64,000 bases of DNA from the NCBI GenBank assembly GCA_001643675.2, contig LSRY02000010.1:186001-250000 (forward strand). Direction: 5' to 3'. The notes below the pieces were generated by a model that was not told where the DNA came from, ran no database searches, and worked only from the letters and a program-made list of their open reading frames with translations. Source of the stretch: Monocercomonoides exilis PA203. Its lineage: Eukaryota > Protista > Preaxostyla. Of this stretch, positions 1-64,000 are shown in pieces; within the stretch, counting starts at the first letter, position 1, and every line of letters starts with the position of its first letter. Both the position numbers and the translations under genes were made by a program.

Positions 1-790
1 ACATTTTGGGTGGGAGAATTATGCAGTGTCATAAGTGCAGAAGATTTATGAAAGTTCAAAAGGGGGAAAAGTTCAATAAATATTGGTACTGTTCCAAATG
101 TGGTCAAAAAAAATCAGTTTTCGATGGAACAGTCTTTTCACAAAATAAAATTGGATTGGGGAAAACAATGAGGATTTTTTTATTGTGTTGTGAGGGAATT
201 TCCATAAAGCATATTTCAAGATTAATAGGAATTGACAGAAAGATAATTGGATTTTGGGGGAGTGTGGAAAGCGTTGTGTGCATGAAAATGTGAAATGAGA
301 ACCAAATCCAAATCGGAGGGGAGGGAAAGACAGACGAGTTTGATGAAGCTGTCTGGAGAAGGAGAAAATGCAAGAGGGGAAAAAGAAAAGAATAGACTTG
401 GATTTTTGGAGCGGTGAAGAGATTGGAAGGTGGAGGAGCTGGTCCAAGATTCGTGATGAATGTTACCAATTTTGGAAAAGAGACTTTTCTGCCAATCATT
501 CTGGAAAGAATATACTCCGGAACAACAATCATGTCTGACAAGTGGAAGGCTTATTCCACTTTGAGTCTTCGCAATCACACACACAAAACGGTCTGTCACA
601 AACGACATTATGTGGACCCTGAAAGTGGAACCTGTACCAATACAATTGATAGATTGCGTGGTACTCTCAGGAAGTCTTTTCCCCCCTATGGAGTAAGGAA
701 ATCACTGACGCCTGATCATTTGGCTATGCTAATGGTGCAATAATCGAAAGATTATGAGTTTTCTGACTATTTAATGAGCATTTCTAATTA
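1..790 (+). pseudogene. Merlin/IS1595-family DDE transposase, decayed (5' end probably outside the window)
   Basis: ORF 6..293 has a CxxC..CxxC zinc ribbon and a HTH-like segment. Frameshifted continuation gives QIGG..GKTDEFDEAVWRRRK..RG, WIFGAV, TTIMSDKWKAY, HKTVCHKRHYVDP, CTNTIDRL, the IS1595/Merlin motif series. Stops and frameshifts are present. Confidence 0.85.
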
Positions 791-1388
791 TTAACCTGTG
801 AGACCTCATGCGCCTGAAACAGAATCTTTCAATGACGATGAGGATACTGATATTCCTGGTATTGATGTTATTTTTTCATAAAGAAAAGAGTGACGAAGAA
901 TAGTCATGATTTTGCTTCAGAGGAAGAAAAAACCTTTGATTTTGAACATAAATTTTTATTGTGATTTCATATTTTTACTCTTTTTATTTATTTCGACAAA
1001 ACATTTCCGACACTCAACAATGTGCAACACTATCATAAATAATTTCATTGATTCATGATAAAGTTGTTTTAACCCAAAATGAAACCTTTTCAATCATCCA
1101 GATATACACAAAAAGCTTTTTGAATATGAATAACAATTTATGCATCTCTGAAAGTTCAAAGTTTCATTTTTGAAATTTCTTTTTCAGTGAGATTAGAATG
1201 TTTCTTTTTTTGAACAGAAAATTCTGTCGAAATTGAGAAAAAAAGTTTTAAATACTGAAATTTCGTTTATGGTTATTATTTTCTTCATGAATATAAAAAC
1301 TACTATCAACGAAATTAACAAATAAGTCGTGGATTTGATCAAATGTGACATTACACATTTTCATTTTTGTGGAAAGTTGCTTATTCCG

Positions 1389-1405
1389 TTAAAGAACTGA
1401 GTACC
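1389..1405 (-). repeat. Possible right TIR of the upstream Merlin element
   Basis: Reverse complement reads GGTACTCAGTTCTTTAA, a GG-starting terminus of the type seen in Merlin elements. The partner TIR would lie outside the window, so it cannot be verified. Confidence 0.3.
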
Positions 1406-1409
1406 TTAA

Positions 1410-1487
1410 TTCTCCAGGACAAACGATCAACTACAACACCTCTTGTGATGGGAGTTAGGAGCCTATAAAGGGCTTTGTCGCTTACCA
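1410..1487 (+). repeat. DIRS left inverted terminal repeat
   Basis: acaacacctcttgtgatgggagttaggagcctataaagggctttgtcgcttacca is the near reverse complement of tggtaagcgacagagcccttaatataggctcctttctcccataacaagaggtgttgt at 5692-5748. Confidence 0.9.
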
Positions 1488-1497
1488 GATCTTTGAC

Positions 1498-2133
1498 ATG
1501 GAAGTATCAATTGCAGGACCTGCATCGGGACTGAGCGGTATTTTTACCCTCGGCGGATCAACGGGCGGCGTGGGCTTATCTCAGCCTACCTCCTCAAGCA
1601 GTACACTTGCTTCCGACCAATTTCCAGCGACCTCACAACCAGAACCAGCAGTTCGGACAGAGAGCCAAGTTCCGTCTTTTTCTTCGCTTTGCGCGGCCTT
1701 ATTTAATGATAACATTAACTCGTCTGTATTTGATCTTCACACGGATTCCGCAGACTTAGCTACAACTGTTGAACAATACGAATCCATTGCTTGCACACCA
1801 TTTATTCCAGCCAGAACTCACCCTCATGCAAGATCATCAAATTGGCAAAAGGACGCGCTCGATTCCAGCGGATACAGAGTGGAAAGATATCTCATTCCCG
1901 CACTAAAGGCTCTGATCATGTCTCGTTCAGAAGGTGAAACCAGGAAAGAGAGGACATCAGACGCCATGCCCCTTATTGTTGCAGCCCTCCAGGAGGAACG
2001 CCACACAAGAATTCAGGCAGAATTTGGTTTTGATGCAGCTCGCGCTCTCAGGGAAGACCAGGAAGACCACATCGTTTCCAGTAACAAGCTGGCAAAGATC
2101 ACACCATTACGAGAAGCAAGAAAAACAAGATGA
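1498..2133 (+). CDS. DIRS ORF1 (gag-like), 211 aa
   Basis: First ATG just inside the left ITR and upstream of RT. Assigned by position only; no diagnostic motif seen. Confidence 0.55.
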   Translation: MEVSIAGPASGLSGIFTLGGSTGGVGLSQPTSSSSTLASDQFPATSQPEPAVRTESQVPSFSSLCAALFNDNINSSVFDLHTDSADLATTVEQYESIACTPFIPARTHPHARSSNWQKDALDSSGYRVERYLIPALKALIMSRSEGETRKERTSDAMPLIVAALQEERHTRIQAEFGFDAARALREDQEDHIVSSNKLAKITPLREARKTR

Positions 2134-2249
2134 GAAGCCATCATCAGAGTACAACGCGCAAGAACTCATTTTTTTCGGAACCCGACCTCCTAAGGAGGCA
2201 CTAGTTCAGAAGGAAGGTCAAGCAGGACATCACAGAGAGTGGTTAATAC

Positions 2250-3760
2250 ATCGAGAGCGCAAGGAGCCTGGAGAAGGAAGTTGTTGGAGGGCGAGCTCAG
2301 TAATCCGCAGAAGAGTGGGATTCATTGGGGGTGCGCAGTGTTACACGGAAGGATTCATTCCAGTTTGGAGGGGGAAGAGCGTAAGGGAGCGCCTCAAGAA
2401 GGAGGTAGAGACTCGGAAGGGGTTTCTTGGAACCAAGCTGGAGGAAAAAGAATGCACGAAGTGGGTGCAGGAGGGCCTTGCCATGAGGGTTCTATTTCAG
2501 CTTCCACAAGGTGCAGCGAAATGCCTGCACATTTTTCTTTGTGAGGAAGAAAAACGATAAATTCAGACAGATACGAGACTGCAGGCCACACAACAGTGCG
2601 GTTAAAGGATCCACTTCAAGATAGAGGATGACAGGACGCTGGAGAAGATAATTCAAAAGGAGGACTACGCAACAACAATAGATTTGTCTCAAGCGTATTT
2701 TCTAATTCCTGTTCACCCTTCTTTCGTTCACTTTCTTTCTTTCACCTTCAGAGACAAAATACACGCCTTCAAAGGAATGCCCTTAGGCTACAAGGACGCA
2801 CCCTGCATTTTCACGCCCGTTATCAGGAAAGTCATTCAGGAAATACGAAATAGATGGGGTCTGCGCTGCCTGGCTCACTTGGACGATATCGTGCTGCTTT
2901 ATCAAGATCCAAGCAAGCTTCGGACTGCAACGAAAGAGATAACCGCATTACTTTGAAGGCTTAGACTGCTGATCAACTTCTTCAAGAGCAAACTTCAACA
3001 GAGGCAGGCCTTCAGTTTCCTGGGATGGACGTGGAGGACGAGGAAAGGAACAGTCAGCCTGGAACGAGAGAGATGCAGGTCTCTGAGGAAGGAGTGCAAA
3101 TGGTTGATGAGGCTTGCAAGAAGAAACGCTGAAGTCCGGATCAGGAGCTTTGCGTCGTTTGTAGGTCTCATCAGCGCTTCACGGTTCGTCATCAGAGACG
3201 CTTCGCTTCAAATGAACAGATTATACCAGGCACTTAACAGAGCGGTGATGAAGCAAGGATGGAATGCGACTATGAGAGTCAACCATTCGATCATCAAACA
3301 GATATATGGATGGAAGGTGAGACTAACAAAGAAGGAACAAATGCAATGTACATCATTCACAGCACAGCAGGCTGTTCCACCAACGGAAGCTGCACCACGG
3401 GCTTGTGGTGCAATGCTGAGGAAAAATTAATACATCCTTCACTTCCACTAACCTTTCAACAAGTCCTTCTTCAGCCAATCCTCCAACTTCAAGGAGATGT
3501 TGGCTGTCTTGATTGCACTCAAGCACTTCCTCCACCTCATCCTTAGGCACCACATGCACACAATCTTGCAAAGATCAGACAACACGACGGCGGTCTACGA
3601 CATCAATCACTGGGCAGCAGGAGCGAATCTCATTTCTCTCCTGAGGAAAATGTGATAAATGACAACAGAATGTCATATTCAGATGAGAGCGATTCACTTC
3701 CCAGTTGTGAAGAACATGACCGCAGATGCCTTTTCAAGACTCCAGAGCTATGGATACAAC
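2250..3760 (+). pseudogene. DIRS reverse transcriptase / RNase H, disrupted
   Basis: HFKIED, TIDLSQAYFLIPV, FKGMPLGYKDAPCIF, AHLDDIVL (YLDD box changed to HLDD), FSFLGWTW. RNase H motifs SSNFKEMLAV, SDNTTAV, NMTADAFSR. Multiple stops and frameshifts. Confidence 0.9.
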
Positions 3761-3789
3761 GAGCTAAGAGAGGAAGCGCTTTAACAATT

Positions 3790-4100
3790 GGAAAGAACCT
3801 TGGACGTGAACATCGAGCTGGACGCCTTCGCAAGCGGAGAAACAGGAAAACAATGACTTGGTTTGAGCCATGAAGCCTGGAGCTGGAGGACGAACAACAA
3901 GCAGATTGGATAGGAGCAGTAACAGTGGTGCATCCACCAACACATCTGATTCTCCCTTGCTTAAGGGAGATTCGGGAGGAACAGGCGAGAGCAGTGATTC
4001 TTCTTCCAGCGTGGATGTTCCAGATCTGGACACCACCACTGATGGAGATGACAACATCCTTTATGATGTGGAGCGATTCGAGAAGGATATTGAGGACAAG
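3790..4100 (+). pseudogene. DIRS-associated Dam-like N6-adenine methyltransferase domain remnant
   Basis: ELDAFAS (motif I-like) followed by VHPPTHLILPCLREIREEQARAVILLPAWMFQIW, matching the NPP..I..VL.KI..E.A.AILI.P.W..Q.W pattern of DIRS1 MT domains. Confidence 0.75.
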
Positions 4101-4179
4101 GCCTGGAATGAGGAAGTCTGGAGAATCATTCCCACGTGGACCTTTCTTTGCAGCAAGACTCAACAGGTTGCGCCGAGAG

Positions 4180-5110
4180 GAGAACAGTGGTGGATCAGCA
4201 ACCTACAGAAATATGAAGTTCCTCAATCTCTGATAACAGAGACCATGAACAGTGTTTCTCCTTCAACATGGACAGCCTTCACCTTTGGATTCGCACATTT
4301 TGGACAAATTTGGACAGAGGAAAATTGTGGAGAATTTCCGAGGGGTTTTGGAGAGTGGCGCAGAAGACGTGCCATGCTCTTTGTGAAGCTGAAGGAGAAG
4401 GGATTCCCCTACGCTTGCTTGTGCTCCACGAGATCCGCTGTGTCACTATTTTTCCAGGCTAAGTTACGAAGTGGATATTGACCAAATACCAATCATAAAT
4501 ACAATCTTCCGCTCTTTTCACCATTCACACGCCCCCAGAAGACCTTGCACATACATGTGGTCCCCCTCACTGGTGTTTGACTATTATAATTCACGACCAT
4601 GCAACGTCGACCTATCGTTTTTCGAGCTCACAGTGAAGTGCATTTTGCTATGTGTTTTGTTTACAGCCTTCCGCTTTCACGAACTTGAACTTCTTTCCAT
4701 GAGCAAATCTATTTTCAACAACGATTCCATCCATATCCACTTCCACCTCAAAACCTCAATTAAACCGAGTTTCTTAACAATTTCTTTCTTAGGTGAGACA
4801 GACGAAAAGATTTGCTCTGCAAAAGAAGTAGATTGTCTTTGGGAGAGAGTTCGGAGAACGTTCGAGTCAAGAGACGCATTCTTGCTGAATACAACTTATC
4901 AAACTTTACTAAAAACATCAGGAATCAGGAGACTGGAAAGGCTAGGAATGAAACAAGAGGGGGTACCATAGGAATTCAGACCTTACACAATCAAGCACGC
5001 AGCCATCTCTGCATTAACCTTGAAGTGAATACAGGAAGTTCTTATAGCTAGACATACGCGCCTATCACCAACAGCGCACACACCCACTCGGTCTTAATTC
5101 AGAACCAACC
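4180..5110 (+). pseudogene. DIRS tyrosine recombinase, frameshifted
   Basis: Core-binding part SPSTWTAF..STRSAVSLFF (in ORF 3870..4481), then WSPSLVFDY, LTVKCILL..FRFHEL (catalytic Arg), LKTS, and RPYTIKHAAISAL beyond a stop at 4969-4971. Confidence 0.85.
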
Positions 5111-5407
5111 TTGCATCCAGCATGGCCCACACCCTGACAGCCCTCCAACAGGAGAACCAAACGATCCTCGCGCTATTCAATTCAGCATCCGCATCTCCAC
5201 TCACTCCTTTTCCAACAGCCAATTCATCAAACCAAACAGCCATCTCCAACAGAATTCACAAAAGACTCGAACGCTCGAGACCCAAACCCACAGACAGAAG
5301 AAATGACTAAGGATTGCAGCAGGTTTAAGTTCACAACGATAAGAACAATTCAGACAAGCGAAATAAGACACATTCAAGTTGACAGATGACAATCCCAACG
5401 ACTTATA

Positions 5408-5507
5408 CTCCCATAACAAGATGTGTTGATGTTGATCGTTTGTTCTGGAGAAATAAGCTACTCTATACTATAATTCGGAAAGAACAAACAAAACCACAAC
5501 ACCTCTT
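5408..5507 (+). repeat. DIRS internal complementary region (ICR)
   Basis: 5408-5452 is complementary to the outer part of the left ITR (ttctccaggacaaacgatcaac..). 5474-5507 (ttcggaaagaacaaacaaaaccacaacacctctt) is complementary to the outer end of the right ITR. Confidence 0.9.
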
Positions 5508-5691
5508 TGTCCCACCACGAGTAAACTCTTCCCACCCTTTGTTCTTTCAATAATAAGTTTTCACATTTTCAATTTTACACCTTTTCGTACCACAACAACT
5601 TCTGTGCACTTTGTTTTTTGCGCAATTAACCTTATTTTGTTCTTTTATTATTATTTCAATTTTTTTGCACATCCACAGTTTTCACTTCAAT

Positions 5692-5770
5692 TGGTAAGCG
5701 ACAGAGCCCTTAATATAGGCTCCTTTCTCCCATAACAAGAGGTGTTGTCGTTTTGTTTGTTCTTTCCGAA
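5692..5770 (-). repeat. DIRS right inverted terminal repeat with unique 3' extension
   Basis: Matches the left ITR over about 55 bp, then diverges into cgttttgtttgttctttccgaa, which pairs with the second half of the ICR. Confidence 0.9.
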
Positions 5771-5922
5771 AAAATCGGAAATATCACTTTTTTCTTACTC
5801 TAACAACCAAATAAATTTGCATTTGATCATTTTTTTCGATTTAGCAAATATAAATGTTTGATTCTCTGGACTATTGTGTTGTTTTTGATCAGTTATTCAA
5901 TGTGAATTGAACATATTTGTAA

Positions 5923-7369
5923 ATGAATAGAATGGAAAAATTCTGCGATAACTCATCTGAAGATAGAATCCAAGAGATTTCCGTTGATAATCGCTTTGTA
6001 AGTTTGTTCATTTTAGCTGTTGTCTTTCTGGATAATAATTCAATATTTTTTATAATTTTTGAAACAGAATTACTCAATGAACTGAAAAGCTGCACTGAAA
6101 TGGAACAACAGCATATTATAGAAGAGATGAATGAATACATAACTGTTATGGATGCTGAAGAAATTAATACTACTTTTACATCAAATGTGTATAATAAAAT
6201 CAAACAATTAACAGAAAAAAACAAACTGTTTTCGGAAAATACAATAGCATTATTGAAACACATTGGATTTTGCAGGGTTTCAAAAAATTCATTGAGTAAT
6301 AGCTTCAATAATTCCTTTCTGAGAAATGTAATTTTGGGAATGATAACAAAAGAAACGATGAAGAAAGAAGGAAGGAATGAAAAACACTTGGTTGATCTTT
6401 GTGAATGCTATCTCATGCAAGACAAAGACCCGAACGAAACGTTCATTCTTGATAACTGCATTCCTTTCCTCCTGAAGTGTGCTTTGAGTAAAGAGAAAAA
6501 CCAAATTCAACGAAAAGAAGTTGAAATAGCGTTGCTGGCTGTAAGTAACACAAGCGAATATTATGTGTGAGCCTTTTTATTTTCATTTATTGATATTGTT
6601 AGAAATTTTCTGTTTTTATTAGAATGCCGAAGAAGAACTTTATTTGGAGGAAATCAAAGAGATCATACTTCATCATCAAGAGCATAGTAATCTTACATGG
6701 CTTGCATACCAATCTGCTTGGTATTTTTTGATCAAAAGATTACGTTTCGAACGAAATTTGGTGATAATTGTTGTGAGTGAGCTGCATTTCGCGAGAGAGG
6801 CTGCAAAAGAATTGGAAGAGCTGACGAAGCGTGTAAATTGGAACAAGAAGGATTTAGAAAGGAAAGAGGAAGAATCAAAAGAAGTGGACGCAATAAAAAG
6901 ATGGGCAACTACAATGAGCGACTATTTTCGTCTTACAGCACAGTTCAAATTATGGAATGGCGATTATATTGGATTGATTCGTTGCTTCGTCGAGCTGTGC
7001 AGAAAAGCGAGAGAAAACGAAAGAGAAATATTTGAAAAATATTTTTATCTTTTGTACAAAATGACGCAACTTTCGGATGAAAATATTGGAGACTTGCTGG
7101 ATGGAGGCGCCGTGAATTACTTTGTGGAGGAACTTTATCAGCCGTCGTTGAAATATGAAATCATAAACACCAGCTTGAGATTCGTTACGAATACAATAAG
7201 ACAACTAAAAAAATATACAGCGAATGAAGAAGATAAAATGAAAAATAAGGCAATAAAAATGAAGATATATGAAATATTGGAAGAAGAAGGATTTGAAGAC
7301 ATCGCCACAAGCTTCCGAAATAATCAACGCTTCGATTTTGTGGATAAAATCGTATTAATGAAGCTTTGA
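5923..7369 (+). CDS. Lineage-specific helical protein of the HHQEHxNLTxLAYQSAW family, 3 exons (about 5923-6001, 6068-6564, 6623-7369)
   Basis: GT..AG introns 6002-6067 and 6565-6622 give a continuous frame. Shares EKxLVDLCECY, QKEVExALLA, HQEHxNLTxLAYQSAWxFL and EEEGxED with the neighbouring gene. Confidence 0.8.
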
Positions 7370-8003
7370 ATATTTCAGAATGTTTTGAGAGTATTTGAGG
7401 AAACGATACTAATAAAATTTTGTAATTCAGAAATTTAAAATTTCTTTTATCATTTCACAAAAACGAAAGCAAACATTCTTTGAGCGTATTTTATATTTTA
7501 ATTTTTATTGTTAATCTATATTCATTTTGATGAAAAGAGGAAAAAACAATCATAAAAGACAACTATCATTGATTTTTTTCATTTTCTCCTTCCCCCTTTC
7601 ATAAGTCCTCCTCAAATGATTCACCTGCTCAGAAGTTTCATGAAACAAAGCCCAACTTTCTCTTTCCCTTTTAATCTTTATGTTTCTCCTTTCAATGAGC
7701 CTTATCAAGCAATAAATCAGAAAGAATGTCTTCTGCTTCTTCTGAAAGAGAAAGCAGATGAAGCCATTTCAGATAAATGCTTTAAAAAATCATAAATGAA
7801 TGTTAAAAAATAAATGAGATAAATTTTTGTAGATATAATTCATTTGAAGCTGAAAAGAAATGAATTTCTAAAATTTGAGTTTCTTTGGGGGAAAAAAAAT
7901 GAAAATAAAAAATACCTCCTTTTCATTTAACGCAAAATGAATGTTCAACTCAAAAATTAATGAAGTGGAGATGTTAAGGGTGACGTGAAAAAAATTACAA
8001 GCT

Positions 8004-9426
8004 TCAGCAAAAAACAAAATAATCATCTAAATTATCAATCAAATAAAAATCATCAAATTCTCCAACAATCATGCATTGGCTTAATCCAATGATGCAATCT
8101 TCGTATCCTTCTTCCTCCATCTTTCCAACCACTTTTCTAACTGTCTCTTTTCTTTTCGCTTCTTCCATGCATTCCATTTTGCTCTTTAATCGATCGATCA
8201 ATTCCTTGAAAAAAGATAGATAACGCTCAATCAAGAAATTCAATGCGTCTAATCGTGCAATTTCCTCCAACATAACATCAATGACCTTACTCTTAAGCAA
8301 TTCGTCAACTTCCACAGCTCTGGATTTCGCAACACTTCTGAATAAAATTATGCATCTATTGCAGATTTCTAGGTGATTGGTGTTTGCTGTCTGAAATATC
8401 CTCGAAATGCTGTTGAAAAGCTTAACATATTCATCATTCCTAATTTTGCATGAGGAAAAATAAATATCCAAAACAGCCAGCCAGCTTATGATGACTTTAT
8501 CTTCTTCACCTCCTTTTCCTTTTCTCTTTTCTTTCCAATCCACATATTCCATCAGCTTATCCAACTCTCTTGTTGATTCTTGAATTAAATGAAGCTCGTT
8601 AACAATAACTTCTTCCAATTTTCTATCGAAGAATAATCTGTTTATCAAAAACTCCCAAGCCGATTGATAAGCAAGATGCGTGAGGTTGTGATGCTCCTGA
8701 TGATATTGGACTATCTCTTTGATTTCATTCAGATATATCTCTTTTTTCAAATCCTATAGCAAAAAGAACAAAGTACTAATAAATGTTATTGCTAAATAAA
8801 ACTGTTCATACATCCCACAAATAAACATTTCTCAAAGCCAACAAAGCCATTTCCACTTCTTTTTGTGCTTCTTCGTTTTCTTCCTTGTTCAATGCAGCTT
8901 TCAAAAGACAAGGCACACAAACCAACAACATTCCTGTCGGATATCGTTTGTTTATGAACATATAACATTCACAAAGATCAACAAGTAGTTTTTCATTCTT
9001 ATCTTCGATCTTGTCATTTTCGTTAAAAACCATCAAATCAAAGCTTCTGACAAGTGGCAAACAAACAAATTCATCCCCATCAAGTCGATTAATTGTTTTG
9101 TAATACCCCATGTTTTTTAAAAGAACAACAGCATTCTCCTTCGGCAATTTCATTCTTTTTATCATTTGTTCAATCTCATTGAATAGATCTGTTGAAAAAA
9201 CAGAACAAAATTCATCGACATTCATTTTGTTTGTCAGTTCATTTATTTGTTGAATTTTCTGTAATTGCATGATTTTGGCGCTTTTTTTCAGATTCGAAAA
9301 CAATTCTTTAAAAACAATCAAAAAATAAAAAATAAAAAAGAAAGAAAAGAAATGTTATATTTACAATTTCAAATCCAACAATAAATGCCAACCAAAAAAT
9401 TTATCCACAATGTTCTTCCCCTGCAT
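8004..9426 (-). CDS. Paralogue of the 5923-7369 gene, 3 exons (about 9426-9393, 9305-8815, 8755-8004)
   Basis: ORFs 8806..9321 and 8004..8750 carry the same family motifs. Putative first exon MQGKNIVDKFF splices to ELFSNLKK. Start codon is inferred. Confidence 0.8.
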
Positions 9427-9946
9427 TTTTCCACATTGTATAAAGAAAACAACACCATTTTTATCAAGCAAGAGAAAAACGAACAGTGAAAAATAAGGGG
9501 AAAATTAAAGAATAAACTCAAAATAGTTATAAAAGTATATGCATTCACACCTTTCTTTTGCATGCTGTCATTTTTGATGAAGAATAATGAAGAAAACAAT
9601 TCTTAATTTTTTGTTTGCTGTTATGGTATTTATGATCGAGTTTTTTTAATCGAAAATTTTCATAATAAATGGATATTTATAATAGAATATCATATTCAGA
9701 AATAGGCCTCTGCGACAGACCGACATTTTCAAATCAACTCGACAACTCGACCGACAATTTTATCGAGTTTATATTTTTCGGTAATTTTAAATTTTTTTAT
9801 TTAAAATATATTTTTTTAAAGAAAAAAACGAAATTAAATCTTTTTCAATATTTTTTATCTATAAATATGAATAATTTTATAAGGAAATAAATAATCATAA
9901 TATTTTCTTTTTTTTTTTCTGAAATTCTATTTATAATGATGGGTTA

Positions 9947-10009
9947 TCGACAGATCTTTGTCGAGATCAGTCGAACGACGAAGATCAGTCGTTTGACAAA
10001 GATCAGTCG
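9947..10009 (+). repeat. Subterminal repeat array: near-palindrome plus 3 x AGATCAGTCG at 18-bp period
   Basis: TCGACAGATCTTTGTCGA at 9947-9964. AGATCAGTCG starts at 9964, 9982 and 10000. Confidence 0.8.
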
Positions 10010-10822
10010 AGTTGGAAGATATTAATGTTAATAAATGATTTTTTAACAATTGTCTATTATTTTTTTATTTTAAGACTTTCACTCATTATTAGATTTCACT
10101 TTTTTTTATTTTTTGAATCATGTTAGCATTGATTTCTTATTTTTGAAGTTCAATGATTTCGTTAAATTTTTTTCAAACGCAGCATTGTTCAAACAAGATT
10201 TATGATCATTATATATAAAAGGAAATGGAGTTGAGCGTATTTCAAACAATTCTCTTTAATCTTTTTGGTTTTGATAATAAAGACAAATATGATCATCATT
10301 TCAAAAATAACATTTGATTGTTGTGGCAATTCAATGAAACGTTAAAGCGGTTATTCGAGGACTATTATTATAAATAATAATTGTATAAATCTTTTGTTCA
10401 AAGTTAAAATTTGCATAAAAATATATGATGCGATTCATTTTCTATAACATGAAACGGTGATAACAAAGAAGTGAAGGAATTTTATTTTCTAAACAAAAAA
10501 AGTGAATGAAACGAAGTTGAGATAATTTCGAATACTCCAGAGAATGAAATATCACTCTATTGGAGTGTGTGAGCGAGATGAAATGAATACAAGGAAACTA
10601 CAATGGTGATGAAGGATCAGATGGAGCTTCATGCGAAGCCGAAGAGAACAGTGGAAAAGAAGGTTGCTGAAATGAAAAAATAGTCTGATGGAGTGAAGAA
10701 CATCGCATTTATCGGAAAGAAATTGTTTGAAAGAAGAGAGAAGGCGAAAGGGGGAAGAATGAGAATGAGAAGAAGAGGAAGAAGGAATAAAAGATTTAAA
10801 AAAATCATATGATGAAGAGGAA

Positions 10823-10918
10823 AAGAAGAAGAAGAAGAAGAAGAAGAAGAAGAAGAAGAAGAAGAAGAAGAAGAAGAAGAAGAAGAAGAAGAAGAAGAAA
10901 AAGAAGAAGAAGAAGAAG
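10823..10918 (+). repeat. (GAA)n microsatellite, about 30 units
   Basis: Nearly pure aagaagaag tract read directly. Confidence 0.95.
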
Positions 10919-13849
10919 ATAGTGACGTAGAAATTTGATAATAAAATGGTAATAAAGTTTAGAAAGATTTGTGAGATGGAAAAGAAGATTATCATTGAAT
11001 GAAATTCACCACAAAATTAAATTATTTCAAAAAAAATCCAAAAATTTTAAATCGTTTAATAAAAGTCACTCAAAAAGTGCAATGAAACAACAATTACATA
11101 ACAAAATTCTTTTCTTTCTCTTTCTCTCCTTCTCTTCTTCTCTCTCTTTCTCAAAAAACAAAAATAAATAAAAAGTTTCATCCTTTCTATCAAACCTGTC
11201 TTTCTTTCTTAACCCCATCAATTGTTGACTCCCATCTTCCTTTTGTCCTTTCCTTCTCTTCCACCCTCTCGTTGTACTTCAAATCTCTCAACAGCATCTC
11301 GGTATCTGCAATTGGATCCTTCGAATGAAGCTGCTTGCTCAGCGTGGCGATTGCTTCGGGTGAAAAATCCTGAGGGGGAAGAAGAGGGAAGAAGAGGGAA
11401 GGGAATGGAAGTGGAATGGAATTGTTGATATTTCATTTATACACAAAGAAAGAAAAAAATAAACAAAGAAAGAAAGATGATCATAAGAATGTAAAATAAT
11501 AAAAATAAATGAAATCATTTAAAATTGCAACATATATAAAAGAATTATCACAAATAAATATCAACTCCATGACTTCAATAAACAGAATTAACACAACCTT
11601 CAGCTTGTCCAGATTCCGAGCAGCTAACGCTCTCTGCATCTTCGAATTCGTCAGCATCGTTACTGTCTGCACAATCGGATCATTCTCATCCACACTCACA
11701 CTTACATCTCCATTTCTATTGATTTCACTTCCTTCTCCTCCTTCTCCTCCTTCTCCTCCTTCTCCTCCTTCTCCTCCTTCTCCTCCTTCTCTTTCTTCTT
11801 CTCCTCTTCCTTCTCTTCCAGATACATTCCTCGATGTCATCCCTCTCTTTTTCGCCTGTCTCACAGCAGAAAAAGATGGAAGCACCATTTTTCTACTTCT
11901 TCCGCCTCAGCCAGCAGATGAAGCTCTAATTTGAGAAGAAGAAGAAAAAGAAGAAGCATCAGAAAATGGATAGAAATTGGCATTGGTGTTTTTCAGTTTG
12001 TCTGATGCTTCCCACACAATCACATCTGAATCATCGAAGCAAACGGGTTGGTGAAGCGAGGAGTGAATTGTATTTGATTTTGACTTTGAAATTGATTCAA
12101 ATTTTGTGATTGTGTTTGTATTTGGCCTTGGAAGAGAGGAAAGCCTCAGCCAACAGGACCGTCTGGAGTGAATGTGGAAGAAGAAGAAGAAGAAGAGTGG
12201 GAGGAGGAAGGAGAAGAAAATCGACGAAGAGCTGGGAGTTGTTGTCTTGATGCTGATGATGGACATTGTGATTCTTCTTCAATGAGATGTCAATGTTATG
12301 TTGAAATGGATTAATAAATAAAGAAGAAAAAGAAAGAAGGAAATTAATAAACAAATAATAAATAAATAAATAAATATAAAAATATTGTCAAAAAAAAAAT
12401 CAATTCTATTAAAAAGTATACGACGTAATGTTCCATCGACACTTTGAGCAAGCGGGAGCAGGCGAGCAGTGCATGTGGGAGAAATGCCGTAGAAGAGAGA
12501 AGCAGGAGGAGTGGAGAGGAGCCTGGCAGTGGAGAAAGGAGACATTGGAGTGAACTGGGAAGAGCGGGAGGTGATTGGATGAACGGAGGAGGATACAGTT
12601 GGGTTGAATAAAGCGACTGAGAAGAGGTGAAGGAAGGATATGAGAGGAGGAGGAGGAAAAAGAGGAAGTGAAGGCACTTGTGATATGAAAGATGGAGTTG
12701 TGGAGTGTAATGAGATGTGCTGTGATGAAGTGGCATGAAATGGAAATTAAGTGTCTATTGAAGATGGCTGTGTTGTAGTGGGCAGAAGCAAAGGAACTGG
12801 TCAAATGGAAGAAGAAGAGGAGGAAGAAGAAGAATAGATTATTTCTAATTCATGAGTAATTTTTCTTCGAGCTTTTTAAATAACAACGTTAAAATTATCG
12901 CAATTAATCAAATCCACATCAGGCGCAATGATATCACAAAAATCTTCCATTCATAATCATTATATTTAATACAAAACAACAATCTTTTTGATTCCTTTCA
13001 TATTTCTTCTCCAGTTTTTCGCAAATTTCTCATTTGTTTTTCAAACGCAAAATATATTATTATTATGGTTAAAAAATATCAAAAAATTTCAAAAAACAAA
13101 AAAAAAATAAATTAATAAATATAAACAAATAAAAAAACAGTGAAGTTTGGGTAATACATATATATTCATGAATTGCAAAATTAGGGAAAAAACAATCATA
13201 TCAATCTTATCGACAAATGAATAATTTCTCGACCGACAAATTGCACGCAAAAAATATGTGTCGCAGAGGCCTATTCAGAAATAGAAACATGTTTTTCTTT
13301 GAAGACAAAAACCACTTGAAAATAATTGTTTTGAATTCTTTATTTTATTTTCAGAGATTAAGTGACAAAGTGAAAACAACATTTTTTCTCTTTTGGATGA
13401 AAATGTCTGTCCATATGGTACAAAATATTTGACTTCAGGCATTTTCATTGAAAAATTAAGCACTTCAGATTCGCTTTTCATGAATAAAAATTATCTTCGA
13501 AACTGGTTCATTTCTCGAAATTCGTTTGAGGTCACAAAACATAATGTTGCTATATCAATGATATATGTTAACAGATATGAAAATCAAATTGTTTTCGAAA
13601 TCTGAGAAAGATTTTTGAAGTTATTAGTGAAGCTATTTTTAAATGTCTTGTGCAATAAATGCTTGAAAGTCCGTTTTTTCACCCATATTAGTATTATAAC
13701 AAAAAACATTCGATTATTAATTGTGTATTTCTTCACTCATGTCTTTTGTACCTGATTAGAAATCATATGTTGCTGATTATTACAAGCTTTTTTAAGATTT
13801 TGAAAAGAGTTGGGAGTGGTTCATTCACATTATCAACTTCTTTGAAACG

Positions 13850-14604
13850 AAAAAATACACATCTTGTAGAAGATATATGAAATAAACAACAGTCGATGAA
13901 ACAAATCGATCATAGAGATGTTCAGCATGCAACAAATTCGTTTCATATTTGAAGTGGACAGCTTTTATGGAATTCATCTTAAAATCAATAAAATATTTCT
14001 TATTCTTTTGTATTTCGAGCAAAATTTTCGAATTGATCAGTGCTCATATTTGACTGGAGTTGGCCGAAATACAGTAGGTTATTGGTATTCTGTTGCTCGA
14101 GCATCCATCGGAATTCGAATGTCGAGTGTGAGGTTTATTCTTTGAGGAGAAGGATGTTTTGCGGAAATAGATGAGGCAATTCTGAGAAAAAGAAAGTTCC
14201 ACAAAGGATAAAAGAAGAAACAAATTTGGCTTTTTGGATTTGAAGAAAGAAAAGAAAATGAAGTTGTGGAATGTTTTATTGTCAGTGTTTCAAATAGAAA
14301 AAAGGATTCTTCGAGACCCATCATTGAAGCCAGCATTCAGAAATGAACTACGATTTTCAGTGATGAGTGCGGTACGTATAAGTATTTGAATGAATATGGA
14401 TTCAAACATTTGACAGTTTGTCATAAATACGAATTCAAAAATACAAAAACTGGAGTATGCCCAAATTTGATAGAAGGTTGTTGGTCTCATTTCAGAAGAT
14501 CATTGCCTCCTTGTGGAATCAAAGAAAAGTTCATCGATGATTTTATTGCTTCATTTTTGTTTCAACAAGAAAAAGATATTCTATTCAGAATTTGTTGGAA
14601 ATGA
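13850..14604 (+). pseudogene. Merlin/IS1595-family transposase remnant (copy 2)
   Basis: TVGYWYS, L*GEGCFAEIDEAILRKRKFHKG, QIWLFGFEER, TTIFSDE, HLTVCHKYEF, CPNLIEGCWSHFRR. In-frame stops present. Confidence 0.85.
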
Positions 14605-14999
14605 AACTTATTAGTAACATTCTGATGATATATTTGTAAAAATGTTAGGAAATGTGTTCGACTTTTTTAACTGAAAAAGCAACTTCCAATGAATGTTTTA
14701 CTTCACTTTGTTCTTTAAAATGATTAATTGTTGTTAAAAATGAGTGAAAAATATGTTTGAATTGAGAAAAAAAAATAAAATTGAAAAATTTATATTTTTT
14801 AATTATCTGTGCAACTTGAAGCAGAAGAGCCATCGCCGGCACCCAAATTGTCACAGTTAATTTCTCCACTTGATGAATTTGTATCTTTAATTATGTTGTC
14901 CAACTCCGCAACACATGATGCTATAACTTGTGTGTCATCTTCTTCTTTTATTTTCAGAGGCTCAAATTGATAAATCATTCCAACAAGTTGAATAAAATT

Positions 15000-15790
15000 A
15001 ACTTTTAAAACACTCAAAACAATGAAAATTGACAAATGATCTTGAAGAAACATTTGGCGAAACACCGATTATGGAAAAAATGATCTCATATGGTGCCACA
15101 TCCCTTCGACGGTATTAGTACAAGCCCCTGTGATGGGATCTCCAAAGTTTCTTTTGTGTGCAACAATTTTGTGCTCACAACCTAAATCCGGTAAAACTTT
15201 ATAGGGAGCCCACTCATCACTCACAATTGTTGATCCTTGCAAAATGTGAGCTTGAATTATAGGTTGCAAGTGCTTTTTTTTTCTTGATTTTACTATCCAA
15301 ATCTATTTTTTCTGGATTGTTCCATCCATTTACCTCTCAATAGCTCCAAAAGCCCATTGCTGTTGTTTTGAGGGATCTCTTTTGTTCTTTCTCCTCCTCA
15401 AAAATTGTTTCATCGATTACAACCACGATTCCAGTTCCCCCAAAAATGATTGGATGCTCGATCAAAACAATCGTGCATGCGACACGACTTATACTGTACC
15501 AATAACCAACGCTGTTATAAGATAAATTCGATAGATTCCTTGCCGTTTTATTTGGTATCCCTATGTCGAAATAAAGAATCAACAGTAGAATCTTTCCAAA
15601 CACTATTTTATTGTGCTTGAAAACTGAAGTTATAAACAAAGATTTCTTCGATCAACGTTTTTTGCATTTCCAATATGACGCATTTTCACCGTTTTTGATG
15701 CACGTAAAAAATAATCTGTCTTTTCTGCAAAATGGCTTTTTCCCTCGTAAAATGTGTTCAAAAAACCAATTCCAAGAATCGTTTTTCGAG
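15000..15790 (-). pseudogene. Merlin/IS1595-family transposase remnant (copy 3), convergent with copy 2
   Basis: Zinc-ribbon remnant near 15650-15740, SVGYWYS, FGGTGIVVVIDETIF, QQWAFGAIE, GSTIVSDEWAPY, HKIVAHKRNFGDP, CTNTVEGMWHHMR. Frameshifted. Confidence 0.85.
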
Positions 15791-16564
15791 AAAAATTGAG
15801 ATTGAAGTTCAAAAACTGACACAGAAAAATATCAAAGATTTCGATCACAACGTTAACAATGATCAAAAACCATAATTCAAAACAATTTCTATTGAAATTT
15901 TAATTGAAAAAACGAAGAAATGAAACATAAAAAAAATGTTTTGTTTTAACTTATCAATCAGCAGTAAATTATTAGGTTCAATTTTATTGAGAAAATTCGG
16001 GACCCAATTTGTCACATCTTACTGTAGTTTTTCAATAAATATTTCAAAAATTTGTGAAATGCTTCTTCGGCTGAAAAAAGTCACTTCAAAATAAATAAAA
16101 AATTGCTGTATCTCTACGAAAAATAAACAAAATTTGAAAAACAAACAGGTTATTTAATGTAGTTGTTTTATCAGCACACTCATCCGAGTGTTGTGGTTCA
16201 TCAAGCTTTTGTGAATGATTGGAATGCAAAAACAAAAAAAAGATCCAATAAAGAAAAAAGTCCCATTAAAAAGTTGACACTTATCAAAAGCTTGGTTTAG
16301 AATTAATTATTTTCTATGTAAATTTTCTTTGTTCGCAAATATATTTCATTTATTTCATTTTTTTAAAATTTAAATAAACCGTTTTGTTATTTTCTTCTGT
16401 ATTTCAATTTTAAAAAAATTTCTAAAGTATTTAAAAAATGAAGGGACATTTTGAATAAAAATTTAAAAGTGTTTATGCAATTGAATTGATGGCATGTTTG
16501 TCAATTTTAATATGTTTTTAGTAAATTAATTGTTATATATTTTATTGTGGATATATTATCATAG

Positions 16565-19500
16565 CACTTGAACCAAAGCGTATACGCCATTATACAAATA
16601 AAAAGGGAGAAAAAAGAACATCCCTGTCATTGCACTCGAAAGCAAAAAATCCTTCTGATTTACATCCTAATTTACGTTTCAATGATATTGAAAATGAAAA
16701 AAATTTGCTTGAAATTGACCCAACGAAAATCGATGAAAAAGAACTTTTTGAACTTGCATCCCGTCTTCAAGAAACTACCCGCAGACTATCTTCAAGTTTA
16801 AAGAGCACAAAACATACTCTTCAACAACTTACAGAAAGATCTGCGAGCCAACAAGCAATTATTACAGACTACGAATTAAAAGAAAATTTACAAAAAAGGC
16901 AACTCGAGGCACTTCTTGCAAAAGAGAGAGCAAGGGCTGAAAGCATTGTTTCTGAGTTGCAAAGAGTTTCTCAAGATAATATCCAATCATTGAAGTTTCA
17001 ATTAGAACGAATCCACAATGAAAAAGAACAAATTGAATTGGAATATCAATACAAGCTGGAAGCTGCGAAAAAGCAAGCAGGAGAAGAGGCGTGGAAACAT
17101 CAAGAAACAAGAGGTTTATTCGGTTACGAAACAATGAAAACAACAGTTTTAAGCGAAGAAAAGCGACAAATGGAAGAAGCTCTTCGCAAAGCTGGAAACG
17201 AAATGATGAAAATAGCCGAAGCAAAAGAACTAGAAACATCAAAAATGGAACTCCTTGCAAGAGAATTATCCAAAGAAAGAGAAGACAATGCATTATTGCG
17301 TGCACGACTATCCGAGCTTCAAGATTCAGAGAAGAAAATGCAGGAAAGGTATCAGAAAGAAGAAGAGCAAAAACAAGCATGGGCACAACGAATGAGAGAA
17401 TTGGTGGTGGCATTGGAATCTTCAAAAATTCAGTACGCACAGCTAAGGCAGGAGTCAGACGAGTGGAAGATGAAAGAGGAGGAGAGAAAACACGAAGAAA
17501 GAGAAAGAATGACAAAACTTGTGAAAGAAAAAGAAATCATTGAAAGGCAATTCTTACTGTTGAAAATAAAGCATGAAGATTTGACAAAAGAAATGCATAA
17601 CTTTGCTCAAACTTCTTTTCAGCACGGACAAATTTGCAATTATGACAACACCAAAGATTTTGAAGCCAGTGAAAATGAAAAACATGAGGAAAGCCAAGAA
17701 GAAGAAGAAGACGAAGACGAAGAAGATGATGAAGAAGAAAACTTTTGCACGACTCATTCAAGTGCTATAAAAGCTGGAGGCAGTAAGGGCAATTGCGCAG
17801 AAAGCACAGATCCAAGGCAAAATACATCTGAACGATCAGACGAATCGATTATTCAAACCCTTCAGATTCTTCAATCAGAAGTGGAGCGTCTTCGTGAAGA
17901 AAGGGAAATAGAAAGGAAAAAATACGAAGCGTCTGAAGCTTCCATCTTAGATTTGAGAGGCGCATTGGAGAAAGCTAACTCCGAAAGAAAAGAACTGGAA
18001 ATGACAAAAGACAGTTCAGAAAAAGCAAAGCAGGCATTGTCAGATGAAAGAGATAGTCTTGTCAGAGAGAAAGAAGAACTGCAGCAATCTAACAGGGATT
18101 TATTGGAGGAAGCGAAAAAGGAAAAAGAAAGGATGGAGGTGAGTTGGCAAAGAGAAATGGAAAGAAAAGAAAAAGAAGTTGCAGAAATGAAAGAAGAAAT
18201 AATGAAGAAAGAGGAAGAATTAAGTGAAAGAATAAAAATGGAAGAACAGAAAAAGAAAGAAATAGAAGAAAAATATGAAAAAGAGAAAAGCATAATTTTG
18301 GAGCAGAAAGAAGAAGAACTGAAAGAATTATCATTGAAATATGCAGCGTTTATGAAAGAAGCTGACGAGAAGCGAGAGAAAGAGAAAGCAGAAAGAGAAA
18401 AGAAAGAGAAAATGTGCCTTGAAAGTCAGAGAGAGCTCGGCCAACTGCTTGAAGAGAGAGAAGAAGAACGAAAAGAGCACAACCAGAGAATTGAAGCATT
18501 TGAGAAGAAAATCACAGAATTCGAACAGAAAATACAAGAACATGCTTCAAATGAAGAGAAGCTTGCAAATGAAGCAGAAGCACTGAGGAAAGAAACAGCG
18601 AGGTTGAAGAAGCAAAGAGAAAAGGAGAGGAAGAAAGAAAAAGAAGAAAGAGAAGCCATCGAACAGGAGAATGAAGCACTCAAAGAAAGAGAGCAGCGTC
18701 TCTTAGCTCAAATTCAGCAGGCTGAATCAGAAAAAAACAGAGTTATTCTTCAGAGCCGCACAGCCGAAGCGAAACTGAAGAGAGAAATAAGCCAGAAAGT
18801 CGAGGAAAAAGAGGAGGAAGAGGCAAAAAAGTTGGCTCAATTGAATGAAAAACTGAATGCTGAGCGGAAAGAACAGAGGCAGAAGCAAGCACAGCTTGTG
18901 AAGCAACACGAAAAGAAGATAAAAGAAATGGCAAAAAAGCAGGCACAGCTCACAGATAACATTGAAGAACTTCAACAAAAACTAGCTTTGATCACGAAAG
19001 AAAAAGAAGAGATTGAGATAGGATTCACAAAGAAGATAAGCTTACTGGAAAAAGAGCACAAAGAAGATGTAAAAGAACTTGAAGCTAAACGGAACGAGGA
19101 AATCAAACAGGCAGAAGATGAAATAGCGATGCTTAGAGAAGAACTTGCAAAGAAACTTGAAGAGGAAAAAGTGAAGGAACATTTGGAAAAACAAAAGATG
19201 CAAAAGGAAGAGGAAGAATTACTAAAGAAGCTGAAAAGTATAGTGTCTGAAAATGCGAAAAAAAGCAAAGAGAATAAGAGCGAAGAAAGAACCGAGAAGA
19301 AGAAGGATAAAGACAATGAAGAAGAAACAGAAGCGAGTCCAGTTATTTCTGATGTGAACGTTAGCTCAACAAAAAAAGTGAGTTCAAAGAAGGATGCGAA
19401 GAACAATCAGACAAGCAAAAAAAAGAAGATGAGCTTGAAAGCAAAGATCAAAAAGCAAAATGAGTTGCTAAAGAGGATGCTTGAATCAGAAGACATCAGC

Positions 19501-20652
19501 ATTTCAACTGATTTTGATGAGTATGAAAAAGGAAATTTTGAATCAAAAATTGAAGAAGACAAAATAAATAATGAGAAAAATGATGAAATTTCTGATTCGT
19601 CAACATTTGACAAGAAAAATGAAGATCCAGAAGCCGTCGACAAAACGAATGCTAATCATAAAAATCGAGTTGTTGTGTTTTCATTCAAACATTCTGAAGC
19701 CAAACAGCCTGAGCAAACAAACAAAGAGAATTCTGAGCAAGCAGATTCGAGCTCTGGAAATGGCATAAGAAGAAACAAACTTCTTTTCCCGCAAAAGAAA
19801 AACGACAAAAAAGAGCATGATACAAAAAGCGAAGAAGATGCGATGGAAGAAGAGAGCACAGAAAGTGCTTTGTCTGATTTGTCGAGCGAAGACAGCAAAG
19901 AAGACTTGAAAGATCCTTCTGAAGATGAAAGCAGCAGCAGCCTCTCCACAACTTTTGACGAGCACCTTCAGAATGTGACTGATACACTCAATCTGCTGAA
20001 GCAAAAAATGAGTAAAGATAATTCAACAGCCACTTTGAGCGATGAAGACAAAGCATCAAAAGAGAAGGAAGAAGCAAAAGAAGACACTCATCATTTGTAT
20101 GTTCGGCCTTATGATGAACTGAGCTTGTCTCAATCTCGATTCGTCTCTCCAGTCACAACACCGTCATTTCATCATGTCAGATTTCAGACAGATGATCATG
20201 TTTCATTCAATCAGAGCGCAAACTCAGAACAAAAAGTTGCTCCTTCCACTCCTTCCTCTCTTCAAAGCATCGTCCCTCCTCCTCCTCCTTCAGTTGGATT
20301 GACACCAATTTCTGCCCCTGCAAAATCTGAAAGCCAGAAAACTCTTCTCCTTCCCCCTCCTCCACTTCCTTCAACTTATTCTTCAAAATCCTTTTCGAAT
20401 GGATTTTATACTCCTCTTAGCACTCCATCATTTCGAAGCAATATCTCAACCCCTTCGGTCATTTCATTCACACCCACACCTTCACATCAAGTTGAATCGG
20501 CCACTTCTCAACCAGTAGCAACATCTTCTTCTGCAGCTTCACCTTCTGTTTCATCCTTACAAGATCGACAAAGCTTCAAGTCTTTTTCGACAAATTCAAA
20601 TCATTCTTTGTCTTCAGACATTTCTTCTTTTTCAACATCATTTTCACCTTAA
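16565..20652 (+). CDS. Large E/K-rich coiled-coil protein with S/P-rich C-terminus (at least 1360 aa; upstream exon(s) unresolved)
   Basis: 4-kb open frame that extends upstream of the track start to an AG acceptor at 16563-16564. Heptad-like E/K/R/Q composition. No recognisable catalytic domain. Confidence 0.8.
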
Positions 20653-20808
20653 AGTGCAGATTTGTTAAATTGTTTTCTCCTTTTCTTTTTTATAAATTAA
20701 TTTATTTTTATCTCTGTTGAATTTTACAGACGTTTTAGTGAATATTTTACAATTGCATTTTTGATCAATATTTACCAGAATCAAAATTTTTGTTCTAACT
20801 TTTGCTAA

Positions 20809-22230
20809 ATGCAAGAGGACAGAGCTCACTACCTGTCAAACGTCAGTGGAAAACATATTTTTGTTACAGGAGGAATGGGATTAGTTGGACATCATATTCT
20901 TAACATCTTATCTCAGCTTGGGGCAATCGTAACATGTTATGATATCTCCGTTCCGCGTACTTCAAAAGAAGTGAACGAAAAATCAACATTAACAACATCT
21001 AATTTCTGGAGTAAAATAGAAAAAAACGGTAATTTGAAATTTATTAAAGGAGATATTTTGGATTTACAACTTTTAAAACAGTCTTCTCGCGGACAGGATG
21101 CAGTCATTCATCTGGTATCTCGAGGCACTGATCACTCTTCAAAAGGAGAGGACATAGAAAAAGTTAATGTAGAAGGCATTAAAAATGTGATTGAATGCTG
21201 CAAACATAACGGAATACACTATCTTGTTGCAACTTCAGGTTCAACGGTGATTTTTGATGGGAAGCATTCGCATCACATGCTTTCTGAAGAACTGCCTTAT
21301 CCGTCAGTGTTTGTGGATTTTTATTCAGAAACAAAGGCACATGGAGAAAAACTTGTTCTGGAGGCAAATAATCTCAATGGAGATAACTGGCTTCTAACGA
21401 CTTGTTTAAGACCAGGAATTATATACGGACCTGGCGCATGGATGACCATCGGAAAAGTTGTACATCTTGCAAAAAATCGCAAAATGCTTGTTCAGATTGG
21501 AAAAGAAAAAATCCCTCTTATTCATTCTCATGATGCAGCCTACGCTCATGTTCTTGCTCTTTCCCAACTGCTTCATTATTCACATCACCCTTCTTCAAAC
21601 TCTACCAAGAACAACAGAAAACATTCAACAATTTCATCATCATCTAATGCACAAGATTCATTTCATCCTTCATTTCATGAAACTGTTCCTCTTTGCGCAG
21701 GGAAAGCTTACTTTGTTCATGATGGTCATCCACGAAATATTGTGTCTTGGTGTTCTCCTCTTCTTCAATCACTTCATCTTCAGGCGCCAAAAGTTGTCCT
21801 CCCTTCATTTCTCGGGAAAATATTCGTCTTTCTTGCAACACTACTTTGTTTTATCAAAAATTTTTGTTTGGGTTTTCTAAAAACTGTTTTTCCGTGTTGT
21901 TCAAAGCAAGATAAACTAAAAAATGCTCATCCTTCTGCTTCCTCCTCAACTCCTTTGCAACTCTCTGCATCTTCGCATGAACAATCAGACACAATTCCGT
22001 TTTTCATTCGAAGCACAGTTGAATGCACATATTCAATAAGTCAAATAGAACATGATCTCAACTTTTTCTCCATTGTGACACCTGAACGTGGACTTGCCGA
22101 ACTTGAAGAATATTACAAGCAATTACTGGAAGTTGAAGAACTTGCTCAAAGAACAGAAAACATAAATAATAGAGGCACATCCAAATCTCCTGGTATATTT
22201 TTCACTTCAGTTAGCAAAAAAGAAGATTAA
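20809..22230 (+). CDS. Extended SDR, 3-beta-hydroxysteroid dehydrogenase/NSDHL/SDR42E1-like, 473 aa, intronless
   Basis: TGGMGLVG nucleotide-binding motif, GDILD, DAVIHL, VNVEG, catalytic YSETK, LRPGIIYGPG, AGKAYFVHDG, and a C-terminal hydrophobic segment. Confidence 0.85.
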   Translation: MQEDRAHYLSNVSGKHIFVTGGMGLVGHHILNILSQLGAIVTCYDISVPRTSKEVNEKSTLTTSNFWSKIEKNGNLKFIKGDILDLQLLKQSSRGQDAVIHLVSRGTDHSSKGEDIEKVNVEGIKNVIECCKHNGIHYLVATSGSTVIFDGKHSHHMLSEELPYPSVFVDFYSETKAHGEKLVLEANNLNGDNWLLTTCLRPGIIYGPGAWMTIGKVVHLAKNRKMLVQIGKEKIPLIHSHDAAYAHVLALSQLLHYSHHPSSNSTKNNRKHSTISSSSNAQDSFHPSFHETVPLCAGKAYFVHDGHPRNIVSWCSPLLQSLHLQAPKVVLPSFLGKIFVFLATLLCFIKNFCLGFLKTVFPCCSKQDKLKNAHPSASSSTPLQLSASSHEQSDTIPFFIRSTVECTYSISQIEHDLNFFSIVTPERGLAELEEYYKQLLEVEELAQRTENINNRGTSKSPGIFFTSVSKKED

Positions 22231-23089
22231 AACAAAAATTTATAAATCATAATTTCAAAAAGCATCAATTTTTATCAATTTACACTTTTCAGTTGCTTAA
22301 AGGTAGCTTGTAAGCATACAAAAACAATATCAGGCTGTCAAACAAACAATTAACATAAACATGGAATGCGCATAAAACTGATAATGTCCTCAAATAACAA
22401 ACAAGCAGACAAGGAAAATATGATAATTAAGCTAATAAACAAAAACTTCACAATTGCCCCTTAAATACGCTTGAGCGAACAAATTGTAAATAGAAACAAA
22501 AAAGTTGATGTGATCAACCAAATGAAAGGATTGAGACTTAAAAAAATAAAATGTGACATTGCATCGATATTTCAATTAAAGTCAATGATTGTTAAATATC
22601 AAATATGAACAAAATTTTATTATCTCATTTTCCTGATAATTACTATTAAAAAAAGAAAAATGTTTGAAAAAATCAACAAAATTAACAGGAAAAATAATAA
22701 TAATAATAATAATAATAATTAATAATAAAAAGACAAAATAAATAACTTTGAAAAATTACTGAAACGAATAATCTAACACAAAACACAAGTTCGAAGGATT
22801 TACACAACGAATGTGCCAAAACAGTTTCGAAAAACATAAATCGTGAAAAATGAAAAGCGCGATAAATGGATAATTTGAACATAACTTTTATGAACGATAA
22901 GATACTAACTGTAGAAGAAAGTGTTTCTATAATCAATCTTCCACTTACATGAATCCATCATTCAAATGAAACCGTAATGCTTTCCTTCAAAAACGACAAG
23001 GAAAATGCATTGACATTAAAAAAACAAAAAGTTTTTCTTTTTCTTTTTCCTTTTTAAAATTAATATCAAATTAATTATTACTGTTTTCT

Positions 23090-26000
23090 TTAAGCAGTAC
23101 TTGATTCCCTCTCATTCTTTTCTCGTGGAGGAGCATGCGTCCACTTCAGAGTTGGCACCGTCTTCAGCAAAAGATGTGTTTGGCGATGGTCTGTGAACTC
23201 CCTCAAAATGAATGAGAACATCAGAAAAGGCAGGGCACCCAGCACAAATGCCAGAATTACTATGATCCAGGAGAAAGGCGACGCAATCATGTGGAAGAAT
23301 TCTCTGTGATACGCCTTGCTGAGGCTGTAGACTCCGCTTGAAAGGCTCATAAATATGAAATATAAAAGAGGGGACAAGACAAGAAAAGTGATTGATATCC
23401 ACTGCCAATGTCTGAAAGGTGATGAAGAAGGAAAGTCATCAAAAATCGAAATTGAAACATACGCAATGAAAAAAAAGAAGTCAAAAATTAGAAATATCAA
23501 ATACGAAAAAAAAAAAAAATGCGAATAAGATTTGCAGGACAAATAAAAATGAAACAAACTTCACTTTCCAAGCGATTGTAAAGCCAACTAAAACTGTAAC
23601 TGAAAATGATACAATTGAACCAAAAACCCAAAGCCCTTCTGTGTATGGGCCAGGCTGTATTTCTCCATATCGAAACAACAGCGCAGACAACCCATACGCA
23701 ACTTCATAATCGCAAAGTATTGAGCATATCAATTTTATTCACAAAAAAGAAACATTAATAAATTATTTTTCAGAAAAACCAAAATGAATAAAAAATTATT
23801 TTTATAATTATAATACTAAAAGCAAACGAAGTCCGTGCCATATTCCCATGCCAGCCCATCTCAATATAACAGAAGCAGAGAAAGAGGACATCGAAGCCTC
23901 ATCCTTGTAGCACTCCGGGTGTGTCTCAAGAACCCAATCTGGATAGTCCTTGTCGAATATCGCAGCCAGACCAATTGGGATGGACGTCATGAGAGTGTTG
24001 AAGAGCGTCGCAAACCACGAGTCATACACGATCTGGAGAGAGAACAAGGAGAAGATGAGGTTGAGGAAAGAAGGCATGATGAAGGCAATGTTCTTGTACA
24101 TGGAGTATTTGATGAGCGCAGACAGGCGGAAGAAGCAGTTGTGCCCGTGGACAGACAGAAGCCGATGGAGGAAGGAGAACTTCGCAATCGAATAGTCACT
24201 CACTTGCGACGCCTGCGTCCCTTCCACTCCCCGTATGCCTACTCCAACATGTGCTTCTTGGATCATCGAGACATCATTTGCACCATCGCCTACCGCCAGC
24301 GTCACCACATCACGATGTGACTTCACCATACGCAGAACAAGAGCCTGATAAAAGTTTGAAAAAAAGGGAAAAAATTGAATTGAATATTAGATACAGAAAT
24401 AACATTCAAAAAGAATAAGAAAGAATTAATGTTAAAAAGCATGTGCATTGCACGAAAATAATAAAATGGAAGAAGCAAACCTTTTGCATCGGAGCAATTC
24501 TGCAGCAGATGACACTCTCGCAACAGTCAGCCAAAACTAGAAAGAGAGAAATGAGTTTCTCTGAAGCAACAATCGCATTGATCGCAAAGCCATCAACAAT
24601 CAGCACTTTCTTCGATTTCTTGTCTATTTGTGTGTGTTGACTGCCATCAACATACTCTGAAAATGACTGTGATGCCACAAAAGATGCTGTTTTTGTCCTT
24701 CGATGAGATTTCTCCTTTTCTATTGCCTTGTCCGTTGTTTCTGTATTTGCTTTGTCTTCAGTCTGGTTGTTCTTTTGAGGCTCCATGCTTATCATCGCAT
24801 GCTGTTTGCTAACAAGTTCAGATGCTGCTTCATCTGAATGTTGTTGAATGATATTTGCTTTTGTTTTTTCTTTCTTTTTATTCCTTTTTCGTCTTTCTTT
24901 TTTAGGTTCCTCTTCTTTCTTGACAGAATGATAAAATGGTTTTCTTTTATTTCCTTCTTTGACTCTTTTACCGATTTCTTCATTGCTCAGCCCCAAATCA
25001 TGCAACAGCTGAGTCAGCCTTCTTTCAATCGAGTCTGACAGAAGCTCTTCCACTTTGTTGTTTTCAATTTGAGCCTTTGCCGACGATGAAGATGAGGCGA
25101 ATGAGGCAGAGCGAGTGTGCTTCGGACGATTAGCAGAAACAGAAGCAGAAGAAGAAGAAGCAGAAGTTGGAGCAGTTGAGTCTATAATTACAGAAGAGGA
25201 TGAATCTGTCTTTTCTTGAGTCAAACTATCAGCACTGATTGGAGGCAGAACATGAGGTTTAAGATTATCTCCTTTTGTTGGAGTGGATGTGATATTTGAA
25301 TCTTCCTTTGTACAATTGTTGATTGCCTTCAACTGAACATCTGGAATATTATGCATATGATCATCTGTTGTTGTCGATGTTGTTTTCTCATTCGATTTTT
25401 CAGTTTTGTTTTCAACCGCTTTCTCGTTTGTTACTGTTTCCAAATGTTTGTCTTGTTCCGAAATATCTTTATCACTTTTTGTTGTTTCTAAAGTTGCTTT
25501 ATTTTTCTGCTGAGAAGAAATTGAGTCTTTCGAAGCAACCTGGCGATTCAATGCAGAAGAAGGCTTGGAAGGATAGTTGATGACAGAACGCACAACAGGA
25601 GGGGGTGAAGAAGGGGTGGAAGGAGAAGAAGGCACAGAAGGAGAATCAGGAGGAGTCTGAATGGAGGCATTAGGAGGAGAAAAGGGAGGAGGAGAAGACA
25701 GTTGAGAAGCAGCATCTACTTTGGAAGAGGATAAAGACAAAAGAGAGCTTTGCGTAGAAGTTGCACGTATTGTTGTGGTTGTTGACCATATTGCTTGGGA
25801 AAGAGAGGGAGAAGAAGTTGCAAATGAAGAAATTGTCTCTTCTTCAGGTACTTTCTGTTCATACTGTGAAGGAGAGAGAGTGAGGGGAATTTCGTTGAGT
25901 GTTTCCGCTTCCAAAGACGAAAGAGAAGAGGACGATTCAGACAGTGACAAAGATGTTGATGTGTCACTTTGAGCCAAAGCAGTGGAATGATAAACAGAAG

Positions 26001-29000
26001 AAGAAGAAGAAGAAGAAGAAGACGACGACGACGAAGAAGAAGAAGAAGAAGACGACGAAGAAGAAGAAGGCAAAGAAAACAAATATGTTGTTGGCAATGG
26101 AGTTGTCTTGGGTGGATATGCTGTGTTCATTCTATTGTGTTTAGGCTTAGAAGCACTTTCTTGTTCAATTGGACTGGAAGAGTCTTTGTCTTCATCAAAC
26201 TTTTCAGCTTTTTCACTCAAATGCTCCGTTTCTTCTTTTGTCTCTTTGCATTGTTTTCCATCTGATGCTATCGATTCTTCATCCCCTGCTTCATTTGATG
26301 ATTCAATATTTTGCAAATGAACTGTTTCATTTGTCTCATATCTATCTTTTTCACTTCCTTTTGATTGTTCTATTTGTGTATCTATCGCATCTTCCTCTTT
26401 TGAAGACAACTTTTCCTTCTTCTCCTTCTCCTTCTCCACCATCTCTGAAATCTCCTTCTGTTGCTGCTGGCTCAGTCTGCTAAGTGTTCTGTTGTGTTTC
26501 CTTTCCTTCTCTGTCATCTCCTTGTTGTACAGCAGAAGCGACGGTGCTGTCAAATAGACAGGATTTGTGTTCTTCTGAAGGAGATGACACGCATACCCAA
26601 CATTCACTGCAGTGTCGATCTTGTCCCCTGTCAATATCCACATCCTGATTCCACACTAAAAAATAGATAGACACATTCATTCATTCATTCATGTATAATA
26701 ATAATCATATTATAAAGTGACATTTCATTTCAAAAATATATTATAATAATAAAAATAATCACAAATTAAGTTCAAAACCACACCTTTTTGAAGAACTCTA
26801 CTGTCTCCGCGCAATTGTCCTGCAGTTTATCCTCCACTCCTGTGCACCCGACAAGCTCCAGGTTCTTCTCGATGCGTGCAAAGCACTGCTCCACCTTCTC
26901 CTCTCTGTTCTCCAGTGCCTGCTCAGCCTTCTGGTGCTCCTTCTCCCACACTCCATACTCCTCCTCGCTCACCAGGCGCGTGCACACAACCAGCGTCCTC
27001 AGCCCAGCTCTGCTGAAGTCTTCGATGTCTTGGCACACCTTCTCATGCACCATCGCCTGGCTCTGCAGACACTTGCAGTACTTCTCAAAACGGCGCAGAA
27101 GAAGAGAACTGCGATCGGGACAGGGACAAGGAGAGGCGGTGTAGGAGAAGGCGGGGGAAGATGGAAGAGATGGGGAGAAGGTGCTGTCAGGTGAAGATAT
27201 GCAACAACTGTTATTATTGTTGTTGTTTATGAGATGCTTTTGCTGACTGATTGAAGAAGGAGCAATTGGCTTTGTGCTGAAACGGGAAAGAGGGGCAGGC
27301 ACAGATGACTTTGAATTGAGTTCAAATGAAGAAGAAATATTAGCATTAGAAGAAGAAGCATTTGAAGAAGAAGACGAAGAAGTTGCATTTGAATTAGAAT
27401 GCAATTTAAGAGGGCTCCCAATATTTTGATAGGCATCGACAGCAGAAGAGTTAGGGCGGAGGGAGTAAACAGACATACCCTCACTCAACACACTCCTCCT
27501 ATCTGTCTCATCAACAGCAACACGACGACGGAAATGAGGGTTGGGTGAATGAGAAGGATGATGATGCACAGAAGATGAAGACGGCTGCTTCATCTTTCGA
27601 GGAAATGAAGGGGAAGAAGGAGGAGGTGATGATGATGATGAGGAGGAGGAGGATGACAGTTGAGTGTTGATGTAAGAAGAAGAAGAGAAAGAGTTCGAAT
27701 TCACCGAAGGAGAAGCATCAGTAGCAGGCACAGGAGATGTGGCCAACAAGGAAGAAGTCTTTGGATAAGCATCTTTTGTCATTCTTTTCGCCTTTTTCAG
27801 GTTTGACAGCAGTTTCGTTGAATAAGACCTGTCAAATGGCAGATCTGAGTTCCAATATGGTGTGGTTGGTATCTTCTTTGAAGAGAATGAAACGCTACCT
27901 CCTTCCTCTTCTCCTTCTTCTCCTTCCTCTTTCCCTTCCATTTCTTCAGTGGCTGCCAGGAAATACGAACCAATATCGACAAATGGCTCACTAATATGCA
28001 ATTGTCCTCTTTCTCTTTCTCTTTCTCTCTTTCTTTCTCTCTCATCTGCCGTCATATTCACAACAAGAGAGTCAACAGAGCTAATCTCATCTGAATCTGA
28101 CAAGTCAGACAATACAGGCGAGGATGAGGAAGAGGCAGAAACAGATGAAACAACAGAAGAAGAGACAGAAGAAGAAGCAGAAGAGCTCAAAGGCAAACTG
28201 CGCTGAGGATTGGGTGTTCCGCACTCAGACTGGGCAGCTATGTCTCTTCGCTCTTCTTGTTCAACAAAGCAATAGAATTGCTGCTGTTCTGTCTGCTCTT
28301 TCTCTTCACTGTCACTTTCTTCTTCTTCTCTTTTATCATCTTTCTCTGGTTCATTGGAATTTCCTCTTTCTCTTTCTCTTTCTTTTTTGTTATTATAACC
28401 TTTCTTCTTCTTCTTCTTCTTCTTTCCATTTCCTTCTCCTTCTCCTCTTCCTTCTCCCTCTTCTCCCCCTCCTTCTCCTTCATCCAGCTCCTCATTCACC
28501 ATCCTCTCCACCCTCCTTATCCTCTTCTCCACACTCACAGCAGATGTGATGCAGAGCGGAAGCAGCGCATTGTCTGCGCCTTTGCTGTACAATCTGATAG
28601 AGCCATCAGGCAGACGCACAATTATGCTCATTCTCCTTCTCTCTGATGAGAATGGCAAGAGAGACAGGATTTGCACACGAAGAGGGTACCCTTCGACGCA
28701 CAAGTCGATGTTCTGCAGTGTTTTGTTCACAAAGAGAAGATTGTGGGTGGAGAGGGCATTCAAAAGAGCGATTTCATCGGGGGAGGTCGATTGGTATGTC
28801 ATTGGTGTGTTATTATTATTGCTATTGTTGTTATTAAATGTCTGAGGCGAATCAACTTGTGATGGAAGAGCAGATGAATGAGGAGTGGGAGGAAGAGGAG
28901 AAGGAAGAGGAAGAGAAGGAGGAGGAGAGCAAAAGGAAGGAGCAGGAGAAGAAGAAGAAGCACGAGAAACAGAACGTGATGGCATTTGTATAGTCGAAGT

Positions 29001-32000
29001 GGCTGTTGCTGACCTCGACAAAGAGACTGATGTTGTGAGTGTGTTTTGTGGAGAAGGCGATTTATTTCTGCTATTTTCATTGCCATTCTCATTGTCATTC
29101 TGAGTGTTTCCATCCACATTCAATGCAGAAGTTCCAATCTGTTCCATCTGAACAACTTTCTCTTTCTCTTTCTCTTTCTCCTTCTCTTCTTTCTTCACAT
29201 TTGCCTTTGGAGTCTTATCATTCGCATTCTTCGCATTCTTCTTGAAATTCCTCTTTCTTTTCGTCGACTTCTTCGTCAGCAGCATCTGTAGCAGAGTGCT
29301 TAGCCCTTTCTTCCTCTTCTTCTTGTTCTTCTTCGCAGCAGCCAGAGAAGAGGAGGTGTCAGGCACACAATCATGGCAGCACAACAAGCAAGTGATGAAG
29401 TGGAAGGCGTTGTATGTGTCGCTTCCAGGAAGAAGGTAGTCGTTCAGATTGAATGGAATGGAGGAAGAAGTGGAAGGAGAAGGGAAAGGGAAAGGGAAAG
29501 GAGAAGAGGGAACAGGGAAAGGAGATGGGGGAATAAGGAAAGGAGAAGGAGATGGGAAAGATGAAGAATAAGATGAGGAAGAAGAAGAAGAAGAAGTTGA
29601 CAATCTGAATGGAGTTGATACAAAAGGAGAAGGAAAAGAAGAACGAGGAGGGGCAGCAAAAGGCGAAGGAGGGACAGAAGAAAGAGCAGTTTCGATGGAA
29701 GAAGAAGAAGCAGAAGAAGAAAGTGTTTGTGGGTGGAGTGTGGATTTGTGGGGGTGAGGAAAAGAAGGAGGAAGAGGGGGGCGAGAAGGAGAAGAGGCAT
29801 TCAATGAGCCGAAAGGAAGATAAGAATTAGCTTCAAGTGGAGTGGATGTGGCATTTGGTGTCTTGCCAGAAGGAGAGGGTGAGAAGGAGAGGGGAGTGAA
29901 GGGAGAATAGGAAGAAGAAGAAGAAGAAGAGGAAGAGGAAGAGGAAGAAGAAAGAGAAGAAGAATAAACATTTACAGAAGAGCCAGATGCTTTTGAGAGG
30001 AGAAGGGCAGACTGAGCTAAGGCAGTCGAGTAATGTTTTTCAGCAAGAAGAGGAGAAGTGCTTTTGGAGTAGGCAATAGAGGTGGAGGCAGGCAAAGGAG
30101 AAAACGATGGAAAGGAAGGAGGAGGGGTTGAAAATGAAGAAGAAGAAGAAGAAGGGGAGGTGGAAGAGGAGGAGGAGGAAGAAGAGGATGATGAAGAAGA
30201 AGCATTTGGAGGTAACAAACTTGAAGGTGAAGAAGCAGGCTCAGGTGTTTGCGTAGGCGGCAGCGGAGAAGCAATGAAAGGGCCGATACTTGAAGCGAGG
30301 CGAGGTTGAGCTGTATTTGGGGTGAGAGGAGAAGGAAGAGTCTTTGTTGAGGCAGAGGTGGAGGAGAGGAGGGGAGAAGGTGCTTCGGATGAGCAGAAAT
30401 ACGACAGCGGCTGAGCAACGAAGTCGAACAGAGTGACAAGATCACTGAAGGGCAGGCTGTCTCTTTCGAGGGCGGTTGAGTCAGACAAGGGAACAGAAGA
30501 AGAAGAAGATGATGATGATGAATCAGAAGATGTTGAATCAGAAGATGTTGAATGATTATTCTTTGATTGTTTGTTTTTATCATTTCTGTCTCTGCTTTTA
30601 TGTTCATTCTTATTGGTTTCTCCATCTAATTCTAAAACTGTTCCTTCTTTTCCTCCTCTACCTCCTCCTTCTCCTCCATCATCTTGCCCATCCTCCTCCC
30701 CCACATTCTGCTTGTACTGATATCTCGACCCGCCCACCGAGCAGAAGGTGAATTTCATGCTGTTCGCAGTCAGTGTCCCTGTCTTGTCTGAGAAGATATG
30801 CTGGACAATGCCCAGCTCTTCATTCAGCGACGATGTCCTCGCATTCATCACCCCTTCTTCACCTCTTGTCTCGTCCTTCATCTTGTTGTCCAGCTCAAAA
30901 AAGGCAGACTGGATGAAACGGCAGATTTCGAGCGAGACAAACAGAGAGACAGGAATCAGATAGGAATAGAACACAAAGAAGCCAATCATCGAATAGAACA
31001 GCTGAGACGCTGGCATCTGCTTTAGATACAGATAAGGATGTGAGGAGATTCGATGATTCTGAAGGGGGAAAATGAAGTTAGCAAGCAGATGAATTTTAAT
31101 GGAAAATAAAAGGGGAAAAAGATAAATGAAGCAAAGAATGTAAAGAGAGAATAAGAAATTATCAAAGAAAGAAAGTAAAACCGACATACATTCAGATATC
31201 CCATCAAAATGGCTGATGCAACAACAAATAAGATCATCACGATCATCGTCGTCAGCACAGTCAGGTTGAGTCTCTTGTCGAGTGTCGACAGAGGAGAGCG
31301 AGGTCTTTGCTGGTTCAGCTGCACTTTCGACTCCTTTCCTGTGTAGATCACACAGCCCAGCACATACTGCGTGCTTTTGATGGAGCAGCCCTTCAGAAGA
31401 AGTTGTGTTTCGCCAAGGGAAATCGAGTTTTCGTATGAGTTTTCAGATGAGTCTGAATGTGAAGTTGATTGATGACTTTTGTCTGCTTCAGTTTGATCTG
31501 CTGATTTTTCAATCTTTTTGATAAGTGGCAATGGATGTTCCGTTTGATTGTCTTGCGAATTTGCATCTGATAAAAAATTGAATTCCATTTTTGCTGCAAA
31601 CTATCGTTGAAAGAAAAGCGAAGCAACAAAAAAATTGAATAGAACATATGATAAAAAAAAAAAAAAACAACTAAATAACCTGATGAATGTTACGATTTGG
31701 AGCTTGACAGCTTAGCAAGGCTCGAAACAATGAAATGTTGTGCAATAACTCTTCATCTTTAAATGAAGATGGTGGTAAAAAAGGAGGCTGTGTTCCTCCT
31801 CCTGTTATTTCTTGTCGATTAGCCTCTTCTTGATTGCAAATGCGTCCTTTGAAGATATGATTTAAAAATACAAGAAAATTGTTATGAAAACGAATTTTTA
31901 TGTTTATCTATTTGAATATACCAAAATTCGCCAGAAGTGAAGGATGAGCTCGCTTAATTTTCAGATTTGTTTCTCCATCTAAATTCATTGTGTTTACATA

Positions 32001-32567
32001 TGCGATTCCGCTTTCTTCTGTTGAAGTAAGTAATATGGCGTCCGCAGGGATTTCATCATTTCTGATAATTTCCAAAAAAATTTTTTTTTCATTAACAAAA
32101 AATATTTCACCAAAATTCACACTTCTTTAGCAAAATAAAATCCCCTACACTAATATCCATTGTTTTAATGGACATGACCTTCCCATTACGTATAACCATT
32201 GCAGGCTTCAAATTAACCTTTTTATCAGCTTTATGCCGTTGGATATCTTCAAAAAGATCCTTCAAAGCACCAACAACGAATATAAAAACAACAGGAATTA
32301 TAGCAGTTACAGGATTGTAGACATTTAACCCCGGACTATGATAATTTGGAAGAGTTAAACAATCGAGAAACCAATCTTATAAAAATGTAATACAAACAGT
32401 AAGTTCATTATCATGTTGAGGAGGAAATATAAATTAGAAATTTTTCTAAGTTGTAAGAATAGATTCTTTGGAAGAAAACTCCATAGTGTGTATTTTGATG
32501 TGCAAATGCGATTATTACAGAATAATGATTTGTTGTTTGGATTGTGCAAATGAATAACTCGTTCCAT
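23090..32567 (-). CDS. P4-type ATPase (phospholipid flippase), about 10 exons, with very large low-complexity insertions
   Basis: [24 protein letters not shown] (P4 signature), [74 protein letters not shown] and [19 protein letters not shown] occur in the correct order across the exons. Confidence 0.95.
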
Positions 32568-32973
32568 GGCTAAAAATAAATATCATAAAATTATTTCACC
32601 AAAAATATATTTGCGGGTTCCAAATAATAAAGCAACAAACATAAATGCCGTCTTTGAAAAGCTTTCTTTTCAATCCCAACTTGCTATAGTGGGTCGATCA
32701 AAAATATTTGCAGTTAGTAATGCTTAATATTTCATCATTTGCAGATTTGCATTCAAAAAAACATGGCAAGAACGAATGTTTATCAAATGTTTTCAAAGTT
32801 CTTTAAACTTTGCATTTAAAACGAAAAATTTATGAATATGAAAATAAAACTCTTTTAATTGTTAGAAACCGCAATTTCAGAAATTTAGAAAGAAAATAAA
32901 AATAAAAGTGTTTTTAAAAATGCAAAACCTAATAGCATTGAAATAATTAAAGCTTGATAATAATGCAAAACGT

Positions 32974-39350
<6,377 letters not shown>

Positions 39351-39426
39351 TAGCGAATAAATTTCCACGTTTTGAAGAAAACTTTATTCAGTCAATATTT
39401 CTGGAGCCATAACTTTTTCAATTTTT

Positions 39427-40419
39427 ATGGAAGATAAAAACATTCCTCCCCATCAAGATGATGGGAGTTTAAGTACCTTGCTAGACACGTTGCGAAAAGT
39501 GAGGGAGTCGCTGGAGCGTGGTTTATCTCATTGAAACGTGCGTATGTATTAACGTTTTGGTATATATTTTTCAGATGAAATCATCACGCTTGAAGAGTAT
39601 TTTAAAGAAGACGGAATCAAAACTCTCTTAAAAAATGTGGAAATAACAAAAAATTCCAAATTAAAGGTATTTGCGGATATCTTTATATGATTGTCATTTT
39701 CATTCTTTAAAGAGTCGATTAAAGTTACTGCTTTATCAATTCTGCCTTTCTTACGCTGATATTCTTGAAGAAGTTGAGAATCCTAAAGATAGCATTCGCA
39801 TCGGATTGAAGGGATTTTTGTATGTCTTGATCGAAGGATTTTTTTTTATTCGAATAATTGTTTTTTCAGAGATTTTATTTTTCAAGACACAAATAATCCA
39901 AATGAAACGCTAACAAATGATATCATAAAATTATTCGTAAGTTTTATAAAGCACCCTTCATTCTCTGAAGGAGACATTCCGTTTTGCCTCAATAAATATA
40001 AATTTCTTTCAAGGCATCAGGCTTCTTTAACACAAATAATGATAGATTTGCTAAAAGAAGGATTTCTTGCATTTCAAAATGCTTCATCTGATATCCTAGA
40101 AAATTCATTATTTAAGGAAGTTAAAGATGCATTTGGGTGGAAAATCAGTCTGATTTGCCAACCTGCTCAAAAGGAAAAAGACAAAGTTACAGAAATCGAC
40201 GAATCTAATGGGAAAGGTAACCAAAACCCTCCAGATGTTGCAACGTCAGATGACAGCAAAGAATTAGAAAAGGAAGAAACAGAAAATTCTGGGGAGAATA
40301 AAGCCGCGAAGAAAGTTGAGAAAGAGGAAGAGGAAGATGAAGGAAAAGAAAAGGAAAAAGAAAAAGAGAAGGAGAAGGAGAAGGAGAAGGAAAAGGAAAA
40401 GGAAAAGGAAAAGGAAAAG

Positions 40420-40451
<32 letters not shown>

Positions 40452-43144
40452 TAAAGAGAAAGAAAGAGATAGAGAAAAAGAAAGGGAAAGGGAAAGAGAG
40501 AAAGAGAAAGAGAAAATGAAAATGAAAGAAAAAGGAATCAAACAAGAAAAAGAAGAAAAACAAAAGAAAGACATGGCATTCACTTCATCCCAGAAAAGCA
40601 ATTCCCACAAAGAGCATATCATTCACATTTCATCTGAGCTTTTTCGGCGACGGATTTTTCCTTCCATCAACCGTCTGTTTTGTGTTCTTCATCGTTGTGC
40701 TCGCTCAGCACAAGAAAGAGACCTTGCTGCAAGTCATCAATCTTTGCTCATTTCAAAGAAATTTCTTTCAAAGACTTCTCATTCAACATCACATGAATAT
40801 TCTTCATCCACTTCGTCATCATCGTCTTCTTCCTCCACTTCTTCTTCTTCTTCTTCTTCTTCTTCCACTTCCTCCTCTTCCTCTTCCTCTTCATTTCCTT
40901 CTCATTCCTCTCAATCTTATCGTTCAGTTCGTTCTCCTTCCTCTGATGATTTGCCTCTTCCGTCAAGCACTTCTCTAAGCACTTCAATATCTTCCATCCG
41001 TTCTGACAGAATTGACAAAGCTGCCTCTTTTTCTGACATTTCACAGGAATTCCTCCTTCACAACACTGAAAATCTCTTCATTTTAATCGACTCTTTCCTT
41101 TCTGCTGACCCTCGTCTTGCGCAATTCGCAGTAGAAACTGGCATTTTGTCCGACGTCATTCGAATACTCAAGACAATCCCTCTGCATCTGATCTCTCCTG
41201 TTCATGTCCTCCTTCTCGACAAGCTTTTGAGGGGCTCTCCAAATCAGATAAAACAGCAGGCGATTAAAATGAATGTGTATGGCATGCTATTTCGGCTGCT
41301 GAGAGAAGCGACGCTGCAGCTTAAGGCGCTGACAGAGCAGGAAAAGCAGAAGGAAATGATTGGCAAAATGGAAGAAGAGGTAGAAGAGGAAAGAGAAGAA
41401 GCAGATGAAAGATATGCAGAAGAAGTGGAAAACAAGGAAAGAATGTTGGGCACAGAAGATAACAGGACCACTCACAGCAATAGCAGAAACAATGAAGGAG
41501 ACGCAACGCAGAATGGAGTGCTTGACTATCAGCAATCACAATTCGCACCTCCTGTTCAGCCTCAGAATATTTTGCATATTTCTCGTCAGACCAGTTCCAA
41601 CATAATGAAAACATCTTTTGAAGAAGACGAATTGAAAGGCAAAGAAGACAAGAATGTAGAGCAGGATATTCACAGTTCTCTGCTTGGCTTTCAGCCTCCG
41701 TCTGGTGAGCCATCTGAAGATGAAGGTGAAGAAAATAATGAGAACTTGTTGATGGAAGCGGGAAATGCAGACGTTGTTGGAAATGATGGAGCAGAGGTGA
41801 GAACTGGGGAAGAAAAAGGAGTTGATACTGACTCTGCTGTTAAAGTTATCAAAAGAGATGTTTCTGATTCAGATGAGAAGGAAGAGAAATCAGGTGAAAT
41901 GATTAATTTTCATTCAACTCTTCCTTCTTCCTCTTCCTCTCCTTCCTCATCTTCCTCATCTTCACTTCCCGACAGTGATTTCATTCAGAATTCTCTGTCC
42001 AACCAACCTTATCCTCAGACTCATTTTATACGTTCTTCGTCCACAGCCAACAAATCCTCCACTCTCAAATCCAACCAACGTGCTGCTATTTCCCGGCTGA
42101 CATTCCTCATCGACTATATTTCTTCTTCCATCTTTGCTCTTCTGATCGTCGGGCGGAGCCAATCTCATTCTGTCGCCTTGCATCCGCATCTGTTTTATGT
42201 GAGTGCAGCTGATGGCTGTCCTCTCCTCTTCGACTGTGCCACTTCTCCGTGTGTCTCCTCTTACGCCCGCGCAAACTGCGTCCTCTCTCTCTGCTATCTC
42301 CACAGAGGCGCTCAGCTGCCCAATGAGATGAAAGAAATAGCTTCACTCGCAAAGCAGCTGATCCAGTCTGAGGCTGAAGAGACAGTGTGCACAGCTCTCG
42401 TCGGGCTGTTTTGCCTGTCGGTGAACAAAGGTGTGTATGTGTGTGTCTATGTATGAATGCATATATGTATCTCTCTCTCCTTCTCTATCTCTCTATCTCT
42501 CTATCTCTCTATATCTCTCTATATCTCTCGCTATCTCTCTTTCTGTCTGTCTGTCTGTCTATCTGTGAGTGTATGTGAATTTGCTTTTGTTGGAACGAGA
42601 AGAATAATAAAAGTGACAAAACCATTCGCCTTATTTGAGTCTGGGCCGAGTTTGGATGAGCTTTTATGTTTTTGTTTTTTAAAGCTTTGTTTTATTTGTT
42701 TCTTTGAATGTTTAGAATTTTTCTGTGAATATTGCTGTTTTGTCTTCTTGCTCATTATTTCTGATTTATAAAAAATGATTTAAATACATTTTGTTGAAAT
42801 TCATTACAAAATAAACTCTCTCTCTCCTCATTTTTTGTTTCTATCTCTTCCCTTCTCCTCCCCTTCCCTCAGAAAATCACGAGTGCATCATCAACTCTGG
42901 GCTTTTGGATGATATTTCTCCTCTTCTCTGCCACAAGTCAGTGCAAATTGTCTATTGGACACTCAACCTGCTGAACACGATGCTTACAAAGGGCATGTTT
43001 TACACACAGCCACGGATACGTTCATACTCCTTGAATTCTCATCTTGCCCAGCTCGAATCATCCCCTTGCCGCGCTGTAGCTGACCTCGCTTGCGCTGTTC
43101 TAAAGATCTTAAATAGTGACATCCCAGATGTGGAAAGGAGCTGA
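39427..43144 (+). CDS. Multi-exon protein with EK and Ser tracts and an ARM/HEAT-like helical C-terminus
   Basis: Putative exon 1 MEDKNIPPH.. with GT..AG introns, main ORF 40039..42456, and last exon 42873-43144. Segments such as VCTALVGLFCLSVNK/ENHECIINSGLLDDISPLL resemble armadillo repeats. Confidence 0.65.
42469..42565 (+). repeat. (CT)/(CTAT)/(CTGT) compound microsatellite in an intron
   Basis: Read directly. Confidence 0.85.
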
Positions 43145-43556
43145 ATCAATGAACAAGACTCAGCGTATTATGAACTGGTACTTTTGGCCTTGTTGAATGA
43201 ATTCGAGAAAGCATTTTTGAATGCAAATGTAACGTCTTTTCAAATATGAATTTTGTTGGTATTCGATTCGAATTTCAGAGATTCATCTTGAAAAAAAAAT
43301 TTTTTTTCAAATTATTATGTTTCATTTTCATCATTTATATTTTATTATCTCCAATGAATATATTGGAAGACAGTATGAAATAATCGTTGAAGTTTTTTCA
43401 GAATTTATATTATATTATTTTTTTTGTTCATTTTTCAGAGTTATTGATTTTGATTGAAATTTTGAAAAACACCAAAGTGTATTGATCTTACCCATGAAAA
43501 AAATATTTTCACCCATATTAATTTATTTGAAAAATATTGATATTAACTTTAAAATT

Positions 43557-44406
43557 ATGTCGATGACTATTGTTTGGATTTGATCATTTCTTTGCTTAAA
43601 ACTAATTGAAATACATGTTTTTTCTTTTGATAGAGCATGAAAACAGTGGTTATTGGAGATGGAGCAGTTGGAAAATCATGCATGCTCTTATCTTATGCGA
43701 AAAACATATTTCCTCCTGAATACGTCATGACCATATTTGACAATGAAGAAGTTCTTCTTGTTGTAGATGAAAAAACTGTCCATATGATGTTGTGGGACAC
43801 AGCAGGACAAGAAGAATATGATAGATTGCGAGCTCTTGCTTTTCCTGGAACTGATGTGTTCATGATTTGCTTCTCTTTATGCGACTCTAACTCATTAAAA
43901 AATGTTAAAGACAAGGTGTACATTTTTGGATTATTCTGCGCGATGAAAGTGCAAATAAAAATTTTTATTTTTCTTATTTTTTTATTAAATCGCAATAGTG
44001 GCTTCCGGAAATCAAAGAGTTTATTCAGGATACGCCTGTTGTACTTGTGGGAACTAAAATGGATATTAGAGATGAAAATATTGGAACTTCATTAGATTAT
44101 GTGACGACTGAAGCAGTATGACATTTTTTTTATTCGCTGAATTCTTTAATAATATGTTTTTGTTTTCCTCCACGAACTGTGCGTTCTTTTGTTTATTATT
44201 TTTCTCTTAACTGTTAAATGAATGTAATTTTTATTCGTTTTCAGGGTCAGCAATTTGCAAAGCAAAACGGATTATCTGCTTATGTTGAGTGTTCTGCAAA
44301 AACGCAAGATAATTTGTCAAATGTGTTTGAAACAGTTGCTCGAGAATATTTTAAAGCACATGAAGTTCACCACAAAAAGGAGAAAGCGTGTTGTTCAATT
44401 CTGTAA
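43557..44406 (+). CDS. Rho/Rac-family small GTPase (exons about 43557-43571, 43634-43916, 43999-44115, 44245-44406)
   Basis: GDGAVGKS, TIFDN, LWDTAGQEEYDRLR, LVGTKMD, YVECSAKTQ, and C-terminal CSIL CaaX box. The short first exon is inferred. Confidence 0.93.
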
Positions 44407-44904
44407 ATTATATTATATCGGTGTTAATGGAACTATTCAGAGGAACTGCCAATATTTTATGTTAATCAAGTATTCAGATTTAAATATTTAGAAGTCCATG
44501 TTAAGAGCGTTGGCTTTTTCTCAAAGAAATTGCCTTTTTCTTTGTTGCTAAATGTTTGAAAATGCTATTTTAGTATTTTTTTTTTTTTTCTTGTAAGTTC
44601 GAAAATATGTTTTAATTGTTGTTTATTCAATTATATTTTTGAGTTTAAAGAAATTTTGCAGAAACCTTTGCGCTATCCTTCATTTTATTTGTTTTATTTG
44701 TTTTATTAAAAGTGTTGTTTTGAGTTGTGTTTTGATATTTTAATTTTTATTTTTTTTTTTTAGTTATTTTATTTTGAAAAAAAATATTTTGTTACGAATA
44801 TTTTACGATTGTAATGAAATTTACGTTTTCATATCATGAAAGTTTCGAATAATTGTGTTTATTTTTCTTTGATAATATTTTTTCCACAAATTAAAAATTA
44901 TTTA

Positions 44905-46980
44905 GGGTCAGTTATTTATTGGGACCCTTTTTTTTTATTGGGACCTTTTTTTTTGATATGAAAAAATATTAAATAAAAATTAAAAAAACACAAATGACGA
45001 ATCCAATTTACGTATAACTTTTCTTTTTCCTTTTTTTCTTTCAATTACATTGATTTCTTCCTTTTCATTTTCATGATCATCATCTTTCACTTCAAATTTT
45101 CTCTTTATTTTTTTCATTTCAACCAAAGACTCTAACTCATTATCGTCTTTTTGCTCTTCTTTTTTCATTTCTTCAGAAGAATTCTTTACATCATCAACTT
45201 TTTCTTCCTTTTCTTCTTTTTCTTCTTTTTCTTCTTTTTCTTCTTCTTTAATTCCCAAATGTTCATACCAATCATTCAGTAGCTTCTCATCAGTAATTAA
45301 TTTGCCATAGAAGTCGAATCTGTTTGAATGAGTTGAAGGTTGATATTCCGATGTTTCTGGCAGCTTCATGAGAATCGGCCCAGATTCGTTATGAAGAACT
45401 CCACTCGTTGCGAAGGCTTTTTTAATGACAGCAGGTGAGAGGGCGGTATGAATTGCTTGAGGGAGAACATCCACAAGAGCTGTTCTTTTCGATGAAGATG
45501 TCGATGAAGATGGAGGTTCATATTTTGTTTGCAACTCTGTTTTCAGAACAGCGAAGACTCCTCTGTCAAGAGGCTGTGCGATATGTGTGCTGTGAGGAAT
45601 GAATGTGACGACGTCGATATTTTCTTTTTGAAATTCTCTCCAGATTGTTGGATCTGCGCGAGAAATGTGTGAGTCGATGAGAAGCAAGCAGCGAGAGTTT
45701 TCCAGTGACATGCGCTTTCTGCGATCGATTATTCCTTGAAGGAGTGTTGAAAGTGCGTATTTTTTGAATTGATTGCAGCCCATCCAACCACTTCCGTTCG
45801 GCCAGATATCCAAAGTCTGTGACAACAGCGGCTTCATTTCATCAGGAAGACTTTTGCTAGGCCATAGAATCACAGAAGGAAGTGCAAATCCATCAGCAGC
45901 CACAGCAGCGACCAGAGTCGAATTCGCCATTTTCGGTGGTTCTTTGCGAAATCCTGGATTTTCATTTTTTGGATGAACCACGCTCAGCTTAGAATTGGTA
46001 GGAACTCTCAGTGAAGACTCATCCATATTAAATATCAATTCTTTGCAGTATTCATTTTTTTCATGTAAGCCGTCCAGCAATGAATACCAGGGCTGTAGAA
46101 CACTTTGGCACGACACCGCAAGGCGATTAACATCAACATTTTTCGGCGAACTTCTCTTTAGCTCTGGATGGCGCTTAACAAATTGGTAAGCCGTAGCCAT
46201 TGAAACGTTAACGTATGGGGCGTCTTCGTCGTCTGTATCATTTATGACATTTTCCATCTAATATATTTATTAGAATTATTAATTATTTAACAACAACAAA
46301 CCAGTTCGCGAACTTTCCGTATAGGCAAACAGCTTCCAGATCTTGATTCAATGATTATTTCATCCAGAACAATTTGTTCTTTGTCTCCTATAACAAATTG
46401 CGGTCTTCCCACTTTTGAAACCAGCCTTTTGCTTCTCAGCGCCCGAACAGCGTTTTTGATCCTTTTTCGTGAGAATTCCATGGAGTTTATAGCGTCTGTA
46501 ATCCTGACAACTCCATCAACCACAATGCGCGCCATCCGTTCCAGCCGATTGTCAATCCTTCTGAAATCGAAAGATTTCATTGCAGCACGTAATTTCCTTT
46601 GTCCAGCAATTCTCTTTTGTTCCACAGCAATTTTCATTTTTTTATTATGGTTATGATCTTAAGTCCAATTTATTAATTTATTAATTTTAATTTTCAATTT
46701 TCATTGAAATTAAATTTTTATTTACATTCAATACGAATTTAAATGGTTTTATACCCCTTGTTACACACCTATTTATTTATTTTTTTCGATGGAAGGGATT
46801 AACCCCCCCATCTCCCCCCCATTGGAAATAGGCTTCGTATTCAAATGTAATTTTCCTAATTTTCAGGGTTTGCTTATATACTGATAATGTTTATAAATAT
46901 ATAAAAAGTGGGAATTTTAATTTTCTTTTTAAAAATTTCGGCACCGTTAAAAAAAAAAGGTCCCGATTAATTACTGACCC
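44905..46980 (-). mobile_element. pogo/Fot-like (Tc1-mariner superfamily) DNA transposon, apparently autonomous (element A)
   Basis: TIRs GGGTCAGTTATTTATTGGGACC and GGTCCCGATTAATTACTGACCC, TA on both flanks, enclosing a DDE_1-type transposase gene. Confidence 0.92.
44980..46637 (-). CDS. pogo-like DD35D transposase, 2 exons (46637-46302, 46257-44980), 537 aa
   Basis: A 44-nt GT..AG intron (46301-46258) joins the two ORFs in frame. Catalytic motifs IFNMDES, LLLIDSH and HIAQPLD have 35 residues between the second and third Asp. VGRP precedes the second HTH. No internal stops. Confidence 0.9.
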
Positions 46981-46986
46981 TATTTA

Positions 46987-48980
46987 GGGTGATTTAAAAA
47001 CCCGGACTATTTTTAGAATTCATATTTCTCGACGAGTTTCAAAAATTAAATTATAATAATTCTCACATTCATGCATCAGTATATAACACATCTAACTATA
47101 TACAAATTTTTATTTGTTGTGCTGTATATTTTTTTAAATAAATAATTTTTATTTTTGAAAATCCGACTTTTGATGAATTTTTCTATATTAATAAAACGAT
47201 TCAATTCATTTTTTATTCACACAACTTATTTTTACTACGTTATTAACAATTCTGGTTATTTTTTATTTTTGCTTATTTGCTCTTTCTAACTGAATGAAAA
47301 TCTGTCATTTTTGAAAAATCATTGTCAATGGGATAACAAAAAATATATTTTTTGCAAAACACAAAAACATCCAAGTTAATTTAACACATGCAAAAATAAA
47401 TATGATAGTTGTATAAAATTTCTTCGTTGATGAAATTCAAAATGATTCAGTAGGTATTTCATAAAACACAATTTTGTAATAATTTCAAAGAAAATGAACA
47501 AAAATAATCATCAATCAAAAAAACAAAATACATTTATGAAAATTTGACTGAAGCAATTTAGATTATAACTCTGTGGTAATATTTTATAATTATTATTTAA
47601 ATGGCTCCAAGTGTTAAATTAACTTGGATGTTTTTGTGTTTTGCAAAAAATATATTTTTTGTTATCCCATTGACAATGATTTTTCAAAAATGACAGATTT
47701 TCATTCAGTTAGAAAGAGCAAATAAGCAAAAATAAAAAATAACCAGAATTGTTAATAACGTAGTAAAAATAAGTTGTGTGAATAAAAAATGAATTGAATC
47801 GTTTTATTAATATAGAAAAATTCATCAAAAGTCGGATTTTCAAAAATAAAAATTATTTATTTAAAAAAATATACAGCACAACAAATAAAAATTTGTATAT
47901 AGGGTCAGTGATTAATCATATCCCCTTTTTTTTATCGGGACCTAAATTTTCTGGCTCACAGGAGCACTTTCAGTAAAAAATAAATAATAGAAAACCTTTT
48001 TTTAACTTTTATATACTATGCCAGAAAATATTTTTTATTTTTTTTTATTTCTGTTAATAGATCTGGAATTTTTTGTTTTATTTTTCTGATCAAAGACTTG
48101 CTCATATTTTCACGAGCTTTTTGTTTTGAGATTTTTTAGTGTTGTTATTGTTATTGAACAAAACTTCTTTATAATTTTGGTTATTTAATATTATTAAACA
48201 CTTCGTTTTTTTATTATTTTTTGCATTTCACTAAATTTCGATAAAATTAAAAATAAAATGTGAAATTAGAGTTAGCATGTTTTTGTTCATAAAAGAATAG
48301 TTAAAAAACTGATTGATATGTGTATCGCCTAAATTTTGAAAGGAAAAAATATGATTTGAAGTTAAAAACACAAAAATACACAAAAACATGTTTTTTTGAA
48401 TAATAATCTCGATCGTTAAAAATTAAAGATTATCTTATATCTGATTACCTTTATTTGTTGATAATTAATAAATTTACGCTTTCAAATTAACGAAAAAACT
48501 TATTTATTCAGATGCATTCTTCAATTTGTCGAAATTTAGTGAAATGCAAAAAATAATAAAAAAACGAAGTGTTTAATAATATTAAATAACCAAAATTATA
48601 AAGAAGTTTTGTTCAATAACAATAACAACACTAAAAAATCTCAAAACAAAAAGCTCGTGAAAATATGAGCAAGTCTTTGATCAGAAAAATAAAACAAAAA
48701 ATTCCAGATCTATTAACAGAAATAAAAAAAAATAAAAAATATTTTCTGGCATAGTATATAAAAGTTAAAAAAAGGTTTTCTATTATTTATTTTTTTCTGA
48801 AAGTGCTCTTGAGAGCCAGAAAATTTAGGTCCCGATAAAAAAAAGGGGATATGATAAATTACTGACCCTAGTTAGATGTGTTATATACTGATGCATGAAT
48901 GTGAGAATTATTATAATTTAATTTTTGAAACTCGTCGAGAAATATGAATTCTAAAAATAGTCCGGGTTTTTTTATCACCC
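46987..48980. mobile_element. Palindromic MITE B (about 1.0 kb, 401-bp arms, TA TSD), interrupted by MITE C
   Basis: Left arm 46987-47387 is the reverse complement of 47611-47901 plus 48871-48980. Termini are GGGTGAT..ATCACCC, flanked by TA. Confidence 0.93.
47902..48868. mobile_element. Palindromic MITE C (967 bp, about 340-bp arms, TA TSD) nested in the right arm of MITE B
   Basis: Arms 47902-48241 and 48529-48868 are near-perfect reverse complements. Termini GGGTCAGT..ACTGACCC are shared with element A. Comparison with B's uninterrupted left arm shows that exactly TA was duplicated. Confidence 0.95.
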
Positions 48981-49337
48981 TATCTGGACTTTTTTATTTT
49001 TGTTCATAAAAAAGTGAATGATGTTTGTTTTCAAATTGTGTGAAAAGCTTTAAAAAAAAGAAAAGAAAAGAAAAAGGAAAGATGAGAAAAAAATAAAGTT
49101 CAAAAACATATTCGACACAAACAATTGATGGTGAAAATTTTCTTGAATGCTTTTGATTTAACAAGAAGCTTATTTGAACATTTTTGGAAATATATATACA
49201 TATATAAACTAATCATTTTGTTTGTTAAAATTCTAAAATTTAAATTTCAATATATTATGATTAAAATGGAAAATGATTATTGAAAAATTCCAAAAAATTT
49301 TTATTTATGTAAAATGGATATTTGATCAAACAAAGTG

Positions 49338-50829
49338 ATGATATCTATTTTTATTTTGTTTGTGGCTGTCTCCTCATATTTTTGCGTTACAGGATACAAT
49401 GTTGAAATTTGGGGAAACGCTGACGGACATGAAAAGCTCATAGAGCAACTTACATCATCCGACATTTTATTTGAAGAAACAGATCGACCTCGACCTCTTT
49501 TAGAGTTTGGTGAATGGAGAAAAGATGGAGTTATGATATTTACAGACGATTTCGATGAGGCTCCAGTTATCGATTTTGTTAATAGTGGTCGTAGTGTCAT
49601 GATTTTTTTGAACGAGGAATCTGAAAAAAGTTTTAGCTTTTGCGAGGAATTAGGAGTTGAAATTAGCGATTCATTTGACAAACAGGGAAAATGCCACTAT
49701 CGCTCACCTGCTCAAGATTTTGAAAGGGATGTTTCTTGCGAAGGTCATTCATTTTCCATTCAAAATCCTGCTCATGCGCATTATTATTCAGTAATTAAAA
49801 ATTCAAAAGGAAAAGCCTACGCCTTCGCGATTCAAGGCGACAACGATGCACGTGTTGTTATTTTTGGAAGCGAACTGTTTGGCGCTGATACTGAAAACGA
49901 TGATCTTCTTGAAGTTGCTGTTGATCTTGGGTTGTGGGCTTTCCATAAGCGTGGAGTTATGCGCGCAAGAGAAATTCATTACAATAGGATCAATGAAAGA
50001 ATCGACAATCCACCAGAATTAGCAATATCTGATGTCATTGTTTGTTAACGTAAATTATGAAATAGAAATTTTTATCTTTACAATTTGCGTAATACGTTTT
50101 CCAATTCCTGTAGGATTTTAGCATAATTTTGGAAACTTTTGACTTTGAAAAGCAAGAATGGGTTGGATATTCCGCGGATGATGTTCAACTTGAGTTTTCT
50201 ATGCTTGTGCCAAGAATAAGAAAGACTTTGGAGAACAGAGGAAAGTGTGATTTGTTATTTTTATGGAAAATAATGTTCATTCAACACTTTACGATTTATT
50301 TAATGATTATTGAATTGTTTTCAACAAATATTTTTTATAAAATGTTTTTAACAATTATAATTTTTATAATTAATTATTATTATTATTATAATTATTATTA
50401 TGTTTTTAATAATAATGTTTTTGTTTTCAAATTAGAGGAGTATTTGGTCTCACATTCAAGTGCCCCGATATCTTTGGCGTGTATCAATTTATCGTGAATT
50501 ATCAAGCTCAGGGATTCACTCCAATAAACATCACACACCAGGTGAATCTCCGTCCGTTACGCCACGATGAGCATCCACGATACGTCACGTCTGCATATCC
50601 GTTTTATGCTGCCTCTGGAATTATGTGTGTAGCTGTATGTGTGGTTGCCCTTGTCTTTGCTTCACAGGCACCGTTGTTCAAAGAGCATATAAAAATTTCA
50701 AATAATGGCGAAAAGAAAAATTTGTCTTCTGGCTCGTCTTCATTAAGTCCGAATGTTGAATTTAAAGGAAAAGGAAAACAAATTGCTAGAAGCACATCAA
50801 AAGAGAGAAAATTAGAGAAATATAATTAA
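49338..50829 (+). CDS. WBP1: Oligosaccharyltransferase 48-kDa subunit (OST48/DDOST/WBP1), 3 exons
   Basis: Signal peptide, QGDNDARVVIFGS, WAFHKRGVMR, ADDVQLEFSML.PRIRKTL, FKCPDIFGVYQFIVNY, LRPLRHDEHPRYVTSAYPFYAAS, then a TM helix. Confidence 0.9.
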
Positions 50830-51778
50830 ACGTGACTAAAGTTTTTATTATTCCGCTGAAACACTTCATGTGCTTTTTTTCACTATAAATTTCTAACTTT
50901 TCTTTCTTAATAATAATTGCGTTAACTCATATTTACTATCTGTAATGATTGAAGAAAGTGTTATACAAATGGAAACTTCGACAGCTCTGTTAATGCATGC
51001 TGGATATTTCACCTCACTGTTTGTATTTGGTTTTGTAACTTTGAAGAATCTTAAATAAACGCAAAATAAGAGATACTAACGGAAATACAGAAGAAAAATG
51101 AAGAAAAGGGGAAAGGCTTGTTGTTGATCTTTATGAATGCTCTCTTTTGCTCAATATCTGTCTTTAAATGTGACGAAAGAAATGATTGATATTTGAGTGG
51201 CTATTTTCTGAAAATAACATTCTTAAGAGAGGAAAGAGAGGAAATTTAAAAAGAAGAGTGTTCGAAAAGATGAAAGAATAAGAAAATTATGATGTGATAA
51301 CAAGCTTTTGTGAACCATTTGATTTTCTTGGAATAGAAAATTTTGTTTATTTTCTTTGAATATTTCTGATAATTTTTTGAATGATAAAGGAAACAATATG
51401 ATTGCATAAAACGTTATGAAGTTCAGCTTTCCATATTCCATTGATATGAAACTCGACAAACACATTCTTTCTTGTTAGAGAAAAAAATGATATTTTGATT
51501 CTTTCTAAAATCAGAACAAATCAACAAGCAAACAAGCAAGCAAATGAATTAATCAATAAAGTGAGAAAGATTGAAAACAGTCAAAATTCACAATTGAACT
51601 TTTTTTAATACATCAATTCTTTGCTCTTATTGCAGTTATCGATATTCAATTAGCTTATTGAAAACCATTTGATAATTTGATTTAATATCAATGTTTTCGA
51701 CATAATTCCAATAATATTTCTCTTTTCATAATATTTTCAAACAATATTATATTGAAAAAACTTTGTGAAACTTTTAAT

Positions 51779-54700
51779 ATGGTTCTGCAGGATTTTTCTA
51801 AAAAAAAGATCATTTTCGTTTATTTTTTATCGAAAGCATCCATCAGGAACAAAAGCTGTTCAACCTCATTTTCACAAAATATTTCCTGCATGTCGGAGCT
51901 TCATGTGCACAAAAGTGTTCGTTTCACCTGGAAATTTCTTCTTGCAGCATTTCTGATAAAAAGCAACGAAATCATTTCAGTTCCTGCAGCCCAAATTACC
52001 ACAGATGATGATTTTGTTCAGGATGTGAACAGAAGAGAACAGCCAGAAAATTATGGTGCTTGCAGTCGAGTTTGGAGACAAAAAAAGATTCACGAGAACA
52101 TTCGTCACACATCGTTGTTTATGTTCTCAACTTTGGCCAATTCCTCGCTCCACTTCTCCACAATGCAGTTTTTCACCACCTCTCTGAATGGCAACATCCT
52201 GGATATGCATGGCTCCGAGTGTCTGCTGCATTCCTGCTGTTGTGTTCTGGCAAGGGATTTGCAGCAGTCGTTGTTTGCGATGAACGATGGTGATTGCATC
52301 CGCCTCGTGAACTTTTCTTTGCTTTCAGCTTTTGATTGCCAGCTCCGCTCTTTGGTGCTCAACCCTCCTCGTTCCTTGTCCAACTCTGCAAATTGCGAAC
52401 TGTCTGTTTGCTCGTGTGCCTTTGCTTCGTTTGGGGTTGTCGACCCTCCCTTTTTGGCACCTTCAATCTGCTCGCATGTTCTCATATCCCACTGTGCACT
52501 CGCAAACATCACCAGAAGCACAAGGGGCTGTGACTGCAGAACAATGAAAGCACAGATTTCGCAGGATATGTTGAGCTGCAGTTTTGAGGGAGTGGAGGAT
52601 GTGTTTTATGATGGGATTGTTTCCTCCATCAACTCCCCACAAACAGCATCTCTTCATTCACTGAACAACACATTCAATCGCAACATGCGAAAGTCAAATT
52701 TGAATGAGCAATTCATTGGAACAGGTATTAACAGATCTATTTCTTGCTCCTTCATGAATGACACTTTCACAAATTGCATCTCCGAAATTGAAGGAGATGA
52801 AATTGCGAATGGAGGAGCTGCCATTAGTATTCGAGGTGATTCGAGTGAACTCAATGTGGAATCATGCTCATTTATCAACTCCACCGCAAAATACTTTGCA
52901 ACAATTCTCGCAAGAAATTTAAAATCTATGTCTGTTAACAATTCATCAATAATTAATGGAACTGCCAAACCAAATCACGTTGGAGGAATCATGTGCTATG
53001 ATCCTTTTTCAGAAGGGGTGAGTACATCTCACTGTGTGTTTATGAACAATAATGCATCGAGAATTGCAGCCTTATATTATTACAGGCAGAACGCTTCAAC
53101 GTTGAACACATTAAGCGTGATCGACTGCGATTTTGAAAATAACATTGCAAGAGATGCGTATGCAGGAGCATTTGGAACACGAGATGGATTGACAGGAATA
53201 TTCAGGATGAGTGAATGCAAGTTTGTGAACAACAAAGCAAAATATGGCGGGGCATTGTACTTCGAAGCCTATTCTCCGCCAGCTGATAATCCAAAGCCGA
53301 AATTCATGTTGTTCTGCTATTTCCACAACAATGTGGCAAGCGACAAGCAGGGGCATGATTTGTATTTTGTTCCGCTTGTGCTGACAGAAACACCGTTTGA
53401 GCAGTCATCATCAACAAACAGGCAGAATAGGGTGTTCTACAATAATTCTGCCACTGGATACGATTTCTGGCTGGCATATCCAGTGCGATATGTGCATGCA
53501 TCAAATGGGTCTGATGGGGCTGGGTGTGGCGAAGAGGAAGAGGAGGGGGAGAGATGTGAAACAATCCACTATGCGCTGCAGGAGCTGAAGAACCCGTATG
53601 GGGGAGACATCGTGTTGCTGCCTTCGGCATTCAGTCCGAATGAGGCTTTGGTGCTCAGTGGGATGGTGGTGAATATGTGTGGGAAAGGGAGCGAGAAACC
53701 AGGGATCGCAGTTCCAGAAAGGGTGGGAGGACCGTTTGTGGACATATCAGGGGGGTTGGTGAATGTGAGCAGTGTGGCAATAACGAAGAGCACAAACGAG
53801 CAGATGTCGCTGGTGAGAGTGGGAGACTCGGGATTGTTGGTGTTCAGCAAGGCAGAAATAGCATGCAACTGCGCTCCACAGACAGAATATGTGGAGAGTG
53901 TGTTTGTGGTTGAAGATGGGGTGCTGGTGCTGGAGTTGAGCACGATCTCGCTGTTTGTGCTGAAGGGCAAGCCGCTGGTGGAGTGGGCAGCGTCAGGGCA
54001 TGTGCGAGTGGCAGACTCAGTGTTTCGGTACATCAGCCGGGTGGAAGGGGATGGGAGTGTGTTTGAGAAAAGACTGGGGAGGCAGGAGGTGGTGGAGCTG
54101 GGGAATGTGAGTTTTGAGAGATGCATGTGCGGGAAAGGGAATGGCGGGGCAGTTGCGGTGTGGCTGGGGGAGGAGAGCGGGGTGGCGATTGGGAACAATT
54201 CGTGTGTCAGGTTTGATGGATGCAGTGTGGGAGCTGAGGGGGAGCAGAAGGGGAAAGGAGGCGGGGTGTATGTGAAGGCTGTGGAGGGTGGAGAGCAGGC
54301 AGGACAGGCAGGACAGTCTGGGTGGTTTGTGTTTGGGAGGGAAGTTGTGTTTTCAGGGTGCGAGGGGTGGAGGGGGAAGAATGTGTTTGTGGATGTGAAA
54401 AATCTGAATTGGTCGGTGAGTGTTTCGAGCATGCAGTTTGAGGTGAAGTTTGAGGCAGAGAATCACAAGGAGCTGATGGGGTTTGAAGGCGGAGACGAAT
54501 CGTATGCAATCCCTCTGTGCCTGTATCTGCAGGAGTTTGGAGATCCAGGGTTTGTGGGGGGAGCGAACAGCCGGGACTTCAGCGGGTGTGGATATCGCGG
54601 GTATGGGTGCAGCACACTGGCACACATTGCTCAACTGCGGTTTGGGGGGTTGAACAAGAACATTGTGTTGGAGGAAGGGTTTGTGTGGGAGGAGAAGGTG

Positions 54701-57700
54701 GAGATGGAGCGAGAGGAGTGGACAGTCGGGTGTGAGCAGGAGCACACGCTGATTGAGATGGGGCAGATAACAAGCTGTGGAGCAGGTGGGGATGGGGTGA
54801 TTGTGTCAGCGAAGAGGAACACGCTGTCGAACATTGTGTTCAGGATGGGGTCGGGTGTTGGGGTGGGTGTTGCGAGTGTGGTGGTCTGCCGAGGCAGCAT
54901 GCTCACGATGGCAGGGTGTGGGGTGCAGAAGCAGCAAGAAGACACAGTGTTTGGGTGTGTGTTTGTGCGTGTTGAGAAGGGAACAGTGAATGTGAGCTCG
55001 TTTGCTGTGAGCGGGATCAGATTTGTGTCTGGGTGCCTTGTGGGTGTGGAAGGAGAGCACAGCAAATGTGTGATGGATGGGTTGACATGCACGAACACCA
55101 CCACAGGTGGGGCAGGTGGAGTGATTGGGGTGTCTTTGTGCGGGTCACTCACTCTGCAGAACTCGAATATTTCAGATGGATCACAGGCACAGTCCCCGTT
55201 TGTGAAGGCAGGAGCACTGAGCACAATGCAAGTGATGAACTGCTCGTTTGTGTCGATGCAGCGCTCGAGTGGGAACGGATCGTGTGTGGATGTTGAGTGT
55301 GGTGATGGCGAGTGTGTGGAGGGAGAGAACGGGAGGATGGTGGTGATGGAGAACACTTGGTTCGAAGGGTGCAGTGTGGGTGGGGCATGCGAAGGAGGGG
55401 GTGCACTGGCACTGAGCATGGGGAAGTGCACACAGCTGAGAGTGACTGGGTGCACATTCGTGGGATGTGCAGCTCCAACAGGCAGCATGCACGGTCTGGG
55501 AGGAGGGATGCTGGTGCGCTTTGCAGGCGAGGCTGCTCCGTTTGTGGTGTCTGATCCAGTCTTTTCGGCAGACAATCCGAACGAAGCATCGTTTGGGCAC
55601 GATCTCTTCATTGAAGCACCGAGGCTGCGGTCAGTTGCCACTGCACAGACGCTTCCCTTTGCGGTGGAGAGCGCGCTCTCAGCTGTCCACGCGTTTGAGG
55701 GGTACGATGGCAGCGACAAGGCACATGCCATCCCGCTCATATTCTTCGTTCGTGAAATGGGGAACACGGCTCATGCAGACTCGGCAGCTGGGGTGGATGT
55801 TGATGCATGTGGGTTTGCAGCGTATCCGTGCCACACGCTTTCGCAGGCTGTGAGGCGCCTTTCAGGATGGCCCAAGCGTGTAGAAGTGGCAGGTCCGTTC
55901 GCGATGGAAGAGGCGCTGGGCCTGTCTGATCCAGCAGATCTGCAGATTGGCGGAGCAGCGCCAGGAGCAGAGTGCACTGTGATTGGCAAGGAATCTGGTG
56001 GTGAGGGGCTGGTTGTGCTCTCGGGAGAGCTGCCATCATCAACAGCCGCATTCTCTTCGTTGTGCTTTGTGCTTCCGCTCTCCATCAAGCAGCACCGCTC
56101 GCTGTTCTGCCAGGCCTCGCAGGGCACGCTTGCTGTGTCGAGTGCCTCCTTCATCCCCCACCAGTCAGCTGCCTCGCACACATTCACGCTGTTCACCGCG
56201 CTGTCTGGGCGTGTTGTGGTGGAGGATGTGGTGTGGCAGGGGATCAGGCTCATCGACACGCAGTGTGCAAACATGAGCGGGACGAGTGTGCTGGTGATGA
56301 GGAATGTGTCCTTTGTGGAAACGTGGACATCGTCTCCGAAGGGTCTGGTGTGGGTGTGGTCTGCAGGTGCAACAGCCTCCATGGAGGATGCGCGCTTTGA
56401 GCTGGCATCGCAGGAGCATCCCTGCCAGGCTGTGCATTCTGACCAAGCGCTCTCACTCGAGATCGCCAATGCCTCGTTCATCAACCAGTCTCGGAACACT
56501 GGGCATGGGAGCTGTGTCGAGTGCACAGTGAAGAGCGAGCAGACACTGGCGATCCAGGGATGCTCGTTCGAGATGTGCAGTGCGACCGATGGCAATGGGG
56601 GTGGGGTGTGTGTTGCGATGGAGGCAGGCGGAACAGCCAAAATCACCAGCTCTGAAGGCACAGCAACAGCATCTACTGCTGCTCCATCCACATTCACGAA
56701 ATGCACATCGCATCGAGGAGGAGCAGGGAGTGGAGGGTTTGGCGGGGGGTTGTTTGGGGTGCTTCAGGAAGGGGCGGTGGACTTTGTGGTTGGGGGTGTG
56801 GTGTTCAGCGGATGCACAGCTGACAGCGGGAACAACCTCTTCCTGCAGGCAAAGCAGCTGGCATCAGTGGCCAACAACAGAACACTGGGGTTTGTGTTCG
56901 ACATTGCCGAGGGAGTTGCTGATCTGAACGATCTGTGTGGGTGCAGCACAGACACCGCTGGCACACAGGCACCCATCCCCCTTGTTGTGTTCTTCCGCGC
57001 TCCACCGGCAGAGCGGTGTGTGGCTGATGGCGGGGCAGACAATGCAGTGTGCGGGTATTCGGACTATCCCTGCGAGACAATTGGTCAAGCAGCAAGCCCG
57101 CTAGTGGCACAGCAGTCGGTGGCGATCAAGATCCTGAGCCCCTTCACCCTCAAAGACGAGGTGCATCTGGAGGTTTGTCCCACAGTGATATCGGCTGGGG
57201 AGGTTGGGGGTACGATGGGTGTTGTGAATGGTGGGCGAGGAGAAAGGGCAGGGCTGATTGAGACATCGTGTGAGGTGACGTTTGTTTCTGTGTGCTTTGC
57301 GCATCCAGCTGTGCTGACAAACAGGAAGGCATTGATTGTGTGCAACGGTGGGGTGCTTGGGCTGAGCAGCTGCCAGTCGGTGCTGCAGGCAACAGCTGGG
57401 CTGAAGTGTGGGTTTGCGATTGTGCGTGTTGTGAAGGGGTCGTTGAGCATGAGCAGCTTCGAGATCAGAGGCACGCCTTTTGGGGTTGTTGGGCCATTTG
57501 TGTTTGAGGGGGCTGCTCAGGAGATCGAGAAAGTTGCCATCCACAACCTCACGCTGGAGGATGTGGCAACAGAGTCGGAGAGCGGGGTGCTGAGTGTCAG
57601 CAGGGTTGGGGTGTGGAAGCTGGGGAACTCGACAATCTCGAACTCTGCGCAGCAGTACTGCCCAGTGGTGGCGATGAGCGAGGTTGGGAGCAGCGAAGTG

Positions 57701-60700
57701 AGCAACGTCACATTTGAGAATCTGAACAGACACACCGGGTTTGGAGGGGTGGTGAGCTGTGCCATTGGCGCCAGCCAGACAGCACGCTTCGAGCGCTGCA
57801 CATTTGTGAGCTGTGAGATAATGAGCGCGAGCATGAAAGGAGGGAGTGTGTTTGCGAGTGTGGAGCAGACAGGCACGTTCGTGTTTGACACGAACAAGGT
57901 GAGCAGCAGTGGGGTGGATGGAGGCAGCGGACTTGGCGGGGGGCTGTATGTGTCGATGCTGGGGAGAACATCGGCCATCTCGATGAAGTCAAACACATTT
58001 GTGGCGAACAGGGCATGGAAGGGCAGGCATCTGTATCTGGAGTGCCCATCGCCTCGCAACACGATCCGGCCGCTGGACTTCGAAGACTCGTTTGATGCAG
58101 AGATGGAGGATGACGAGCTGTGGGTGCACGACGGGAGCTCAGGAGCAGTGGTGGACGAGACGCTGAAGCGGTATCTGTTCTCGTCGAGCGAGGAGATTGT
58201 GGTTGTCGACAGGGCGAGCGGGAGCGACACACCCACATGCGGGTCAGACCTGTTTCCGTGCGAGAGTGTATCGGAAGGGTATCTGAGGATGGGCACGAAG
58301 CAGACAACAATCCTGGTTGTGAGCTCGGCAGCACTCGCCACAGAGATCCGCAGAGACAGCCAGGCACTCACGATTGCTGGGCGGAACACCACATCGCTGC
58401 TGGTGCTGGGCGCAGGCGGGCACTTGGTGGTGAGCCCAAGCGAGGCGCTAGTCACGCTGACGATCCACAAGCTGGTGCTGAGCATGCCAGCAGAGCTGAG
58501 CCACACAGAAGCTGTTCTGGTGGGAGAGGGCGCGCTGCTGATGCGGCAGTGCGAGTTCAGAGCAGCAGACGAGGAGCAGAGCCACACAGGCACAGGAGTA
58601 TGGGCGCTGTGCATCCGGGGTGGAAAGGCGCAGCTGGATGCGGTTGGGGTGCGGGGCATGTGCTTTGCAGCAAGTGGCGGGTTTGTCTGGATGTGTGGAG
58701 GGAGCGCGCATCTCACACGCATCAGTGTGGAGTCTGTCTCAGCAGGTGGAGCTGGGCTGGTTGTTGGAGAAGGGAGCGGGGCACTGGAGCTGAAGGGATC
58801 GTCGTTTGAGGACTGTGTGCTGGATGGCGGGAGCACACTCAGCATTGGGAGAGGAGTGGATGCAGAGCTGTCTGGGAGCTGCTCGTGGAGCAGGTGTCGG
58901 TCGTCTGCTGGGAATGGGGCAGCGCTGAGGTGCAGCCTGGCTGGGTCGCAAAAGCTGAATGTGTCTGACTGCTCGTTCCAGGAGTGTGTGCTGGATGGAA
59001 ACATCAATGGCAAAGGCAATGGCAGTGGCAGTGGCAGTGGCAACAGCGAAGGGAAAGGGAAAGGGAAAGGAGGAGGGATATTCCTCGGGATCGACCAGAG
59101 CTCGACAAACAGCTTCAAGCTGTCTCATCTGGCATTTGGAGGGAATGAAGCAGCCTTCGGAAACAATCTGTTTCTGAAGTGTGCCGACCTGAACACAACA
59201 GCAACACCAGCCAGAATGGTGGATTTCATCTGCTCTGGAGATTCGCCACACGATCTCGAAGGAACAGACGAGCATCTCTTCTCGGGTGGTGTGCACGATC
59301 TGCGCCTCTTCCTGCAGCAGCGCCAGGCCTCCAGCTCCTGCATCTCTCCCAACGGCTTCGATATCCTGGGGTGCGGGTCAGAGGGGTATCCTTGTGCATC
59401 GCTCTGGCGAGGCATGCTGAACATCAATCCGGGCTCAGCCGACAAGACGCTGTCCATCAAGGCATCAGCACTCATCCAAAACGAGTTTGACCTGACATCC
59501 AGCACAGTCGCCTCCAGCAGCAGCACCGAAAAGGCAACAATCACATTTGCATCAGCCATTCTGGACAGCACCCGCAGCTGTGTTGTTCTGAGCACAGGCA
59601 GGCTGAGCTTCAACCGCCTCGATTTTTCTGTTGCTGGAGGAGCCTTTCTTCGCCACTCCGAGCTCATCTCCTCCTCCACGCCTCAAGGCCAGCTTCTGTT
59701 CGGCAACTGCTCGTTTGCTCCAGCTGGCACTTCTCAGATTGAAGGCACACTTGTTCGTGCTGAAGGAGGCAGCGTGCAGATGGAGGGGTGTGTGTTTGGT
59801 GCTTTTGCTCCCTCTTCGTCTCTCCTGTGCATCAGCGGCTCTCTGGAGATGAACACAACTGCATTTCAAGGGAGCCGTGCCTTGGGATGCGATGCAGGCG
59901 GGCTGATTGGGGTGAGTCTGGGGAGCGGGTGCCATCTGAGTGCTGCTGGGTGCGAGTTCAGCCACGGCGAGTGCAACAAGAAGACAGGCAGAGGAGGTGC
60001 GCTGTATGTGAAGAGCACAGAAGCAGATGCAGCTGGGCAGCCATTCCTTTTGGAGGCAGTCACTTTTGCGAGCAACGATGCAGCCAAAGGCAGAAACATT
60101 TTTGTGGACTGCTTCGACATCAATGCGAGTGTCACCCCAGCCACCTTCCACTTCCCGTATGAACCGTTTGTCGATGATCCGAATGCGCTTGTGGGGAGCG
60201 ACCAAACATTTGTCGATGCTGATCTGTTCCGCTTCCTTGTTCCGTACACATCCAGCGAGATCCACCTGTTGGATGCCGGATTCGACATTGCCCGGTGTGG
60301 ATCGCCGAACGATCCCTGCCGATCCTTTGTGACTGGCTTCGAGCACATCGACGCCTCGGCTGCACACAAAACGATCAGCATCGGCTGCTCAACAGCCATC
60401 AGCCGTCCCGCTGACATGTCGAACTTCACCTGCCAGTCGTTGCCCAGCGAGGAAGCAGCGCAGTCAGTGCTGCTGTTCCAGGAAGACAGCCAGGGATCCA
60501 ACCCATTCCTCCTGAACAGCTGGAGCCTCTCCCTTTCAGGGATCTGCCTCCAAGCTGTCAACGGGTTCAGCAACGAAGTCAGCGCAATCATCCTCAGCAA
60601 GCAGGGTTCATTGGCTCTGGACAAGTGTGCTTTTGAGCCACACACAAGTGTCGCTGAGCTGGGTGCTTATTCCTTTGCTGTTGTGGAAGCAGGAAGTCTC

Positions 60701-63700
60701 ACCTGCACACAGTTTGAGTCGACAAACGCACATCTCGTGTGCTCGATGTTTCTGCTGCATGCAGGATCAGCAGGCACATTCGATGCAATCCACATTTCTT
60801 CATGCAGCCTGTCCAACTGCTCCCTTGTCGAAGCAGCAAGCAGCACCAACCGCTCTCCCAATTCCCCTTCCTCAATTTCCATCTTCAGATCGACGTTGGT
60901 GGATATTGTGCAAACAGCGAACAAGTCGTGTGTTGTTTGGAGCAGGGGAGAAGGCGGGGCGGAGGTTGTTGTGAACGAGACAGATGTGGAAGGGTGCCGG
61001 TCGAGCAGCACAGAAAAGGGCGGGGCTGTGCATTATTTGCTGAGCAGCGGAGGACGGCTCGCCTGTGTGAACTCGACACTGATGCAGTGCAGCTGCTCCA
61101 CGGGAACAGGGATGGGCGGCGGGGTGTATCTGGAGACGAGCATGGACAGAGAGCTGGGGTTTTTGTTGCAGAAGATGGAGTTTGACAGCAACGCAGCGAG
61201 GCACGGGCGGGACATCTTTGTTGTGTGCCGGAACATCTCGGGGCAGATCAACGAGACGCAGTTCCGGTTTGACCTGCGAGAAGGGGTGTACAACCGGATC
61301 AACGCGATCTGCGGGCTGGACGATCTGAGCGAAGGGGTGGTCGACCTGATCTCGTTCATCACCACATACCAGGCGGCTGTGGTGTTTGTGTCGTCGGCGG
61401 GGGGCGAGGCGGGTGGCGGGAACAACAGCCGGCAGTGCGGCTCGGCGAGGCAGCCGTGTGCCACGATCGGGTATGGGCTGGGCCATGTTGTGATCGAGTA
61501 TGGGAGTGCTGTTGTGGTGGAGGGTGTGGGGTTGCTCGAGTGCGAGGCTGATTTCGAGAACATATCGCTCACCTCGAAGACAAGCAAAATGGCAGTGGTC
61601 TCGTTCAGCGAGCCGATTGTGCAAACACGCGATGCTCTGGTCGAGGCAGCTGGGCGTGTGAAGGTGGAAGGCATCCAGCTGGCGCCTGGCAGGGATCTCT
61701 CCTTGAGCCACTCGTTTGTGTTCTCAGCCGCAAATGCTGAATTCCAAATGATCTCATCGGCCATCCGCCCTGCTGAAGAGAGCAGCCCCAGTCTTCCAAG
61801 CCTTCCAAGCCTCCCCACCCTCGTTATGTGCAGCAGCGGTGAATGCACAATCGAGAAGTGTGTTGTGCGCTCTGTGGCCTTCCGCTCGTTCTTTGTTGGT
61901 GTGGACTGCGTTCTGTCAGTGAACAGGCTGAGTCTGTCGTCAGTTGAATTGGGTCAGCGTTGCTTCGATCTTTCGCAGGGCACAAAAGGGGTTGTTCTTC
62001 ACGAGGTCTCATTCGAGGGGATCAGGGCTGAGAGCACATTGGTTGTTGTGGAAAAGATGAGTGGAAAGGTGTTGGCAGACAACGAAGGCAGCGATGAGAT
62101 GTCTTTGTCATTGATCCAGTTCAGCAACATTTCTGTTCAGTCAGATGTGCCGGCTGCTGTTTCTTTGATTTCTCTGGAGAATCCTGTTGTCATGCAAAAC
62201 TGCTCGTTTGTTGGCTGCCAGTCGCATGCTGAAAGAGGAAGTGCTGGATCGATATTGCGCTGCTCGGCAGCTCGGGTGTGCACATGCATGTTTGATGGCA
62301 GCACCAGTGGCTCTTCTTCATCACTTTCCAGCTCAGGTGCAGCTGGTGGAGCGGAGGAGCTGTGCAGCTGGAATGGATCAGTTGTGGATGCAGAACAGAG
62401 CGAGGTGGCGATGGCAGACACCACCATTGCAAACTCGGCTGAGGGTGGACTGAGTGTGTCGGGGGGTTGTGTGAGTGCAGAGGCTGCCAACTTCACAGGC
62501 AATGCACCCTCGATCCCGAACTACCAGTCAGCCAGAAGAAACGTGCTGTGCAAGGCAAACGGGAAGCTGGTGCTGGTGAGTGTGAAGGGAGGAGATGGAA
62601 TGCTGCCAGACTCGTCACTGTGGATTGCCAACGAAGGGTGCGAGCTGGGGGGTTTGGCAAGTGACCGGGCATCTCCATTGTTCATCCCGCAGCTGACGAA
62701 CGTGACCATGGCACAGACAGGCACAGCCACACAGCTTGTGTTTTGGGGGGTGCTTCTCCTGCCCTGCAACCTCTTGTTCAAGGTTGTCACAGCACTTGGC
62801 GATGAGGAGGCAGTCGAGAAATACGAATTCCCCGAGAGCGGGTTTGTCTCAGAGACAGAAGCTCATGGCGTTATTCCCTCGTCAATACTCGAAGGCTCGC
62901 CAGATGAGGCAGAAGTCACTGTTTCGATTCTGTTTGGACCGATCCGCTCGGCATCCACTTCTTCTGTGGTGTTGAAGAACAGAAGCAAAAGCCAGACAAG
63001 TGGAGATGGAATCGTTGTTGAAGGAGGAAAAGAAGGAAAATCATGGGCCTTAATAATTGCAGTTATATTTGTTATTTTGTTCTTACTAGTTCTTGTTGTG
63101 TCTATTATCCTGGCTGTTCGATGGAAGAAGCAAAAGAGAAGAACAGAAGAATTGGAGATAATTGTGGAAGACAACATCAGAAAGGATCCGAAGGCATTTG
63201 AGATGGTGACGATGGAGATGTCTCCAGAGGCACAATGGAGGAGGGCAGAAAGAGAGGCTGAGAAGAAGAATGAAGAGAGGATAAAGAAGAGGGTGTATGA
63301 GAAAAGCTTGGGACATTCAGAGTCATCAGAACATCTTCTATCTGAGAGTGGCTCGACAGAATACATACTGGGAAAGGACTCAGATAAGATTCCCGATTGG
63401 GCACTGGAAAAGGAGGAAGAGGAAGAGATAAGAAAGAGAACGCCATCTCCATCCATTTCATCCACTTCAACAACAGACACTTCAGACACAGATACCACAT
63501 TTGTTCGAACGGAGAGTCTGTGCCCCACCACCTCATCGATGTCGAATCTGGTGGATGCAATGGCATGTTCATCTCCTCATGAGAAGCTGATTGTGGATTT
63601 GAGAGATTCGCTGTTCATGTTGCTTCATGGGAGAAATGAGAAAAAAGAGATGGCGATTGGCACCCTTCAGGAGAGAGAAGTGACAGCTGCCCAAATCCTG

Positions 63701-64000
63701 TTCTGGGTGGCGAATGGAGCACTTCACTCATTTGACGAAATGGAAAACAAACTTCAATCGTTGGCTAATCTGAGTCCTCACATTGTTTTGTTCTCAGAAC
63801 ACATGGTTATCTGCATTGCCATGCACTCTGAATGTTCTTCTTCAGATTCAGATTCATCTTCGATTTCATCATCCACGATTGTGACATCTTCGTCTGATGG
63901 CTCAAGAAGGAGCAAGAGATACACACGCTCTCCCCCACCTTCATCAGCGTTTGAGGATGATGAAGACAACAGAAATGAGTGTTTGCGATGGAAGGCGCCG
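51779..64000 (+). CDS. Giant single-pass membrane protein (at least 4074 aa, 3'-truncated by the window): repeated beta-helix-like ectodomain, TM helix, degenerate kinase-like tail
   Basis: Frame +2 was read open from ATG 51779 and at spot checks through to 64000 (..ECLRWKAP). None of the + strand ORFs listed for 52-64 kb lies in this frame, consistent with one stop-less ORF. GGAL/GGGVY and FxxN/FxxC repeats. TM WALIIAVIFVILFLLVLVVSIILAV at 63044-63118. True start codon uncertain. Confidence 0.9.
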   Translation, partial: MVLQDFSKKKIIFVYFLSKASIRNKSCSTSFSQNISCMSELHVHKSVRFTWKFLLAAFLIKSNEIISVPAAQITTDDDFVQDVNRREQPENYGACSRVWRQKKIHENIRHTSLFMFSTLANSSLHFSTMQFFTTSLNGNILDMHGSECLLHSCCCVLARDLQQSLFAMNDGDCIRLVNFSLLSAFDCQLRSLVLNPPRSLSNSANCELSVCSCAFASFGVVDPPFLAPSICSHVLISHCALANITRSTRGCDCRTMKAQISQDMLSCSFEGVEDVFYDGIVSSINSPQTASLHSLNNTFNRNMRKSNLNEQFIGTGINRSISCSFMNDTFTNCISEIEGDEIANGGAAISIRGDSSELNVESCSFINSTAKYFATILARNLKSMSVNNSSIINGTAKPNHVGGIMCYDPFSEGVSTSHCVFMNNNASRIAALYYYRQNASTLNTLSVIDCDFENNIARDAYAGAFGTRDGLTGIFRMSECKFVNNKAKYGGALYFEAYSPPADNPKPKFMLFCYFHNNVASDKQGHDLYFVPLVLTETPFEQSSSTNRQNRVFYNNSATGYDFWLAYPVRYVHASNGSDGAGCGEEEEEGERCETIHYALQELKNPYGGDIVLLPSAFSPNEALVLSGMVVNMCGKGSEKPGIAVPERVGGPFVDISGGLVNVSSVAITKSTNEQMSLVRVGDSGLLVFSKAEIACNCAPQTEYVESVFVVEDGVLVLELSTISLFVLKGKPLVEWAASGHVRVADSVFRYISRVEGDGSVFEKRLGRQEVVELGNVSFERCMCGKGNGGAVAVWLGEESGVAIGNNSCVRFDGCSVGAEGEQKGKGGGVYVKAVEGGEQAGQAGQSGWFVFGREVVFSGCEGWRGKNVFVDVKNLNWSVSVSSMQFEVKFEAENHKELMGFEGGDESYAIPLCLYLQEFGDPGFVGGANSRDFSGCGYRGYGCSTLAHIAQLRFGGLNKNIVLEEGFVWEEKVEMEREEWTVGCEQEHTLIEMGQITSCGAGGDGVIVSAKRNTLSNIVFRMGSGVGVGVASVVVCRGSMLTMAGCGVQKQQEDTVFGCVFVRVEKGTVNVSSFAVSGIRFVSGCLVGVEGEHSKCVMDGLTCTNTTTGGAGGVIGVSLCGSLTLQNSNISDGSQAQSPFVKAGALSTMQVMNCSFVSMQRSSGNGSCVDVECGDGECVEGENGRMVVMENTWFEGCSVGGACEGGGALALSMGKCTQLRVTGCTFVGCAAPTGSMHGLGGGMLVRFAGEAAPFVVSDPVFSADNPNEASFGHDLFIEAPRLRSVATAQTLPFAVESALSAVHAFEGYDGSDKAHAIPLIFFVREMGNTAHADSAAGVDVDACGFAAYPCHTLSQAVRRLSGWPKRVEVAGPFAMEEALGLSDPADLQIGGAAPGAECTVIGKESGGEGLVVLSGELPSSTAAFSSLCFVLPLSIKQHRSLFCQASQGTLAVSSASFIPHQSAASHTFTLFTALSGRVVVEDVVWQGIRLIDTQCANMSGTSVLVMRNVSFVETWTSSPKGLVWVWSAGATASMEDARFELASQEHPCQAVHSDQALSLEIANASFINQSRNTGHGSCVECTVKSEQTLAIQGCSFEMCSATDGNGGGVCVAMEAGGTAKITSSEGTATASTAAPSTFTKCTSHRGGAGSGGFGGGLFGVLQEGAVDFVVGGVVFSGCTADSGNNLFLQAKQLASVANNRTLGFVFDIAEGVADLNDLCGCSTDTAGTQAPIPLVVFFRAPPAERCVADGGADNAVCGYSDYPCETIGQAASPLVAQQSVAIKILSPFTLKDEVHLEVCPTVISAGEVGGTMGVVNGGRGERAGLIETSCEVTFVSVCFAHPAVLTNRKALIVCNGGVLGLSSCQSVLQATAGLKCGFAIVRVVKGSLSMSSFEIRGTPFGVVGPFVFEGAAQEIEKVAIHNLTLEDVATESESGVLSVSRVGVWKLGNSTISNSAQQYCPVVAMSEVGSSEVSNVTFENLNRHTGFGGVVSCAIGASQTARFERCTFVSCEIMSASMKGGSVFASVEQTGTFVFDTNKVSSSGVDGGSGLGGGLYVSMLGRTSAISMKSNTFVANRAWKGRHLYLECPSPRNTIRPLDFEDSFDAEMEDDELWVHDGSSGAVVDETLKRYLFSSSEEIVVVDRASGSDTPTCGSDLFPCESVSEGYLRMGTKQTTILVVSSAALATEIRRDSQALTIAGRNTTSLLVLGAGGHLVVSPSEALVTLTIHKLVLSMPAELSHTEAVLVGEGALLMRQCEFRAADEEQSHTGTGVWALCIRGGKAQLDAVGVRGMCFAASGGFVWMCGGSAHLTRISVESVSAGGAGLVVGEGSGALELKGSSFEDCVLDGGSTLSIGRGVDAELSGSCSWSRCRSSAGNGAALRCSLAGSQKLNVSDCSFQECVLDGNINGKGNGSGSGSGNSEGKGKGKGGGIFLGIDQSSTNSFKLSHLAFGGNEAAFGNNLFLKCADLNTTATPARMVDFICSGDSPHDLEGTDEHLFSGGVHDLRLFLQQRQASSSCISPNGFDILGCGSEGYPCASLWRGMLNINPGSADKTLSIKASALIQNEFDLTSSTVASSSSTEKATITFASAILDSTRSCVVLSTGRLSFNRLDFSVAGGAFLRHSELISSSTPQGQLLFGNCSFAPAGTSQIEGTLVRAEGGSVQMEGCVFGAFAPSSSLLCISGSLEMNTTAFQGSRALGCDAGGLIGVSLGSGCHLSAAGCEFSHGECNKKTGRGGALYVKSTEADAAGQPFLLEAVTFASNDAAKGRNIFVDCFDINASVTPATFHFPYEPFVDDPNALVGSDQTFVDADLFRFLVPYTSSEIHLLDAGFDIARCGSPNDPCRSFVTGFEHIDASAAHKTISIGCSTAISRPADMSNFTCQSLPSEEAAQSVLLFQEDSQGSNPFLLNSWSLSLSGICLQAVNGFSNEVSAIILSKQGSLALDKCAFEPHTSVAELGAYSFAVVEAGSLTCTQFESTNAHLVCSMFLLHAGSAGTFDAIHISSCSLSNCSLVEAASSTNRSPNSPSSISIFRSTLVDIVQTANKSCVVWSRGEGGAEVVVNETDVEGCRSSSTEKGGAVHYLLSSGGRLACVNSTLMQCSCSTGTGMGGGVYLETSMDRELGFLLQKMEFDSNAARHGRDIFVVCRNISGQINETQFRFDLREGVYNRINAICGLDDLSEGVVDLISFITTYQAAVVFVSSAGGEAGGGNNSRQCGSARQPCATIGYGLGHVVIEYGSAVVVEGVGLLECEADFENISLTSKTSKMAVVSFSEPIVQTRDALVEAAGRVKVEGIQLAPGRDLSLSHSFVFSAANAEFQMISSAIRPAEESSPSLPSLPSLPTLVMCSSGECTIEKCVVRSVAFRSFFVGVDCVLSVNRLSLSSVELGQRCFDLSQGTKGVVLHEVSFEGIRAESTLVVVEKMSGKVLADNEGSDEMSLSLIQFSNISVQSDVPAAVSLISLENPVVMQNCSFVGCQSHAERGSAGSILRCSAARVCTCMFDGSTSGSSSSLSSSGAAGGAEELCSWNGSVVDAEQSEVAMADTTIANSAEGGLSVSGGCVSAEAANFTGNAPSIPNYQSARRNVLCKANGKLVLVSVKGGDGMLPDSSLWIANEGCELGGLASDRASPLFIPQLTNVTMAQTGTATQLVFWGVLLLPCNLLFKVVTALGDEEAVEKYEFPESGFVSETEAHGVIPSSILEGSPDEAEVTVSILFGPIRSASTSSVVLKNRSKSQTSGDGIVVEGGKEGKSWALIIAVIFVILFLLVLVVSIILAVRWKKQKRRTEELEIIVEDNIRKDPKAFEMVTMEMSPEAQWRRAEREAEKKNEERIKKRVYEKSLGHSESSEHLLSESGSTEYILGKDSDKIPDWALEKEEEEEIRKRTPSPSISSTSTTDTSDTDTTFVRTESLCPTTSSMSNLVDAMACSSPHEKLIVDLRDSLFMLLHGRNEKKEMAIGTLQEREVTAAQILFWVANGALHSFDEMENKLQSLANLSPHIVLFSEHMVICIAMHSECSSSDSDSSSISSSTIVTSSSDGSRRSKRYTRSPPPSSAFEDDEDNRNECLRWKAP

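Follow-up and report, generated by a model that had tools for sequence, protein, structure and literature searches.

The last part of the 64,000-nucleotide window analysed here (the whole stretch of Monocercomonoides exilis DNA at positions 186,001 to 250,000 of contig LSRY02000010.1) raises the question of what a very long plus-strand reading frame, absent from the list of open reading frames, encodes and what its product might do. An earlier note, which had guessed from the letters that the DNA came from a gut-dwelling protist, as M. exilis indeed is, proposed a receptor or adhesin that couples a giant ectodomain to a catalytically dead kinase. We examined the frame, its transcripts and relatives, the folds of its parts and the selection acting on them.

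Reading frame, start site and transcripts

Translation confirmed 4074 stop-free codons on the + strand at 51779-64000, and no in-frame stop interrupts this interval. The frame is missing from the list only because the window ends before it does; the open reading frames that are listed across this interval are shadows on the minus strand, 259-533 aa long. Beyond the window the frame continues for 136 codons to a TAA stop (408 nt; contig C2 250001-250408, L001:3501-3908), giving 4210 codons in total from the ATG at 51779, upstream of which the nearest in-frame stop lies at position 51683. Likeness among three close paralogues begins at about 51860 and not before, a 1-nt deletion in one of them (paralogue A) throws the ATG at 51779 out of frame, and every 5' end of the RNA contigs from four runs lies at 51888, with none in the 487 nt upstream (51401-51887). 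The ATG at 51779 was rejected as probably not the start on account of the paralogue A frame shift and the RNA contigs, and the three observations together make the ATG at 51890 the likely true start of a protein of 4173 aa. Two close paralogues, of 4170 and 4171 aa, are likewise intact.

The N-terminus that follows this start resembles a signal peptide, moderately hydrophobic only in this copy (9-residue Kyte-Doolittle mean 2.36), and clear signal peptides are present in the relatives P0002, P0003, P0004, P0016, P0023 and P0024. The homologue search listed no match of the window gene to itself; the nearest annotated paralogue, MONOS_2747, was placed by tblastn on the same contig at a distance of about 110 kb and is 95.6 % identical over its full length. 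Its model begins 119 residues downstream of the conserved ATG by way of a predicted intron that the RNA contigs do not show, and it seems to miss the signal-peptide exon region.

The absence of a transcript had been named as grounds for giving up the gene, and RNA contigs from four runs cover 51888-57400, some of them identical to this copy over 464-629 nt. These are Logan contigs from one study, and contigs reveal neither full-length transcripts nor expression level; over part of the 5' region the three paralogues resemble one another too closely for contigs to be assigned. The same cultures yielded both contigs exact to this copy and contigs with differences of the paralogue type, and several copies are therefore co-expressed at the population level.

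Architecture and fold of the ectodomain

The domain map (Table 1) recovers the single membrane helix and the basic stop-transfer seen at the outset, and the tail, first put at 290 aa or more with kinase-like remnants, is 430 aa long in full. The protein is very probably a type I plasma-membrane protein, consisting of a rigid, probably N-glycosylated rod (a head followed by eight right-handed beta-helix domains in tandem, with Cys-containing N-terminal caps), one transmembrane helix and a tail with a truncated kinase domain. We infer that it is located at the cell surface.

Table 1. Predicted parts of the protein, in window positions
Feature	Position	Strand	Basis
Probable start codon and signal-peptide-like N-terminus, ~28 aa, core KFLLAAFLI	51890..51973	+	Paralogue comparison, RNA 5' ends, hydropathy
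Divergent N-terminal head domain	52091..53287	+	Three partial, weak module-profile matches (hmmsearch), iE 6e-3 to 2e-8
Beta-helix module 1, ORF aa 565-905	53471..54493	+	Profile iE 3.7e-15 and 1.6e-41
Beta-helix module 2, ORF aa 912-1312	54512..55714	+	Full-length profile match, iE 1.7e-103
Beta-helix module 3, ORF aa 1319-1725	55733..56953	+	Full-length profile match, iE 6.7e-92
Beta-helix module 4 (the one folded), ORF aa 1734-2120	56978..58138	+	Profile iE 1.4e-107
Beta-helix module 5, ORF aa 2129-2499	58163..59275	+	Profile iE 1.2e-62
Beta-helix module 6, shortened, ORF aa 2507-2810	59297..60208	+	Partial matches iE 3.9e-35 and 7.2e-33, profile 174-263 skipped
Beta-helix module 7, ORF aa 2815-3183	60221..61327	+	Profile iE 1.1e-85
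Beta-helix module 8, membrane-proximal, divergent, ORF aa 3189-3530	61343..62368	+	Profile iE 8.2e-22
Stalk, last module to membrane	62369..63043	+	No profile or Pfam match
Single transmembrane helix	63044..63118	+	Sole strongly hydrophobic 19-residue segment, Kyte-Doolittle mean 3.67
Basic stop-transfer RWKKQKRR and juxtamembrane region, tail aa 1-130	63119..63508	+	Column conservation, omega
Kinase-core remnant: alpha-E-like helix, degenerate catalytic-loop and DFG regions, tail aa 160-236	63596..63826	+	BRAF structural alignment
Ser-rich low-complexity insert replacing the activation segment, tail aa 237-284	63827..63970	+	pLDDT <50, omega 0.20
Start of kinase C-lobe with APE motif (LRWKAPE), continuing past the window	63971..64000	+	Translation, PF07714

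The ectodomain is rich in Ser, Gly, Val and Cys, as had been described (S 12.1, G 10.8, V 9.0, A 8.7 and C 3.9 %), and is built of eight Cys-capped modules, each of 300-410 aa. BLAST of the protein against itself (E 1e-3) detected no internal repeats because the modules are too divergent (16-27 % identity between modules), and they were recovered solely by motif-anchored alignment and profiles. Across 69 modules the conserved columns comprise Cys, Gly, one cap Asp and hydrophobic residues, and nothing else. N-x-S/T sequons number 54 in the ectodomain, compared with 27.7 +/- 4.8 in shuffled sequences, and 1 in the tail.

The AF2 model of module 4 has periodic short strands and high confidence (pLDDT 95.1, pTM 0.92), and its top Foldseek and VIA matches are all beta-helix proteins, with Z scores of 23-27 over about 300-330 residues. 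These include the RbmB lyase (Z 27.0, rmsd 3.2 A, 307 aligned residues in VIA-align), the PfbA adhesin (Z 25.8), the Vag8 passenger domain (Z 23.6), PL6 lyases (Z 23-26) and phage tailspikes (Z 23-24), as well as GH-type beta-helix enzymes, alginate epimerases and phage depolymerases. On the strength of this model we hold that the module is a predicted right-handed parallel beta-helix, the fold that the earlier note had proposed for the ectodomain. That note had taken GGA(I/L/V) and FxxN repeats as the mark of such a fold: the motifs are present (GGA[ILVM] 5, GGG[VILM] 7 and FxxN 18, the most Pmp-like GGA and FxxN motifs falling in the head domain) and the fold was found, but the Pfam family Chlam_PMP (PF02415) was matched only below significance (E = 1). 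Kinship with chlamydial Pmp proteins was accordingly not upheld by sequence, and there was no match to an autotransporter barrel.

Sequence searches placed no Pfam family over the ectodomain, whether the whole protein or 1000-aa pieces were used. DUF1565 (PF07602) had no significant match in the protein, PF13229 (Beta_helix) was matched weakly by 5 of the 69 modules (best E 1.3e-4), and the module profile matched nothing among PDB sequences. The nearest clusters by language-model features carry DUF1565, Chlam_PMP and Beta_helix (feature similarity 0.95), which serves as a lead only. PfbA, Vag8, chlamydial and Trichomonas Pmp-type proteins and tailspikes share the fold and the GGx(I/L/V) and FxxN-type turns, but bacterial beta-helix surface proteins are held by an autotransporter barrel or an LPXTG anchor whereas the M. 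exilis protein has a eukaryotic transmembrane helix, and, unlike these counterparts, it strings together eight to nine complete tandem domains.

The kinase-derived tail and the gene family

With PF07714 the tail scores 26.3 bits, above the cut-off of 23.1, but at profile positions 161-258 only, and no match before position 155 was found in any relative examined. Its best sequence matches include TKL kinases and the MLKL and ILK pseudokinases, over the C-lobe only; a profile built from the tail alignment (A3) reached E 8e-11 to TAK1 and MLKL. Structurally, the tail model aligns to BRAF 509-722 (Z 15.8), beginning after beta1-beta3 and alpha-C. Confidence is 75-93 pLDDT in the C-lobe and below 50 in the juxtamembrane region and the Ser-rich insert, with a whole-tail mean of 49.6; because the model is of low confidence overall, loss of the N-lobe rests mainly on absent motifs and absent profile matches. 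Among the 30 tails compared, APE is present in all, GxGxxG and HRD in none, and a DFG-like triplet (DFG/DLG) and a VAIK-like motif in one each. The stretches equivalent to HRD and DFG, in an alignment read by eye, are LANLSPH and IAMHS, invariant in the family. Given that GxGxxG and HRD are absent from all 30 tails and a DFG-like triplet occurs in one, we conclude that the tail is a pseudokinase. As part of the anatomy given above, it is very probably a truncated, catalytically dead kinase from which the glycine loop, the region of the ATP-anchoring lysine and the HRD and DFG aspartates are gone. The same truncation occurs in Blattamonas, and complete TKL kinase domains are present elsewhere in the M. 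exilis genome. The proposed layout of ectodomain, membrane helix and dead signalling domain is thus supported by the single transmembrane helix, the C-lobe-only matches and the lost motifs, and similarity to both a beta-helix and a kinase fold, the joint lack of which had been named as counting against it, was found.

Loss of catalytic residues with retention of the C-lobe is shared with ILK, MLKL and plant receptor pseudokinases, and implies a non-catalytic docking role. Those proteins, however, keep a full bilobal fold, whereas beta1-beta3 and alpha-C are undetectable in the M. exilis tail, and, unlike in ILK and MLKL, its activation segment is replaced by the Ser-rich insert. Column identity in the juxtamembrane region exceeds 90 % over 30 paralogues, and omega is 0.087 there (dS 0.83) and 0.063 in the kinase-core remnant. 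The two regions range over 0.06-0.09 at dS of about 0.75-1.0 and the tail overall over 0.06-0.3 at near-saturated dS, values which indicate that the tail is under strong purifying selection. The juxtamembrane region, predicted to be disordered or helical yet constrained (omega ~0.09), is an obvious bait for a signalling partner.

The tail motif has 871 matches in the genome and 0 in the control, and by this count the family has at least ~870 paralogues. A search with the tail returned 1390 first-look candidates, of which 98 were scored, each reaching E < 1e-190. Identity between the tail and at least these 98 genomic copies is 73-96 %, and 73 of the copies lie in open frames of at least 2000 aa; about a quarter lie in open frames below 2000 aa, and a few carry stops. 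The window gene has the features by which the family is recognized, a conserved 400-430-aa tail after a transmembrane helix at the end of a beta-helix open reading frame of more than 2000 aa. The module profile found 1526 representative clusters, and the 20 sampled were all from M. exilis or Blattamonas. Four giant open frames were considered as full-kinase members (C47:332771, C52:244016, C23:935922 and C67:94142). All carry PF07714 matches, three spanning most or all of the profile; they were dropped as not being receptor relatives because in none does the open frame extend upstream of the kinase match (open stretches of 346-658 aa that reach the end of the locus) and the ~8-9 kb retrieved upstream showed no beta-helix module.

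In the searchable text of two genome papers, this family is the largest of M. exilis, labelled 'protein tyrosine kinases' with 332 genes (Karnkowska et al. 2019, PMC6759080; Treitli et al. 2021, PMC8767320), and is listed among the TKL kinases (PMC6759080); the tail motifs are about 2.6 times as many as these published genes (871 vs 332). Neither a beta-helix ectodomain, a transmembrane helix nor the loss of catalytic motifs is described in that text, and a literature search on oxymonad pseudokinases and Monocercomonoides beta-helix proteins returned nothing relevant. The suggestion of an undescribed system needs qualifying, since the family is published under its tyrosine-kinase label (PMC6759080, PMC8767320). 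The evidence favours another identity, that of giant beta-helix surface proteins ending in a dead half-kinase, which probably make up a good part of the 35 % of the genome labelled 'unclassified repeats'. This would change the picture of the kinome, surface and genome composition of M. exilis, a model eukaryote without mitochondria.

Possible functions

We favour, at a probability of roughly 0.5, a receptor or adhesin whose variable rods bind glycans or bacteria and whose tail signals as a non-catalytic scaffold. The beta-helix rods would bind polymeric ligands, for example bacterial or host glycans, and the paralogues would jointly supply a wide recognition repertoire. Ligand engagement would be relayed by the invariant tail, probably through clustering; the tail itself would phosphorylate nothing and would act as a scaffold on which a shared partner in the cytosol docks, such as a complete TKL kinase or the uptake machinery. 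More tentatively, the ~870 genes, perhaps ~8 % of the genome, may form an unrecognized innate recognition repertoire in which diversified rods, differing in the bacterial or host glycans to which they are tuned, are all wired to one non-catalytic half-kinase hub and are diversified by patchwise exchange between paralogues. These proposals offer a hypothesis for how a bacterivorous gut commensal senses its surroundings.

Hundreds of paralogues with divergent, sequon-rich ectodomains and an almost invariant tail would also be expected of a variant surface coat comparable to the VSPs of Giardia with their invariant short tail, in which diversity would give protection or evasion and the role of the tail would lie in sorting, anchoring or the control of expression. 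Mosaic patches fit this reading as well: DNA identity to two close paralogues falls to 73-88 % at gene nt 11101-11700, a patch that overlaps the stalk, compared with 97-99 % elsewhere, and dS is 0.45 within the patch and about 0.05 outside it, which suggests exchange of segments. However, ectodomain omega of 0.1-0.5 among close paralogues is purifying, not diversifying, several copies are co-expressed at the population level, and a 430-aa tail with a kinase lobe at omega 0.06 far exceeds what a sorting signal needs. M. exilis is, moreover, described as a commensal in the searchable text of PMC6759080, and we regard a variant coat as rather unlikely. Less probable again are surface-tethered polysaccharide lyases or hydrolases for glycan foraging. 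The best structural matches are enzymes of these kinds (RbmB, PL6, GH-type enzymes, alginate epimerases and phage depolymerases) and M. exilis lives among gut polysaccharides and bacteria, but the fold alone cannot give the function because beta-helices serve enzymes as well as binders, and the non-enzymatic PfbA and Vag8 passenger score equally well. No acidic or basic catalytic residues are conserved over the 69 modules, in which the cap Asp is the sole conserved charged residue, sequence searches matched neither a CAZyme nor a solved structure, and enzymes would have no need of eight tandem copies or a signalling-type tail.

An active receptor of the tyrosine-kinase-like class, as the published label implies, is highly improbable: PF07714 scores above its gathering threshold and the family is listed under TKL kinases in the searchable text of PMC6759080, but the C-lobe-only match, the motif counts and the start of the BRAF alignment at residue 509, given above, all argue against catalysis. 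A decaying or selfish repeat is largely refuted and equally hard to credit. There is overlap between the family and the 28.9 Mb of 'unclassified repeats' reported in the searchable text of PMC8767320, and some copies are short or carry stops, as described above. Against this, the 4173-codon frame is open in all three close paralogues, with a whole-gene dN/dS of 0.23-0.26, the tail retains omega of 0.06-0.3 at near-saturated dS, transcripts are present and the upstream spacer is silent, and the module fold is predicted at high confidence.

If the more tentative reading of an innate recognition repertoire is true, the family would parallel, in a protist, the expanded receptor repertoires of animals and plants, with domains in a combination that had not been described. 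The transmembrane kinases (TMKs) of Entamoeba histolytica offer a comparison: they form a large type I family in which one transmembrane helix joins a variable Cys-containing ectodomain to a kinase-like domain in the cytosol. Some of these kinases are predicted to be inactive, and phagocytosis and sensing are the processes with which the family is linked. TMK ectodomains are far shorter arrays of CXXC and CXC repeats and not beta-helices, their kinase domain is mostly complete, and the family has about 90 members as against ~870 here.

An intact and transcribed reading frame

Translation of the window bore out the claim, in the earlier sequence-only note, of a hidden gene of at least 4074 codons. 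The closest in-frame stop on the 5' side of the giant frame lies at 51683, and in the locus sequence that overlaps the window's right end the frame terminates 136 codons beyond the window, giving an ORF of 4210 codons counted from ATG 51779. The frame was missing from the ORF listing because it overruns the window end. GC content is 46–59% in the gene versus 27–30% in the upstream spacer; the window corresponds to G000:C2:186001–250000, in an assembly that comprises 82.3 Mb in 101 contigs.

The closest database proteins in a homologue search came from Monocercomonoides exilis, plus one from the related oxymonad Blattamonas nauphoetae. The top match, MONOS_2747 (4054 aa, 95.6% identical), is not the product of the window gene: it matches at 100% a paralogue locus on the same contig, which also carries a third close copy. 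The MONOS_2747 model begins at the equivalent of window ATG 52053 in a different frame (stretch compared, 52053–52256), reaches the main frame by way of a predicted intron of 185 nt (window equivalent, 52070–52254) and is without 119 N-terminal residues, a signal-peptide-like segment among them.

In a DNA alignment of the 5' regions, similarity common to all three close paralogues begins only at around 51860, and a 1-nt deletion in one paralogue places ATG 51779 out of frame. Counted from the common ATG at 51890, the window gene and two close paralogues are open for 4173, 4170 and 4171 codons, and the protein likely starts there, with a signal-peptide-like N terminus. The hydrophobic core of this segment is modest in the window gene; several relatives have unmistakable signal peptides.

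Four metatranscriptomic RNA runs, all from one study, contained 52–59% of sampled words of 51401–57400. RNA contigs aligned to the window start at 51888 in all four runs, with none over 51401–51887, and this silence of the upstream spacer argues against DNA carry-over. Some contig pieces match the window copy exactly over 464–629 nt (52808–53271 and 53372–54000). No joints were seen in the aligned contigs of the four runs, which, on our reading of the comparison, cross the equivalent of the predicted MONOS_2747 intron unspliced; they are compatible with a minor spliced form and stop short of proving a full-length transcript.

Coordinates of features in the window, on its contig (C2) and elsewhere in the M. 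exilis assembly (G000)
Feature	Location	Strand	Remark
Giant gene within the window	window 51779–64000	+	4074 codons, zero stops
TM helix	window 63044–63118	+	sole strong hydrophobic segment, then RWKKQKRR
Shadow frames	window 53569–61848	-	eight ORFs, 259–533 aa, inside the giant gene; opposite a GC-rich coding strand, not genes
Low-identity patches	gene nt 901–1200, 6901–7200, 9901–10200, 11101–11700, 12301–12522, from window 51890	+	73–90% DNA identity
Paralogue locus of MONOS_2747	~C2:114.3–126.5 kb	-	
Third close copy	~C2:155.1–167.7 kb		
PF07714 match, other giant frame	G000:C47:332771–333481		most or all of profile
PF07714 match, other giant frame	G000:C52:244016–244684		most or all of profile
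PF07714 match, other giant frame	G000:C23:935922–936590		most or all of profile
PF07714 match, other giant frame	G000:C67:94142–94609		only profile positions 2–152
Open frame	window 16630–20652	+	1340 aa, no Pfam match
Skewed stretch	window 18001–20000		AT skew 0.51, GC skew 0.30
3-beta-HSD/NAD-dependent epimerase family protein	window 20809–22230	+	ordinary housekeeping-type ORF
P-type cation ATPase fragment	window 26772–31187	-	ordinary housekeeping-type ORF
USP7-like ubiquitin hydrolase	window 33480–37055	-	ordinary housekeeping-type ORF
DDE_1 endonuclease domain ORF	window 44980–46257	-	425 aa, E 2.8e-13

Beta-helix ectodomain and truncated kinase tail

Motif-anchored alignment resolved the ectodomain into tandem modules of 300–410 aa, each opening with a cap (G-x-D...C-G...P-C-x-T) and closing with G-x-G-G-G...F-x-x-N-x-A-x-x-G; a profile from 69 modules places eight, plus a divergent head, in the window protein. 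Pfam gave zero significant matches on the ectodomain, and the module profile matched none of the solved structures searched by sequence. The AF2 model of module 4, built on a 69-sequence alignment, reached pLDDT 95.1 and pTM 0.92, and its top Foldseek matches were without exception right-handed beta-helix proteins, the fold that had been proposed from repeat motifs. Superposition with VIA-align gave Z scores of 27.0 for the Vibrio lyase RbmB (rmsd 3.2 Å, 307 residues), 25.8 for the pneumococcal adhesin PfbA, about 25 for inulin fructotransferases and alginate epimerase A-modules, 23–26 for PL6 lyases and 23–24 for phage tailspikes. Columns conserved between modules hold Cys, Gly, one cap Asp and hydrophobic residues, a pattern structural rather than catalytic in look. 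The ectodomain carries 54 N-glycosylation sequons, a twofold excess over shuffles (27.7 ± 4.8), and the tail only one, which fits an extracellular ectodomain.

The PF07714 match of the 430-aa cytoplasmic tail is restricted to positions 161–258, and its PDB sequence matches (TNNI3K, TAK1, MLT, ILK, BRAF and MLKL) all run through the same C-lobe segment. M. exilis paralogues and two Blattamonas proteins show the same C-lobe-only match, so the truncation is older than the split of the genera. Confidence in the AF2 model is limited to around residues 161–204 and 285–390 (mean pLDDT 49.6); residues 142–388 superpose on BRAF 509–722 (Z 15.8, 188 aligned residues), starting past beta1–beta3 and alpha-C. 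Of the 30 tails inspected for motifs, none carried GxGxxG or HRD, one each carried a DFG-like and a VAIK-like string, and all carried APE. The tail is a truncated pseudokinase. The earlier note had read the dead kinase, the TM helix with its basic stop-transfer and the gut-dwelling protist host correctly.

A large family under selection

With the tail as query, a tblastn-type genome search yielded 1390 first-look candidates, of which 98 were scored. Every scored copy had E < 1e-190 and 73–100% identity, and 73 lay within open frames of at least 2000 aa; if they are representative, the family would span very roughly 6–7 Mb, or some 8% of the genome. The tail peptide IGMMLWEC, searched for as a degenerate DNA pattern, hit 871 genomic sites, versus 0 in the reversed control. 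The module profile recovered 1526 representative clusters (E ≤ 1e-3); the 20 sampled were all M. exilis or Blattamonas proteins, most named only 'hypothetical' or 'uncharacterized', with automatic names on three Blattamonas entries (adhesin-like, large repetitive protein and PPM-type phosphatase domain-containing). Blattamonas BLNAU_13651 (5090 aa) combines beta-helix modules with the same half-kinase tail, and its UniRef name, 'PPM-type phosphatase domain-containing', hints at extra cytosolic domains in some family members.

Karnkowska et al. 2019 (PMC6759080) give protein tyrosine kinases as the largest M. exilis gene family (TKL group, 320/332) and Treitli et al. 2021 (PMC8767320) report that these overlap 28.9 Mb of unclassified repeats. 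The ectodomain, TM helix and loss of catalytic residues are not described in the searchable text of either or of the 2023 Preaxostyla genomics paper, and full-text literature searches on pseudokinases in oxymonads or on beta-helix proteins in Monocercomonoides returned nothing relevant. The window gene is unexceptional within its very large family, which earlier papers already list under a name that misleads; new here are the protein architecture, the recognition of the tail as a pseudokinase, the pattern of selection and a count about 2.6-fold larger.

Comparison of the three close paralogues put dN/dS over the whole gene at 0.23–0.26. Most ectodomain windows gave 0.1–0.5, three gave 0.68–1.21 on very few substitutions, and the last 277 codons gave 0.04–0.12. 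Against 23 divergent paralogues, omega was 0.063 in the core remnant and 0.087 across the 130 juxtamembrane residues, rising to 0.20 for the Ser-rich insert and 0.31 for the C-lobe; at a tail synonymous divergence of about 0.75–1.04, such values indicate that tail near-identity is upheld by selection, not by recent copying alone. Constraint is strongest in the predicted-disordered juxtamembrane region and the dead active-site region, the pattern expected of a docking surface. Outside the low-identity patches, the window gene is 97–99% identical in DNA to its two close paralogues, a mosaic that suggests patchwise exchange (gene conversion) with other family members.

Possible functions and neighbouring frames

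The layout of the protein is firmly established: a giant type I protein combining a beta-helix rod, one TM helix and a truncated pseudokinase, encoded by an intact, transcribed gene under selection. For function, we put the probability at about 0.5 that the family is a repertoire of ligand-binding receptors or adhesins, whose ectodomains would bind ligands and whose signal would be relayed through the common non-catalytic tail; complete TKL kinase domains are encoded elsewhere in the genome and could be its partners. A variant protective coat, with which mosaic ectodomains are compatible and to which the constrained tail is less suited, is a distinctly weaker prospect. Tethered glycan-degrading enzymes are improbable: the lyase superpositions speak for enzymes, the structural look of the conserved columns against them. 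An active kinase, for which the PF07714 match and the published TKL label might speak, is very hard to reconcile with the missing GxGxxG and HRD, and junk repeats, a reading that the overlap with unclassified repeats invites, are equally hard to reconcile with the purifying selection and transcription.

Four other giant open frames (4163–6905 aa) with PF07714 matches, carriers of the complete TKL kinase domains among them, were tried as relatives of the beta-helix family and rejected: the roughly 8–9 kb of upstream sequence examined for them yielded no beta-helix module, and the frames do not extend upstream. The open frame ends upstream at the kinase match in all four, suggesting a kinase near the N-terminal end, and they appear to form a different family of giant kinases. 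Within the window, three housekeeping-type ORFs and the 1340-aa open frame, whose stretch includes an extreme compositional skew, lie upstream of the giant gene, and the DDE_1 ORF in the AT-rich region upstream of it is probably a DNA transposon of pogo/Tigger type.
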